DNA of 64,000 nucleotides from Vairimorpha necatrix (lineage: Eukaryota), in assembly GCA_036630325.1 (NCBI GenBank), contig CP142726.1, forward strand, positions 1,054,001 to 1,118,000, in the 5' to 3' direction. Of the stretch, positions 1 through 64,000 are shown one piece after another. A program made the translations under genes and the position numbers. The notes beneath the pieces are model-generated. The model did not search any database. It had not been told where the DNA came from and saw only the letters and a list, made by a program, of their open reading frames with translations. Position 1 is the first letter of the stretch, and each line of letters starts with the position of its first letter.

Positions 1-230
1 AGAACTCCGATTAAAACCTAAATTGATTCTATATACAAACAAGATTTCTTAAAAGGACTTTAAAAAGCCAAACTATGTCAGTCAGACATGGGCTTGATAC
101 TGATCAGGAAGGGGGTTTTGAGAGTTCACTGTGTGGATTTCAAAGGAAACCGGGAACCTTCGGAAAAGATCTTAAGCGTATCTTATGATAATTAAGTAGT
201 AAGTAAGATGCCATATTGTACTCAAATAAA
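1..230 (+). mobile_element. 3' fragment of RLE-type non-LTR retrotransposon (cut by window edge)
   Basis: Aligns by eye to 33730-33960 (gaactccgatta..., caaactatgtcagtcagacat, tgtggatttc...cgggaac), which lies downstream of an RLE endonuclease motif. Confidence 0.7.
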
Positions 231-1516
231 ATATTTTTTTTTATCCGGGCGTATGAACGAAATTTGTATAGCCTTTTGTATAAAAATATCGAAACCTGTT
301 TTAATTCTACATTTATTTCGTATCAATCAATATAAAAAATTTCCGTCGTTAATATTATCAAAAGAATAAAATTCTACATTTTTTTTAGTTGGAATAAAAT
401 TATCACTAGCCAAATAATTCCCTCATTGAACCTTGACATATTTGTCTATCATCAGAAAACCTAGAAATGCAATAAAGGTAAATTATGTTCTAAAATTTTT
501 TGCACACATGTCTTTATAATGCAAAACATACTTATTTGATTAAATTCCAGACAAATATGTGTAATTTTGACATGTTTATATGAATGTTATAAAAAATATG
601 TACTACTTTACCGGTTGAATACTGATTATAAATGTAAAAAAATAAAACATTTTGCAACAGACCATCGCATTTTTTTCAATCATAAAACTTAGGCATTATG
701 ACGACCTAACATGCCACCAGTAGTTAGAAATCTATTTTGTATTTATAAAAAGACTAAATAAAGCTACTTGTACCGGCTTGCTATAAATTAGATCTAGAAA
801 AAAAAAATACCCACAAAACAAATTTACTTTGATACGAAGAGTGAGTTAGAAATGAGATTTATGATTTAAAATAATAATGAATGACACCAAAATTTGTTTA
901 TAGTAAGTTATAGGTTGTACAGATATACTTTTGAACATGTTATAATTTTATTAATTCTTTTTTGAATGTATATGTATAAAAATATGAGATTTTTATGAAT
1001 CAAAAATAAGCTCAAGTCGGGAGAATAGATTGCGCCCTTGAAATATACTACATTATAGGTTTTAAAGTTATTATAAGGGCAAAAAAAGTTCAGATATAAT
1101 TTTTATTAAAATATATAAATTTGATGACCGCAAAAACTTTAATTGTTCCGTACAAATGCTAGAGTTCGTCTGATTATTGAATCTAGACCAGCCGGGTTCA
1201 TACGATTTCTTATCAAAATAATTTTACAAACAAGTCTCCCGCAACTTATACGACAATTAAATTCCAAAGAGTTGCTAACCCTTCTTCTGACTTATAGGCA
1301 TTTCTAACCAATCTAGCCTTCTAAGCTTAATTTTTGCTTCTTAAACTTTTGACTAGAAGGAGCTGAACTTTTGTTCCCTTTACATTGAATTCTAAGCTGT
1401 TAAGATCCATGTACATGCCCCATTTATAATTAATTATAACTGCACTTTACATAATGACAGGAAACACAAAACCGTCGACTTGAAAAATTGCAGTTTGTTT
1501 ATTTGTTGATAATTTA

Positions 1517-2362
1517 TCAATTATTGTACATTTCATTCAACTCTTCATAGATCTCTACAACAAATGATGATTTTATAGCCAAGTGAGTTAAAATACTATA
1601 TATTGAGTTTAGAATTGTTTCTACTTCAGTTTTTATGAAAAAATTTTCATATTTATACAGTATCAACTCGTTTATCATATTTTCCAAAGTTTCTATTATT
1701 GGAATATATTTAAATAGAGAAAATATTTCAATATTGTAATTGTGAATTTTAATTCTATGAGAATTTGGTAATTTATGTTTTGGAAAATTTGCCTTCATAT
1801 CGTAGACTTCAAGAAAAATTTGTAACGTCTTTATAAGTTCATAAATTATATTCTTAATTTCTATAGGAGCTTCGGATTTTATTATCATTTGTATAACATT
1901 TGGCAGTTTTCGTTTATTTATTTGAAACTTATTTTGCTTTTTTATTTCTCTAATTGCTCTGTAATATGCCACTGCACATTCATCGATCCTTGACGGTTTT
2001 ATAAGCTTTGATCTTTTTTTACAATTTGTAAATGATTTTAGTTCCATCACTAAGATAAAATGTTTTATTCTTACTTCACACGCAGCCAAATAATTTTTCA
2101 TCTTTTCAATCGGATATGAAGATTTTGTTGAATCAAATTCTAAAGAAGTGGTTTCTTTTGATTGTTCAAAATCCAAAACATTACAAGAGATTTTTTTTGA
2201 GACATTATTTTTTTTTAGTTCAACATTTGCCTTATAGTAAAATTCATATTGATATGGAAATTCCAATCTGTAATTGCTAATTCTGTTCTCGTATACTGTA
2301 ATATTGGTGCAATCATTTGTAATTAATTGCGCACAATAAATAAAATTAATCGTTACAATCAT
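1517..2362 (-). CDS. Lineage-specific multigene family protein (281 aa), possibly secreted
   Basis: Intact ORF, CCC just upstream of ATG, short hydrophobic N-terminus MIVTINFIYCA, family motif YNIEIFSLFKYIPIIETLE shared with four other loci. Confidence 0.85.
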   Translation of the reverse strand: MIVTINFIYCAQLITNDCTNITVYENRISNYRLEFPYQYEFYYKANVELKKNNVSKKISCNVLDFEQSKETTSLEFDSTKSSYPIEKMKNYLAACEVRIKHFILVMELKSFTNCKKRSKLIKPSRIDECAVAYYRAIREIKKQNKFQINKRKLPNVIQMIIKSEAPIEIKNIIYELIKTLQIFLEVYDMKANFPKHKLPNSHRIKIHNYNIEIFSLFKYIPIIETLENMINELILYKYENFFIKTEVETILNSIYSILTHLAIKSSFVVEIYEELNEMYNN

Positions 2363-3289
2363 TTTATGGGTGCAATTTACAATATTTTAAAAAAGCTGCC
2401 TGGGATAATTTTATTCGCGACTATATGTTGAAAAATAAAGCATTTAAAAAAAAGAAGTAAAAAATTGTAAATATGATAATTTTTATGACTTTTTGCTTAA
2501 AAATTTGAAAGCGTAAATATTTCTCCGTAATTATACCAATTTCATATATTTTATGGCGAAAAAAGTATTTTTCCCATAGATAAAAGAATTTACTTACAAG
2601 AAAAGTACATAATCAATTGTTCAAAATGAGCTGATTAATTAATTACGATTTTTATAAAAATTTTTTAAGTGTTTTTTAGAATAAATTCATTTTTTTGTTT
2701 AAATTTCAAAAATCTCTATAAATAGAAATTGAGTTTTTTTAACAAGTATGCTTTGTATTTAATATTTTTCTCATCTTTTAATTTATATAAAACTAATAAA
2801 TTTTTTTTAAAATAAATTTCAATTGATCGGGGTACCAAAATATCCTATACACTAATAAACTGTGATTTTTGATTTATATACTCAAGGGCATTCAGCATGA
2901 ATCATCTTTTTAAAAAACGTTGACAGCATAATAATTTATGTTGTTATTGTGCATGAGAATTTTAGTGAATTTAAAACCTTTTATTTTATTATCTACAAAA
3001 TTCTTCAAATTGTTTAGCTAAAGCAATATACTAGTTATAAATAAAAAAATGTATCACAAAAATGAAGTGGGTTATAGTTAAAACATTTGCTAATATTCAA
3101 AGGTAAATAATCATTATTTTATTCATTGAATAATAACTTTATTTTGTATTATTTTTAAATGAAGAATTAGCAAATTTTGTGAAATGAACTTAAATTCATT
3201 AAAAATTCCTACTAGCTTTAATTATAAACCTCCGACGTGGAAAAAATATCAATACTGACTATTATACTAATTTACTTATAAATATTTTA

Positions 3290-3530
3290 TGAAATTGTCA
3301 TTTATGAATTTTCTTATGTTTACTTCAACTGCTGCGGACTCTATCCGTTCACAGCACCTTCTAGCCACCTCAACTATATTTACATTCAGATCCTTCCACG
3401 TAAAATTCCTGCCGGTGTTCAAAGGAGATGCTCTCAGTGACTTCTTTATAATTCTCATTTAGATGTAATTTTAGATACAAGTCGAAGGGCTGATGGCATT
3501 AACATAATTGCTGCGGTATGTTGTCACGAT
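3290..3530 (-). mobile_element. Degenerate 3' fragment of RLE-type LINE
   Basis: Minus strand reads NYI*MRIIKKSL / ESISFEHR, similar to AHIQTRVLKMTLESL at ~33755. Confidence 0.5.
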
Positions 3531-6104
3531 TCCGTTTCATGTCATGACGTATGATATTATTTAAAAATTTGATTTGTACATTAGGCCCAATTTAAGATAC
3601 TAATTTATAGTAAAAAAAATTTACATTATATCTACGTTTTAGTTTTTTTTAATTTTATTATAATATAATCATGATTCTGTATCAATTGGAAATAATTTTA
3701 TAAACTTTTTGTCTTATCAAAAAATTAAACTTTTTCACAATATCGGGCCAAATATCTAAATTTAACAGTCGTTATATTTTTTTTGATAAAAATTGTGTGA
3801 AAACATGAATTATAATCTAATATTCATAATATCAAATTATCTGGATAAAATTTATAAAAATATTTATAATCTTAAGGAAATAATTGTCGCGTTTTTAAAT
3901 GCAAATAACCACGATTTTTGTATTTTTCTTTTTTTATATTTCATAAAACTTTCATATATGAAGAAGTGTAAAGTTTTGTAGTCTTTTTAGTTTTATTGAT
4001 ATCAAATACTTTTATTTAATGTATCTAACTAGTGTGCTATAACCTGGGGTATCTAAAGTTTAAATTTATGATAAAAACAATTTGTTTAAGAAATATAATT
4101 TTGAACTTACAATAAAAGAATCAGCGGATGCGTTTGTCTTTTACGTAGATTTAATAATTAAATTGTTGTATGTATACAGTTATAATTAACTTTAATTTTT
4201 TTATACATCATTTAACATCATTAATTACAGATCTAAGCATAGATTAGATATTTATAAAAATTTTAATTTGATTATATAGAATTTTTGTTCGCTTTATGTT
4301 TGAATAAATTAACTCGTATTTGTTTTTAACTATATTTTAATTCTACAATAGTTGTACTTATCTTAAAATTCAAAGAAAAAATAATCTACAATTAGAACTA
4401 GATATATTATCTACACAAACATTGATTTGAAAAAGAAAAATATAAAATTATACAAATTACAATGTAACCCCTCGTAATAATATGCATAGAAAAAAGCATA
4501 ATTGCAATATATAGAAAAGAATGATTTTAGATATAAATTGAATTTACTCAGGATTCAAATTGTTGAAAAATGAAGAAGCCTCTTTGACAATGTTGTACAT
4601 TTCCAGTATACATCATAGGTTTAAATTTCTCTAAGAAAAAGGTTATTATAAATTTGTTTTTTTCGTTTACATTTTTTAGTATGAACCATATTATTAACCT
4701 CTTGTAAAAAATTTATTTTTGCCCAAAAAGTTATAATTTCAAAAATTATAATAGATCATTTTTATATTTTTTGCTTCAAATACAATACCAAACCAAGATT
4801 ACGTTAAGCTAAAATGAAATTCGGGATGTCTTTCAAAGAATTTTTTATTATTTTGAATACAAAATTGTTTAGAATACCAAAAATCAGGATGTCCCAGGAT
4901 TTATCACTTTTTATATTTCAAAGATACTAACAGAGCACAAAATTTACATCTGATCGTTGACTTTTGAAGATCCCTATGAGCAAATCGTAGGAACGCAAGC
5001 GATAAAAATAAAACTAGATGCGAGGTCCAGAAGAGGAAGCATTTAGACAAACTCATCCTCTTTGGTGATTTAAAAGCAATAATTTTAGGACAGAAAGTAG
5101 TAACCTTGACTAATATAATTTGTTCTATATAAATGAGTAACGCAACAAAATAATGATTTTGACTAGAATATTTGAAATACTATTACTTTTGCGTAAAAAA
5201 TACATAAAACATATCAGCGCATGAAGCTATATTACACGTTTTTACCATGCTTATGCAATTTGCTATGTTAACATAAACAAAAAAACAAAACAGCATTCTC
5301 GAAATTAAAATTTAATATCAAAACCCTTTTTCAAATTTTTAAAAACTAGTAGTTTATTATTCAAAGTACATCTTTTTAAACTTATTATAAAATTTAATGA
5401 ACCCATCTGATCTTTTTTTACGTTAATCAATCGCCTTTTTAAGAGTATTTAAAATTATAATTACTTAATGCCAGAGAGAAATATCTCTTTGTGTATATTA
5501 TGCGAAAAATTTGCCATTCTTCGATAGTTTCAATCATTAGTATATGCTTAAACAATGAAAATATTTTGATATTTTAATTATGTTTTTTTATTCTTTGAGT
5601 ATTTGATACGTATCGATTCAATTCCATTTTAACATCAAAAACTGACCGGAAAATTTAAAAAATAGTTATGTATCTTCTAGTCTTGTTCTGACTATCAAAA
5701 TGATTACCCAAACTTGCCACTTATTAATAATCTCCGAAAGAAAATATTTTTAAATATATGTTTCTTAATTTTTGTATTTCAATTAATTCCATCATAATAC
5801 TTCTCAGCATGTTCACTAACCTTTCTACCTTCTTAATTTGTTTTTTCTTGTTGGTATTGATTTAAGTTTCATGACTACGATAAAATCTTTAATTTATTTT
5901 CACATTCAGTTAAATAGTCGATGGTCTCATCTTTTCTGCTGTAAAAAATTTGTAAATTCCCATCTATTGTATGGTTTATGTGTAGAGATGCTGCCTCTAT
6001 ACCACAACAAGAAGGGGGGTAGATTGATATTTTTTTCCTGTTTGTTGTTTATTTTATCTTCAAAGTTATCTTTTATAAAAATCATAGATGTGCAATACAT
6101 CTTA

Positions 6105-6501
6105 CCGGGGGTTATGTGAGATAAGATTCACCTATAGAAAAGACCATGGATATTATCTATTGGTGGATCTCATCTATTGATATAAAATATTTGAAATTTC
6201 TTTTAAAATTTTTTAAAACTTTACCTTATGAAAAAAAAATCTATAACGGTAGAAAAAAAATTAAAAGAATTACAAATTTGCGTGAAAACAATGGTAACAT
6301 AAGTATGACTGCTTTATAGTTGCAGATATCTAGGAACATAAAGGGTCATTATATCAAATGGTTTTTTTTATATTAAATTTTTTACCATTTGGCTATGAAG
6401 TGGATTTTATATATGGGTGGATCTCTTCTATAGAAAAAATTCCCAATTAAAAAGTCGTAAAATTCGACTTTTGTGGTGAAACTTATAGCACGGAACCCCG
6501 G
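6105..6501. mobile_element. MITE (~400 bp) with imperfect ~28-bp TIRs, copy 1
   Basis: Starts CCGGGGGTTATGTGAGATAAGATTCACC and ends GGTGAAACTTATAGCACGGAACCCCGG; inverted homolog at 19336-19705; no coding capacity. Confidence 0.75.
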
Positions 6502-8626
6502 CACTATGACTAGATACAAAAGTTTGCCCGTATTCAATTGTATTAACTGCGAGCTTTTAATAAAATCAAATTTAAAAATCATGAAGGGGTAAATAAAGAA
6601 AAAATTTTACAAAAATATACTTTATTTAAGTCTAGTACATGAACAAATACATAAGAATTTTTTACTGGGGGTTGATTTGATTTAGCGTAATAATCTATTA
6701 TTTAAAAACTTTATGGGTCGTATTTATATAATGCAGTTTATCATTTCAAAGCTCGAAAAACTGGAGTTAAAAATTATTTCTTTCATGATTACTCTCAATT
6801 TGCCATGCGCAATCGAAGATTTAAATTTTTTAAGAAACTATGGAACTTAATTGAAGAAAAAGCAAAAGAATGCAGCACGCACCTACTCTATCATAAGAGT
6901 GGCAGCTGTAGAGCCATGGATCATCATCAAACATGTAAAAAAGGCATCTGTCCATATTTACTTAAAACAAGCAGTCAACATAGAATATCACTTCGATATA
7001 TCATCAGTGATCGCATATGAGCATAGCATGAATTTCTTATAATTGAAGATCCTTTTTGCAATAATTTTATGGCCGAAATATTTTTTATATTCGGAATCTA
7101 GCAAATCATAGAAATATGAAACACTCCAGCATTGATTAACGTTCAAGTAGTCTTGATTGTCAAAAAGTTAAATAAGGCGGTATCTAATATTAGCTGATTT
7201 TCAATTTTTTTGTCTCTATACTATTGACATTCTAAAGTCACAAAATTGCTTTTTAGAAACAGCATAATGGCATAAATTTCTACACGCAAATAAGAAATTA
7301 ATATACAAAGAAGATATTAACGTATCCATTGGTCTTTTTTACACTCAATATTTATACAACTTTCTTAATCGTTACTTTAAAGCATCATTATTACAGAAAA
7401 AAATTCAAATTGGCAAATCAAAGCGTTGTATTGATAGATTAAAATGAAGTATAGTTAGTAAGACTAATATTTGTTTATAATCAAAAAAATTCGCACTTTA
7501 AAACAATAGAACGTATCTTGAATATTTTTTTGTTAATTTATTTCGCAAATTGAAACATTTTTTCATAAGATTATATAAGTAAAAAACGCCTTTAGATTTA
7601 GAAAAAACGCTAGAAAGGACGCTATTGAATTCATGTAGAGTACTGAATGGTGTATAATGTTAAGCATTTGAAGTTCTATCTGAGACGTGATTCTACAAGA
7701 CCTATTATAGAGAGTGAAATATGAATGATGTCTTAACAGACGTTATTAAACAAAAAATAGTAAAATTTTTTATAGTTTATAAAATTACTGCGTGTTATCG
7801 TGAGGCATGGGCCAATGAGCAAAAAGCAAATGGTAATAGTAGACCCTAGATATAGCTTACACCTTAATACTCGGATCATGTAATTAGATCCGAATATGAT
7901 ATAATGTATATACAAAAGGTAGGCGATAGTGTTATAAACCACAAAAGGGGCTCTTAGAGCCCAAATAAACGGGCATTTCTAAGCACGATATGCTGAAAGG
8001 TCATGTAGTCATTTATAATATAATTTAAAGCCTTGAATTAATATATTTTATTTGCGCCCTCTGTATCTTAATTGAAAGATCATGCCTGCCTATTACTTAC
8101 AAATTCTAAAAATTTGCCGAAATAGCCTTGATAACTTGTAAGTATCATCAGTGAAAGTAAAGGATTTGCAATAAACAATAACGGATGATTATTTATAGCA
8201 TTAAAATCAAAAAAAATTTAAAAATTTTATGATAATGTATCAATAATATAAAACAACAATATTTGATTCATAAATGTCTATAAAAAACAAATTTAATATC
8301 ATATTTAATGATTTTTTAAGCTTATATGAATTTATAGGGAAAATTCGCCATTAATAAAATAAAAATTGAAAAAATAGACCTTAAAACCAGAAACAAAATG
8401 AATATATTGGTAGTAAAATTTCATCTTTAAAAGATATAAAGATCTGATTCCTTAGAAAAAAAATTTCAACAACATACTGTTAATCCAGCTCTTATTTTCT
8501 AGTATTATTTCTTACTTATAGTTTTTGTCTGTAGATCGTTTTTTCCCTTTCGCTATCATAATTAATTTTTAAATCACGATTTCCAAACACATTTTAAGCT
8601 CAGGTTAAATTGAATATAGATACTCC

Positions 8627-9917
8627 GGCGCTACTTAAAAATTTGCACCCCCTAAAAAAATACGTTCACTGAAAAAAAAATATTTGGTATAAAATGAGAT
8701 AAAATCAAATTTTAAAGGATTTTTTTCCGGGGGTGCGAATTTTTTGTAAAGGTATTTTGAACGTGAAATTTTTTTATTTTATCTATCCCTTATAATGAAC
8801 AGGATGATGGACGAAATGCTTCAATTCAATCCATCAATCCTATTTTCACTGATAATGACAGGGCAATCGACTACGGATTGAAGAACAACTTGTTCTATCC
8901 TTGTATTCCCCGTACTAATGATCAGTGCAAAGGAATTATGTTTATTCAAAACATATCTTTGTTTTCTTAAGGAAAGGGGTACAAATGTAGCAAAAAAATT
9001 TGTAAACGAAGATGTTCATAAAATAAAGGTTCTAAATTTAAATCTTTAGATATTGAATTTAAAAAAAATTCTTCGTTGCATTTATTGTTGGTGTTTGTCA
9101 TATACTAATTTTCAGGCTATCAACATGTGTGAAACTTCTGAACCAACATATATTTCTGTAAAAGAAATAATAATGGAAACAATTTCCAAGTCTTCTACTG
9201 TTGTTACAACGATAGGTGGAGTTGGTCAGAGGATAAAAATAGACGAAACAGCTATTTGTAATGGAATTATAAAATCGAATCCGTCTAGTCGATTGGATTC
9301 TGAACTTGGAATTCAGTGGATAATAGGAGGTGTATTGAAAGGAAATTGTAGAGAGTTTTTTGTGGAACTAATACCCGATAGAAAATGGGAAACGATTTTA
9401 CTAATATTAAAAAAATATGTAAAAGTAGGCGCGGATATAGTAACTGATGGTTATCCATCCTATCCACGTGCTATAGGTAAATTTGGTTCTCACCATAGTG
9501 TGGTAAATCACTCTATGGGATTTTGTAATGAAGAAGGACAAAATACAAATTATGTAGAAAATATGTGGTCGCATCTTAAGCATGATTATAGAAAGAGTGG
9601 AGGAATTAATAAAATAAGAATTAAATGTTGGTTAGATGAGTTCAAATAGCAAAAAAAATATAGAATATTCAAAACCATTTACAATCAAATTAGCCTTCGT
9701 AAAAATAATTGATATTTTTTCTATGTTAAAGTAATTAAATTTTTGAACTAAATAATATGTTATAACTGTTTTTTTAAATATTTAAACTTTTGTAAATTCA
9801 TATTTTCATAAAAATATTGTTTTAAATATAATTTTAAGGGTTAAAAATATTTTTTTTTATATAAATTAATTGGTCAATGTAATTTTTTTTAGGGGGTGCG
9901 AATTTTTAAGTAGCGCC
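8627..9917 (+). mobile_element. Merlin (IS1016/IS1595-like) DNA transposon, family A
   Basis: ~34-bp TIRs GGCGCTACTTAAAAATT(T/C)GCACCCCCTAAAAAAAA; perfect 8-bp TSD GATACTCC at 8619-8626 and 9918-9925; DDE transposase inside. Confidence 0.95.
8795..9649 (+). pseudogene. Disrupted Merlin DDE transposase
   Basis: CCC-preceded ATG at 8795, then stops/frameshifts; ORF 9053-9649 has IDET, VTDGYPSY, VNHS, NTNYVENMWS motifs. Confidence 0.85.
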
Positions 9918-12790
9918 GATACTCCAAAATTTTTTGCAATGAAAAAGTGAAATCCTCTCTTTATGATATGCGAATGGTACATTGAGTTCTTCATTCGATT
10001 TTATGTCGTTAAAATGAGCTGTTCCAAAAATTATTTTTTTAAGCATTATGATCTCGACATTGAAAATTATAAAAGCTTTTCAAATTTGTTCCTATATTTT
10101 ATATTTATAATTATAATTTAAGCCTCAGGAATTAAAGGCGTATTTTTTACCTATCAAAATAAGTAAACAAAAAATCCAAGATAAGAGCAAAATGATAATG
10201 TTTAAGATTAATTATAACGTTGCTAATGTTCGGGGATTTTAAAAGGCTGGCGAAATATTATATTAACATCATTATTAAGACAATTATCATAATGTATTGC
10301 TTTTTCACATATATATATATATATAAGCATGAATAACTCATTGAGAACGGCATAAATAATGGAATAGATTTTATATTAAATATATCTCGTTAAAATTTTC
10401 CCTTTAATATTAGTTATACGCGGTAGTAATTACCTTTCTCGAAAGATCAATCCTTCAGAAGCAACATATATTTTTTTTTGTTTTTTCTTATCATATTAGA
10501 CTATTTATTATATCGCCATCTGAAAGACTATTTTAATTTGAGTTTACTATATCATTGTGATTAGATTTGTGATACCTGTATATTATTTTTTATATTATAC
10601 CAATATAATACTTTTCTTGTAAATCACAAAAAAACAAGTTTGTTTTTAATATCGATACCAGTATATTTTTAACAGTTCTTAACTCTTTGTATAATTTTAA
10701 GATTCGCCTTTGGTTTCGATATGCTTTATTTTTATCATAAATATTCTTTTCTAATTTTATTTTTTTTCGCAAAGTCAAAGGAAATTAATGTTTTAAAAGA
10801 AATTTTATACATCTTTTAATGTCTTAAAATATATAAAAAAGTTGATACAATTATTATATATAACGATTTTCTTTGTATAGTTTTTTTTTAATTTTGGTTT
10901 ATAGTTTTATGGGGGTTCTTCCTGTTGCTGTATGTTCGCAACATTTTTCTTTTTTTTGAGGAATTTTTGAAAATTTTCTTTTATACTTATGCGGTCTATC
11001 CCATTAACTATACAACGTCGCGTTGGTGTATAATTACACTTAAAACAACGAAGTCGATAACGTATTAAATTTTATAATCTTCACATTATTCTTTTTTTTA
11101 GATAAGAAACTATATCATTATTTATTGTATATCTAAACGAACTATTTATAATTTTTATGTCTTATTTGAATCTTGATGAAAAATTTTATAATTTCCTTTT
11201 TATTATATTCAATATCATTTGTACTTTAATTTGAATAAACTTATTTTTTTAGTCATATAAAATAAGCTCTTTATCATTTTTTCCACTTTTATTATTGATA
11301 AATATAGTTTAAAGGCAAAATTGTTCTAAATTTGTAGTTATATATATATTAATTTTGTTTGTGTTTGATTTGTCATGTGCTGATAAGTTTCATTGTAAAT
11401 CATAACCTTAATAGAAGAAAAATTCATAGTTTATAAATTTTATAATTTTGTCTTTAATTTCTGTACAATCATTTGGATATTCTACTTTCTATATTTTATG
11501 AAGTTGTATGTAAGTTAAAATATGCAAATCATTTTCCTTATATTTTTTATCTGTCTAGTAAATATTTTTATATGATCGTCGTCTATTACATTATGTCTGT
11601 CTGTTATCGTCGTTTAACTTTGTGCATTGAATTTCGGTCCCATTATCAATTTAAGGTGTTTATAATGTTTTCATATGTAGATAAATACTTTTATTTACAT
11701 TCATTTAATTTTGTCCAATTGTGAATTATATTTAAACGCAGAGATCTGTGAGGGTGTTCCCGTTTTTTACAACATTTTATGGTAATTGTTTGAAAACCAT
11801 TTTGTTTTTCTGTCTTTTTGTATTAAAACTGAAAGCTTTCATGTGAAAAAAATAGAAAGTAATTATTATTTTTAAAATCATATACGTCGTCACTTTCCTT
11901 TTCATTTTTTTTTGCTGTGACCACAAAAATAGTCGTATAAATTATTACAAGACAAAAAGATATTTATTACATGGGATTATGCTATATTTTAATTAGTTTC
12001 TAGATGAAATAGAAGAAAACTAGATATCAGTTCTTAAGGTTCTAGTAAAAAATACATAAGTTATCGATTTTTTAGCCAGCTGGAACCAGCAAATCAAAAC
12101 AAAAAAAAATATGACTTATTTTAGCAGTATTGCATTTAATATTCATTCATATCAAGATTTTAAATATTTCTTTAAAAAAAACCATTATTTTTATAACGTT
12201 CTATCTTTGACATATTAAGAGTAAAATGGCCATCGTGGAAGTTAAAAACAATTAATATAAACTATGTTAATTAACACAAAAAGATCAAAGATTATATATA
12301 AGAGTTTTATATTGCGTTATGTACACGCAACAACAATAATTTTAAGTAACAACCATGTTAACAAAATTTACAATATAATCGCAGACAATATTGTAATAAG
12401 CAGAAGGCGGACAACGGAATGTCCCTACAATCACATCTAGATATTATATTAACCATTTTGTATATGGTGTACACATAAGTGCATTTTAGTTAAGACAAAA
12501 GGGAAGCAGAAAAACTTTTTGGATTAAATGTGGACCAGATACACAAACATAAAAAAAATAGAACTCCTACAATAGACATAAATTTGGCTAATACCTTTAA
12601 TACTATTATTTTTGAAGATACGTTCTTATAGATTTTTTTAGTATTATAAATTTTTTGTCTAAAGTTTTGGCATTTAATTTTATTTTGTTTAATAGACGGT
12701 ATTTAGTGAAAAATTCAGCATTAAGGTTTGATATTCATTATGGGTCAAAGTGCATCAATTCGTAGTTTTTTTATTTTTGATCATATAAAA

Positions 12791-12839
12791 TGTGATATAT
12801 TTGTATAATTTCTATCCCCCATTATTATAAATAAAGACA
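12791..12839 (+). repeat. 5' LTR (49 bp)
   Basis: TGTGATATATTTGTATAATTTCTATCCCCCATTATTATAAATAAAGACA; direct repeat of 15960-16008. Confidence 0.92.
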
Positions 12840-13102
12840 TGGGGGCGATACCGAATCGTCAGTTTACAAGTGTGGACTGTGGTCTAAAGGCCAAAAAGTT
12901 ATTAAAGGAAGTCAGAAGAATAATGTATAGGTTGGAGATGGAGGAATTAGAAATCAGTTTGTGGAAGCAGAGAATATTTATGGAAGGAAGTGAAGAAATA
13001 AAAAATTTTATGGTAGAAAGAATTAGTAAAGAGGACGAATATTATAAAATAATTGAGAAATTAGAGGAGGAAATATGTAGAGAAGAAAGAACTAAAAAAT
13101 AA
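12839..13102 (+). CDS. Gag N-terminal ORF of the Gypsy element (87 aa)
   Basis: ATG overlaps the LTR end and PBS; CCCCC ~19 nt upstream; a -1 shift in the A-run at 13094-13099 would join it to the long ORF. Confidence 0.65.
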   Translation: MGAIPNRQFTSVDCGLKAKKLLKEVRRIMYRLEMEELEISLWKQRIFMEGSEEIKNFMVERISKEDEYYKIIEKLEEEICREERTKK

Positions 13103-13125
13103 GAAGAAAAAATAGGAGCGAACTT

Positions 13126-15597
13126 ATGGAGGGCATAGCTGAGAATGTTAGAGAAACTGTGAGAAAAGAAATTCAAGAGAAAGATTTAGTTTTAAGGAGT
13201 ACAGTACAAGAAATAAGAAATAATAGGAATTGTTTTAATTGTGGTAAATTTGGCCATATGGCTAGGAACTGCTATGTAGGAAGGAACAATAATCAGGAAA
13301 ATAATAAAAAGTTTAATAAGTACTTAAATTTAGACGAAAACCAAAGTTGTAGTAGCAGTAATGATAATAAAGAATATAAACCAAGTGGAAAGACAAAACG
13401 AGTTAAGTTAAAGGAATGTAATAATAGTGATAGAAGACATAAAGAAAGAATATATGCGAGCAATAAAGAGACGAAAAGAAGATTACTGAAGAGGGAATTT
13501 ACGTTGGAAGATCTCAAAGCGGAATATGAAGAAGTTTTTAAACAAGGAGATGAGGTTATAAGTTATTGTACATTAGAAAAGTGTAAGATAGATACTCCAG
13601 AGGGTAAGAAGATAGTCAGAAAGGGACAGACGATCCCACAGGCTTTGATCAAACAGACTGAGGAATATATTAATGATTTAGAAAATAGAAAAATTATAAG
13701 AAGATCGTCTTCGGAATGGCGAAACCCAATAAGAGCGATACTTAAACCAAGTGGTGAAGTAAGAATAGTTAGTAATTTTATAGGATTGAATGATTTAGTC
13801 GAGAAAGACCCGTATGAGCTAACGAATATGAGAGAAATAATAAGAGCTACGCAAGGGTCGATAATATTTACCGTTGTTGATTGCAAAGAAGCATTTTACC
13901 ATTTTGAAATCGAAGAAAAAGATAAACATAAGACGGCGTTTGAATTTAATAAAAAAGTTTACGAATGGAATAGTATGGTGATGGGATACAAAAATTCCCC
14001 ACAGATACTACAGAGAACGATGAATATGATTTTTGAAGATTTGCGAGGAAATGGTGTTGAGGTATACATGGACGATATAGTAATACATGCCAACAATAAA
14101 CGTAAACACGATGAATTAGTAATAGAGGTTTTAGAAAGAATTAAGAGAAATAAAATGAAATTAAATATTGGGAAAATACAGTTTAGACAAGCGGAAGTAA
14201 AATTATTAGGTGTGACGCTGAATGGAATAGACATGACGGCCGACGAAATAAAGAAAAATGTCGCCTTGGAGTATCCGGATCCAAAAACTTTGACGGAATT
14301 GAGGAGGTTTCTAGGATTGACTGGATGGTTCAGACCATTTATAAAAGATTATGCCGGGCTGACGTTGAAAATGACAGATAGTTTGAAGAAAAATGGCAAT
14401 TCGTGGAAATTTACGGAAGAGATGAAAGAGGAATTTACTAAAATGAAAAATGTGTTAAGAAATATGGGAAGACTAAGATTACCGGACTATAATAAGGAGT
14501 TCATACTAAGAACAGACGCTAGCAATTTGAGATTGGGTGCGGTGTTACTTCAGAAGAATGAGAATGGGGAATGTGTTGCTATACAATGGGCATTTAAAAA
14601 GCTAACACCTACCGAAATAAGATATGGAATATCAGAAAAGGAAATGCTTGCGATATATTGGGGCATTGATAAATTTAAATACGAGTTAAGAGGTAGGAAA
14701 TTCAAGATAGAAACGGATCACAAAGCACTGGTGGAGATAAGAAATAAACCGTTTTTCAATAATAACAGAATAAATCGTTTAATCGAGAAGATACAGGAAT
14801 ATGATTTTATCGTTGAATATAAAAAACCTGATGAGATGGTGGTAGCAGATGCGTTGAGTCGAATAAATATGGAAGAGGATATTAAAGAAATGAAAAATAA
14901 AGAGCGAACAATCAAGCAAACAGAAGGTAAATGGAAAGCACATGTTTCTTCCGAGAATGGAAAGCAATATTGGCAATTTGACTCAGGACGTAAAGTTGAA
15001 ATACCACCTGAGAATATAAGGAGACAATTAATCCAAGAATATCATGAAAAAGTAGGCCACAGATGCATGACAAGTGTTTATTATGCAATGAGAGAAGAAT
15101 ACTATTGGCCAGGAGTAAAGAAAGAAATGAACGAGGTTATAAAACAGTGTCAGAAATGTCAGATATATAACAGGAAAAATATGGGTGGTTGTGAATTTGT
15201 AGATACGTCGAGATATTTAGAGAAGGTTGCATTAGATTTGATAGACTTTAGAAATGAAAAGAAATATGTTTTAGTTGCTATCGATTATTTTACACGTAGA
15301 GTATGGGGAGTAGTTATAAATAACAAGTCAAGTAATAATGTTGTTGGATTTTTGAAAAGATTATGTGAGCAAGGGAAGAAACCAGAAGAAATTATTACAG
15401 ATAACGGGAAAGACTTTATTAACTTGGAATTTAGAAAATTTTGTAGAGATCTCGATATAATACACCGACAAGTAAGTATAGAAGCGCATAGAAGTAACGG
15501 AAGAGTAGAGCGTGTTTTAGATACTCAGAGAGAAAATATTATAAAGTCGGATGCGGAAACTTTTGAAGGTAAAAAGTATAAAAGTATCGATATATAA
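13126..15597 (+). CDS. Gag zinc knuckle - RT - RNase H - integrase polyprotein; C-terminus frameshifted and continuing to ~15937
   Basis: CFNCGKFGHMARNC knuckle; YMDD; TDAS, EKEMLA, TDHKAL; HHCC zinc finger; ALD..., TDNG, SNGRVER; YNQNYHTGIKCTP continues in another frame (15551-15763). Confidence 0.93.
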   Translation: MEGIAENVRETVRKEIQEKDLVLRSTVQEIRNNRNCFNCGKFGHMARNCYVGRNNNQENNKKFNKYLNLDENQSCSSSNDNKEYKPSGKTKRVKLKECNNSDRRHKERIYASNKETKRRLLKREFTLEDLKAEYEEVFKQGDEVISYCTLEKCKIDTPEGKKIVRKGQTIPQALIKQTEEYINDLENRKIIRRSSSEWRNPIRAILKPSGEVRIVSNFIGLNDLVEKDPYELTNMREIIRATQGSIIFTVVDCKEAFYHFEIEEKDKHKTAFEFNKKVYEWNSMVMGYKNSPQILQRTMNMIFEDLRGNGVEVYMDDIVIHANNKRKHDELVIEVLERIKRNKMKLNIGKIQFRQAEVKLLGVTLNGIDMTADEIKKNVALEYPDPKTLTELRRFLGLTGWFRPFIKDYAGLTLKMTDSLKKNGNSWKFTEEMKEEFTKMKNVLRNMGRLRLPDYNKEFILRTDASNLRLGAVLLQKNENGECVAIQWAFKKLTPTEIRYGISEKEMLAIYWGIDKFKYELRGRKFKIETDHKALVEIRNKPFFNNNRINRLIEKIQEYDFIVEYKKPDEMVVADALSRINMEEDIKEMKNKERTIKQTEGKWKAHVSSENGKQYWQFDSGRKVEIPPENIRRQLIQEYHEKVGHRCMTSVYYAMREEYYWPGVKKEMNEVIKQCQKCQIYNRKNMGGCEFVDTSRYLEKVALDLIDFRNEKKYVLVAIDYFTRRVWGVVINNKSSNNVVGFLKRLCEQGKKPEEIITDNGKDFINLEFRKFCRDLDIIHRQVSIEAHRSNGRVERVLDTQRENIIKSDAETFEGKKYKSIDI

Positions 15598-15959
15598 TCA
15601 GAACTATCATACAGGAATAAAATGTACACCAATAGAAGCGACTGAAGATAAAACTGGAGACGTAATGCTTGAAAATAGCCCTATAGGGAAATATTGTAAT
15701 AGGTTTGGAAAAGGAAAGATCGAAAAATGTAGTAAAGGTCAATTGGTAAGAATAGCTAAATGAGAAAATTTGGCAGGTGTTAATAAGTATGAAAAAGGAA
15801 GATTTTTGGATACAGGAAAAATTGTTGAAAAGTGTGGAAAAGATTCTTATATTGTAAAACTTAGTAATGGTAGGCTTGTGAAGAAGAGACATTATGATCT
15901 GAAGGGTATGCTTGGGGTAGATGTGAAAATTAGATGAGACTAACCGTCTTGAGGGGGGA

Positions 15960-16008
15960 TGTGATATATTTGTATAATTTTTATCCCCCATTATGATAAA
16001 TAAAGACA
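15960..16008 (+). repeat. 3' LTR (49 bp)
   Basis: Follows the PPT directly; ends CA then TSD TAAAA. Confidence 0.92.
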
Positions 16009-16069
16009 TAAAATATAAATTAAATATAAATTTTACGTTTTTTTACGAATCCCCCCCAATCAAAATGTT

Positions 16070-16400
16070 AAGTCGAGAAAGTATGGTGTCCTTGCTAACG
16101 TACTGGATACAAATGTCGTTTTAAAAAACGAAAATAATTACTTACATAATCAATTGGGAGGTATATTGAACTAAGTTCCTCAAAACTTTAAATCCCTAAA
16201 AAGGTAGCAGCGTACATCCAGATGATCACGTTGAAGAAGACGCCAGAAAACATTTCTCTAAAATACCGAACTAGAGGATACGAAATAGATTTGAGAACTA
16301 AGGAGCCTAGAAGCTACGTTAAAGCAGGAGACGCCAACGCGGAACTTATCCTTGTTGTACTAGATATAAAAACTACATTAGACATACCCTGATTAAATTA
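16070..16400 (+). mobile_element. Degenerate 3' fragment of RLE-type LINE
   Basis: Reads KSRKYGVLAN ... VAAYIQMITLKKTPENIS, matching KYDLLAN ... EAHIQTRVLKMTLES of the 33.6-kb fragment. Confidence 0.65.
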
Positions 16401-16959
16401 CTAATGTTTTTTATATAATTTATGTATAAACGTTGCGACTAAAACAAAAAGCCATAATTTTCTTGTAAAATATATCGCCGTTAGAATCTGTATTACAGAA
16501 GATAAGTTGCTTGGTAAAGCAAATTAAAGAATTCAATATATGTTAGAGAAAGATGGGATGCTAAAATAACGTGATCAACGCTCGTAGAAACAAAAAATTT
16601 TAATACTTATTATAATAAAACCATTTTTGCTTTTTTTTAGATGTAATAATTTACTAAGGTCATTAGAGGGTAAAAGAATGATTGTTTAAAAGTTAATAAC
16701 TTTTTCATAATATTTTTAAACACCTCTATAACCTACATATTTTTAAAAGTTTTTAGTTTTCCTTGAAATACTATATAATTGATAGGGTTAATATTTCATG
16801 ACAGTTTTTATTTCAACGCGTAATCATGTTTTTCAAACTCGAACTCAAACAATTATAGAGAACATATCAAATCGCACTAATATCATAGACATGCATTCCT
16901 CAATTTAAAATTAATATTACTTCTTAGGAAAGTTCTAAATGTAGTATCGATAAAACAAT

Positions 16960-17811
16960 TTATTTATACAAGTACAGCTGCTTTAACTTTTCATAATTTT
17001 CTATTGCGTGTTCTGATCTTGTTTTTAATTTACGTAATTTAGTTTCTAATAAAATTAAAATTTCATTTACTACATACCTAAAGCAAAATTTTTCGTAGGC
17101 ATACAGCCTCAATTCAGTTTTCATTTTTTCCAAAGTTTTTATTATTGGTATATTGTTAAATATAGAAAATAATTCTACATTGTAATTAATGATTTTTATT
17201 CTATAATTGTTTGATGAAGTAACGGTTAAAAATCTTCTTTTCATTTTGTAAATTGAGATAAAATTGTCAAAAAGATTTAAAAATTTGAAAATTATGTTTT
17301 CAATTTCTATAGGGACATTCACAGACTTTATTTTTTGTTCAATAATGGGCAATTGTTTCATCTTCAAATCATATATGTTATCCATTGTTTTTTCTATATT
17401 TTTTATACAAAGACATTTATATTTTTCATTTGTTTTCACAATATTAGATTTTTTTAAAGTTTTATCTTTTTTTAGATTTCGTTTACGTTTCATCTCATTC
17501 TCAAACTTTTTCATTTTATGTTTACAATCAGATATATATTTTTCGATTACATTTATTAAACTTGATAAAGTTTGTGAATTATTTTCTGATGTAAAGTTTT
17601 CTTTGGACTGTTCCATGTTTATATCATCACAGTTATGTTGTTTTAATTCTCGAATGCTTTCTTCCAATTCATCATATGGTCTATATTGAAAGTTTTCATG
17701 AAAAGAAATTACAGATATGTATTTTATATCTCTATTTCCATATGCTCTTCTTATTATGCATTCATTTGTAGTGAAATGAGCGCATGAAATAAATTTTAGT
17801 ATATTAATCAT
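16960..17811 (-). CDS. Lineage-specific multigene family protein (283 aa)
   Basis: MINILKFISCA N-terminus, YRPYDELE and YNVELFSIFNNIPIIKTLE motifs, CCC upstream. Confidence 0.88.
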   Translation of the reverse strand: MINILKFISCAHFTTNECIIRRAYGNRDIKYISVISFHENFQYRPYDELEESIRELKQHNCDDINMEQSKENFTSENNSQTLSSLINVIEKYISDCKHKMKKFENEMKRKRNLKKDKTLKKSNIVKTNEKYKCLCIKNIEKTMDNIYDLKMKQLPIIEQKIKSVNVPIEIENIIFKFLNLFDNFISIYKMKRRFLTVTSSNNYRIKIINYNVELFSIFNNIPIIKTLEKMKTELRLYAYEKFCFRYVVNEILILLETKLRKLKTRSEHAIENYEKLKQLYLYK

Positions 17812-18394
17812 TTAAAGGGTTAAGTAAAAAGAACTTTTTTGCCCTAGTTATTTTTGTTTGTTTAATTTAATGTGTAAAAAAAATCATGCTAGTAGATTTA
17901 TGATTTTTATTTTTGATAAATTTAATTTTGTATTTGTTATTAAGAAATATTTTTGTGAGAAGGAATGCAATGTAATTATGATCTGCAGTTATGAATCATT
18001 TGTATTGCTATTTTTGACTATATTCGATTCTTTTGTAAGTAAGAACGTATGTACTGATTTACAAAATTCATATATTATTATCAATTTTAATCGGTAATGT
18101 TCTTCTTAAAAAAAAAAACTTTAAAGGGGACTTTCTAAGTTTCACTTTATTTTATAACTATTATAATAACTTACGAAAATGGGATAGAATATTTGCTTTT
18201 TTACATGGCTTTTTGTGTTTTCTAGTCGCAAAATATATTCCAAAAAATGAGGTCCAATAAAAGCACAATATTTAATTTAGTATTAAACACACATAAAAAT
18301 ATATTAGTATACAAAACTGAATTAAAAATTTTCTAATCATAACTATAACATTAATTTTAACGCTTATTTATAATTGTACTTCTAAGCCATAAAC

Positions 18395-18570
18395 TTAAGC
18401 ATATATACATACAAGGATCCTCAAAATAACTTTAAAAGACCAGCGATGGATACCCTTGAAGTTAGAGCGGAATCGAGAGTGTAAGTAGATGCTAGCCCAA
18501 GGGTGTTGATTTTGAAGAAGTAGGCGGTCTTAAGAAAATTTAAAGACACGAATCTAAGCCTAAATTATTT
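18395..18570 (+). mobile_element. Short 3' remnant of RLE-type LINE
   Basis: Reads AYIHTRILKITLK. Confidence 0.45.
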
Positions 18571-19335
18571 TTTATGTTGTACTTTCATTTGACGTATTAT
18601 TTTTATTAAAAGGTTGTCTGAAAGTTTGATGTTAACTGTGAAACATGAATGATATAATAATAAGAAGAGGAATCCGGTTAAAAAGCATAGGCGTCTAAAA
18701 AATCGAGTACGCCTAAATGCTTAATAAATGTTTAAAGAAATCTTTGGTATTTTTAAATAAATAAAACGTATATATCACTCTCTAAAACAAATTAAAATTA
18801 TGAATTTTGAAAAACCTAATCGATTTTTTAAAGACATTTGAGTTTAATCAAATTTTGTCTAAACAAATATACATATTTCTCGTTTAAATTTTTTTTTTTA
18901 AAAAACTGGTCATTAGACATTATGCCTTTCTTGTTCTAATTTTTGCAGGATCTAAATTTTGAATGGCAGAGCCAAATGTGATGATATATTTTAACCTTCT
19001 ATAAACGTATTTAAAAAAAAACTCTATAATTTAATTTGAAGATCTTAAATTTTTTTTCTTTAACCTTTGACATCGTGCTAAAAATATTATACATTTACTT
19101 TAATCACATTAATTTCTTAAATGGTTAAGAACTAAATCTTAGATAGATTATTAGTTAAAAATTTCTCCTAATATGAAAATGTTAAATAAAGTTGATGCAC
19201 CCAATGGATATCGACTGATAATGGTTTAAGTGTGGAATACGAAAAGGGAGGGAGGTGTGTGTGTGTGGGAGAAGCACGGGGGGCAAGATATCATTGAAAA
19301 ATGGCTTAATGAAAGTAAAAAGCCAATATTATTGT

Positions 19336-19705
19336 CCGGGGGTTTCGGGTTGTATAATACACCCCAAAGTCGAATTTTACGACTTTTAAATAGCAATTTT
19401 CATACTAGTAGAAGGGATCCACCCATAGATACATTCCACCCCATAGCCAAATGGTAAAAAATTCTATATGAAAAGAAACCCTTTGATATAATGACCCTTT
19501 AATTTTCCTAGTAATCTGCAACTCAAAAGCAGTCATACTAATGTTGCCATTGTTTTCACGCAATTTTTGTTTTAGCGCGTAAGATTTTTTTTACGGGGGT
19601 AAAGTTTTAAAAAATTTTAAATATTTTATATCATATGAAAAGATCCACCCTTAGATAAAAATATAGTCTTTTCTATGGGTGGATCTTATAACCCAAAAAG
19701 CCTGG
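19336..19705. mobile_element. MITE, copy 2 (inverted relative to 6105-6501)
   Basis: Reverse-complement similarity along its length, e.g. aagtcgaattttacgactttt, catagccaaatggtaaaaaa, gatataatgacccttta, cattgttttcacgcaa. Confidence 0.75.
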
Positions 19706-21878
19706 TAATTTTTCTTTATTTGGCTTATCCTTTTAGATAATGATACCACAAGAATTGCAAGAGCCCTGGTGTCTGTATCTACGAACTGAATTGAGGCGAA
19801 AATAAGATAAAATACAAAAGGGAATTGTACACAAGACAGTAAGGGGATAAAATGTTTAGAATAAAATAAGATATGTCGCTACGAAAATTTTCAACAAGAA
19901 TATAGAAAAAGAACAGGCAGCGAATCAAAATTAGTTTTAGGGGCCTTGTTTTGATAAAGAGAAGAAATGTCTTTGTAAATTATGTTTAAATCCATTAAAT
20001 TTTAATGATATATCTTTTTTTGATAAAGCATATTTGTCACGCAACGACTTACTGGGGCTAAAAGAATTCAAACAAATTTTTTATTTGACACCACGGCTAT
20101 CGCTATCAAATGGGCAAGAAATCGAGCAAAAAGCAGCTATAATAATTAAACTATCTAAAACATTAAGTATTTAAAATTTTAACGATTTTAATTTGTAGAA
20201 TTCTAGAATAACACTTGCTTACTGCAAAAATGAGGATTAGAAAGGTTCTCAAAATAAAATTCAAAAGGAATAAGCATTTCAATTAAAAAAACAAAATCAT
20301 AAAAATAATAAATTTATAAAAAAATCGAAATTTACACATACAAAATGACAAGATTGGCGGCGTGTATCATATGCCTTACTAAACAAATAAAATAAAATAA
20401 TTTTGAAAAAATTTTACTAAATAAGAATTTTTGGGAACCAATACACACTAAAGAATTCAAATTTTGATATTTTAGAGTTCCGCAACGCGTTTATTTAGGC
20501 AATAATAACACAATATTCCTCATTTGTTGAATTTAAGGATGATTTGTAACCCACAATAAAAATATATCATCGAAAAATCTTTCTGTCGATTTATATAGAT
20601 TCAAAAGAGATATAAAATAACATTAGCTGCTGCTAGAAGATAATCTTTCAAGAGGGTGACAATTTAAGATTAATTTTGTTTTTAAAAAACAAAGAATTGA
20701 ATACAGTGGACACTGTCAGGCTCGCGATTTAATTTATAGATGATTAATCGATTTGAAAAAAAATAGTTAAGTTTTTAGTCGATATATGCTAGATTTTTGC
20801 TTTTAAGATAAACTTTACATTGTGATTTATATTTGATGGATTTTTTTATAATGAATATTTCTATAATAAAAGAAATCGAAAGACTTATGAAACATCGTAT
20901 ATTTACAAACAAAATTTATGTAAGAGCATGCAGTCTAGACATTCTTATATGTATTAATTTAGATGATAATATGACAAGTACCACATTAAATAATGAAAAG
21001 AGCTCGAAATATTCATCAGATTAAGCCTAAAATCTATTTATCCCTTGGGGAAATCTTTTAATGTATCCCGACAAATTTAAGCCGAGAAAGAGACCCGACA
21101 ATTTTATTTTTGTTTGCAAATAATGAGCGGTTGTTTATCCTTTTGATATTTTATTTTGATGACTAAAATAAAAAATTAACACAGACAAATAAATAAACTA
21201 TATTTTTCTTATTATTATATCATCGTTATCATTGATATATTGTACAAATTCGATATATTACTTAATTACATCTATCATGATTTTTGTCTTCTTTTAACCC
21301 TTTTGTATATTTTTTTCTAAAATTCTCTTTATTGATAAATTTGAAATTCGAACGCTGGCAGATCATAGATTTGTTCTCGATTAAAAAAAGTTGCCTTTAT
21401 TAATATTACATCACAAGTATAAAACTGTCCCTTTAACACAAATAGAGAGAGCATATTATTTTGTTGTATTATGTGATGTATTTCTAAAACGTGATATAAT
21501 TCTCTTCTACGAGTAGTGTTTTTCGAAGTACCATCTTTACTTGCCTTCATGAAAAGTTATGAATGACATTTTTATGTTTTAACAATCCCCATACTAATTT
21601 TCAAAAAAGTCGTCATTGTACGTTTAAGTAAAAAATATTATGTGTATCTAAAACCGCAATCTTTATTCGGAATTTTGTTTTATACACGATAATTTTAATG
21701 AGTAAAATATTATTGGCGATCAATGTGCAAACCTATATCATTGTAACAATGATTGGCTTGAAAAGATAACCCTTTGCTATTTGAGGCGCTATATATAAAT
21801 TTCACTTATTAATTTTTTTAAAAACAATTGAAAAGGCTGTATACATTAATTCTATGTTATAAATAAAACTTTATTTAA

Positions 21879-22712
21879 TTATTGTAAAAAATCCGATCTA
21901 AGTTTCAAAAGACGTACAACTTCGTCTGATTTTATTAATAATATATCTAACTTAGCCTTTAATGAATCAAAAATTTTTATAATTTCCCACCAGATGTTTA
22001 TATTTGTGTATTCATATAATTCTAATTTCTTTTTCATTATTTCTAAAGTTTCTATTAATGGGATATGCTTGAATAGGGAAAATATTTCAATATTGTAATT
22101 GCAAATTTTTATTCTATATTCATTTGATGAATGTGGTATTAATATTTCCTTTTCCATATTATAAATTAATAAAAAAGAATATATAAGATTTATAAATTCT
22201 AAAAGCAAGTTCTTGATTTCAATAGGTCCATTTAAAGCCCCTATTTCAACTGTAATTTGAGGCAATTGTTCATTTCTTAAATCATATATAATTTTTATTG
22301 TTTCTTCAGTATTATTTTTGTATCGATTTAAAACATATTCATCTGGCTTTTCAATGTTTATATCTGTTTCATTTAACTGCGATGACCACGTTTTCATCTT
22401 ATTTTCGTACTCTTCTATTTTTTTTCTACATTCTAATATATATTTTTCAATATCTATACTCAAATATGGGAGCGATACTGAAATATATTCACATGTAGAA
22501 ATTTCTTGTGGCACTTCCTTCACTATTTCATACCATAACGGTTGGTTTATATCTTCAACATCCTTTTCCAATTCAAAATATGGTTTATACTTTTTTTCTT
22601 TATTGGATATAATCGATATGTATTTAATATCTTCATTCCCATAATAACTTCTAATTATACTTTCATCTGTATTAAAATGAGCACAATTAATAAAATTCAG
22701 TGTTAATATCAT
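21879..22712 (-). CDS. Lineage-specific multigene family protein (277 aa)
   Basis: MILTLNFINCA, YKPYFELE, YNIEIFSLFKHIPLIETLE; CCCC upstream. Confidence 0.88.
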   Translation of the reverse strand: MILTLNFINCAHFNTDESIIRSYYGNEDIKYISIISNKEKKYKPYFELEKDVEDINQPLWYEIVKEVPQEISTCEYISVSLPYLSIDIEKYILECRKKIEEYENKMKTWSSQLNETDINIEKPDEYVLNRYKNNTEETIKIIYDLRNEQLPQITVEIGALNGPIEIKNLLLEFINLIYSFLLIYNMEKEILIPHSSNEYRIKICNYNIEIFSLFKHIPLIETLEIMKKKLELYEYTNINIWWEIIKIFDSLKAKLDILLIKSDEVVRLLKLRSDFLQ

Positions 22713-23328
22713 TTAAGGGGTGCTGCAAAAAACTTTTAAAGCCCCTTTTTATTTGATGTGTAAAATAGAGTAAATAACTGTTTTATAGTATTCTTTTTGT
22801 GGAAAGTGTAACACAGGTCAAATATAGCAATGTTTATTTTGAATATTTAATATGTTATTCCTCAATATTCATCGTGAAAATAACCAAAGTTTTTTTTTTT
22901 GTAACACTTTTAAAATAATTTATTGTGTTTTTTTGAGTGTATTATGTGTGTAAATTGACATGATACAAACAAGATTCTCGAAAACTATTTAATATATTAA
23001 TATTGCCATGACTTAGTTTTTTTTTTTGTAAGTAAATTCATTGATGATTAGATCTCGATTAAATCATTTATTAGATTTTTAATTGGTAAAATTTTTTAAA
23101 AAACATCAAAAGGGGGTCAAAACGAAAAGAAGTAAATTTTTTTTGCAATTTTGCAATTTTAACTTTACATTAAAATCATAAAAAATTCTTTATTATATTG
23201 TGAATGTTTAAATTAGTTATTTGTTTTGTTTTTTATGCCGTTTATGGTTAATAGGACAATGACAATAGAACTTTATAGGGAGATTTTTTGTGGATTAAGC
23301 TGGTGTTTAATTAAATAGCATTTCTTTT

Positions 23329-24073
23329 TATTAAAGACTATAAATTAAGGGTCAAATTTATTGATATATATCTTCAACATCCCCGCGTTAAATTTAGAAT
23401 TGAGTGATGTAATTATCTTTGCAACTTCCTACGCCACTACTTGGCTTTCAAAATAAAAGTAAATTTTTTTAAGTTAATTGGCCATGGGCTGCGTTTTACT
23501 CTTTCGCGTCTTACTATCCCTTCTTGTATTGGTCTTTACGGCACTTCTTTCCCTGTTAAAATACTCAAAATCTATGAGAATGTGGACTTTCTTTACACAT
23601 GTCTTCCCAACAATGGAACCGGATTATTTTTGCCTATCTCACTTTTCAACGACAACACAGTTTTTTTTAATTATTTCTCTTTTAAAATCTCTCTGGATTT
23701 TTGAACACTAGAAATTCAGCTATCTTGCTACGATGGTTTAAATGTTAATGGTGAAATGTACCACTTCATACATCTGCACATCTCTTATGCTAGATCTTAT
23801 TACAGTCAATACTGTTTCTTAATAGCTCTTCAATGGACCTCCACATCTTCACCTATCCGGGCCCTCGACTAGTGCAATCCATCATCTTCTCTTCTGTTAG
23901 ACAACCAACCATCCCCATTCTAACCTATACAGCAATTTTTTTACGTCTCATGCCTCGACGGAACTTACAACCTCTTCTTTTTGTTTTTTGTTTAGGTTCA
24001 AAAATTTAATTCTCCACCATGTTAATGATAATTGTAAGTTAAGGGATAAATTTATTTATATATATCTTCAACA
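23329..24073 (-). mobile_element. Non-autonomous (TRIM-like or internally deleted) LTR element, 745 bp, with 51/54-bp LTRs
   Basis: LTRs 24020-24073 and 23329-23379 both start TGTTGAAGATATATAT on minus; TSD CTTTT at 23324-23328 and 24074-24078; PBS TGGTGGAGAAT; PPT GCGGGGA; gag remnant DVKKLLYRLEW. Confidence 0.82.
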
Positions 24074-26223
24074 CTTTTAAACAATAGCCAGAGTAAATAA
24101 ATTAAATTATAAATTATAAAAAAATATTGTTGTTTTAGTCATGATGGTAGCCAAAAAATTGTAGTATTAATGTCTAAAGATTTTTTTACTTATTTTCTTC
24201 TTATTTTGCAAGTGTTCAGATTTTCATTACAATATAATTAAAAAATATGTACAAACTATTGGAATTGCTTCAATGTTAAATCTGAGATATTAGAGCTACA
24301 TAAAATTATAAATACTGAAATTTTTTAATCTCTCAAAATCAAAGTTTTAAATACAACCAATTATCTCAATAGAAAAAATAGAGAACATCCAAAGTATGTA
24401 TAAAATATGGCAAAATAACCATTCACAATAATTATAAAAATGATTTACACGCCTGAAAATTTCTTACGCGGATTATTATTCATAGAAAAAATAAACAATC
24501 TTCCATAATTTTTTAAGCAATAGGTATTCTTTAACTATTTTAGACAAAAACAAATAACTTTTTTTCTATATTAATTTTAAAAATTTAATAAGCGTTTTTG
24601 ATTTTTTAGTGATAGTTCCTATTTGATTGATCTAAAAGAACCAATCCTACCAAAAACATTAATTATTAGTTCCGAGAACAAAACATCTATTTAAATAAAA
24701 AAATAGATCCTAGTTGAGATAAAATTTCAATGATATCTTCAGTAATCATTTTTTATGTACAGGTTACACAACAGTATTTATTGAATTTGAATAAATATAA
24801 AAATTATCACAAATTTAAAATTCGGTATATCTTCAGGGATTATGTACATTCAAAACCAATGGTTTATATGAGCTCTGGATGATTTTTTGAACTAAGCATA
24901 GACATTATATCAATAAGTAAAAAAATTTAAGTAGAATTAATATACATTTACAAAGATACTAATTTACGTCAAGTGTCCTTGGCGGCTTATACTGTTGCGA
25001 TTTAGATGATATATTTACATGAACTGGAGAATGAAGTTTTTAGCTGGAAGGTAGATAAAAACAGCCTTGGTGATTCATTACCCTAAAAAAATTATTTTCC
25101 AATAAATAGCTGTTAAAATTGTATGTAACTTTCAGTTTTATTATAGATGAAATCTTTTTATGAACAGTTTGCATATTTTTTATGTTTCTTATGGATTAGA
25201 ATCTAAAAAATTAAGTAAATATATTATAAATACTATTGAAATTTACAAAACTATTAATAAAGATAGAATCACTAATCATGTATTGTGTAAATGAGTATAA
25301 TGACAAATACCACAAAAACTCGCAAAAGATTTGATACTCTAGAAATTGCTTTTATTAAAAAAGAGCTTCAGGCAATTCATACGTATCTTCTAGTTTTTCA
25401 ATTATGTGGTTTTAAAAAATTATTGATTTGAACGTATAGATCCGCCTAAAATTAAGTTTGCATATATTGTTTTTGTGTTTGAAAAACTTTACTATACGTT
25501 TATGACAACTTCTAATAGTTAAATGTTGCGCTTATTATTTTTTTAGATAATCCTATAAATAAAATGGACTTTTGACATAAATGTCAATCAAACTATTATT
25601 TTTTTTTTAAATTTAAAGTCCTTCTGTTAGTATTAAATTTATAAACTCTGCATTGGAGATTTATAAATTTTATGTAGTCTTTAATAAAGTTTCCTTGCGT
25701 ACAACATTACAAACTTAATCTCACAATAAAACAAAATGATTTAGCATATTGCATTGTTAAAACATTCAATATTGATAGGATAATGGGATAGAGTATTCAT
25801 CATAATACGAAGTTTTAATTAGAAATTACTTCATATTCTTTATAAAATGTTTTAAGGCGATATGATTTATCTAAACTTTGCAATTTGGACTTATAAATGA
25901 CGTTTAGAAATGTTAGTGTAAAAATAGTCAAAAAATTTATGCCTCGTGAAATCATTAAAATAATTTTACATATAATATTTAGTTTAGTAGAAAGAAGATG
26001 ATGCTTAAGTGTTAAACGATGTATAAAAAGTTATCTGTAATTCTTTAGATTTTTAGCATAAGTTTGTTTTTATAATATTCGATCTGTCAGGAACATGAGC
26101 TTTTTATTAATTACATTACTAGATACACAGGGACCGAAAAATTTTAAATGAGCGTATTTTTATCAATAATTAAAATTTAATTAAAAAAAATTGAATTTTA
26201 TTATGAATTGTTGTGCATCCGAT

Positions 26224-27042
26224 TTAACTTTTAGTATTTTTTATAACTTCTTCTGATTTTATTGATAATATGGTTAATATATTTTTTAATGATTTAAAAA
26301 GTGCATTTACTGTATAGTGAGTGTCGACGTCCGTGTATACATAACCTTCTAATTTATTTTCCATTTTTTTCAAGGTTTCTATTATTGGTATATGCTTAAA
26401 TGCAGAAAAAATTTCTATTTTGTATTTATGGATATTTATTTCTTTCTCGTTTGATGAATTAGTGGATACTGTTGCTCTTTTTATATCAAAAATAGATAAA
26501 AATGAATAACAAAGATTCATAAATTTTATAAATACGTTTTTAATTTCATCAGATTCCAATGAATTCTCTATAGATTTAGTGATTTCGATCAAATGTTTAT
26601 TTCTTGCAGTATAAAAAAGTATCAATATATCTCGTATACTATATTCGTATTGATTTTCACAATAATCAACAAATTTCTCAATATTTGAATCAGTTTGTTT
26701 TATTGGCTCTATTCCTGTTTCCATATTATTTTTATACTCTTCTATTTTCTTTTTACATCCGATTATATCTTCTTCAATATCAATAAGCAGATCGGCAAAA
26801 TAAATCAAGTTACTTTCCATTGTGGATGTTCCGTGTGTTGGTTCTGCTTCCTTTTCGTACCATGGTCGGAGATTTATCTTTTTAGTACTTTTTTCCAATT
26901 CATCATATGGTCTAAATCCCAATTCATCTTGATCAGATACTACTGATATGTATCTCACATCTTTATTTCCGTAAAAATTTCTTATTATATTTTCATTTGT
27001 AATGTAATCGGCACAATAAATTAAATAAAATGTCAATATCAT
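26224..27042 (-). CDS. Lineage-specific multigene family protein (272 aa)
   Basis: MILTFYLIYCA, FRPYDELE, YKIEIFSAFKHIPIIETLK; CCC upstream. Confidence 0.88.
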   Translation of the reverse strand: MILTFYLIYCADYITNENIIRNFYGNKDVRYISVVSDQDELGFRPYDELEKSTKKINLRPWYEKEAEPTHGTSTMESNLIYFADLLIDIEEDIIGCKKKIEEYKNNMETGIEPIKQTDSNIEKFVDYCENQYEYSIRDILILFYTARNKHLIEITKSIENSLESDEIKNVFIKFMNLCYSFLSIFDIKRATVSTNSSNEKEINIHKYKIEIFSAFKHIPIIETLKKMENKLEGYVYTDVDTHYTVNALFKSLKNILTILSIKSEEVIKNTKS

Positions 27043-28036
27043 TTAAAAGGGTGAGATACAAAAAAAAATTATAAAGCTTTTAACATGTAATTATTTTTTA
27101 ATTTGATATGTAAAAGGAGGATATAGGTGTTATGATTATTTCAAAACAAAATATTTCGATCTATTTTTGAAAGCATGACATATGTATAAATTACACGATG
27201 CAAACAAAATGTTCGACATTATACAAATCTTAATTTAAAATTCTCATATTATTTTTTTTGTAAGCGTGCATTTGTTCTAACAAAATATTTAATCATTTAT
27301 TTGTGATTTTTGATTATAGAAATTTTATGAAAAATCAAAAGGGGAAATTTTTATGTTTTCATTACTCACACATTATAATTAAATAAAGGATCTCAATAAA
27401 ATTTACCGTGTTTGTGTGGCGATCAGTTTTTTTGTTTTTTATGTTGTCTTGCCATTAAGCCTATGAGTAAAAAGCGATTATTTCTGAGAGTCTTCGTTCA
27501 AAAATTTCTAATCAAAATTCTGTAAAAAAAGAAGGATTAACGGAACAAAAATTACAGACCACTTTTATATTAAAAATATAAAATTTAAATAAATTTGAAA
27601 AAAATCTAATTAAAAAAAATACCTTAGATATTCTAAGCGCCAATCTTCAAATAAGATTTTTATCTTGATTCTTTTAGAAGCAGATTGGGTTTAAAAAACA
27701 TTTTAAAATAAAAAATCAAAAAAAAATTAGTCATATATCGATGATTAAAACACATACTTTAGGCCCTAACTATTTTAAATTTACAAGAAAAAACTTTTTA
27801 GCGTATTGAATTGGTCCTTGCTGCATGATTATTTTGCAATAAAATGAATTGATTATTACTTTTGTAGATATATCATTTTTATTTGGTATTTTAATATGTG
27901 GGGATCTGTAAATTTTGCCTTTTTTTTATTTCTTCATTTTCGCAACCAAAAATTTTATATAATACTTTCAAAGTGGGCGTTAAGTATCTCAACTCCAAAA
28001 GTTGAATAAATTAATGTTTTGATTATTTAATTGATT

Positions 28037-28899
28037 TTAGAATGAATTTTTTAAAATATCATATATTTGATTTAACTTTTCATAATTTTTTATAACTTTT
28101 TCTGATTCTATTGCTAAAAGATCTAATGTAGCTTTTAATGAATCTAAGGTTTTCATTATGTTCAATATAATGTTTTTGTCATTATATTTATATGATTCTA
28201 TTTTATTTGTCATTTTTTCTAGAGTTTCTATTATTGGTATATGCTTAAATAGCGAAAATATTTCAATATTGTAATCATTGAGTAACATTTTATATCCGTT
28301 TGACTGATTTAGAGTTGATCACCTTTTGTTCATATTATAAATCGATAGAAAAGAACAAAAAAGATCCATAAATGCTTCGAAAATGTTCTTTATTACTTCA
28401 AGCTCCCTCAGAGCATCTATATTTCCCATAATTACCGGCAATGTTCCTTTTTTAAATCATATATTTTTTGAATTTTTTTGTGTGTATCTTCTTCTGTACA
28501 ATTTATACAAAATTCCTCTATTGTTTTAGATTTTTTAATTTTTAAATTTTCTTTCTTTATCATCTTTGATTTCATTTTCAGTATATCTTTGTATTCTTTT
28601 ATTATCCTTTTACAATAAAAGATATCTTTTTTAATAAGAAAAATTGGATTCGATGAAGATTTTGATTTATGTTCTACTGTAGAATTTGCTTGTTGTGGTT
28701 CTACTTCCATTTCGATACATGTCAGTTGATTTAATATTTCGAAACTATTTTCCAATTCATCATATGGCCTAAATTCAGATTTATCATGTGAAGAAATTAT
28801 GAATTTGTATCTTATATCTCTATTTCCATGAACCCTTCTTGTTATGTGTTCATCCGTGTTGTAATGAGCACAAAAGATAAATTTTAGTATTAAAATCAT
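28037..28899 (-). pseudogene. Frameshifted member of the same family
   Basis: N-half 28432-28899 (FRPYDELE) and C-part 28037-28288 (YNIEIFSLFKHIPIIETLE) separated by frameshifts near 28440 and 28315. Confidence 0.85.
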
Positions 28900-29018
28900 T
28901 TAAGGGGTAAAATACAATAAAAATTCATTTTCGCTCCGTGATATTTATTTCTTTGTGATTTGATAGAAAAAAACAAAACTATAATGAGGGAAGAGTTAAT
29001 TTTCGGGAAAAAAAATCG

Positions 29019-30038
29019 GGCTAAAGTTAGCTTTAGCTGACAAAAATGCATATTGGGTTTTTTTTCTTTTTTTTGCCCCTTTTTAAAAAAATGGAGGAGA
29101 CAATATGACCAGAGCAGAAATGGAAACAGTCTATAATATTTTATTTGACAAAAAAAAGAATCAGTTATGCAAAGTGTGTAATGGTAGAATGAGGTTGCTT
29201 AGTAAACAGGGCCCTATGTTAAAATGTACTTGGAAGGACTGTAAGAAGACAGTTTCTATGTGGAAAGGTACATTCTTTAAAAACTTGAGACTTGATCATA
29301 TCAAAATTTTACAGGTACTTAATTTGTGGATTCTAGGCTATCCTCGTAAGTATATTAGCCAAATTTTATGTTGTTCAAAACCTTCAATATCGTTTATTTT
29401 TAAAAAATTAAAGGAAATAGACATTTATGATAAATATTTATCATCTTTGGGAAAGATAGGCGGGGAAGATATTATAGTAGAAATAGATGAAACAAAAATA
29501 GGAAAAAATAAGTATAATAGAGGTAAACTAGTGAAAGGGTTTTGGTGTTTTGGAATGATAGAGCGTTCTTTAAAACGAACTATAATAATTACTTATATTA
29601 AAAAAAGAGATACAAAAACACTTACAGACCTTTTATTAAAATATGTGAGCACGGAAAGCACTATATACAGCGATATGTGGAGGGCTTGCCGTTCCTTGGG
29701 TAATGATTTCAAACAACAAACATGGTCAACCATTCATTACACTTTCGAGATCCTAATACTGGGGTTCATACCAATGCCATAGAAGGTAATTGGAGATCAC
29801 TCAAAAATTCTATACCTAATCGAAATAGGTCTGCAAATGGTGCCAAACTTTATTTGTTTAGGTATATGCTTCGAAGAAATGCATCTAATTCTGTTTTTGA
29901 TGCATTATTAAATTTATTGTTCTAATTTTTGTTTTTGTTCCTTCCTTAACATTTTCCTTCTTCCATTTTTTTAAAAAGGGGCAAAAAAAAGAAAAAAAAC
30001 CCAATATGCATTTTTGTCAGCTAAAGCTAACTTTAGCC
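29019..30038 (+). mobile_element. Merlin DNA transposon, family B, copy 1
   Basis: ~78-bp TIRs starting GGCTAAAGTTAGCTTTAGCTGACAAAAATGC; 8-bp TSD AAAAATCG at 29011-29018 and 30039-30046. Confidence 0.95.
29105..29925 (+). pseudogene. Merlin transposase with a frameshift near 29720
   Basis: N-terminal Cys motifs, VEIDETKIGKNKYNRG, IYSDMWRA, then VNHS...GVHTNAIEGNW in a second frame. Confidence 0.9.
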
Positions 30039-32051
30039 AAAAATCGTATTGGTTTTTTAAGAAAGCGTGATTTCTGTTGTTTTTAACACATTACACAAAC
30101 AAAATATTCGAAAAATGAGCAATAACATTTATGATTGTAGTATGTAAATGCTTATTTAAGTGTGTGGTATTACAAATACTACAAATTAATCCTTTTTATT
30201 TTATCAATTTCCCTTTTTGGAATAGACTATATAGACCAGTTTATTCCTAAAATTAATTTTATTTATTTTCAGCCACCACCGCTCGCCGAATCATGAAGCA
30301 GAAAAATGATTCATACCCTTGAACCCCTCGACCAAAAAGGGGCTACCAAGCCAGGGATCAGTTTCCAGAAAGATGACCAACGAGCCAATAATACTAACAA
30401 TAAAATAATTAATTTAATAAAATTTTTTTTCCAGAGTAGTTCCTTCGGATTACGTCAAAATGCAATGATTTTTTAAAAAATGATTAACAATTGATTTTGA
30501 ATTTTATTTGGTTATTATTAGTTTAAAAAAAATAAAAGAAGGATCTAAAATGTACAATACTTGCATTATCCACACTTATGTTATAAACACTAGTTTGGCA
30601 GCTATATGGAATCACATTTCAAATGTTTTAATTTTTTTTTGGTTGATATTTTTGACTTAATATGATTTATATAATTTAGAAACCTATAATTTATGCTCAT
30701 TTTTAGTCATTCAGTTATAAAATAATTAATTTAATAAAACTATGAAGCAACCCTTAAATCATAATCGTTGAACTTTGATTATAATTATTAATAATACAGT
30801 TAAATAATGCAAACTTCCTTGAATTTTAATGGTTTTACGCCAATCAAATGATTTTTTGCACTACATATAAAATATTATGGCCATTACAACCCATAAAATT
30901 TTATTTTTATTCATATGCCCTTCTGTTTCTAGATATTCAAATTACTAGAATAGATTCCGACTTATGACTATTATAATGTTCTTACAAGTTATAATGGCTA
31001 TAACAGTAAAATTAATGTTGTATGTCTTTTTCCATATGCTTTCGTATTTACACTATAGTTAAATTTTGTATTTTTATCTATTTCAAACAAAAAAATCTTT
31101 TAAAGCTTCTTATACCAACCCCTTTACACAATACTAAATGATCTTTATATACTTATTGCGCTCATTTTAGATTTCTAGAATTCAACAATTATAATTTTAC
31201 AATATTTTTGGTAGATTTGATTGCTTTCAACTAAGAATCAAGATATATGTTTAACATTTTACGCAATTAATTACTGATATTTTTATATTAAAAATTATTC
31301 TAAAGGAAATCATAACAAAATAATAGAATTTTATAATAAAATGTATTTTGTGAAGAGCGATCGTATACATACATTATCCACTCTCTTATTAAAAAAGGGA
31401 TCTAGTTATTTTATGCCCATTTTCGTAGTTTTGTGCCTTAAAATTTATCTTTCTACTTATTTTTAAATGTAACATTAGATCAAAATTTAAAATAAAAGTG
31501 ATTGCGTGTACAATATGAGTTAAAAACCAGTTTTTAAATTTATTTTTGTAAAATCAAGTCAAAAATTTAAACAAAATGATTAAAAAATTTCGCCAATACT
31601 AAAAAAAAAAAAAAAAAGAATCATTTAAATTTGAGTTCACAAATCGTAGTCAAAAAATGATACATAAAAAACACTATTCAAAATTATTTTGTTAAAAAAC
31701 ATAACTTTGAACATTATACATTGATATGTTACATAAAAATTGCTGTTCATTGATCAACTAAAATCATAATTTCCCCATTAAGTTATTTCTCTACAATAAA
31801 AACGATAAAAATATTATAAATAATATATATTATATATACTATCCTTTTTAAAACGAAATTATACGCTTTAGTTGCCAACGATTTCATTTATTTTGCTATA
31901 TACGATCAAGATATACACATCATTATGTAGTTTTTTTAAATATTTTTGCGTAAAATACAGTACTATAATCCATAAATCGAATGCTGCAAAGGTTTATACA
32001 TGACTGAAAAATTTTTAAATCATATTATGAATATTCTTCGCCCCTTCATTT

Positions 32052-32936
32052 ATGTTACATAATATTCTGTTCGTTATATGTATTATACTAGGAAATAATA
32101 CCAATAGAATTTGGAGAGGATGGGAAAACAGGCCAGAATGTGAACTTGATAAATTAGAAAAAAATTCTAGAGTAAAATTAATATCATCGAATCCGAGATA
32201 TTCTCCTTATAAAAAATCAAATAAATCAAAAACTAATGAATTCAAAAACAACCTGCTACCAGAGCAAATGAACGAATTAAGAGAGTTTGTTAGTGACCTC
32301 AAACATTTTAAGAATACAAATTATGACAACATGGGAAATATAGAACTGTATAATAGGCGTATTGAGCGTTTTGATAATCTTTTGACAGAGTGGGAGAAAA
32401 AGGAAATAATAATTCCAAAGACTACTATTAAAATTAAATATAAAGGCGGGAAAAACAAAGAATTTATAAGAAATAAGAGAATGATGAATATATGGTCAAG
32501 TGATTATAGGAAAATATTAAACGAATATATCCCGAAAATTAGAACAGAAATTGAAAATTCATTGATGCAAAAAACAAGCAAACAATCAAATATAAACAAT
32601 ATAAATCGTATATTACGAGCCATGAGATATTTTAATTCATTAATGCCGAAATATAAAAATTACAAATACAATTACGATGCATTAGTTCATTATTATACCT
32701 TGATAAGTATTAGGTTACCTTATCTCTTTGACCATTTTGACTTATGTGGAAGATTTATAGATTTATATGAAAACATAATCGAGCAGTACATACTAGATGT
32801 AGGCTTTACTAATAACATGACAATAACATTGTTCGAAATGAGTATAAGAGCGTCTAGCATAATAAAAACTCGTGATTTATATGCTACAAGAACCCAAGAA
32901 ATGATAACTTTGTTGGGAATTTTTAAAAATAAATGA
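32052..32936 (+). CDS. Hypothetical protein (294 aa) with signal-peptide-like N-terminus
   Basis: Intact ORF, CCCC 7 nt upstream of ATG, MLHNILFVICIILG; no recognisable domain. Confidence 0.8.
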   Translation: MLHNILFVICIILGNNTNRIWRGWENRPECELDKLEKNSRVKLISSNPRYSPYKKSNKSKTNEFKNNLLPEQMNELREFVSDLKHFKNTNYDNMGNIELYNRRIERFDNLLTEWEKKEIIIPKTTIKIKYKGGKNKEFIRNKRMMNIWSSDYRKILNEYIPKIRTEIENSLMQKTSKQSNINNINRILRAMRYFNSLMPKYKNYKYNYDALVHYYTLISIRLPYLFDHFDLCGRFIDLYENIIEQYILDVGFTNNMTITLFEMSIRASSIIKTRDLYATRTQEMITLLGIFKNK

Positions 32937-33464
32937 ATTTTACAAAAAACATCTTCATCAATTTTAAAAAAAAGTAGATTTATTGTAATACTTTCTGCAA
33001 TTTTGAAATGTCATAACTAATTATTTTCGACTTATTTTTTTTTGTGGCATTAAATATGAAACAATTTTATAAAAAAAAGTAGTTTAAATTATCTAAAAAA
33101 ACATTCTCTATTTATAGTTTGTATAAAATTTTAAAAATGTAGTTAAAATCTATCTTTAAATCTTAAACCTATTACAGAAAAATGCATCTTACACTTTTAT
33201 ACATATATATATTATCATATTTATATTGTTTTTAGTCAATTTTATAAAAATGTCTTTTAGAGTGTTTATTGATAAATTGTAATCACAACTTTTTTTTTGC
33301 AATATATTCCCAGAAATAAAATTCTCAAATAAAATAATAATGCAGCCTAGATCTATACAATTTTTTTAAAACGAGAAGTCAGCTATATGTATGCCATCTT
33401 TAATAAAATTATTCCAAATACGATTTGCTATATAAAAATAAGGTATATATTTTGTTTTTTTTTA

Positions 33465-33960
33465 TTGCTAAGAGTTGACACTAGGATACATTCAAGTATC
33501 AAAATAAAGTATAACAAGCCCGATATACTAATTGTGGATAAGTTGAGGAAAGAAGTGATCGTTGTTGAAGTTTGAATCACAAGCTTTAACAACCTTCATG
33601 TGGTAGAAACATAAATACGACTTGCTTGCAAATCATGTGGCTTCTCTCCATAATTATAAGCCGAAAATTATTCCTTTTGTGATGACTTGGGATGGAATAG
33701 TATCTAGTTTCCATCGCTCGCATATCAAAGAGCTCCGATTAGAACCCAGAATGGAAGCACATATACAGACAAGAGTCCTTAAAATGACTTTAGAAAGCCT
33801 AACTATGTCAATCAGACATAGGTTGATACTGAACAGAAAGGGGTGTTAGAGGAACCAATATGTGGATTTCAGGAGGGACTACGGGAACTGTCAGAAGAAA
33901 TTGTGAGTATAGCTTGTGAAAAGTAATTAGGAATTAAGTTATTATATTATAACCCAATAT
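33465..33960 (+). mobile_element. 5'-truncated RLE-type non-LTR retrotransposon (endonuclease end)
   Basis: YNKPDILIVDK...VVEV*ITS (PD-D/ExK) followed by KYDLLAN...IIPFVMTWDGIV. Confidence 0.8.
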
Positions 33961-34513
33961 AGTATTTTTACTTTGTTTTTTACAACATACAAATTCATAT
34001 TATTTTATTTACATGCTATAGTGTTTTATCGTATATATTACATACAAAAGATGCTCTGTTTTTCATTTATTCAAAATTCCACTTTTTAGATGCTTTATGT
34101 TACTAGTAAATTTTCAGTTTTTATAAAATTGTTTAAAATTTAGTGACTTAAAACAAGACCAGGCTAACATTGACTTTAATGATAATATTCAATCTATTTT
34201 CAAATAATGATTATTTGCGGTTCTAATCAAGGGCATTTATTGTGTTATATTGAAATAGTCTTTAATTTGTAAAATAAATGAAAATGTATAAAATACAATG
34301 AACTCACTAAACAGCTTCGTAATATTTCTATCCCTTACTATCTGTTTTCAGGTAATTAGATAATTTAATTATTTTGAGAAGAAAAACTGATCGGTAATAT
34401 AAATCTATTGCATTGTCGTCATGAAATACATAACAGAGATATTAATATTAATATAAAAATTATTTAAGATCAATGATTTAATGCACGTTTTTTATTATAG
34501 AAATATTGAGCAA

Positions 34514-36013
34514 TTATTTAATGTCATATCTACTTTTTTTTTTTAAAGTTTTTGGATAATTCATTTTTGATATTAATAGCAAAATAACTGTGAATCCTAA
34601 AAAAAATATATAGAAATATGCCGAAGATGTTTTAAAACTCAATATTGAGATAAATAACATAATAATAACGAGGAAATATTTGCTATACCTTGGTTTTTTA
34701 TAATGCCCATTAATGTAAAATTTCCCCGTTAAAATATCATAACAATCTTGTAAGTCTCCTTGTCGCCATCTGTTTAAGAAATATCTTACTATCGAAAAAT
34801 AAAAATCACGTATAAGACCCGTAAAATCCTGCTTTGTATTTTTTATAACATTTGCCTTTATAGCTGGTGTACCAGCGTACTGCAATGAAATTTTATTCCC
34901 GTTTTCATACCATAAGTCCCCTAGATGGAATTTGATTTTATTAAAAACATTTTTCATGTTTTTCTCTATATTATATCTCCCAATATAATACTGAACTAGA
35001 TTTGTTCTATCTAGACAATCTATACAATTTGTTCTTATTACTCCTTTCTGATATTTGTCATTCATTTTTTCGCCAAATTTATCTAAAACATTTTTTACGC
35101 TCAAAATAAATTTGTCAAATTTTTCTTTATTACTAATAATACCCGAATTATGAAAATCTAAATTCATGAAGTTTTTTTCATCTTGAAATTTTTTAAATTC
35201 TTTATTAAGTTCCCCTTCATACCCATTTTGTTTAATTAAATTAATATAAAAAAAAAATTTATATTTTTTTTGCAAAATTTCAATTGATTTTATGAAACAT
35301 TCTTTGTTAAGTTCGTTTTTTGATATTACAATTGGTGGGGCATAAGCTAATCCTACTCGGTGAGACCAAATCAATGGTATTGATCCTCTAATTTGTAAAT
35401 ATGAGTAAACAATATCCATACCTATTTTTATAATTTGTTCTGTTTCTACATAATTAGACACATAGCCTTCCGGGTTACTACCCCGACAAAAATATCTCGC
35501 GCCACAGTTTTTCCAGCATCTTCTTGAAATTAATATTAATTGCATATTGTCAATCTTATAACCATTAAAATATCCTTGAATACATTTCTTAGTCAATTTT
35601 TTTAGTTTTTTATCAAATTTTTTTAAATTTTCAATAGGCACATAATTAAAAATAAAATCTTCTCTATTGGAATTGTTATTATCTTCCATAGAATAATTAT
35701 TATAAAGTGGTTGGTAGCTAAAGTAAATTCCTGATTTTTCTAAAGTTTTTTTTATATTTTTTACTATTGAATTTTCCCCCGGCCCTTGTAAATGAATAAT
35801 TTTTACTTTTGATATTTCAAATACATCCGAGTAAAAATTTTGACTATTTTTTATAACTTCTGTTATAAAAATAATGTATTGTGAATCCATAATATCAATT
35901 TTCCCATATATACCATAACAAAAAAATTCAATGTTTTCTGATATGACATTATAATGAACCTTTTTAATTGAGGAAATTTTCATCTTCTTGTTCAATATTT
36001 TAACCTTAAACAT
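34514..36013 (-). CDS. SAC1: Sac1-family phosphoinositide phosphatase
   Basis: LISRR, NYVETEQ, QIRGSIP, catalytic RTNCIDCLDRTN, C-terminal TM helices; start set at the CCCC-preceded ATG 36013 (ORF open to 36085). Confidence 0.93.
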   Translation of the reverse strand: MFKVKILNKKMKISSIKKVHYNVISENIEFFCYGIYGKIDIMDSQYIIFITEVIKNSQNFYSDVFEISKVKIIHLQGPGENSIVKNIKKTLEKSGIYFSYQPLYNNYSMEDNNNSNREDFIFNYVPIENLKKFDKKLKKLTKKCIQGYFNGYKIDNMQLILISRRCWKNCGARYFCRGSNPEGYVSNYVETEQIIKIGMDIVYSYLQIRGSIPLIWSHRVGLAYAPPIVISKNELNKECFIKSIEILQKKYKFFFYINLIKQNGYEGELNKEFKKFQDEKNFMNLDFHNSGIISNKEKFDKFILSVKNVLDKFGEKMNDKYQKGVIRTNCIDCLDRTNLVQYYIGRYNIEKNMKNVFNKIKFHLGDLWYENGNKISLQYAGTPAIKANVIKNTKQDFTGLIRDFYFSIVRYFLNRWRQGDLQDCYDILTGKFYINGHYKKPRYSKYFLVIIMLFISILSFKTSSAYFYIFFLGFTVILLLISKMNYPKTLKKKSRYDIK

Positions 36014-36165
36014 TTCGGGGCAAAAATGTTTGAGATTTTTTATTTTCAGAATTAATTTTATAATTTCAATATTTTTATTTTTCATATATTTTAGAGAATA
36101 AAATTTTTATATCTTAATCTACAATTTATAAGCTTTTTAATATTATTTTTATACAACATTTTATT

Positions 36166-37155
36166 TTATAGTTCGACAATTTTGTCGGGTTTTATTAATA
36201 GGGAGTCTAAAATACAATCTTCAGATACATTCACAGAGTCGCCCAAAACACTGCCATTTATTTTCGCACCACTTTTTATTATTGAATTCCATCCAATAAT
36301 ACTGTCTTTTATTATGACATTATTTCCGATTAGCACATTATCAAATATAGTCGAATTCTCAATGTACACATTCTGTCCAATCTTAACATTATCGCCGATT
36401 ACTACATTTTTTTCTATGTCATGTTCTTTAACTAAATATCTTTTTAAATACATGTGCTGACCTATTAAATAATCTTTAATTTGTCCAATGTCCATCCAAA
36501 AACCTCTAAGATCGAATGTACCGAGCAGGTTATCCTTTACAATGTTCGGAAATATGTCTCTTTCCAGTGAACTCTCTTTTAATTCAATACGGTTTAGTAT
36601 TGATTCGTTGAAAATATAAATTCCGGCATTTATTCTTGAAATTTTCAAAGCCTTTGGTTTCTCAATAAAGGATTTTACTGTATGTGTGTTTTCGTGTGTA
36701 ATTACAACGCCATAACGAGATGGATCTTCCACACTTGTGGTGAGCATCGTGGCTTCGTAATTTGTGCTCAAATGATAAATCATCATCTCATATAAAGGAT
36801 AATCACAAATGACGTCACTATTTAAAACGTAGAAAACTCCTTTTAAATGGCGTCTTGCTAGTGCCAGAGGTCCCGCCGTGCCAAGCACTTCATCTTCTTT
36901 CGAATATATAATTTGAATATTATATTTAGTTTCATACACCTTAACTTTTTCTATAATCAAATCTGAATAATAATTCAAAGCCAAAATTATTACTTTTACT
37001 CCGATTTTGACTAGTGCAGATATTTGGTGTTCTAAAATTGGTTTGTTAATAAAAGGCACTAAGGGTTTAGGTAGTGTGTAGGTCAAGGGTCTAAGTCTTG
37101 TCCCATAACCTCCTACAAGAATTAAAGCTCTAGGTTGATTTTTTAAATGTACCAT
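36166..37155 (-). CDS. PSA1: Mannose-1-phosphate guanylyltransferase
   Basis: ALILVGGYGTRLRPLT..PKPLV, LGTAGPLALA, FWMDIGQ, C-terminal left-handed beta-helix repeats. Confidence 0.95.
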   Translation of the reverse strand: MVHLKNQPRALILVGGYGTRLRPLTYTLPKPLVPFINKPILEHQISALVKIGVKVIILALNYYSDLIIEKVKVYETKYNIQIIYSKEDEVLGTAGPLALARRHLKGVFYVLNSDVICDYPLYEMMIYHLSTNYEATMLTTSVEDPSRYGVVITHENTHTVKSFIEKPKALKISRINAGIYIFNESILNRIELKESSLERDIFPNIVKDNLLGTFDLRGFWMDIGQIKDYLIGQHMYLKRYLVKEHDIEKNVVIGDNVKIGQNVYIENSTIFDNVLIGNNVIIKDSIIGWNSIIKSGAKINGSVLGDSVNVSEDCILDSLLIKPDKIVEL

Positions 37156-37283
37156 TTTGTAAATAAAGGTTAAAAATTTATTGTTTTGCGTGTCAACAAA
37201 TAAACTCGTTTACAAAAAAATTAACATCAAAAACAAAAAGAATCTTTTGTTTACTAAAAAAAATTTATAAAAATGACAATTTT

Positions 37284-38234
37284 TTATTTATTAAAATTTA
37301 GATATTCTTCAATTTTCTGTTTTACATTTTCATTTTTTATCTTTTCTAAACATTTTTTTATATTGTCAATTTTTATATTTTTATTTTCTAATCCAGTCAA
37401 AATTCTCAAAATGTTTAATGTTTCTGAGGTATCAGGAATTTCATTCCAGTTAATTTTAAAATTATTTTTTTTGGCGTTTTCAATCCACTTGTATTGATTG
37501 TCTCCCAATTTATTACTAAAATTTGACAAATAATGTAGACCATTTTCAATTGTATCAGATTTCTTAGAATTGAAATTATAAACTTGTCTTTGTGTTTTAG
37601 ACAAATCTTCAGGATTTATTTCATCAAAATATCCTTCAATATTTGCCATTTGCATTTTGAAAATGTTGGCTTTAGGAAATTGGTCTGACAATTTTTTCAG
37701 ATTTCCTAAATATTCAGTTTTATTTTCTGCACATTCAAAAGTCTTGTTAAATAAAAATTCATAATAAATTTCTTCATCTTTAAATTTATAATCTTCAAGA
37801 TTTTCTTTTATAGAATCTTCTTCTTTCTTTTTAATGTATAAATTATGGAAATGATGTTTATTGACTTTATTGGTAAGTTCTCCTAAACTTTGCATTGCTT
37901 GTAAATTTACAACTATTTCATCGTCTTTTTTGAGTTTATTTAGAAATTTAAAAGCTTCATTGAAATATCCCATACAATACAGAATTTGGGATTTTAAGAC
38001 ATCCCATTTTTCCCCTGAATGTTTATTGGCAATTTTCAGTGCTTTTTTATATTTTCTCAATTTGTAAAGAGCATAGGCTGATTCGTAGGAATCTTTTTGA
38101 CTAAATTTTAATGCTTCTTCGAATTTTCCTATGTGTAAAAATGCGACTGCTTTGAAGTTTTTTATGTCTGGTATGTCTAAATTTGCTAATTTTTCGTGTT
38201 CTTCTAAAGTTTGAAAATTATTTGGATCGATCAT
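37284..38234 (-). CDS. TPR protein, probably reduced SRP72
   Basis: AYALYKL, LKSQILY, VVNLQA pattern resembles the SRP72 N-terminal TPRs; ATG at 38234 preceded by CCCC. Confidence 0.6.
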   Translation of the reverse strand: MIDPNNFQTLEEHEKLANLDIPDIKNFKAVAFLHIGKFEEALKFSQKDSYESAYALYKLRKYKKALKIANKHSGEKWDVLKSQILYCMGYFNEAFKFLNKLKKDDEIVVNLQAMQSLGELTNKVNKHHFHNLYIKKKEEDSIKENLEDYKFKDEEIYYEFLFNKTFECAENKTEYLGNLKKLSDQFPKANIFKMQMANIEGYFDEINPEDLSKTQRQVYNFNSKKSDTIENGLHYLSNFSNKLGDNQYKWIENAKKNNFKINWNEIPDTSETLNILRILTGLENKNIKIDNIKKCLEKIKNENVKQKIEEYLNFNK

Positions 38235-38667
38235 CTGGGGCAAAAAGTTATAAAAATTTATATAAAAATAAAGACATTTTAAATTTATTGGAATTTAAAA
38301 TATTAATTTATGGTTCATTGAGAGCATGCCTATAAATTAAATCAAAACAGCACTCTTTTAAAGACAAGAATGGCTTTGGTGATGGAGTCAAAAATTATGT
38401 GTCAACTATAAATAAGACATAACTACTTTCTTAAAAACTAAATTATTTATTTGATGAATTATTTCCAATGTTTACATACATTTGTTAATATTTTCTTTTT
38501 TATTTGACATTTTTTAGAATTTACTATAAATTTGTGCTTTTTTTTACCCCCATGAATTTTATGCACGAACTTTTGACTTTTACGAAAGAATCCCATAATT
38601 CATCTTAAAATTTAAAAATCCGAAATTAATCGGTGTTTTCTTCTAATTTTTTATACCCCGTAAATCA

Positions 38668-40836
38668 ATGGACGAAAAAGAAGCCATTTTAAATATTCTT
38701 AAAAGTAAAGAAATCGACTTGTCCAATGATTTTTTTAATAAAATTTATAAATTTGTACAAGATCGAGACATGTTAAATTTACAAAAACATGTATCAGAAG
38801 AAGTTTACAATGAAATTTTGGCTTTAGTAGAAAATAACAGGCATTTTAGTCCTGAGCAAGTTTTTCAAATTGACGATGACATTGAAATGCGCTATAAAAT
38901 TCCTAAAAATTTGTATATTGACACTTTTGTAGAGTACAAACCAGAAAAAGACGCGGACTTGGATATTCTGAACTTTCTTAATAATGAAGCCGACATTGAA
39001 GATCGTGCTCAATATGATTCTGTAGAATCAAAAATGGATTTGATAATAAAATTATTAGAAGAAAATCGAATAGTTTTGGTACAAGGAGACACGGGGTGCG
39101 GAAAGACTACTAAGATACCAAAATATTTATTAAAGAAATATTCTAATATTGTCTGCACTCAACCAAGAAGAATAGCGGCCATTAGTATTGCCAAAAAAGT
39201 AGCCAAAGATATGAACACGAAAATCGGCAAACTCGTTGGATACGCAGTGCGATTTGACGACTGCACTTCGAAAAAAACAAAATTAAAATATGTCACGGAT
39301 GGTATTTTACTAAAAGAAATTGTCCGTAAAGAAACTTTAAACAAATACGATTGTTTGATCATCGACGAAGCTCATGAGCGAACTATCAATATTGACATTT
39401 TACTGGGATATTGTAAAAAAATTTTGAACAGTAATTCAAAAACCAAAATTGTACTAATGAGTGCTACCTTGGCTACTCAAAAATTTATAGAATTTTTTAA
39501 TTGTCCATTTGTGGACATTAGACATAAAATTTTTCCATTACAAAATTATTTTATAAAACAATATGAAAATGAAAACTGGTTCGAGGAAACAATCAAAACT
39601 GTGATACAAATTCATAATTTTGAGCCTCCTGGTGATATTTTGGTTTTTCTAACTGGTCAAGAAGATATCAAAGAAGCTTTTGGTATTCTAAATTCAGAAT
39701 TGGGTAGAGAATCCTGTGAGATTTTGACTATTTATAGCGCCATGTCTGCACACGACCAGGAACGTGTGTTTTTAAAAACCGATAAACGAAAAATTATTTT
39801 GTCTACAAACATTTGCGAAACTTCTATAACTATAGAAAATATTGTATATGTTGTAGACTCAGGCAGAGTAAAACATATGAGACATTCTAATAATCTTGGT
39901 ATGGACATATTAGAGACAGTTATGATAAGTAAAGCTCAAGCCAAGCAAAGAAGCGGCAGAGCTGGCCGGACTAAACCGGGCAAAACATTCCGAATTTATA
40001 CAAAACAAGATTTTAATAAAATGGCCGATTTTACGCCTCCCGAAATTTTGACTACTAATGTTTGTAGTGGAATTTTAACTATAAAATCTTTAGGTATTGA
40101 TGATCTATCGACTTTTGACATGATAGACAAACCTAAAGTTGATTCTATAAACGACGCTCTAGAATATTTATTTCTAACCAGAGCTGTAGATAAAAATGGT
40201 AAAATTACTAAATTAGGATTGAAGATGTCTTCTTTGCCTTTAGATCCCAATTTAGCACTTACTCTTATAAGATCAGTAGAGCTTAAATGTTTTCAAGACA
40301 CTGCTATAATTTCAGCAATGTTGACTATTGATCAAATTTTTATTGATGTTAGTAAAGAAAACAAAAATTTATATAAAAAATTTTTAGATTCAAAAAAAAT
40401 CTGGTATGACGAAAGAGGTGATTTTTTCGTCTTACTTAAAATTTTTAAAGAATGGCAAAAAAATAATTTTAGTGAAAATTTTTCAAAAAAGTTTTTTTTA
40501 TCTTTTAGAAATTTGTGTCAAGCAAAAAAAATTGTAGAGCAATTGTCTAAAATATTCTGTACAGATAAATCTTCTGATATAAGCAAAGTCATGGAAGCTT
40601 TTTCTTATGGATATTTTATGAATATTGCTAAAATTAAAGAAGAAGGGTATTTTACAGTTTTTAAAGAGACAGAATGTTTTATTCACAGTAGTAGTTGTTT
40701 ATATAAAAAAAGAGAAAATTTAATTTTATATTTTTCTATTGTGAGAACAAAGAAAGAGTTTTTAAAATATTGTAATGTGGTTAGTAGTGAAATTTTGTGC
40801 AAAAGTGTGAACCATTTATTTCATAAAAAAAAATAA
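38668..40836 (+). CDS. DEAH-box RNA helicase (Prp22/Prp16/Prp43 family)
   Basis: GDTGCGKTT, TQPRRIAA, DEAH, SAT, QRSGRAGR; CCCC upstream. Confidence 0.93.
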   Translation: MDEKEAILNILKSKEIDLSNDFFNKIYKFVQDRDMLNLQKHVSEEVYNEILALVENNRHFSPEQVFQIDDDIEMRYKIPKNLYIDTFVEYKPEKDADLDILNFLNNEADIEDRAQYDSVESKMDLIIKLLEENRIVLVQGDTGCGKTTKIPKYLLKKYSNIVCTQPRRIAAISIAKKVAKDMNTKIGKLVGYAVRFDDCTSKKTKLKYVTDGILLKEIVRKETLNKYDCLIIDEAHERTINIDILLGYCKKILNSNSKTKIVLMSATLATQKFIEFFNCPFVDIRHKIFPLQNYFIKQYENENWFEETIKTVIQIHNFEPPGDILVFLTGQEDIKEAFGILNSELGRESCEILTIYSAMSAHDQERVFLKTDKRKIILSTNICETSITIENIVYVVDSGRVKHMRHSNNLGMDILETVMISKAQAKQRSGRAGRTKPGKTFRIYTKQDFNKMADFTPPEILTTNVCSGILTIKSLGIDDLSTFDMIDKPKVDSINDALEYLFLTRAVDKNGKITKLGLKMSSLPLDPNLALTLIRSVELKCFQDTAIISAMLTIDQIFIDVSKENKNLYKKFLDSKKIWYDERGDFFVLLKIFKEWQKNNFSENFSKKFFLSFRNLCQAKKIVEQLSKIFCTDKSSDISKVMEAFSYGYFMNIAKIKEEGYFTVFKETECFIHSSSCLYKKRENLILYFSIVRTKKEFLKYCNVVSSEILCKSVNHLFHKKK

Positions 40837-41050
40837 ACTATTTGTTTTTTTAAAGCTTACAGCTTTACATATTAAATGTTAATCGTTCTATAAAGATTTT
40901 TTTTATAAGCATTAAATATTATATCTTTTTTATTAATTTTAAAGCTTTATCATTTTGAATTTTAGATTAAATTAGCAAATTTTTAATTACAAAAAAAAAT
41001 TGTAAAAATTTTTTTTTACAAATAAATTTATAAAAATCATTATTTAAGCT

Positions 41051-41881
41051 TTATTTCTTATTTTTGATAGTATTTTTAATTTTACTCCACATTAATTTAT
41101 ATTTCTCATCATCTAATTTATTATCTACCACATTCCATTTTATAACATTATACCCAGACAGATCATTTTTATTCATACTACGAGTATTTACAATATAAAA
41201 AGTAGGCACAGTATTAAATAAACTCGCTACATCTCCTATTCCCCACTCATTAATTTGCCACTCACTTCCATCACAGAATATTGCCACTAGCATGTTCCAG
41301 TCGTCACTTGTCCAATCTTTTATGTCTTCTTCTGCTACAAAAACATGACTTTTAATTTTAAATTCCGTTTTATCAAAAATTAAATCTTGAGATTTTTCTA
41401 AAGATCCCGAAGTTAATAAAATTTCAATATTCGACAAATTTACAGTGGCTGTCAGTGAAGAAGACACGATAATTTTGTATTTTTCTGTTATTTTTGATTT
41501 TAGAATTTCGTCTGTTTTTTCTGCTATTAGATCTTTGACCCAGTGGTAGTCGTGTTTACTGTAGTATTTTGACTCTGGTAGATCGTATCTTCCTTGTGAC
41601 TCGACTTCATTTTCTTTCTCAACTTCTTCTAGAATGATTTTTTGATCAGAATAAAAAATCGAGAGAATGCCTTTTGTTTTACATTCTCGTAGATATTTTG
41701 TGTATTGGAGATGTTTGTTACATAAAAAATATGCTAATTGTTCAAGTGTATATTTTTTCTTAGTTGTTTCTTTGATTTCTATTTCCATGTTCTTGTCGTA
41801 TTCTAAGCCGGAGATTTTTATTTTATTTTCAGAGAAAGAGACGCTTTTTGGATTTTTAAGGATATCGCTCAATATTTCCAT
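41051..41881 (-). CDS. CDC73: Paf1 complex subunit Cdc73-like
   Basis: IIVSSSLTATVNLSNIEILL and DWNMLVAIFCDGSEWQ match the Cdc73 C-domain consensus. Confidence 0.8.
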   Translation of the reverse strand: MEILSDILKNPKSVSFSENKIKISGLEYDKNMEIEIKETTKKKYTLEQLAYFLCNKHLQYTKYLRECKTKGILSIFYSDQKIILEEVEKENEVESQGRYDLPESKYYSKHDYHWVKDLIAEKTDEILKSKITEKYKIIVSSSLTATVNLSNIEILLTSGSLEKSQDLIFDKTEFKIKSHVFVAEEDIKDWTSDDWNMLVAIFCDGSEWQINEWGIGDVASLFNTVPTFYIVNTRSMNKNDLSGYNVIKWNVVDNKLDDEKYKLMWSKIKNTIKNKK

Positions 41882-42085
41882 ATGGGACGAAAATAAAAAA
41901 TATTTATAAAATAAATTTATTCAAGGAGCTACTTTCCTATATCTCATTTTACTCCAGTTTTTTCTTCTGTTTATTCGACTTTTATTTCATCTAAGTTTGT
42001 TTATTGTCAAGCACAAATCCAAAAAGATTAGTGAATAATTCGCTAATCTATAGCTGCTAGAAAAAGAATTTTACAGTATAAAAAG

Positions 42086-42119
42086 ATTTTCTTTATTTAT
42101 GCGCATAAATAAAGAAAAT
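42086..42119. repeat. Perfect 34-bp palindrome
   Basis: ATTTTCTTTATTTATGC|GCATAAATAAAGAAAAT. Confidence 0.9.
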
Positions 42120-42207
42120 TATTACACCAATATTGTTCTCTAAATAATTAATATTACCATAAAGATCTATCATCTTAATATAATGAAATCTATTCAAACA
42201 TAATCTT

Positions 42208-42271
42208 TACATTCTTTTTTTACATTCTTTTTTACATTCTTTTTTTTACATTCTTTTTTACATTCTTTTTT
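42208..42271. repeat. Five tandem TACATTC(T)n units upstream of PNO1
   Basis: Direct reading of the sequence. Confidence 0.85.
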
Positions 42272-42280
42272 GACTCCTTA

Positions 42281-42910
42281 ATGGAAATTGTCAAAAATGT
42301 CTCTGACTCTAAAAATACAGTAGAAATCCAAGGAAGAAGTATAGACGTACCAAATTACAGAATGATGTTCTACAAAACAGAATGGCTAAAAATCTACACA
42401 CCAATAGTCGAACTTGCGAAAATCCAAATCAGAATGAATTTTATAAAAAAACAAATTGACATTAGAACTTGCGACTTGACAGAAGACACTTCTTTTCTAA
42501 ACAGGACTGAGCAATTTCTTAAAGCCATAAATCTTGGCTTTAGCATTGAAGACTCGCTTTCTATTTTAAAATTCGCTGATGTTTTTCTTGATAATTTTAA
42601 TATTCACGAAGTTAAAATACTGAAAAATCTGCACATAGAAAGAGCAATAGGCCGAATGATAGGGAGAGATGGGAAGACTAAGACTACGATTGAGTCACTT
42701 TCCAGGTGTAAGTCACTTATTAAAGATGCCAATATTTTTTTACTTGGGCCTATTGAAAATACAAGAATAGCTAAAGATTCTTACTGTAGATTAATCATGG
42801 GATCTCAGCCGGGGACGATTTACAATAGACTGAGAAATATAAGGACGAAAATTAAAGACACTTGTGGATCAATTCAGACAATTTACAATGAACTAGAAAA
42901 AAAGCAATAA
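42281..42910 (+). CDS. PNO1: Pre-rRNA processing KH-domain protein Pno1/Dim2
   Basis: WLKIYTPIVE, HIERAIGRMIGRDGKTK, LIMGSQPG. Confidence 0.92.
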   Translation: MEIVKNVSDSKNTVEIQGRSIDVPNYRMMFYKTEWLKIYTPIVELAKIQIRMNFIKKQIDIRTCDLTEDTSFLNRTEQFLKAINLGFSIEDSLSILKFADVFLDNFNIHEVKILKNLHIERAIGRMIGRDGKTKTTIESLSRCKSLIKDANIFLLGPIENTRIAKDSYCRLIMGSQPGTIYNRLRNIRTKIKDTCGSIQTIYNELEKKQ

Positions 42911-43049
42911 AAAAATATTAATAATTTTAACACATTATAAATAAGTTTTTTTGAATATAATTATTATGATAAATACATCTTATATTCTTTACAATTTTAA
43001 AGGTGTTTTAGTTTTGACAGTCTAAATATTTCCCTATTTTTTGCCCCCT

Positions 43050-43940
43050 ATGTTTACAGATTTTTTAGGACAACAATCTAATGAACCAACTCCTGACACT
43101 TCAGAGACTATTCAGATTTCTTCTTTAGCACTAATAAAAATGCTCAAACATGGCAGATCTGGTGTTCCTATGGAAGTCATGGGTCTAATGCTTGGGGAAT
43201 TTGTGGACGAATACACCGTCAAAGTCGTCGATGTCTTCGCCATGCCTCAAAGCGGCACTGGCGTCACTGTAGAAGCAGTCGACCCGGTCTTTCAAATGAA
43301 AATGATGGACATTCTAAAAGCCACAGGGCGAAATGAGACAGTGGTGGGTTGGTACCACAGTCACCCTGGATTCGGCTGCTGGCTAAGTAGCGTAGACATC
43401 AGCACGCAGCAAAGCTTCGAAAAACTTTGTAAAAGAGCTGTGGCTGTCGTCATTGACCCAATTCAAAGTGTCAAGGGCAAAGTCGTCATAGACGCATTTA
43501 GGTCAATAGGAAATTCCTTAGGAATTATAGGACAAGAACCAAGACAAGTCACTAGTAACATAGGATATCTTAAAACTCCTACACTTATTTCTATAATACA
43601 TGGTCTTAATAAACATTACTACTCTTTTAATATAACATATAAAAAATTTGATATTGAACAAAGAATGCTACTAAATTTACACAAGAAAACATGGGGCGAC
43701 AACTTGAAGATGCAAGAAATTAAGCTTGACAGAAAAAACTTATCAGTTTTACTGAATAATTACAATAAAACAGTAGAAGAAGAAAAAAATTTAACGGGGA
43801 AAGATTTAGTAATGTCAAGAGTGGGGAAATTAGATAGTAAAAAACACTTAGCAGAATTGTGTGATAGAAATATTCACAAGATTACTGTTTATAATTTGTT
43901 GTATTCTCTTCATTCTTTCATTTTTAATAAAACTGATTAA
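43050..43940 (+). CDS. RPN11: 26S proteasome deubiquitinase Rpn11
   Basis: [17 protein letters not shown] motif [20 protein letters not shown] at 43050 after CCCCC. Confidence 0.97.
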
Positions 43941-44031
43941 AAAATCTCTAAATTAATTTTTAACGAATTTTTGTTAAATTTTATAGTAAATACAAAAAGA
44001 AACTTTTTTATTTTTTATATAAATAGCTTTA

Positions 44032-44138
44032 AAATTTTTTGAAACACACGCTAAAATTTCCATACCCCAAAACGGATTTGATTTTTTCAATAAAAACATT
44101 ATGAAATTTTTTGAAACACACGCTAAAATTTCCATACC
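44032..44138. repeat. 35-bp direct repeat, two copies
   Basis: AAATTTTTTGAAACACACGCTAAAATTTCCATACC at 44032-44066 and 44104-44138. Confidence 0.85.
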
Positions 44139-44335
44139 TTAAAATCAGTTTAATATTAAACCTAAAAAACGCGTATAATTTTAAATTTTACCCTATAGAC
44201 ACATATTAGAAATTTTTTAAATAAAAAAAACATTTAATCTTAACATTTTAAATAAACTTCATTGAAAGTTTTGTATAAATAAAAATATCTCAGGCTTTTT
44301 AATATTTGTTAAATTTGGTTCATATTGAAAAAATT

Positions 44336-45754
44336 TTATTTTTTTTTAATTATAAATTTTGATGCAATAAATACATGATCTGATGGGAAATGAATATTAG
44401 GCAATCCAACCACTCTATCACAATACTCACTTTCAATATTACTGAGTATACTTTTAAGTTCCAATTTATCATTATAAAAAATATAATCTATCACTCCTTT
44501 AAAAGTAGGTGTAAAATTCGTAAAATTAGTTTCCTCGTTACAATACGCGTCAAATAAATTTAGAGAATTTTTCACCGGAAATCCAAAGGCATTCGTTTCA
44601 AAATCTTTATTCGTAATAAACGAGTAAACATTTGAATCGTATAAAGAATTAAAATCTCCTAATAAAAGAATGCCTGCGTCTTTAAATTTTTTACTAATTT
44701 TTTCTAATTCGTCAATTAATAAAAGAGTTTGTACAAATTTTATATCTTCATATTCTGGGTCCCAATACAAATGTACATTGACAACTATGAGGATTTTTTT
44801 AGTTTCAAGACATTCTAATAAGGTGACTGTGGCTATATTGTCTTTTTTACCGTATCTAGTCATTAAATTGACATTTTTTACAAATTTATTGTCATGTAAT
44901 AATTTACTATAAAAATCTATTACAAGACTTTCTATATGCCGGAATTTACCTTTTTTCCAGAATGTCGCGCATCCGTCGACGTTTTTAGAATCGGGAATAT
45001 TTTTAGATCTACCTTTTGGAAAAAAGGTCGAATCATATTCACATCTCAAATCTAATTGGTCTTTATAAAAATCTTGATAATTGTAAATTTCTATCTCTTG
45101 TAGACACAAAATATCCACATTATACGAACAAATATTATGTAAAATGTTTTCTTTTCTGTATTCCGGGTTTAAAATCCAAGTAGGTGGGTATCCCAATTTT
45201 AAAGCACTATAATTTGATAAAATATTAAATGTTCCACAAGAAAATGCGCTATAATTTTCGTCTTTTTTTATGACTGTGTCCAACCATGTCCTGTCAACTG
45301 GCGGGCTGTAATTCGAGTTATGTTCCCTACAATATTGTAATAATTTTTTTTCTTTATATAAAATATTAAATGGACTTATTAGTGGATTATTATTGATTTC
45401 GAAGACAGTACAATTATAAAGACAACCCAATTCCATTGGTATATTAGAAATTAGATTGTCTGATAAATAAATTTCTTTGAGATTTACCATTTTACCCATT
45501 TTTGGTGGTAAAAATTTGATTTTATTTTTACTAAGATTTAATATTTCGAGATTTTTAAGTATAAAAATGTCACTGGGAATGTTTTCTAATTCATTTCCTC
45601 TTAGATTTAGTTCTTTTAAAAAAATCAATTGAAATAAAGAATTTGATAAATGTTTTATTCCTTGAAAAGAGAAGTCTAGTCCTAAATAATTTTCCAAATA
45701 ATTTTTAGGAACAGTTTTAAGATTCTTTTTTTTTGAATTTTGAAGATCTTCCAT
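44336..45754 (-). CDS. CCR4: Ccr4 deadenylase (LRR + EEP nuclease)
   Basis: N-terminal LRRs; LCLQE, HLYWDP, GDFNS, IDYIF, PSDH. Confidence 0.95.
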   Translation of the reverse strand: MEDLQNSKKKNLKTVPKNYLENYLGLDFSFQGIKHLSNSLFQLIFLKELNLRGNELENIPSDIFILKNLEILNLSKNKIKFLPPKMGKMVNLKEIYLSDNLISNIPMELGCLYNCTVFEINNNPLISPFNILYKEKKLLQYCREHNSNYSPPVDRTWLDTVIKKDENYSAFSCGTFNILSNYSALKLGYPPTWILNPEYRKENILHNICSYNVDILCLQEIEIYNYQDFYKDQLDLRCEYDSTFFPKGRSKNIPDSKNVDGCATFWKKGKFRHIESLVIDFYSKLLHDNKFVKNVNLMTRYGKKDNIATVTLLECLETKKILIVVNVHLYWDPEYEDIKFVQTLLLIDELEKISKKFKDAGILLLGDFNSLYDSNVYSFITNKDFETNAFGFPVKNSLNLFDAYCNEETNFTNFTPTFKGVIDYIFYNDKLELKSILSNIESEYCDRVVGLPNIHFPSDHVFIASKFIIKKK

Positions 45755-45923
45755 TAGGGGAAAATTTTTTACGAAATTTTAGTAAAAAAAAATTATTTTG
45801 TCCAAGACGAAAGTCGTAAAAAATATTTTTGGATTTCAAGTTACATTTGAAATTTATAATAAAATAGAACAGATAAATAATTAACAAGTCGAATTTAAGA
45901 GTACAAAAAAAAATTAAATTATT

Positions 45924-46409
45924 TTAATTTAATGAATGAAAATTAGTAGAAACTACTACATTCATCCCAACTAATCCTTTAATAGCTGTCTCGATCATTT
46001 TAAACTCGTCTTCATTAAAAGTACATTTTTTTTCTAATAAAACGTTAACAATTTCTTCTTCAGGTGAAATCACGTCAGTTCTGATTCCATTGATATTAAA
46101 AGGATAACAAGCCCCTTTAAATATTTTTTTACAATCATTCCAGCTAGTTTTTCCTTCATTTTTAATATTTTCTACTAAAATTATATAATAATCTTGAAAT
46201 TTCTGTTTTATATTTTTTATTATTGAGCCAAAATTAATTTGAGATTTAGAAATTATTTCTACTGGGACTTTGACAGTCATGACTTTCCTCTTGTTGTCTC
46301 TTATGAATGTTTGAATGTTGATTTCTTGGAGTTTTTTCTCGTCAATGTCTGTGACAAATTTTTTTATAATTTCTGAGATTTGTTTTTCAGTTTCAGTTTG
46401 GGCCGACAT
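45924..46409 (-). CDS. RPS7: 40S ribosomal protein eS7, reduced
   Basis: Size and pattern (VKVP ... [10 protein letters not shown] ... VLL) fit a divergent eS7; CCC upstream. Confidence 0.75.
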
Positions 46410-46559
46410 TTTTAGGGCTCAAAAAAAAGCCACATTTTAAATAAAATAGACTAACAAATTTAAATAAGTTTAACTAAAGTTATGTAGACAAATCAAAAAA
46501 TTCAAATAAAAAAAATCAAAAAAATTTAAAAATTTTTAAGTAAAAAAGAGATAATCTTT

Positions 46560-48680
46560 TTATTCGTCACTGTTGACTACCACACGACAAAGTGCGTCGT
46601 AAAATTTATCATAACTAATATTTTCTGTAATTACCACTCCACTAGACGAAGGATTTACATAATGATGAACAATACGCTGCTGAGATTTCCCTTCTTCAGT
46701 TATGCAGAATTGAGGAGTAGGCAGTCTCTTACAAAGTTCTCTCGCATATTCCTCAGATTGATCAATGACTTCTTTCAAGGAGGCGTATTCTTCTTGCTCG
46801 TGATACTTTTCATTTATCCAATTCGCCACATAACTTCCCCGGCTTACTACGACATTATGCAAAGTGTCTAAGACCAAAATGACATCAGGCTGAAGAGATT
46901 TAGTGTCAAGCTCCACGGGCATGATTCCATTTTCATAATGATAAGAAATAAGAGACGGCTTGATCATTTTCAAAGCTTCATCAGTTTTCTCTCTATACAA
47001 CAAATTCTTAAAATAAACTGCCTCGTCTTTGCTGACATCTTCAGTCTGAACCAGCAGGCTTCTTTTAAAGAAAAACATGAAATTTGGATAATAAGACATG
47101 GAATCCGGCAGGATAAGCGACCCAGGGACGCCTTTAGAGAAATTACTGAAGGCTCTGACAAATCTTATAAGATTCTTCTCTATCATTCTTTCACAGTCTT
47201 TTACTTCGTCATATTCTTTGAGGAGTAAAAATCTCGCCTGGAAAACGGTTGCGGCTTCTTGGTCGAAACTGTTTATGCAGTCGTCTTTATTGTCAGAAAA
47301 CATTCGGGCGAAAGTCGTGACCCTGACAATTAACTTTTTATCTGATCTTTGGTACTGAGTGATAATTTGAACATATCCAAAATCTTCATGTTTCGCTTCT
47401 TTTGTCTCTGATAAAAGTAAAGTCAAATTCGTATTAGGAAATAAAGATCCAATTCGCCACTGACTACTGTTCTTCTTACCCATGCCTATGACGCCTTTAT
47501 ATTCCAAATTTTTACTAGTCCTGACGATCATTCGTCCATTGAAGCCTTGTCTCAAAAGATTTTCTTTTTTTTCCATAATTTTCTTACAGGACGAACTGTA
47601 AACTTCGCCATTGAAATCTTGCGCCATAATCAAAAAACCACCTGTCAAACTGCACAACTTCTCGAGATGATTTATTCCGATATCTTCAATAGTACAGGCT
47701 AAAATGTCAAGAGAATGGCCCAAGTCCATGATTCTATTCCCTAAATCTGAGTAATATTTCGTGGCTGACTTATTGTAACTTGTGTCATTTTCGTCCACGT
47801 GGTCATTTTTGCCTTTTTCTTTGAATTTGATCGACGTGACAGTCCCAGGCCCGTAGGTGCAGGCGCCTTGTGTAAATAACAAATATTTCACAGCAGAATT
47901 ATTAAAATTCTTCTCTAGTAAAGAAACAGCCAAAGAAATAGCAGACCCAGTGCATCTTATCGGCTTATACGCATTTACTACCGGGAAAGGATCTAGTGGT
48001 AAATTATTAATAAAATCTAAGGCAAAATCTTTACACTCATCTTTACGGACAAGAAATTTACCCAAGACCGAAGACGAGTCCTTGACGGACAGACAGTCCA
48101 AATTTGACAATAATTTCTCATTGTACTCAACCTTCCCAGAAAATAAATAAGTCTTCTTAGGATTAATTTTATTAATTTCAATTAACTCGATATTTGTCCC
48201 GAATTTGATGAACCCAACAAGGCAATCTTCAGGAATTTCATCGAAAAAAACATTCAAAGCGTCAATGAGAATTTTATGACGAATTTCGTCAAACGAACAA
48301 GTGTCAATAATAAAAAAAAATACAGGAGGAAAAAGTGATTCTTTTGATAAAACATATTCTAAAGTCGAATTATCTTCACTCATCTCTGGTAAAATATTAT
48401 CAGGAGACATGTCCTGGGCATGACCAGGCAAATTATTTATACTTCAACAAATTACACAATTCCAAGTTTTTCTTCCGTAGTCGACATTACAACAATAATT
48501 CAAAATCGACCTACAAGATAAACAATAAATAGGCTCACATTCTACGAAATTAGAATCTTGATGGACATTATAAAGACAAGCAAGTGGTATCTTGGAAGTT
48601 TCCTTCCCTTTAGTGCCCCAAACATTCCAGGTCAGTCTAACTCCATCGCGCTCTTCAATTTCTCTAATTGCGTCTTCCAT
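46560..48680 (-). CDS. SEC23: COPII coat protein Sec23, with an in-frame TGA at 48444-48446
   Basis: EERDGVRLTWN, zinc finger, RCTGSA, RVTT, FDQEAA, SQQR gelsolin-like end; the two track ORFs are in one frame separated by a single stop. Confidence 0.92.
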
Positions 48681-48748
48681 TTTTGAGGGTAAATTTAAAA
48701 ATTTATGCAAAAAAAATATAAATTCGAAAAAATTTAAAGGGTGCATAA

Positions 48749-50797
48749 ATGTTTATAGAGACATGGAACTTGTATTTTCCAGAAGAACAATACACTGCAT
48801 TTAATGAAGCAGTGACAATAATTACAAACTTCAAACCTATTCTAATGAAAGAAGATTTGAATAAATTGATGACAACAAAAATATTTGAAATTTCATATGA
48901 GAAATTTTTAAAAATATTTTGTAAAAATTTAGAAGAAAAAAATATGGAAATTTTAATAAATTGCGTATCTTGTGCTTTATCAGAAAACATAAAAGATAAA
49001 GGACTTGGAATTACGAAAATAATAACGAGAATTACAGAATATTCAAAAATGGAAATTAATAAATCGATGAATACAGAATTGTTAGGAAAAATAATATTTC
49101 TTTGTGGAACAATTAGTAGAGTAGGATTTAAAAAATTGAATGTTTTTAAAGCATTTTTTGAATGTAAAAAATGCAATGAAATTATTTCTTTGAGTTTTCA
49201 AAACAATTTGTTTAAACAACCAACAAAATGTGTAAATTCATGCAAATCTAAAACATTTAATTTTTTATACAATCATCCAGGAAATATAATAAAAGATACA
49301 CAAGAAATAAAACTTCAAAGACTCAATGATATGAATTTAGAAGATAAATTAGAAGAAATTAATATTGACTGTATAATTTATGATGATTTCGTGGGGACTT
49401 TGACCCCTGGTGACGTCATAAATTTATGTGGTACTGTAAATGCCGAGATAGAAAATAAAAGCCTGTACAAACTTACAGTACAAGTAAATAATTTGGAACA
49501 TATAAAAAACAGAAGTTTATTCGTAGAAAAATACGAATGTGCAGAAAAGGATTTCATAGAATTTAAGAAGATTTCTAAGACTAAAAATATTGTCGCGTCT
49601 TTTATTCATTCGCTTTATGGGACAATTTATGGAAATGATTTAATAAAAACAGGCATGCTTCTTTCTTTATTTGGAGGAACAAAAAAGTATGTCGGGCAAA
49701 ATGAAGTCAGATCAGAAATTCATACATTAATTATTGGAGATCCTGGATTAGGAAAAAGTAAAATGTTATTAAATTCATGTGGTATCCTTCCTAAGACTAC
49801 ATATGTGACAGGAAATTTGACTACTACGGCAGGCTTAACTGTTTCCATTGTCCATGACCCGATCTCTGGGGATTTCATGGCCGATGCTGGAGCTTTGGTT
49901 GTGTCTGACAATGGGCTGTGTTGTATTGACGAATTTGATAAAATCGACGACCACTCGGCTTTGTTTGAAGCAATGGAAGATCAAAAAGTCACAGTCGCCA
50001 AAGGGGGCGTCATTTGTAGTGTGCCGACTAGGGCGACAATTATTGCCGCTTCTAATCCGAGATATGGACATTTTAACCAATCAAAATCCATAAAAGAAAA
50101 TTTGAAATTTGATGAGGCTTTACTTTCCAGATTTGATTTAATATTTGTTTTGATTGACAATCTCAATGAAAAAGAGAATTATGAGATTTCAGATCAAATA
50201 TTAAAAAAGAGACATTTGTCTAATTCGTCCAGTACAGTCGATTATAATAATATTTTAAAGGATATTAGAACAGACAAATTTCTTAAATCTTTACTTAAGA
50301 CACCAGAGACTTGTCTTTATTCTACGAATACATTGAAGAAATATATTTCGTACGCCAGAGCCACAGTCTTCCCATTTTTAAATAAAATTGCCAAAGAAGA
50401 AATTAAGAAATATTATTTGAGTATTAGAGAAAGAAGTGGAGTAACAACAAGAGATTTAGAGTCACTTATAAGACTGACAGAAGCCAGGGCGAAAATAGAA
50501 CTTAGAAGTATTTGTAACAAAGAAGATGCCTTGTTCAGTATAAATTTGTATAAAAAGATTTTAGAGACAGAAGTCAAGAAAACAAGTAAGAAGAAAAATA
50601 TAAAAGATTTCATAGATTTATTAAATCAAGAAGCACAAAAGAAAGGAGATATGAATTTTATGATAGAAGAAATTAAAGAATATTATGAGACAATGGAAAT
50701 TAATAAACCATTTAGTGAGATATTAGAACAATTAAATTATAGAGGAATATTAATAAAGAAGGCGAATAAGAAATATAAATTAGTAACAGAAAATTGA
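48749..50797 (+). CDS. MCM8: MCM-family helicase, MCM8-like
   Basis: GDPGLGKS, CCIDEFDK, ALLSRFD; N-terminal WNLYF and HSALFEAME..TVAKGGVICS resemble MCM8 more than MCM2-7. Confidence 0.8.
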   Translation: MFIETWNLYFPEEQYTAFNEAVTIITNFKPILMKEDLNKLMTTKIFEISYEKFLKIFCKNLEEKNMEILINCVSCALSENIKDKGLGITKIITRITEYSKMEINKSMNTELLGKIIFLCGTISRVGFKKLNVFKAFFECKKCNEIISLSFQNNLFKQPTKCVNSCKSKTFNFLYNHPGNIIKDTQEIKLQRLNDMNLEDKLEEINIDCIIYDDFVGTLTPGDVINLCGTVNAEIENKSLYKLTVQVNNLEHIKNRSLFVEKYECAEKDFIEFKKISKTKNIVASFIHSLYGTIYGNDLIKTGMLLSLFGGTKKYVGQNEVRSEIHTLIIGDPGLGKSKMLLNSCGILPKTTYVTGNLTTTAGLTVSIVHDPISGDFMADAGALVVSDNGLCCIDEFDKIDDHSALFEAMEDQKVTVAKGGVICSVPTRATIIAASNPRYGHFNQSKSIKENLKFDEALLSRFDLIFVLIDNLNEKENYEISDQILKKRHLSNSSSTVDYNNILKDIRTDKFLKSLLKTPETCLYSTNTLKKYISYARATVFPFLNKIAKEEIKKYYLSIRERSGVTTRDLESLIRLTEARAKIELRSICNKEDALFSINLYKKILETEVKKTSKKKNIKDFIDLLNQEAQKKGDMNFMIEEIKEYYETMEINKPFSEILEQLNYRGILIKKANKKYKLVTEN

Positions 50798-51021
50798 AGC
50801 AACAAGAATTTAAAAAACATATTCTTTAAGAATAAAATAAATTTAAAAAAAGAAGTAAAGTAAAATTGGTAAAAATAAATATAATATGCAAGAATTTGTA
50901 GGATGAATTTAATATAATTCAAAAAATATAAGTAAAAAGTTACTAAAGTTTATAAAACATAAGTACAAATATGTAAAGCTAAAATAGATAAAGTAAATTA
51001 TTAAAAAAGCTTTAATTTATT

Positions 51022-51798
51022 TTAGACTAATAAAACTGCATTAATTAATCCATCATTTTCTGGATTATTTGTTATTTGTGCATATTTCCCCCACGTTATA
51101 TTCCCTTGGGCATTTACAATACCAAGTTCACTAACATTCACTTCAATGATCGTCCCTTTGGTCAAAACACCAAGATTTGTAAAAACATCAGAATGAGGAT
51201 TCTGCTTCAATCCCAAAATGGGAAGACAGAAAGTCGTCTTAAGCTCAGGATGAGAAACATGGGCCTTTTTAAATCTTAAAGCCATGGGTCTAATAAATCT
51301 TTCATATTTGGGTGGTTTCCTTGTGAAATCTGTCCCGACGAAACAAGGCTTGGTCACCATCCTCTTCCAATGCTTAGACTTCCTCTTTCCGGACGCGACA
51401 ACTCCAAACACCTCCGACTCTGTGAGTCCTTTAACCTCGGCAATAGGCACTGAATATTTAGCAGCTCTATCTTGTCTCTGTTGCTTAATTTTATTATTAA
51501 GCTCTTTTCCTTGTTGTTGTAATTCCCTATCAAGTAAGAAATGTGGTAAAGGATTGTCTTCATTTTTAATGACAACTGTCTTGTCTTTATTTTCTTTAAT
51601 ATTGAGATTTTTCTTAAGTTGAATTTTTTCATTTCTTCTTTTTTTAGTGAAAAGTTTTGCTCTAATTCCATGTAGTTTTTTAATTTTTCTTCCTAAAATC
51701 GCACCGGCTCTGGCTTCTTTCTTGAGTTGTTTTACTTCATAATCAAGTTGTCTGCCATATTTTTTTATATGTTGTTCTATGAAATTATTCTGTGGCAT
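51022..51798 (-). CDS. NSA2: Ribosome biogenesis protein Nsa2
   Basis: MPQN.FIE, FTRKPPKYERFIRPM, GKYAQITNNPENDG.INAVLLV. Confidence 0.96.
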   Translation of the reverse strand: MPQNNFIEQHIKKYGRQLDYEVKQLKKEARAGAILGRKIKKLHGIRAKLFTKKRRNEKIQLKKNLNIKENKDKTVVIKNEDNPLPHFLLDRELQQQGKELNNKIKQQRQDRAAKYSVPIAEVKGLTESEVFGVVASGKRKSKHWKRMVTKPCFVGTDFTRKPPKYERFIRPMALRFKKAHVSHPELKTTFCLPILGLKQNPHSDVFTNLGVLTKGTIIEVNVSELGIVNAQGNITWGKYAQITNNPENDGLINAVLLV

Positions 51799-51920
51799 TG
51801 GGGCAAACGAACAATAAAAAAAAAATATTTAAAAAAATTAGTAGGAATATTTGATATATTTATATGTTCTAACTGATAAATATGCAGGGATTTATAAATA
51901 TTTTTTTTATAATTAATTTT

Positions 51921-52925
51921 TTATTCTTCTGGATCTGTTATTCCTGCTTCTGTTATACTAAACATTGCTTCAGACTCGGGAAGTAAAGGCGAATCATAAA
52001 TTTTACAAATTCTAGTGGCTCCTCTTCCTTTTCTAAGAGACAATCTTGTCGTACTAGCGTGTGCCATTATATTTCCTCCTATTGGTTTCTTAACATCTCC
52101 AGCGAACATTGACATGGCTCCGTCGGGATTTGAAACTACTTGATTTGTTATAATCACAGCTACTTGGTACGTTTCAGCCAAATTTACTAAATCTCTAAGA
52201 TATCTAGCAAGACTAATTTGTCTTGCTCCTAATTCGCCCCTACCACTAAAATCTGTCCTATAAAGAGCAGTCGCCGAATCAATAATTAAAACAGCGTATT
52301 TAGTAGTGGACATGAGAGCAGAAGCCTGGACTAAAAGCTGGGACTGATGATCAGAATTGTAAGCTCGAGCGTACGAAATATTTTCTAACACTTCTTCGGG
52401 ATCAAGGCCATATCTCTCTGCTATAGGAAAAAATCTTTCTGATCTAAATGTTCCTTCTGTGTCGATGTACATCGCCTTCCCGCTAGCGCCTCCTTGTTCT
52501 GGTGGCAACTGGCAAGTAACTGCCACAGTGTGACAAAGTTGTGTTTTACCAGTACGAAATTCCCCAAATATTTCTGTAATACTGCCAGATTCAAACCCAC
52601 CATTGAGAAGTTTATCTAATTCTGACGAACCAGTTGATAAATAAACAAGATCTTTTCGTTTTTCATGATAGGCAGACGCAGTTGTAAAACCCATTGGTAC
52701 AAGTTTCGCAGCTTCTTTGATAAGTTTGTCAACTTTTATATCAGAAAATCCTTTAATAGTTAATAATTGTTTTTTGGGTGCAAATGCAAGTGCTTCGACT
52801 GTATTAAAACCAGCTTCAACTAACTTATTAATATCAGCGAGACCAATTCCCGCTTTTTTTAATTCTTCAAAAGAAGTTGTCTCAGATTTAAACTCATTTT
52901 CTTCTAGAGATTCCCTTCCATTCAT
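51921..52925 (-). CDS. RAD51: Recombinase Rad51
   Basis: [44 protein letters not shown] at 52925 after CCCC. Confidence 0.96.
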
Positions 52926-54469
52926 TTTGGGGTGAATTATAAAAATTTTACAAAATAAAAAATTGACCGTTATTTTTATTAGATTTGGAAAATGTTTATT
53001 TTTGTCCAAAATGAGATTCTGATGCGATATAAACAAAATATTGCAACTGCTTAAAATGTTTTTTTAATTAAAAAAATAAATCTTAAATCGAAATATTTGA
53101 CAAGAATAGTAGATTGGTAATTAAAAAACATAAAGAAATATACCGTGATTTCAAAGTCCTAAGATTTTCACTTATACATAGTTACTATTTTATAATATTA
53201 AAAATATAATTTACAATGGTATGAGATGCTTTATAGTATCTATATAAAAATTTAATTATTTATGAGCAACATGCGAAAAAAACAAATAATTACAGTCAGA
53301 ATAATATCGCCTTTGTTTGAAATACATCTATCAATAAATTTATACCTAAATTTTTTAGTTCGATCGTCGTGTGCTGATGTTTTTACAGCCTCCCGTAACA
53401 TTAATTTGAGATAATTGTATACAAATTGAATTTAGGTTATAAAAAATATAGATTGTTAAAAGGCTTTTTATTTTTATTGACTTTAAGACTAAATATATTT
53501 TCGCTACATAGCAAAACACAAAAAAATTTGTTTTTTATGTATTATAATGAAACCTTTTTAGGCATCAACGAAAAAAATATATTTAAATAAAATTATAAAT
53601 TTGAAACATGTTACAAAGTAATGAGTGTTCAAAAAAAATATTTTTCAATGTTCATAACGTACGATTCATAAGAAAATGTAAAATATTAAATTTGAAAAAA
53701 TTGTTTTTTTGAAAATTTTTTCACAAAAAAAAACTTTTAAAATATTTGTTTCTAATCAAATTTAATTACTGTTATAAAAATAGCTGTTTGGAAGTTGTTT
53801 TTATAATTTAAAGCTCAAAATCAACAAATAAATATGTTTCAAAATCCACAGAATCATAATAACCTCTTTATATGACTTGTGAGCTATTAAATTGATGTCA
53901 TAACCACATCATTCTTCAAAACATTTTATAAACCTTTTTTATTCGCGATTAGACGCTCATTGTGGATATTACATATGTGGGCTGATGCTAAAAGCATTGA
54001 TATTACTATCTTATTGCATTAATTTGTATTTAAAAGTTAAAGATTGATTTATTATTTTGTGTATTAATTAACTATAAAAACCAACTATAATGGGATATAC
54101 CATGGAACAGGGGTTAAGTCGAAGAAATTTCATTTTAAATCTAATAAACAGATTTAAAAAATTAAAATTTTGAGCTCCATTTTTACAAAAACATGAAATT
54201 CAGAATAGTCTTACAACTAATGTTATAATTTCTTCGTTTTACTTAAATTTTCGTTTTTTTTGTTTTTTTGAAATATTTAATTTTTTAACTAATTAAAATC
54301 TTAAATTTAATTTCATGATAATTTTGAGATTAGATTTAATCATTATATTACTATCGATATTACATATTTTATCAAAAAAGGAGAAGTTTTGATCTCCTTT
54401 TTCAATATTTTTTGTTTGATAGAGACCAATAATTAAATTTTTTCTAACCCATACTTCACTTTACCAAAT

Positions 54470-55561
54470 ATGGAAATTATAGAAAAATTTGATAAATTTA
54501 AGAAATACACATTCGAAGACCTAATTGAAATAAAAAAACCAATAAATTTTTATACTAAAATTAAAAATTCTATGGTAACTGCCAATAATGTAATAATTTT
54601 TTCAATGTATTTCGGAGATGGAGAAATGTGTAAAGAACTTTTGAATATAATAATTGAAAGAGAAAGAAAAGGAATGAAAACAAAAATTGTACTTGATAAA
54701 AATCAAAGAACGTCCAAAAAGCTGATGATTTTTGCAAATGAAAAAAATTTAAAATGTTTTCAATTTTTAGATCTTAGTACATGTATTGATTTTTTAAGAT
54801 TAAAAGAAATTTCTGCACAGTTTCATTCTAAATTGTACATGTTTGATGATGAAATTATTTTAACCGGTGCAAATTTAGAAGATTATTATTTTAAAAATAG
54901 ACTTGATAGATATTTTATAATAAAAAATAGGGCATTGGGAGAAGATTTACAAAACTTAAAAACTTCTAGTAGGATTATACAAAACATTAGAAATAATTGT
55001 CTTATTAAATATGGCAGGCAGGATGAAAAATATGTACTGGAAGTACTCTTTAATACAGATTTTGATTCTGTTGTTTTATCATCTGCGTATTTTAATTTAC
55101 CTTCTGCGTATTGCGATATATTAAAAAAACAAAAAAATGTAAATTTTTTTGTCAGTGCTCCAAAATACAATATTTTTAATAATTTTGGCAAATTTGGTCC
55201 ATTTATTAGTAAGCTATACGAATTTATATCTTACCGGACTTTACAAAAAATTCCTAAAGCGACGTTATACCAATTTGGCTTAGAAGGATACACGTTACAT
55301 AAGAAGGGAATTTGGGCCTTTAAGGATGATATTTGTGTGTCGATTTTAGGATCATCAAATTTTAATAGGAGGAGTAGTGAAAGAGATGAAGAACTTAATT
55401 TTTGTGTTATAACTCAAGATCCAAAAATTTATAAAATTTTTAATGTTGAAGTTTCTTTTTTGAAAATCAATTCTAAAAGTGTACAAATTTCGAATTTTAA
55501 TTTTGGTAAATATAAAATTTTGTATCTAATTTTATTTTTATTGTTCGGCAGATTTTTATAA
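54470..55561 (+). CDS. PGS1: PLD-superfamily phosphatidylglycerophosphate synthase-like protein
   Basis: HSKLYMFDD..ILTGANL..YF.NR.DRY and HKKGIW...GSSNF.RRS..RD.E motifs. Confidence 0.82.
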   Translation: MEIIEKFDKFKKYTFEDLIEIKKPINFYTKIKNSMVTANNVIIFSMYFGDGEMCKELLNIIIERERKGMKTKIVLDKNQRTSKKLMIFANEKNLKCFQFLDLSTCIDFLRLKEISAQFHSKLYMFDDEIILTGANLEDYYFKNRLDRYFIIKNRALGEDLQNLKTSSRIIQNIRNNCLIKYGRQDEKYVLEVLFNTDFDSVVLSSAYFNLPSAYCDILKKQKNVNFFVSAPKYNIFNNFGKFGPFISKLYEFISYRTLQKIPKATLYQFGLEGYTLHKKGIWAFKDDICVSILGSSNFNRRSSERDEELNFCVITQDPKIYKIFNVEVSFLKINSKSVQISNFNFGKYKILYLILFLLFGRFL

Positions 55562-55741
55562 ATAAAACACTATAAAAAAAATTTATATGTCCAATTTATT
55601 TAATTTGTTAAAAAATATTTGAAATTTAACATAATTTTAAAGTAAATTCACTAATATAAAATTTGTAAATAATAAAAAAAATAATTTAGCAATTTCAATG
55701 TAGACTTATAAAACCGAAATGAAGTCGATAAAATTTATTAA

Positions 55742-56068
55742 TTACATGTAATAATGTGGTCTGTTAACATTGATACCTACTTCTTCTAATGCTTTCTCTA
55801 CGTCTACAACTTGTAAGCTTGGCTTTTTGTCTTTACTAAAACGCTTATCTTTCTGTGCATTTTTCTGTCCAAGTTTGTGGTATTGAAAGGCCGAGCCGCA
55901 CACATCAGAAATGAATTTATGCGACAATAGAGAAATCATCTTTTTGACATTAGTTTCAGAAGAAGTTATTCCAGATTTCTGCATATAATAATCCAAAACA
56001 GAATCTGGAATTATTGGAATGTATTCATCCAAATTCTTTTTGAATTCTTCGAAATCTGAATCTTTCAT
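55742..56068 (-). CDS. TAF10: TFIID subunit Taf10
   Basis: Y.PIIPD.V.DYY...SG, KFISD, ALEE.GINV.RP.YY. Confidence 0.93.
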   Translation of the reverse strand: MKDSDFEEFKKNLDEYIPIIPDSVLDYYMQKSGITSSETNVKKMISLLSHKFISDVCGSAFQYHKLGQKNAQKDKRFSKDKKPSLQVVDVEKALEEVGINVNRPHYYM

Positions 56069-56568
56069 GGGGTACGAAAAATAATTTGGATTAGGGAAAG
56101 TTGTAAATAATAAAAAAATAATTTCTATATGATCTTATGAACCGATCTAATGACATAGATGGTAAGTGATTTCTATGAAAAATTTTGTCATTTTTTGCTA
56201 CTTTGTAAGAACCACAAGATTATTATGTTTTGAGTTCGATATAATAGGAAATTTCACAATATCATCTTTAAACTTTTCATCTCTTATCAATTTTTTTAAA
56301 GACATTACTTTCTTGGTCCAATATTTGCTCATTATCAGTGCCAGCATATCAAAAGATACCTGTTTGTTGTGAGTAAATTTTTACCCAATTTGATTGTACA
56401 TAGCAATCCCATCTCAACTTTTTATTTCTATCAAATTGCCCGTATGGAAATTTAAGGTCGTAATATGAGATTTAGATCTGATGCCCGTGAACGCTTACGA
56501 ATTAATACCGAAAAGATGCAGCTCTTTTAGCTCGCTATCTTTTTCCTAGGCTGTCAATATATGCAAAA

Positions 56569-58128
56569 TCATATATATAAAAGAATTTTATTTAATTTTT
56601 TACCCCTCTTTTTTATGAATTTGTAAACTTTAAACTCCTTATTACAGCTCATTGTGTCATCGTAATATCAAATATAAACTCAATGAAGGATTTTGACTAT
56701 CATATGTGCGTGTACTGTACGTTAATACATTTTGATTTTAATTCTTTGTTTTGTAAAACTCAGTTCCAAAATATTGTCAGAATCGTTTTTTAGAATTTAT
56801 TTGACCCTTCCACGAAAAATTGCAAAAACAATTAACTAATAAAGATTTTGAATATAAGTGTCAAAATTTGAGCTTAGAAGTTCCCAAAATTATCTCATTA
56901 TAATTATTAAATAAATGTTTTATGATAAAGTTTACTCCTTATATGTTACTAAAAAGTATTTTCCAAAATCATGTTTTCTCCTTTTCAAATTCATTCATCA
57001 AAAAATGGAAATTCACAAAAAGATAAAGGAGGTACATATTATAAAACAAACATTTAGATCCCGTTTTTAAAACGGGAAAGCATACGCTAGTCATATATAT
57101 AAAAGAATTTTATTTAATTTTTTACCCCTCTTTTTTATGATTTTGTAAAATCCAAACTTCTTATTAAAGCTTATTGTATCATTGTAATATCAAATATAAA
57201 CTCAATGAAGGATTTTGACTATCATAAGTGCGTAAGTTGTATGTTAATACATTTGTATTTTGATTCATATTTTTGTAAAACTCAGTTTCAAAATATCGTC
57301 AGAAGCGTTTTTTAGAATTTATTTAACCCTTCTAGGAAAAATTGCAAAAATAATTAACAATAAAGATTTTAAATATAAGCGTCAAAATTTGAGCTTAAAA
57401 GTTCCCAAAATTATCTTATTGAGATAATTAATTGTTTATAAACAACATTACTCCTTATATGTCACTAAAAAGTATTTTTAAAAATTATGTTTTCTCCTTA
57501 TTAAATTCATTCATCCCAAAATGGAAACTTTACAAAATTCACCGAGGAGCGACATATTAAAAAACTAAACATTTAGATCCCGTTTTCAAAACGGGAAAGC
57601 ATACGCTAGTCATCATATATATAAAAGAATTTTATTTAATTTTTTACCCCTCTTTTTTATGATTTTGTAAAATCCAAACTTCTTATTAAAGCTTATTGTA
57701 TCATTGTAATATCAAATATAAACTCAATGAAGGATTTTGACTATCATAAGTGCGTAAGTTGTATGTTAATACATTTGTATTTTGATTCATATTTTTGTAA
57801 AACTCAGTTTCAAAATATCGTCAGAAGCGTTTTTTAGAATTTATTTAACCCTTCTAGGAAAAATTGCAAAAATAATTAACAATAAAGATTTTAAATATAA
57901 GCGTCAAAATTTGAGCTTAAAAGTTCACAAAATTATCTCATTATAATTATTAAATGTTTTTAGCTCAACTTTACTCCTTATATGTTACTAAAAAGTATTT
58001 TCCAAAATCATGTTTCCTCCTTTTCAAATTCATCCCAAAATGGAAACTTAATAACATTAAAAGGGGAAATACATATTAAAAAACTAAACATTTCGTTCCC
58101 GTTTTCAAAACGGGAAAGCATACGCTAG
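56569..58128 (+). mobile_element. Three head-to-tail non-autonomous Helitrons (~520 bp each)
   Basis: Units 56569-57090, 57091-57609, 57610-58128; each begins TC and ends with hairpin CCCGTTTT(T/C)AAAACGGG plus AAAGCATACGCTAG; array lies between A and T, no TSD. Confidence 0.9.
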
Positions 58129-58619
58129 TTTTTTATATTTTAACTTAAAATGAAAAAATTGCTCCAATTTTACGGCAAATTACACCACTTAAAATTTTTT
58201 ATGTTAATTACAAACTTTATAATCATTTTGTTTATTAAAAATATATGCTACATTATCATCCAAAATTCATGACAAGTATTATGTCAGCTTAAGAAACAAT
58301 GTAATATAAATATTAGCTGTATCTGGGCGACATTAGTTAAGCGAACAACATTTGACTCGTATTTTTAGTTGTTCCTATGATTTCCAAATATTTTGTGCAC
58401 TTCGTTATAAAAGTGACTTCAACTTTAGATTATTGTATTATTTGACGTGGAATAGATAAGGTTCTAATTGTAATACAAAAAAAAGTTGAATTCTACACAT
58501 TGCAGCCTTTAATAATATACTTAAATTTCTGTAACAATTTTTATTATTTTCTATTTAAAAAATTGTTAGTTTGTAATACAGATAAATGATTATGTTTAAT
58601 TAAATCAAATACCTTAAAT

Positions 58620-58865
58620 TGTTTTTTTCTTTTCGAAGAATGCGGCCATTTCCTCTGGTATCTGCTCCTCATTTTCGATAACGTATTCTCCTTGCGTGTT
58701 CTAATAGCTCCTATACTATAAAGCCCGTGTCTGTTTGATACAGTTAATCTTTACGAAGTCATTAAGGATTTTTGTCTGTATAAATGCTTCCGTGCGTAGT
58801 TTTGGTTGAGGCTTTTAGTGTGTGCATGGCGCAACTAGTTACAATTCCTCTCAAATCATCACTAA
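58620..58865 (-). mobile_element. Degenerate 3' fragment of RLE-type LINE
   Basis: Minus strand reads GIVTS ... RTEAFIQTKIL and tcaaacagacacgggc, similar to 33690-33830. Confidence 0.6.
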
Positions 58866-59725
58866 GAAATAATTTTAGCTTGAATTAATAGGGATTTATC
58901 AATTATATGACAATGTCTTTAATATAATCGAGCTGTGTGTCGTAAATACAGCCATATATTTGTATGTTTTATTGATGTCTTAAATGGCTCTTTGAGTTTT
59001 TTATCTATAAAAAAGATGATATTAATATTATATAAAAATTTATAAGTACATTTTTTGATGTGAGGACTACAAAAATTATTATCACTAACAAATAGAATCA
59101 TTTTAATGACGCAATAATATATCTCTATATATAAACTTAAAAGAATAAAATTTCCACAGTTTCGAACCTAACGAAGTAAAAAAAAATGTGTAGACTTAAA
59201 AATTATTGCAAAAAGTAAAAAATTAAATATGGTCAATAACTTCTATTTTTATCGTATAACATCATACGTTGTGCTTAAATATTTCAGAAAAAAAAACTAT
59301 GTATTACGGCTAAAACCACAGCTACAAATACATTTAAACACATATATGTAGGCATAAACAAAAACATACTATAATGAGATTTATCTATGATATAATAGAT
59401 CATACTGTTGGATTAAACATAATAAAAATATTATAACGCATACAATGTCATCTAAAATAAAAATTATTTTTTGAATTTTTATTTGACAAGATAAATCTGA
59501 ATGAAAGTGAGTACTTTATTTCATATCTTTGTGATATGATAGTAAAATTTTTGAAGTATAATAACATTTGAGTTTGCAAAAAAAAATTCAGTAGATGCAT
59601 ATTCCGATATAACCATGAAAGTATAGTCAACGGATATTTAAAGAATTTATATAAACATCTTAGTCAAAAAATTGTTCTCAAATTAATATAATATATGGGC
59701 AAAAAATGATAAAAAAGTTTAATTT

Positions 59726-60588
59726 TTATAGTTTTTTTTTTATTTCCATGTTAAACATTTCACAGATATCTTGTATAGGCGATAAAAATTTGTTAACATT
59801 TTCATAAGATCTTTGAAAAATCTCTTTTAGCGCTTTTAGTTGTTTTGTTATTTCATTTAAATCGTTTTTCTTGAAGACAGTCTCTTGTAATATACATCTT
59901 TCTGTATGATATATTATTTTAGTTATCGAAATTTTATTGAATAAAATGAATATGCAATATTCTAACGTTCGATAAACTATAATCAAATCTTTAATATTAT
60001 TTTCAATCAATCGTTTGTATGTATTGTTGTTTAAAATGTAAATAAATTTTTCAATAACATCACAAATAAACACATAAAAATCTTTCTTATTCTCTCCCAA
60101 TTTTGATTCCTTAAAAAGAGTTTTAAGTGTATCAATTCGATTACTTGTCAATTTTTTTAGCTGAGCAACCACATGATGGTATTTTTGCTTGTTTTTCCTG
60201 ATTTGTTTTGTAAATTCATTGTTAATTATAACATCATTGTCAAAATCATAGGTTAAATTTTTCAAATTCTTTTTTTTGACAGCAGCCCATAAAGAATGTC
60301 TATCGCCCTACCTAGTTCAACAAGAAGTACATAATGATCTTCTTTTTCTTCAATTAATTTTTTATCTATTAGGTCATGAAGCACATTGCGTTCTTCCGGA
60401 TCCAACGTATTTAGATGATTTTCTAAATTCTTACACTCCAAAATATCTTTTGGTGTTCTTTTATAGCGTAAATCATACAATCTAATAGCATGGCTTTTGT
60501 TGTTTTTTTGATTGTCCTTGCTTTTTGAACAAAATATCAAAGATTAGGCAAAAAACAACTGAATTTTTCTTCTATTAACTATTATCAT
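59726..60588 (-). pseudogene. Frameshifted member of a second orphan family
   Basis: Abutting ORFs 60262-60540 and 59726-60265 plus an upstream ATG at 60588; C-part aligns with 63397-63987 (FYVFICD/FYIFIID, LNEI, SYEN.NK.L..IQ.I.EM). Confidence 0.7.
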
Positions 60589-61955
60589 GGTTTATTGATA
60601 AAAATTTTTAATTATAAATTCAAGAAAAAAGTTTTAGTAAAAGATTTGGTGTTTTCATTATAAATTTGTAGGAAGTGTAGCACATGTCAAATCCGGCAGT
60701 GTCCATTATTAGATATTTGACATGTGTTTTTTTAAGAATATTTTTTAAATAAATAAACCTATGTTGTCATTTCAACAAAATTATCATTTAGATACTAATA
60801 ATAAATGTATATAAACTACTTTACAGGCGTGTGTGTGTGCAACATAGGAAAATGTAAAAATCATGTAACATTTTAGCCAACTAATTGCCTATGTTAGACG
60901 TTATAATAGCCTTAGTTATAAAACATCGTATATTATTACATAAAATCGTTTTTTATACCCTTCCTGTTGTAATGATGATTTATTAAATATGATAGATATT
61001 AATTTAAATAAACATTGTTTGTATATCTTATATTTCTATTATATAGTATGCAAAAATTATATAAAAAATTTTAATTTCAATTAACTAATTAATGCTTTTT
61101 AATGTTTTAAACGTTCTGGGCTAAGTAATGTGAAAACTTAGTAATCATTAATCATACTCGTCCACGGCGTGGTTTTTTATGATTAGAATCTACAAAAAAC
61201 GATATGTTAGAGAATTTAGTATTATTTCGAAATATGTATAATTAAAGTATGTTATGAACCTATTTTATGTCGCTACTCTGATTTCTAAAAATTTCTTTTA
61301 CCAATAAATTTCCTTTTGCAGCTATTAACAATATCAAAAAAACGTAAGAAACTTGAGCTGCCCCATTCCTACGATTTTTTTTAGTTTTATTATGAGGCCA
61401 AAGATATTGTAGTAAGTTTTCATAGTATCTAAAGAATATTACGGCAACTTTATATATCGAACCTTTTTGAGATTTTTTTCATTCCATTAAATAACTAAAT
61501 TAAAAATTAGAAAACGATTTTTAAAAATTATTCTTAGATTAAAGAAATAATTTATAAATTATTTCTGTATCATACTAACAAAAAAAATTTTGAAAATATT
61601 CAAAGATTTTATAAAAAATCTAAACCTTTAATATAAATAATTAATAACAATTTATATGTTTTTTAACAAGCGTAAAAATAAATTTGTTTAAAATATTTAG
61701 TCAATTCCATATGTAGCAATAAAAGCTATTGAACACGTGATTATAAACAGCAACAACAATATTAAATCAAAAAAAGAACATCGTCGAGATTTGGAAATTA
61801 TTAGTTTGATATCTAAAATAAAAGATTTAAATCTGCAATGATAGTTTTTATTAAATATAAACAAGTTCACATTGAAAGAGCTTTAACAAATTACTACTGA
61901 GGCTCACCGTTATTTAAATTAATTAACACGACTTTATAATTTATGCTAATCCATT

Positions 61956-62969
61956 GGCTAAAGTTAGCTTTAGCTAACAAAAATGCATATAGGGTTTTTT
62001 TTCTTTTTTTTGCCCCTTTTTTAAAAAAATGGAGGAGACAATTATGACTAGAGCAGAAATGGAAACAGTCTATAATATTTTATTTGACAAAAAAAGAAAC
62101 AGTTATCCAAAGTGTGTAACGGTAGAATGAGGTTGCTTAGTAAACAGGTCACTATCTTAAAATGTACTTGGAAGAACTGAAAGAAGACATTTCAATGTGG
62201 AAAGGCACATTCTTTGAACTTTAGACTCGATCATATCACAATTTTGCAGATACTTAATTTGTGGCTTCTAGGATATCCTCGTTAGTATATTAGCCAAATT
62301 TTATGTTGTTCAAAACCTTCAAAATCGTTTAATTTAAAAAAGCTAAAGCAAATAGACATTTATGATAAATATTTATCATCTTTGGACAAGATGGGCGGGG
62401 AAAATATTATATTAGAAATAGATGAAACTAAAATTGGAAAAATAAGTATAATAGAAGTAAACTAGTGAAAGGGTTTTGGTGTTTTGGAATGATAGAGCGT
62501 TTTTTAAAACGAACTATAATAATTACGTATATTAAAAAAAGAGATAAAAAAGCACTTACTGACCTTTTATTTAAATATGTGAGCACGGAAAGTACTATAT
62601 ACAGCGATATGTGGAAGGCTTACCGTTCCTTGGGTAATGATTTCGAGCAACATCACATGGTCAACCACTCATTACACTTTCGAGATCCTAATACTATGGT
62701 TCATACCAATACCATAGAAGGTAATTGAGATCACTCAAAAATTCTATACCTAACCGAAATAGGTCTGCAAATAGTGCCAAATTTTATTTATTAGGTATAC
62801 TTCGAAGAAATGCATCTAATTCTGTTTTTGATGCATTTTAAATTTATTGTTCTGATTTTTGTTTTTGTTCCTTCCTCATCGTTTTCTCTCCTCCATTTTT
62901 TAAAAAAAGGGGCAAAAAAAAGAAAAAAAACCCTATATGCATTTTTGTTAGCTAAAGCTAACTTTAGCC
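61956..62969 (+). mobile_element. Merlin DNA transposon, family B, copy 2 (transposase with several stops and frameshifts)
   Basis: Same TIR as 29019-30038; 8-bp TSD AATCCATT at 61948-61955 and 62970-62977; collinear with copy 1. Confidence 0.95.
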
Positions 62970-63396
62970 AATCCATTGTTAAAAAATATATGAATGATAT
63001 GTTTTTGCATATTGTCATAACATTAAATGCTTTTTTGTATATATAAGACACTGACAAAAAATTATATTAAAAAATCCATACGGCTAATCCAAACATTTTC
63101 TTAGTGTAATATAAAAAATCGGAAGTTGATCAAGAGCAACAAAACATAATATCACTTTACAAGTAGTAATAGTTTCATTTCTGAATAAATAAAACGCAAT
63201 TTAAATCTTATATCTTACATGTTTTGTTTTATTGCAATGTAAGAAAAGAGGTTCGTACATCTAATTTTCATATAATTCATTGATTTGTCAACTTTTTAGG
63301 TAATTTAATGTTCTGATGTATGAGTATAAAATGTGCAGTAAAAAAATGAAAAAAATATGATTGCTACGTTTATAGCTCTAATAAATATACACAGAA

Positions 63397-64000
63397 TTAC
63401 AACTTTTTATTATTTTTTACGTTCTCAGTTTTTACCATTTCAAAAATGTTTTGTATAGACAACAGACATTTATTTAAATTTTCGTAGCTTTTTGTAATGC
63501 TTAGCGCCAATAACCTTAAAAGTTTTCTAATTTCATTTAACTCGACGGCATTAATAGCTGGTTCTAGTAATATAAAATTTTCTGCGTAATTAAATATTTT
63601 AATCAATGAAATACTATTCATTGATTTACGAATACAGTAATCCGCTGTTTTATGATGATTAATTAAATATTCATAATTATTTTCATTTAAGTAGCTGTAT
63701 ATATTGTAAAATTTAATGCCAATAAAATTTTCAACAAAATCAATGATAAAAATATAAAATTCTGTTTTATCAAAATTTAATTCTAGATTAATTAGAAGCT
63801 TTTTTAGAGTGTTGATGTAATTACTTGTATTATAATTCAACATAAATCGTTTATCATAATATTTTTTGTTATTTTCGCTAATTTTCCTGTAAACATCCTC
63901 ATTGATGAAAAAATTATCATCACAATGATCGAGAGTATTGATAACAGTATTTTTTATTGTTGATAGCTCATTTAAAACATCTAACATTTTGCCTAGTTCG
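63397..64000 (-). CDS. Orphan family protein, 5' end outside the window; paralog of 59726-60588
   Basis: Frame open to the window edge; ELGK/ELGR and C-terminal similarity to the 59.7-kb locus. Confidence 0.7.
   Translation of the reverse strand, partial: ELGKMLDVLNELSTIKNTVINTLDHCDDNFFINEDVYRKISENNKKYYDKRFMLNYNTSNYINTLKKLLINLELNFDKTEFYIFIIDFVENFIGIKFYNIYSYLNENNYEYLINHHKTADYCIRKSMNSISLIKIFNYAENFILLEPAINAVELNEIRKLLRLLALSITKSYENLNKCLLSIQNIFEMVKTENVKNNKKL

Follow-up and report, generated by a model that had tools for sequence, protein, structure and literature searches.

A protease-less lineage of microsporidian Ty3/gypsy retrotransposons with terminal repeats of about 50 bp

Analysis of a 64-kb stretch of the Vairimorpha necatrix genome (the window) identified a Ty3/gypsy retrotransposon of 3,218 bp that integrated by the normal route and later decayed. 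Comparison with related proteins and loci places it in a lineage of microsporidian elements of ~3.1 to 3.2 kb with long terminal repeats (LTRs) of 38 to 50 bp and one open reading frame (ORF) of ~1,000 amino acids (aa); the aspartic protease appears to have been lost once in this lineage, with reverse transcriptase (RT), RNase H, and integrase staying intact. We hold the identification of the element and the lineage-wide loss of protease, taken together, to be highly probable. The whole of our best explanation, which joins to these a scheme of transcription and of replication as a passenger, has in our estimate a probability of about 0.5. The short LTR had already been tabulated in 2014; the loss of protease is the larger surprise, and it was overlooked in the initial annotation of this sequence, as were the shortening of Gag and the defects of this copy. 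The features of the V. necatrix copy, in window positions, are as follows.

12786..12790, + strand: left target-site duplication TAAAA (sequence comparison)
12791..12839, + strand: 5' LTR, 49 bp, TG..CA, with an AT tract and then CCCCC at 12816-12820
12839..12841, + strand: predicted Met codon across the junction of LTR (one base) and primer-binding site (two bases), from the N-terminal pattern of family proteins
12839..13102, + strand: Gag remnant, one four-helix capsid-like lobe, probably N-terminal (AF2), stopping at the first frame break
12840..12857, + strand: primer-binding site (PBS), starting with TGG directly after the LTR and doubling as the first Gag codons; 3' limit putative
13231..13272, + strand: CCHC zinc knuckle (nucleocapsid; Pfam zf-CCHC, E 2e-4)
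13273..13500 (approximate), + strand: charged linker, predicted disordered, in the usual place of the aspartic protease; no protease (pLDDT, profile)
13738..14220, + strand: RT core (Pfam RVT_1, E 9e-30), YMDD intact (14065)
14485..14802, + strand: RNase H (Pfam RT_RNaseH, E 1.5e-27)
15004..15468, + strand: integrase zinc-binding and core domains (Pfam Integrase_H2C2, rve)
15545..15937, + strand: C-terminal part of integrase in another frame, interrupted by a stop at 15761-15763 (tblastn with intact relatives)
15936..15949, + strand: conserved GAGAC-N(3-5)-GTCT motif just upstream of the polypurine tract (related loci)
15951..15959, + strand: polypurine tract (PPT), abutting the 3' LTR
15960..16008, + strand: 3' LTR, 49 bp, with CCCCC at 15985-15989, in-frame ATG at 15993-15995, and AATAAA at 15999-16004
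16009..16013, + strand: right target-site duplication TAAAA

The marks of normal-route integration are the LTR pair, the PBS, the PPT, and the 5-bp duplication; assignment to Ty3/gypsy follows from the TG..CA direct terminal repeats with target duplication, the positions of PBS and PPT, and the order RT-RNase H-integrase with a gypsy-type RT. The initial annotation had already reported the 49-bp repeats, the TAAAA duplication, the TGG-initial PBS, and the abutting PPT, and each was found where it had been placed. The LTRs are identical at 47 of 49 positions, with mismatches at LTR positions 22 and 36 (BLASTN within the window, E 9e-18); both copies carry CCCCC at positions 26-30 and AATAAA at 40-45, and the 5' copy lacks ATG at 12824-12826, the position of the LTR-internal start codon. 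A 5-bp match at the local composition would arise by chance with a probability of ~0.003. The exact repeat is 51 bp (A-TG..CA-T), and the same letters can be parsed as 49 bp with a 5-bp duplication or as 51 bp with a 3-bp duplication; the former is the canonical parse, and the LTR is ~50 bp under both. The 64-kb window held no second copy or solo LTR and no tRNA gene to match against the PBS.

The repeats could in principle be leftovers of longer LTRs, or the element an ordinary gypsy copy internally deleted at one locus, as might be suspected from its decay (two LTR mismatches and three coding lesions) and from the deleted variants that seem to be present in runs X1 and X2. Against this, other flanks occur at the same ends: among the 16 of 96 loose ends listed, two contigs of run X2 part from the window ahead of 15959 and another two beyond 16012. 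PBS or PPT and the duplication abut both repeats, and outside them identity falls to 10/50 upstream and 17/50 downstream, so the LTRs are not pieces of longer ones. Size and layout also recur in four related loci and in Anncaliia algerae, and intact relatives align over the whole length with no extra domain. We therefore consider such an origin very improbable, and already refuted barring longer-LTR copies of the same family elsewhere in the genome; the earlier view that these are not truncated LTRs is borne out by the four abutting marks, by flanks dissimilar beyond the duplication, and by relatives with LTRs of 38 to 49 bp.

The description of the element as "complete" holds for its structural boundaries and fails for its coding capacity, which is marred by two frame breaks and a premature stop and includes no protease. 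Frame breaks fall near 13100 and around 15580-15600, with the in-frame stop at 15761-15763; intact relatives are single ORFs of ~1,000 to 1,050 aa, of which the V. necatrix copy is the same frame broken twice, and searching it with them (tblastn) returns three pieces. Absence of pol coding of the TRIM type is not the case here: RT, RNase H, and integrase are present with catalytic motifs, the third integrase catalytic residue lying in a VERV motif at 15505. Linker residues 63-130 of the window's 833-aa frame have pLDDT values below 50 in a structure prediction made for that frame without the Gag lobe, which was predicted separately. Viral contigs gave weak integrase-core matches only (15 loci, E ~1e-4).

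Throughout the lineage the ORF runs short Gag, zinc knuckle, RT, RNase H, and integrase, with no protease between. A protease profile built from 27 sequences found no match at E<=10 in 56 of the 59 family proteins and at most 8.8 bits in the other three, whereas the protease-bearing controls L097, L010, and L016 scored 22 to 36 bits. Among the 25 of 53 Pfam families listed for 27 aligned members, no gag-pol aspartic-protease or capsid family appeared, barring a weak Peptidase_A17 match in two members (best E 0.047). The distance from knuckle to RT is 97 to 154 aa in 41 of 44 members versus 204 to 295 aa in 21 controls, a comparison that leaves aside 12 control rows near 700 aa, where the anchor lies in a later domain. 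In a first tree, 58 of 59 rows form one clade (SH-like 99). A second, quick tree without bootstrap, from which 108 of 145 new proteins were excluded as longer than 1,450 aa, gave a 29-row protease-less clade (SH-aLRT 88) with protease-bearing rows as its sister; P0203 is counted among the latter, where it falls and where its D[ST]G motif at 261 places it, its automatic label having been protease-less. Most aligned members share 41 to 60% identity.

The short LTR is likewise a trait of the lineage, permitted by the compact promoters of the host. Related loci L017, L099, L100, and L096 have LTRs of 49, 47, 46, and 38 bp, each measured on one LTR bounded by PPT or PBS, with L099 and L100 cross-validating. 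In the window, CCC occurs no more than 30 nt from the ATG in 16 of 21 host ORFs, compared with 9% in background, and the CCCCC of the LTR ends 4 nt before an in-frame ATG. The LTR mimics a host gene start (AT tract, CCC, ATG), which bears out the earlier suggestion that it uses the host's minimal promoter grammar. Among family proteins with an upstream Met, 20 of 21 have Y, H, D, or N directly before M-A/G, as expected where an LTR ending in ..AC A runs into a PBS beginning TG G.

The last ~16 LTR bases and the primer site are coding, and AATAAA at 40-45 therefore lies inside the coding sequence for the N-terminal peptide, with just 4 nt left before the LTR stops. In five of six related loci, and in retro L of A. 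algerae, the hexamer stands upstream of the last CCC run, opposite to the V. necatrix LTR. Its proposed role as poly(A) signal is not supported by this layout. Folded as RNA, neither the LTR by itself (z +0.16) nor the 5' end (z -1.6) was unusually stable.

Similar LTRs are on record. Table S1 of Parisot et al. 2014 (PMC4202319) gives a complete 3,127-bp element of A. algerae with a 50-bp LTR, Aalg retro L (Microsporidia Group 1), and another element with a 45-bp LTR, so LTR length cannot count as novel; in the 23-Mb A. algerae genome, 46 of the 50 complete families have LTRs of at least 100 bp. An LTR of equal size in that genome, together with the lack of any listed LTR family for the most reduced genomes (Encephalitozoon), speaks against the idea of a miniaturisation matching host genome reduction. 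The main text of PMC4202319 contains neither "protease" nor "PBS" and does not discuss LTR size. Our literature search, which stopped short of Xu et al. 2006 and of Repbase/Dfam, found no description of protease-less or ~50-bp-LTR microsporidian elements.

By eye, retro L seems to belong to the same lineage as the V. necatrix element. Its printed consensus has one ORF (32-3049) starting in the LTR after the CCC, with Met at the LTR/PBS junction, RT close behind the knuckle, and an identical 17-nt motif ahead of its PPT; it differs in LTR sequence, in having AATAAA before rather than after the CCC, in PBS, and in host order (PMC4202319). For Group 1 (retro L, Nbr5, Nant_A/F, and Nbom_C), the likeness thus concerns retro L's N terminus, LTR layout, and pre-PPT motif, judged on a consensus outside our trees; the Group 1 trait of a single Gag-Pol ORF is present in the intact relatives. 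Nbr5 is printed beside retro L in the Fig. S1 text (PMC4202319). The Nbr elements of Nosema bombycis (Xu et al. 2006) are likewise single-polyprotein microsporidian Ty3/gypsy elements, but "nearly all" are said in PMC2474625 to encode Gag, protease, RT, RNase H, and integrase, unlike the lineage described here.

A further comparison is offered by protease-bearing short-LTR sisters (L010 and L097; P0140, P0141, and P0165), which also have a single ORF starting at the LTR/PBS junction; the LTRs of L010 and L097 are 66 and 58 bp, with AATAAA and then CCC. Unlike our lineage, these sisters have retained both a DTG protease and a Gag of two lobes, and the GAGAC..GTCT motif is missing from them. The Gag remnant of the V. 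necatrix copy is modeled as four helices (AF2 pLDDT 86), and a check for a two-domain capsid found ~90 aa of folded domain, then a long helix, then the knuckle. Its top fold matches are weak and comprise capsid lobes of Arc, RSV, and Ty1 (best Z 6.0, versus 5.8 for unrelated helical bundles); these structural matches are C-lobes or CTDs, not NTDs. In a profile comparison, this domain matched the N-terminal half of sister Gags at E 0.0025 (weak, probability 12%) and the second half at E 0.54. Foldseek with the remnant returned nothing at E<=0.001, the ESM Atlas gave Gag-family leads that were all sub-0.9, and single-sequence profile comparisons with L097, L010, and P0049 were not significant (E 0.21 to 0.66). 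The C-terminal capsid lobe was probably lost, on this weaker evidence, later than the protease.

We propose that a U3 of ~30 bp would comprise the integrase end, the AT tract, and the CCC, and that RNA would start no more than a few bases from the CCC, like that of host genes; the U3/R/U5 limits are those that we infer from the layout. Translation would begin at the LTR-internal ATG or at the one spanning the LTR/PBS junction, which would make R-U5 (~16 to 22 nt) and the PBS coding and leave a minus-strand strong-stop DNA of only ~20 nt. The 3' end of the RNA would need only to reach into or beyond the 3' LTR. The product may act as a Gag-Pol-like passenger: its N-terminal capsid lobe would let it join the particles that protease-bearing sisters in the same genome assemble, the zinc knuckle would bring in the element's own RNA, and the helper's protease would cut the disordered linker, freeing RT and integrase.

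Passenger replication in sister particles is the likeliest mechanism that we infer, and we advance it tentatively. A single ORF yields Gag and Pol at 1:1, and in Ty3 the CTD links capsomers and the shell needs 540 CA (PMC6525542); a lobe-less protein made at that ratio would hence be a poor shell builder. A. algerae also carries longer families, and a DTG protease motif is present in the consensus that precedes retro L in print; for N. ceranae a different family is given (PMC4202319). Our search for a helper in Vairimorpha with the protease-bearing sister L097 returned three proteins, none named from Vairimorpha. The age and diversity of the lineage would demand a lasting fit with helpers whose capsids and proteases diverge, a point in favour of autonomy.

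Autonomy, as a doubtful but serious rival, would mean an uncut polyprotein with no proteolytic maturation and no closed two-lobe capsid, in which a single protein performs reverse transcription and integration, binds its own RNA in cis via the knuckle, and oligomerizes via the helical lobe and the coiled coil behind it. Full-length open ORFs of ~1,000 to 1,050 aa are found repeatedly, in many different lineages, and every catalytic column of RT, RNase H, and integrase is conserved in them; a cluster containing V. ceranae has 31 members, nine of the 15 listed being 1,014 to 1,019 aa; protease loss happened once and was never reversed; and the long flexible linker would allow tethered domains to act. 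DIRS elements and hepadnaviruses function without a protease, but protease mutants of Ty1, Ty3, and retroviruses fail to transpose, and the oligomeric state that RT needs is not the one that integrase needs. Stated in full, as an autonomous phylum-wide clade with no protease and no two-lobe capsid, whose one uncut ~1,000-aa protein is paired with LTRs of ~50 bp (down to 38 bp) and a coding R-U5 and primer site, this account is unlikely; if true, it would describe the minimal LTR retroelement that still works, pared down in steps with the protease going before the capsid lobe, and would contradict the view that capsid, protease, and RT are the defining core of the virus order. The early-branching protease-less P0146 and P0049 keep a longer Gag, which fits autonomous and helper-dependent replication equally and is not decisive.

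It is improbable that an otherwise self-sufficient element has its polyprotein matured at the disordered linker by a host protease, such as the proteasome or an aspartic protease of the Ddi1 type. Ddi1 has a retroviral-type protease fold, and an exposed low-confidence linker of 60 to 70 aa does occupy the former protease site, but that linker shows no conserved sequence in the alignment and no similar one is evident between RNase H and integrase.

TRIM, SMART, and TR-GAG elements are small, have short LTRs, and may depend on helpers; they have lost pol and keep nothing or only Gag, whereas in this lineage RT, RNase H, and integrase remain and the protease is gone along with part of Gag. The Metaviridae element Ty3 of Saccharomyces cerevisiae, whose 340-bp LTR is several times longer, shares the RT-RNase H-integrase order, CCHC knuckle, TG..CA LTRs, PBS/PPT priming, and 5-bp duplication. 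Unlike the V. necatrix lineage, it encodes GAG and POL in separate frames and has a protease and a capsid of two domains, with a CTD that links capsomers (PMC6525542). The lineage raises the question of how little an LTR element needs to copy itself: it would set a natural lower bound for LTR size at 38 to 50 bp, implying strong-stop DNA of ~20 nt, and suggests how such small LTRs work, by copying the host's minimal gene start and overlapping the ORF. It also makes testable either maturation without polyprotein cleavage or a new parasitism on other retrotransposons, in which pol is kept and protease and shell are borrowed.

The 17 nt before the PPT are identical, by eye, in retro L, and GAGAC-N(3-5)-GTCT may form a small stem-loop or another cis signal. 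The hairpin was not chosen in the MFE fold (z +0.67), and its four pairs are invariant in four sequences and so give no covariation evidence; we retain it as a motif only. A second tRNA-binding site was dropped as an explanation because the spacer length varies. In the right flank, an ORF at 16192-16392 had no match in the ESM Atlas.

Common LTR finders would, as the initial annotation expected, miss this element: LTRharvest defaults to a minimum LTR length of 100 and a seed of 30 (PMC2253517, Table 1), and the longest exact match between the V. necatrix LTR copies is 21 nt. Because such elements escape default searches, microsporidian repeat content is probably under-annotated and the ORFs mis-named in databases. 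ORFs of this lineage carry such wrong names as "krab-a domain-containing protein" and "endonuclease."

A Pfam scan of the element, a 3.2-kb Ty3/gypsy retrotransposon at 12786..16013, matched knuckle, RT, RNase H, and integrase and found neither protease nor capsid; no protease family annotation occurs among its best 58 homologues, which measure 482-1,188 aa; those of full length mostly have 1,000-1,050 aa and lie on ~3.0-3.4-kb contigs. A profile of 27 gypsy proteases left 56 of 59 family proteins without a match, and the other three reached at most 8.8 bits (two matches lay in the integrase tail), compared with 22-36 bits for the protease-bearing controls L097, L010, and L016, on a profile that missed 3 of 35 held-out non-family proteins and gave many low scores. 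The distance from the knuckle to a fixed RT position was 97-154 aa in 41 of 44 family members (180, 181, and 241 aa in the rest) and 204-295 aa in controls (n=21; 12 mis-anchored controls excluded), and AlphaFold predicted residues 63-130 of the element's main frame to be disordered. In these sequences the room for a protease is missing too.

The protease-less proteins are related by descent: in an RT-RNase H tree that retained 21 of 62 non-family rows, 58 of 59 family rows formed one clade (SH-like 99), and in a quick tree with more sisters, 26 protease-less and 3 truncated rows did so (SH-aLRT 88), adjoining a protease-bearing clade that includes L010. The core clade of protease-less rows holds 25 rows (support 98). 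The earliest branches, P0146 and P0049, lack the protease and keep a longer Gag; in P0146 the Q..E...F..R motif at the start of the second lobe is clear. Core-clade Gag consists of about 90 folded residues, then a long helix and the knuckle. Four helices are predicted for the element's Gag piece (pLDDT 86), whose fold matches, all barely above unrelated bundles, were the Arc C-lobe at the top (Z 6.0, rmsd 2.7 over 64 residues), the Arc CTD at ranks 3 and 8, the RSV CTD at ranks 13-14, and, first in Foldseek, the Ty1 CTD (E 4). Against sister Gags, a profile of the piece matched in the first half (E 0.0025) and gave no match in the second (E 0.54). With moderate confidence we take the piece for a lone N-terminal lobe, and we take the losses to have been stepwise, the protease going first and the second capsid lobe later.

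Reverse transcription and integration would follow the Ty3/gypsy route, since the integration and priming marks are canonical and that route is well established. A Gag-Pol passenger normally co-assembles with Gag, and the family's fusion protein resembles such a passenger. In Ty3, the capsid NTD makes capsomers and the CTD joins them, with 540 copies per shell (PMC6525542); compared with this CTD-linked shell, a 1:1 Gag-Pol fusion without a CTD would be a poor shell builder. For these reasons we rank first, at a probability of roughly 0.45, a mechanism in which the family protein would hitch-hike in particles of its protease-bearing sisters as putative helpers. Against this mechanism, a search with the protease-bearing sister L097 showed no helper in this genome, and the age of the lineage argues for independence. 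An autonomous element with an uncut protein, ranked second, is a possible though less favored reading; host proteolysis, ranked third, seems improbable. Neither lineage-wide protease loss nor a coding R-U5/PBS was found in the literature searched, the reach of which stops short of Xu et al. 2006 and the repeat databases.

The element is a real feature, and its location and boundary marks are as the initial annotation had placed them: the two LTRs differ at positions 22 and 36 only, TAAAA abuts both (chance about 0.003), TGG lies directly 3' of the first LTR, and a 9-nt purine tract lies directly 5' of the second. Beyond the repeats, identity is only 10/50 and 17/50, so the LTRs are whole, as had been claimed, and not truncated longer ones. 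The description of the element as complete holds for its structure but not for this copy, which is defective: intact relatives aligned with it by tblastn in three pieces, and two frame breaks and a stop interrupt it.

Features of the window copy
12791-12839, 5' LTR, 49 bp, TG..CA
15960-16008, 3' LTR, 49 bp, TG..CA
near 13100, frame break (tblastn with intact relatives)
near 15580-15600, frame break (tblastn with intact relatives)
15761-15763, stop codon interrupting the element ORF

Both LTR copies have an A just before them and a T just after, which makes the exact repeat 51 bp and moves the element ends by at most 1 base. A T after the 3' LTR occurs in the window (16009), L017, L096, L100, and run X2 contigs, and an A before the 5' LTR in the window (12790), L099, and the consensus of retro L, an Anncaliia algerae element; this pattern could come from a preference for T-NNN-A targets, or the ends could be the 51-bp A-TG..CA-T, in which case the duplication is 3 bp. 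The window is AT-rich (GC 23-34% per 2 kb), and the closest named relatives of the element are in Vairimorpha apis, where the match is 80% across 58% of the query, and in V. necatrix and Nosema granulosis; we class the host as a Vairimorpha-like microsporidian.

Short LTRs are general in the family. Among 100 loci retrieved, four family loci each show a single LTR bounded by PPT or PBS.

LTRs of family loci
L017, 49 bp, resting on one end and the motif pattern
L099, 47 bp, 5' copy
L100, 46 bp, 3' copy
L096, 38 bp, resting on one end and the motif pattern

The L099 and L100 ends are confirmed because these 5' and 3' copies nearly agree, one substitution and one gap apart. In sequencing run X2, among the 16 loose ends listed of 96, at least two contigs part from the window just 5' of 15959 and at least two just 3' of 16012, as other insertion sites would be expected to give. 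The protease-bearing sisters L010 and L097 have LTRs of 66 and 58 bp. The family is not alone in having very short LTRs: that of L016 (958-1011), an unrelated-looking 4.7-kb protease-bearing gypsy element outside the clade, is about 54 bp. In A. algerae, Table S1 of PMC4202319 gives 50 complete families a median LTR of 191 (range 45-272; 4 below 100 bp), and lists retro L with an LTR of 50 bp, ORF 32-3049, and a total of 3,127 bp; a short LTR was therefore already on record in 2014. By eye, the retro L consensus shares with the window element its type of N-terminus, a short knuckle-to-RT span, and 17 identical nt before the PPT (PMC4202319). In the main text of that report, as available, "protease" and "PBS" do not occur and LTR size is unmentioned in its passages; LTR length is thus tabulated in print yet undiscussed in the literature searched. 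The prediction that common LTR finders would miss the element agrees with the LTRharvest defaults (minlenltr 100, seed 30; PMC2253517 Table 1), both of which it fails.

The LTR also reads as a host-like gene start. In microsporidian genes, a CCC-like motif sits immediately 5' of the start codon with an A/T-rich stretch ahead, and E. cuniculi 5' UTRs are <7 nt (PMC2803860). In 16 of 21 window host ORFs a CCC run lies within 30 nt of the ATG, and in 15 of these 16 it ends at -2 to -9; the background is 9%, whether taken from random positions or from all ATGs. Of 26 long ORFs, 5 were excluded as transposon or antisense frames, and one of the ORFs without a run is 13 nt from the window end. The LTR, with its AT tract and CCCCC at 26-30, follows this minimal promoter grammar, as initially proposed, and continues with ATG at 34-36, which the 3' LTR of the window has and the 5' LTR of this copy lacks. 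Five codons and then a second Met follow, the latter made of the final LTR base plus the TG that opens the PBS. M-A/G stands near the start in 30 of the 36 family proteins with a complete-looking N-terminus; 21 have an earlier Met, 5 or 6 residues upstream in 14, and in 20/21 M-A/G comes directly after Y, H, D, or N, residues with codons able to end in AC. This ATG inside the LTR is in frame in the 3' LTR of the window, in L096, L099, and L010, and in retro L; the single copies of L017 and L100 have it out of frame, and L097 has none. From this layout we infer a U3 of about 30 bp; R-U5, at about 16-22 nt, is probably coding, as is the PBS.

The AATAAA noted at LTR positions 40-45 is present, within Ile-Asn-Lys codons and 4 nt from the LTR end; since cleavage generally occurs about 20 nt downstream in eukaryotes (PMC2803860), the cut is predicted in the flank, unlike the picture first drawn, in a manner compatible with strand transfer. 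AATAAA precedes the last CCC run in L017, L100, L010, L097, and retro L, and is placed in L099 as in L100; among the compared loci and retro L, only L096 resembles the window's arrangement. The suggestion that the small LTR matches host genome reduction is supported only as an indirect link: A. algerae, with a genome of 23 Mb, carries an LTR of ~50 bp beside 46 families with LTRs of at least 100 bp (PMC4202319), and the smallest genomes have no LTR families listed. Compact host promoters permit a small LTR; genome size is no predictor.

A GAGAC-N(3-5)-GTCT motif lies directly 5' of the PPT in the window (15936-15949), L096 (2699-2722), L100 (1530-1551), and L017 (about 3200); its conservation reaches from Vairimorpha-like hosts as far as Anncaliia, with 17 nt identical. 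The motif is absent in the protease-bearing L010 and L097, and is a candidate packaging or priming signal. Between its integrase and PPT, L010 has an additional frame of ~190 aa (3338-3913). Contigs L096, L097, and L098-L100, of microsporidian retrotransposon type, lie inside Clostridium sp. and Turicibacter sp. genome bins, probably through contamination of the bins. Summed contig depth in run X2 is about 40,000-50,000 at 12844-13190 and 15802-15975 and 44-575 across most of the element's middle; this may point to a derivative that has lost internal sequence and been highly amplified, or to an artefact of the library. A low-depth contig of run X1 joins the 3' LTR (16006) back to the PBS (12842), as would be seen with a one-LTR circle, a tandem copy, or an assembly path running across the repeat, and another omits 466 and 684 bases (14744-15211; 15251-15936).

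The right flank (16051-16392) has a host-type CCCCCC..ATG start ~55 bp past the element, its reading frame is broken, and an Atlas search with it gave no match; it is probably another repeat, being deep in run X2 with loose ends of its own. ORFs at 9125-9649 and 29105-29782 resemble, by eye against the Merlin consensus, pieces of Merlin/IS1595-type transposase. A dispersed ORF family (~270-280 aa, one 155 aa) gave no significant Pfam match for the one member scanned; its members share similar hydrophobic N-termini and are probably secreted proteins.

Dispersed ORF family
1517-2362, minus strand
16960-17811, minus strand
21879-22712, minus strand
26224-27042, minus strand
28432-28899, minus strand

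Follow-up and report, generated by a model that had tools for sequence, protein, structure and literature searches.

A compact, decayed microsporidian Ty3/gypsy-type retrotransposon with a coding primer-binding site and a probable gag-pol start codon inside its LTR

The element at 12791-16008 of the window (the whole 64-kb stretch of DNA analysed here) is best explained as the decayed remains of a compact Ty3/gypsy-type retrotransposon of microsporidia with a single gag-pol ORF, and this explanation, including a translation start within the LTR, is as a whole quite probable. Comparison of family copies indicates that translation most likely starts at an in-LTR ATG located 3 nt after a CCCCC run, with the ATG at the junction of the LTR and the primer-binding site (PBS), which the earlier note had taken for the gag start, forming codon 6. 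The layout is already tabulated for Anncaliia algerae and has a precedent in Ty1; what is gained is a mechanistic reading and not a new kind of element. The window is AT-rich and contains intron-poor eukaryotic genes (MCM, Rad51-type, Sec23/24 and RPN11, as recovered by Pfam), most with a CCC just before the ATG, and the host genome assembly (G000) comprises 15.0 Mb in 12 contigs. From these genes, and from the microsporidian origin of the nearest named relatives of the element's protein, we take the host to be a microsporidian.

Table 1. Coordinates of the retrotransposon, its parts and a second LTR element in the window
Feature	Position	Strand	Remarks
Ty3/gypsy-type LTR element	12791-16008	+	3,218 bp
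TAAAA, 5' target-site duplication	12786..12790	+	second copy at 16009-16013
5' LTR, 49 bp, TG...CA	12791..12839	+	two differences from the 3' LTR; terminal CA at 12838-12839
CCCCC, motif of the microsporidian core-promoter type; presumed end of U3	12816..12820	+	sequence, host spacing, PMC2803860 and PMC2685015
Site of the family's in-LTR start codon	12824..12826	+	ATT here, ATG in the 3' LTR (15993-15995)
AATAAA, poly(A)-type hexamer within the first codons of the family ORF	12830..12835	+	putative function
Junction ATG: last base of the LTR and first two of the PBS	12839..12841	+	codon 6 of the family ORF; first ATG of this copy
PBS, 14 nt complementary to tRNA-Pro(AGG), protein-coding	12840..12853	+	tRNA match, frame
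87-codon frame, N-terminal piece of gag	12839..13102	+	terminated by a frameshift near 13107
Remaining gag-pol: zinc knuckle, RT, RNase H, integrase	13096..15597	+	Pfam; a second frameshift near 15590 ends the frame
Polypurine tract (PPT)	15949..15959	+	sequence
3' LTR, 49 bp, in-LTR ATG retained	15960..16008	+	direct repeat of the 5' LTR
TAAAA, 3' target-site duplication	16009..16013	+	copy of 12786..12790
Second element: non-autonomous LTR element, 745 bp	23329..24073	-	54/51-bp LTRs, target-site duplication AAAAG, tRNA-Ala(AGC) PBS, PPT

The Pfam positions along the frame at 13096-15597 give the order RT, RNase H and integrase, which is the gypsy order, and a tRNA-matching PBS after the 5' LTR and a PPT before the 3' LTR are likewise canonical features of Ty3/gypsy elements (Metaviridae). 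The TG...CA LTRs with their target-site duplication, the one gag-pol polyprotein of the family copies and the microsporidian nearest relatives are, in turn, those of the microsporidian Ty3/gypsy elements with one polyprotein reported by Parisot et al. 2014 (PMC4202319). Canonical Ty3/gypsy elements also have an aspartic protease between gag and RT, and in this feature the Pro-primed clade departs from the canonical form. Its gag is very small, with the zinc knuckle at about residue 135 (window frame 13096-15597; L122, L161 and L226; homologues P0001-P0048), and no protease is detectable: the D[ST]G motif is absent from 3 of 3 Pro-primed subfamilies versus present in 17 of 18 other representatives, occurs in only 2 of 38 close homologues of the clade, and a Pfam protease match at an E-value of 0.1 is missing in 2 of 2 Pro-primed sequences versus present in 9 of 9 others. 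In the predicted structure the region from zinc knuckle to RT is disordered and then helical. The clade, which works like a Ty3/gypsy element, is filed with the microsporidian single-ORF elements. A TATA-box argument for the 49-bp LTR was dropped, as this LTR contains no exact TATA[AT]A[AT] match.

A search of the host genome for the family yielded 143 candidates, of which 40 were scored and 30 copies fetched. Full-length copies possess one gag-pol ORF of 1,037 aa, and in sibling copies the junction ATG shares its frame with the zinc knuckle and the YMDD motif, so that the in-frame relation to gag proposed in the earlier note holds across the family; the frames of these copies also bear out its proposals that there is no internal untranslated leader and that the PBS lies in the gag-pol frame. 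The window copy differs from one full-length sibling by 57 substitutions and by frameshifting indels near 13107 and 15590. The 87-aa gag ORF that had been read from the junction ATG thus exists as an open frame, but is not gag itself: it is a decay product, cut from the approximately 1,037-aa gag-pol ORF by the first frameshift, and it is the ATT at the upstream codon together with the two frameshifts that makes the junction ATG seem to start an 87-aa gag.

The identity of the primers was examined using 63 tRNA calls in the host genome, 50 of them distinct. With zero spacer after the LTR, the PBS of the 12791-16008 element matches the 3' end of tRNA-Pro(AGG) over 14 nt (runner-up tRNA, 8 nt), while that of the second element matches tRNA-Ala(AGC) over 11 nt (runner-up again 8 nt), which agrees with the Pro-like and Ala-like primers anticipated for the two. 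Counting both strands, the window has 352 ATGG sites, and just two of them, the PBSs of these elements, show a tRNA match of at least 11 nt; no tRNA genes were found within the window. The 14-bp duplex with the tRNA-Pro primer has a predicted energy of -31 kcal/mol. Among the tRNA calls, a 104-nt intron-containing gene (L119, G000:C1:1431953-1432096) is labelled Leu(aag) by ARAGORN, although its body is Ile-like and the label may be wrong.

All parts of the junction geometry described in the earlier note, namely the CCCCC run and the ATG formed by the last A of the LTR and the first TG of the PBS, are present in the window copy. However, the interpretation of this ATG as the start codon of the family is not supported by the other copies or by the element's own 3' LTR. 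An in-frame ATG situated inside the LTR, 15 nt upstream of the junction ATG and 3 nt after the C run, is present in 23 of the 30 copies, including all 15 with an open frame up to the zinc knuckle and all 8 in which it extends to YMDD. It is missing in seven copies, none of which is open to the zinc knuckle, and in two of these, the window copy and L012, the codon is ATT; the site corresponding to this ATT in the 3' LTR of the window element reads ATG. Contigs of the sequencing run X1, which may be the source sample, cover the family, with no row at 12826 that would distinguish an ATT variant from an assembly error. Two other Pro-primed subfamilies have the in-LTR ATG at the same position, and the three subfamilies that keep it are 62-75% identical to L122 in their RT-RNase H region. 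The junction ATG comes first only in damaged copies of the family, the window copy included.

The spacing of the CCC motif in host genes is also informative in this regard. In 86 host ORFs (at least 200 aa, with first-ATG starts; the set may include some transposon ORFs) the gap between CCC and ATG is 0-10 nt in 48, 11-15 nt in 6, 16-22 nt in 1 and longer in 1, with no CCC in the remaining 30, and such a gap of 0-10 nt is found at 12 of 489 internal ATGs. A stricter ORF set has gaps of at most 11 nt in 32 of 56 cases and a single one at 19 nt. In published data, N. ceranae and E. cuniculi show an enrichment of CCC between -10 and -3 (PMC2685015), and 5' UTRs are shorter than 7 nt (PMC2803860). 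Taken together, these make the 3-nt gap between CCCCC and the in-LTR site host-like and the 18-nt gap to the junction ATG not so, and the proposal that CCCCC lies about 19 nt before the junction ATG as in host genes had to be given up.

That the junction ATG is nevertheless the main start, with the in-LTR ATG bypassed or lying upstream of the RNA 5' end and an annealed tRNA hiding two of the three start bases, is an unlikely alternative in light of these data. It could draw on the presence of the junction ATG in 26 of the 30 copies and on the G at +4, which is one of the two favoured bases at this position in E. cuniculi (PMC2803860). Yet the A is the fixed LTR end and the TGG the fixed PBS start, dictated by the CCA of the tRNA, so that A/TGG is forced and the junction ATG is maintained in the family in any case; moreover, an 18-nt gap is rare in host genes, and the upstream ATG is conserved across the three subfamilies as well as in an element of A. 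algerae (see below). As both ATGs are in frame, the second may still be used through leaky scanning past the cap-proximal AUG.

Further evidence comes from the other LTR families of the genome. An RT search gave 835 candidates, of which 150 were scored, and 89 loci, most of them picked for long open frames, were examined for LTR pairs. Entry into the family table required an RT-bearing frame of 150 aa, an LTR pair and a PBS match of 9 nt; L180, L191, L192, L197, L225, L234 and L235 were among the loci left out. The 21 hand-picked representatives that were compared possess distinct LTRs of 48-350 bp and Pro, Ala, Ser or Leu primers; they form about three related groups and hence do not amount to 21 independent tests. 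An in-frame ATG within the LTR, open across the PBS into pol, is found in 20 of the 21, and in 17 of the 21 it has a CCC or GGG within 11 nt (L207, L213 and L219 have none). Dinucleotide-shuffled LTRs contain an open in-LTR ATG in 10-31% of cases, and one that also has CCC or GGG within 11 nt in 0.5-11.5%. Twelve of the 21 have the junction codon in frame, as an ATG in 11 of them, which would be compatible with a junction start; in the other 9 it is out of frame, making a start there impossible. Outside the table, inspection of L191 by eye showed CCC followed by an in-LTR ATG, together with a Ser-type PBS that matches imperfectly.

Among the representatives, the eight with LTRs of 48-87 bp have a C run whose end lies 29-39 nt past the LTR start and 19-50 nt before the LTR end, and in 13 short LTRs the run is always at least 16 nt from the LTR end. 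This suggests that the 19-21 nt remarked upon in the earlier note would reflect the R region and integrase end required behind the promoter rather than the distance from CCC to ATG in host genes. A case for the junction start is offered by a 57-bp-LTR Ala-primed family (L233), in which 9 of 9 copies have no ATG from the CCC to the end of the LTR, so that the junction ATG is the first; in L233 itself it lies 20 nt from the CCC. In a related subfamily of 8 copies, an in-frame ATG precedes the junction ATG by 6 nt. Hence, the arrangement envisaged in the earlier note, with the junction ATG coming first, probably exists in this genome in the L233 family, and not in that of the 12791-16008 element.

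A third possibility is that neither ATG is used, with transcription coming from further upstream or from flanking DNA, translation starting at Met 34 and an ordinary leader that includes the PBS. Microsporidia commonly show read-through transcription (PMC2803860), and a predicted structure (33 sequences, mean pLDDT 79.8) has residues 1-19 unstructured, followed by three short helices and one long helix N-terminal of the zinc knuckle, which is itself present. However, the first helix begins at residue 18, ahead of Met 34, the similarity of N-terminal peptides among homologues holds from the junction onward, and the frequency of open in-frame ATGs in the LTRs is far above that in the shuffles. 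Additionally, 13 of 13 short-LTR representatives lack an out-of-frame ATG between the motif and the LTR end, with the motif itself being defined from the in-frame ATG. We therefore consider a start at Met 34 very improbable. Under the favoured in-LTR start, the unstructured residues 1-19 of the model fit a tail that would be free to carry nucleic-acid signals.

The named close protein relatives of the family come from Nosema, Vairimorpha, Enteropsectra and Pseudoloma, together with one row from a Clostridium MAG that looks mislabelled, and scores drop sharply between microsporidia and other eukaryotes. An N-terminus of the form M-x(1-8)-[N/D/H/Y]-M-[A/G/V/E/D] is seen in 19 of the 48 closest homologues versus 0 of 72 distant ones; two of the 19 are similar enough to originate, possibly, from this genome or a near one. 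These counts are as would be expected if the pattern M-x(1-8)-[N/D/H/Y]-M were the trace of an upstream ATG followed by an AC-A/TGG junction. The rest of the 48 comprise 10 with a junction-like Met, 15 that start otherwise and 4 without Met. Junction starts thus appear viable, judging from the L233 family and these 10 homologues. With gag residues 1-170 alone as query, 0 of 725 candidates were scored, and a metagenome scan gave 7 loci, comprising 4 short matches, which were left out, and 3 long ones, in which neither an LTR pair nor a 5' junction was seen.

The closest known layout is that of 'Aalg retro L' from Anncaliia algerae, with an LTR of 50 bp, an ORF at 32-3049 and a total length of 3,127 bp (PMC4202319). 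Here CCC directly precedes an in-LTR ATG at position 32, which is followed by five codons and then by a junction ATG at AC-A/TGG, and the ORF is annotated from the upstream ATG (PMC4202319). The two elements share the single polyprotein, the tiny LTR, the in-LTR ATG behind CCC and the second in-frame ATG at the junction; the 12791-16008 element differs in its tRNA-Pro(AGG) primer, its LTR of 49 bp and its CCC gap of 3 nt, and the likeness drawn here is one of layout. By our own count of Table S1 of that study, the ORF start is smaller than the LTR length in 43 of 50 complete A. algerae elements, and its main text describes one polyprotein but contains no match to 'PBS' or 'primer' (PMC4202319). 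A literature search, covering mainly titles and the openings of abstracts, and full texts of open-access papers only, found no discussion of a layout combining a coding PBS with an in-LTR start. Nbr elements were reportedly the subject of a study by Xu et al. in 2006.

The LTR of Ty1 from Saccharomyces cerevisiae is about 330 bp long. In this element the PBS lies inside the GAG ORF, and one pool of RNA serves translation and packaging, which compete for it (PMC4974528). Its primer is tRNAiMet, the PBS occupies RNA nucleotides 94-104 behind a structured 5' UTR, and GAG and POL are joined by a +1 frameshift (PMC4974528); the presence of another in-frame AUG further downstream has also been mentioned (PMC9283973). 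The PBS within the gag reading frame is a likeness in working only, given that Ty1 belongs to a different superfamily (Ty1/copia) with a different domain order, whereas here the PBS forms codons 6-10 behind a leader that we infer to be at most 3 nt.

The above observations provide some clues regarding a potential mechanism. Microsporidian mRNAs start a few bases before the AUG, right behind CCC, and the LTR appears to mirror this arrangement: U3 would be a promoter of about 30 bp that terminates in CCCCC, and the following 19 bp would serve at the same time as R, as codons 1-5, as the AATAAA signal and as the integrase end. Transcription would then begin 0-3 nt ahead of the in-LTR ATG, R would correspond to roughly the last 16-19 nt of the LTR with AATAAA as the putative poly(A) signal, and U5 would be near zero. 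From the ATG 3 nt behind CCCCC the ribosome would read on across the end of the LTR and then the tRNA-Pro PBS before reaching gag-pol proper. As the annealed tRNA-Pro would cover codons 6-10, primed RNA might not be translatable there, and an elongating ribosome would, conversely, be expected to displace the primer. By analogy with Ty1, each RNA might therefore be either translated or primed, with priming and translation potentially competing for the same bases, as the earlier note had supposed.

If so, this would be an LTR element adapted to the near-leaderless mRNAs of its host, with promoter, start codon, poly(A) signal and integrase end in 49 bp and with a coding PBS. Should the RNA ends agree, it would define a natural lower bound on the repeat length for strand transfer and offer a simple system in which to study how one RNA is committed to translation or to priming. 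It also accounts for the mis-calling of starts when damaged copies are annotated. A more far-reaching interpretation, which we entertain with considerable doubt, is that such retroelements are near-minimal: the tRNA primer would switch translation off, an R of about 16-19 nt would double as the coding start and minus strong-stop DNA would be shorter than 20 nt. In the 57-bp-LTR Ala-primed family, and through leaky scanning in the Pro-primed one, the start codon would comprise the last base of the LTR and two tRNA-pairing bases, such that annealing blocks initiation, and the polyprotein of the Pro-primed clade would be unprocessed or processed in trans.

The second element of the window had been held to have the same geometry. 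A CA/TG junction is indeed present, but its ATG opens only 4 codons, and the family is non-coding: it has 96 candidates in the genome, is abundant with LTRs of about 55 bp, and in 29 located of 30 fetched copies (L061-L090) the junction ATG opens 2-54 codons (median 17), with no long ORF found. This element was consequently rejected as support for a translated junction. We take it to be akin to the TRIM-type non-autonomous LTR elements, which it resembles in its length of 745 bp, small LTRs, PBS, PPT, target-site duplication and the absence of a coding frame, while differing from them in the LTRs of about 55 bp. Ala-primed families with a similar LTR layout exist in the genome. In L087 an LTR end of the 49-bp family lies inside the 5' LTR of the second-element family.

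Several other LTR elements of the genome possess distinctive features of their own. L234 and L235 (G000:C12:629600-636100 and G000:C3:214500-221000) have LTRs of about 226 bp whose ends are not TG...CA; the ORF starts 98 nt into the LTR behind a G run, and the 12 nt after the LTR match no tRNA and form a perfect palindrome. In the long-LTR families (L181-L186, L188, L199-L202, L207-L210 and L219) the gag-pol stop lies 41-110 nt inside the 3' LTR, and their ORF thus overlaps both LTRs. Young, near-identical copies with LTRs ending in TA or AA rather than CA also occur (L226-L230, L220-L221 and L249-L256), and the final A is always retained.

The window additionally contains other repeats. IS1595/Merlin-type DNA transposons occur at 29019-30038, 61935-62990 and 9125-9649, comprising two copies of about 1 kb with terminal inverted repeats of 89-107 bp and a third fragment of the transposase. 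The stretch 56569-58129 consists of a unit of about 520 bp repeated three times in tandem, with 300 bp of identity between two of the repeats. A dispersed family of genes of about 280 aa, all on the minus strand (1517-2362, 16960-17811, 21879-22712, 26224-27042 and 28037-28899), is 60-80% alike at the DNA level, with no Pfam match in the two members scanned.
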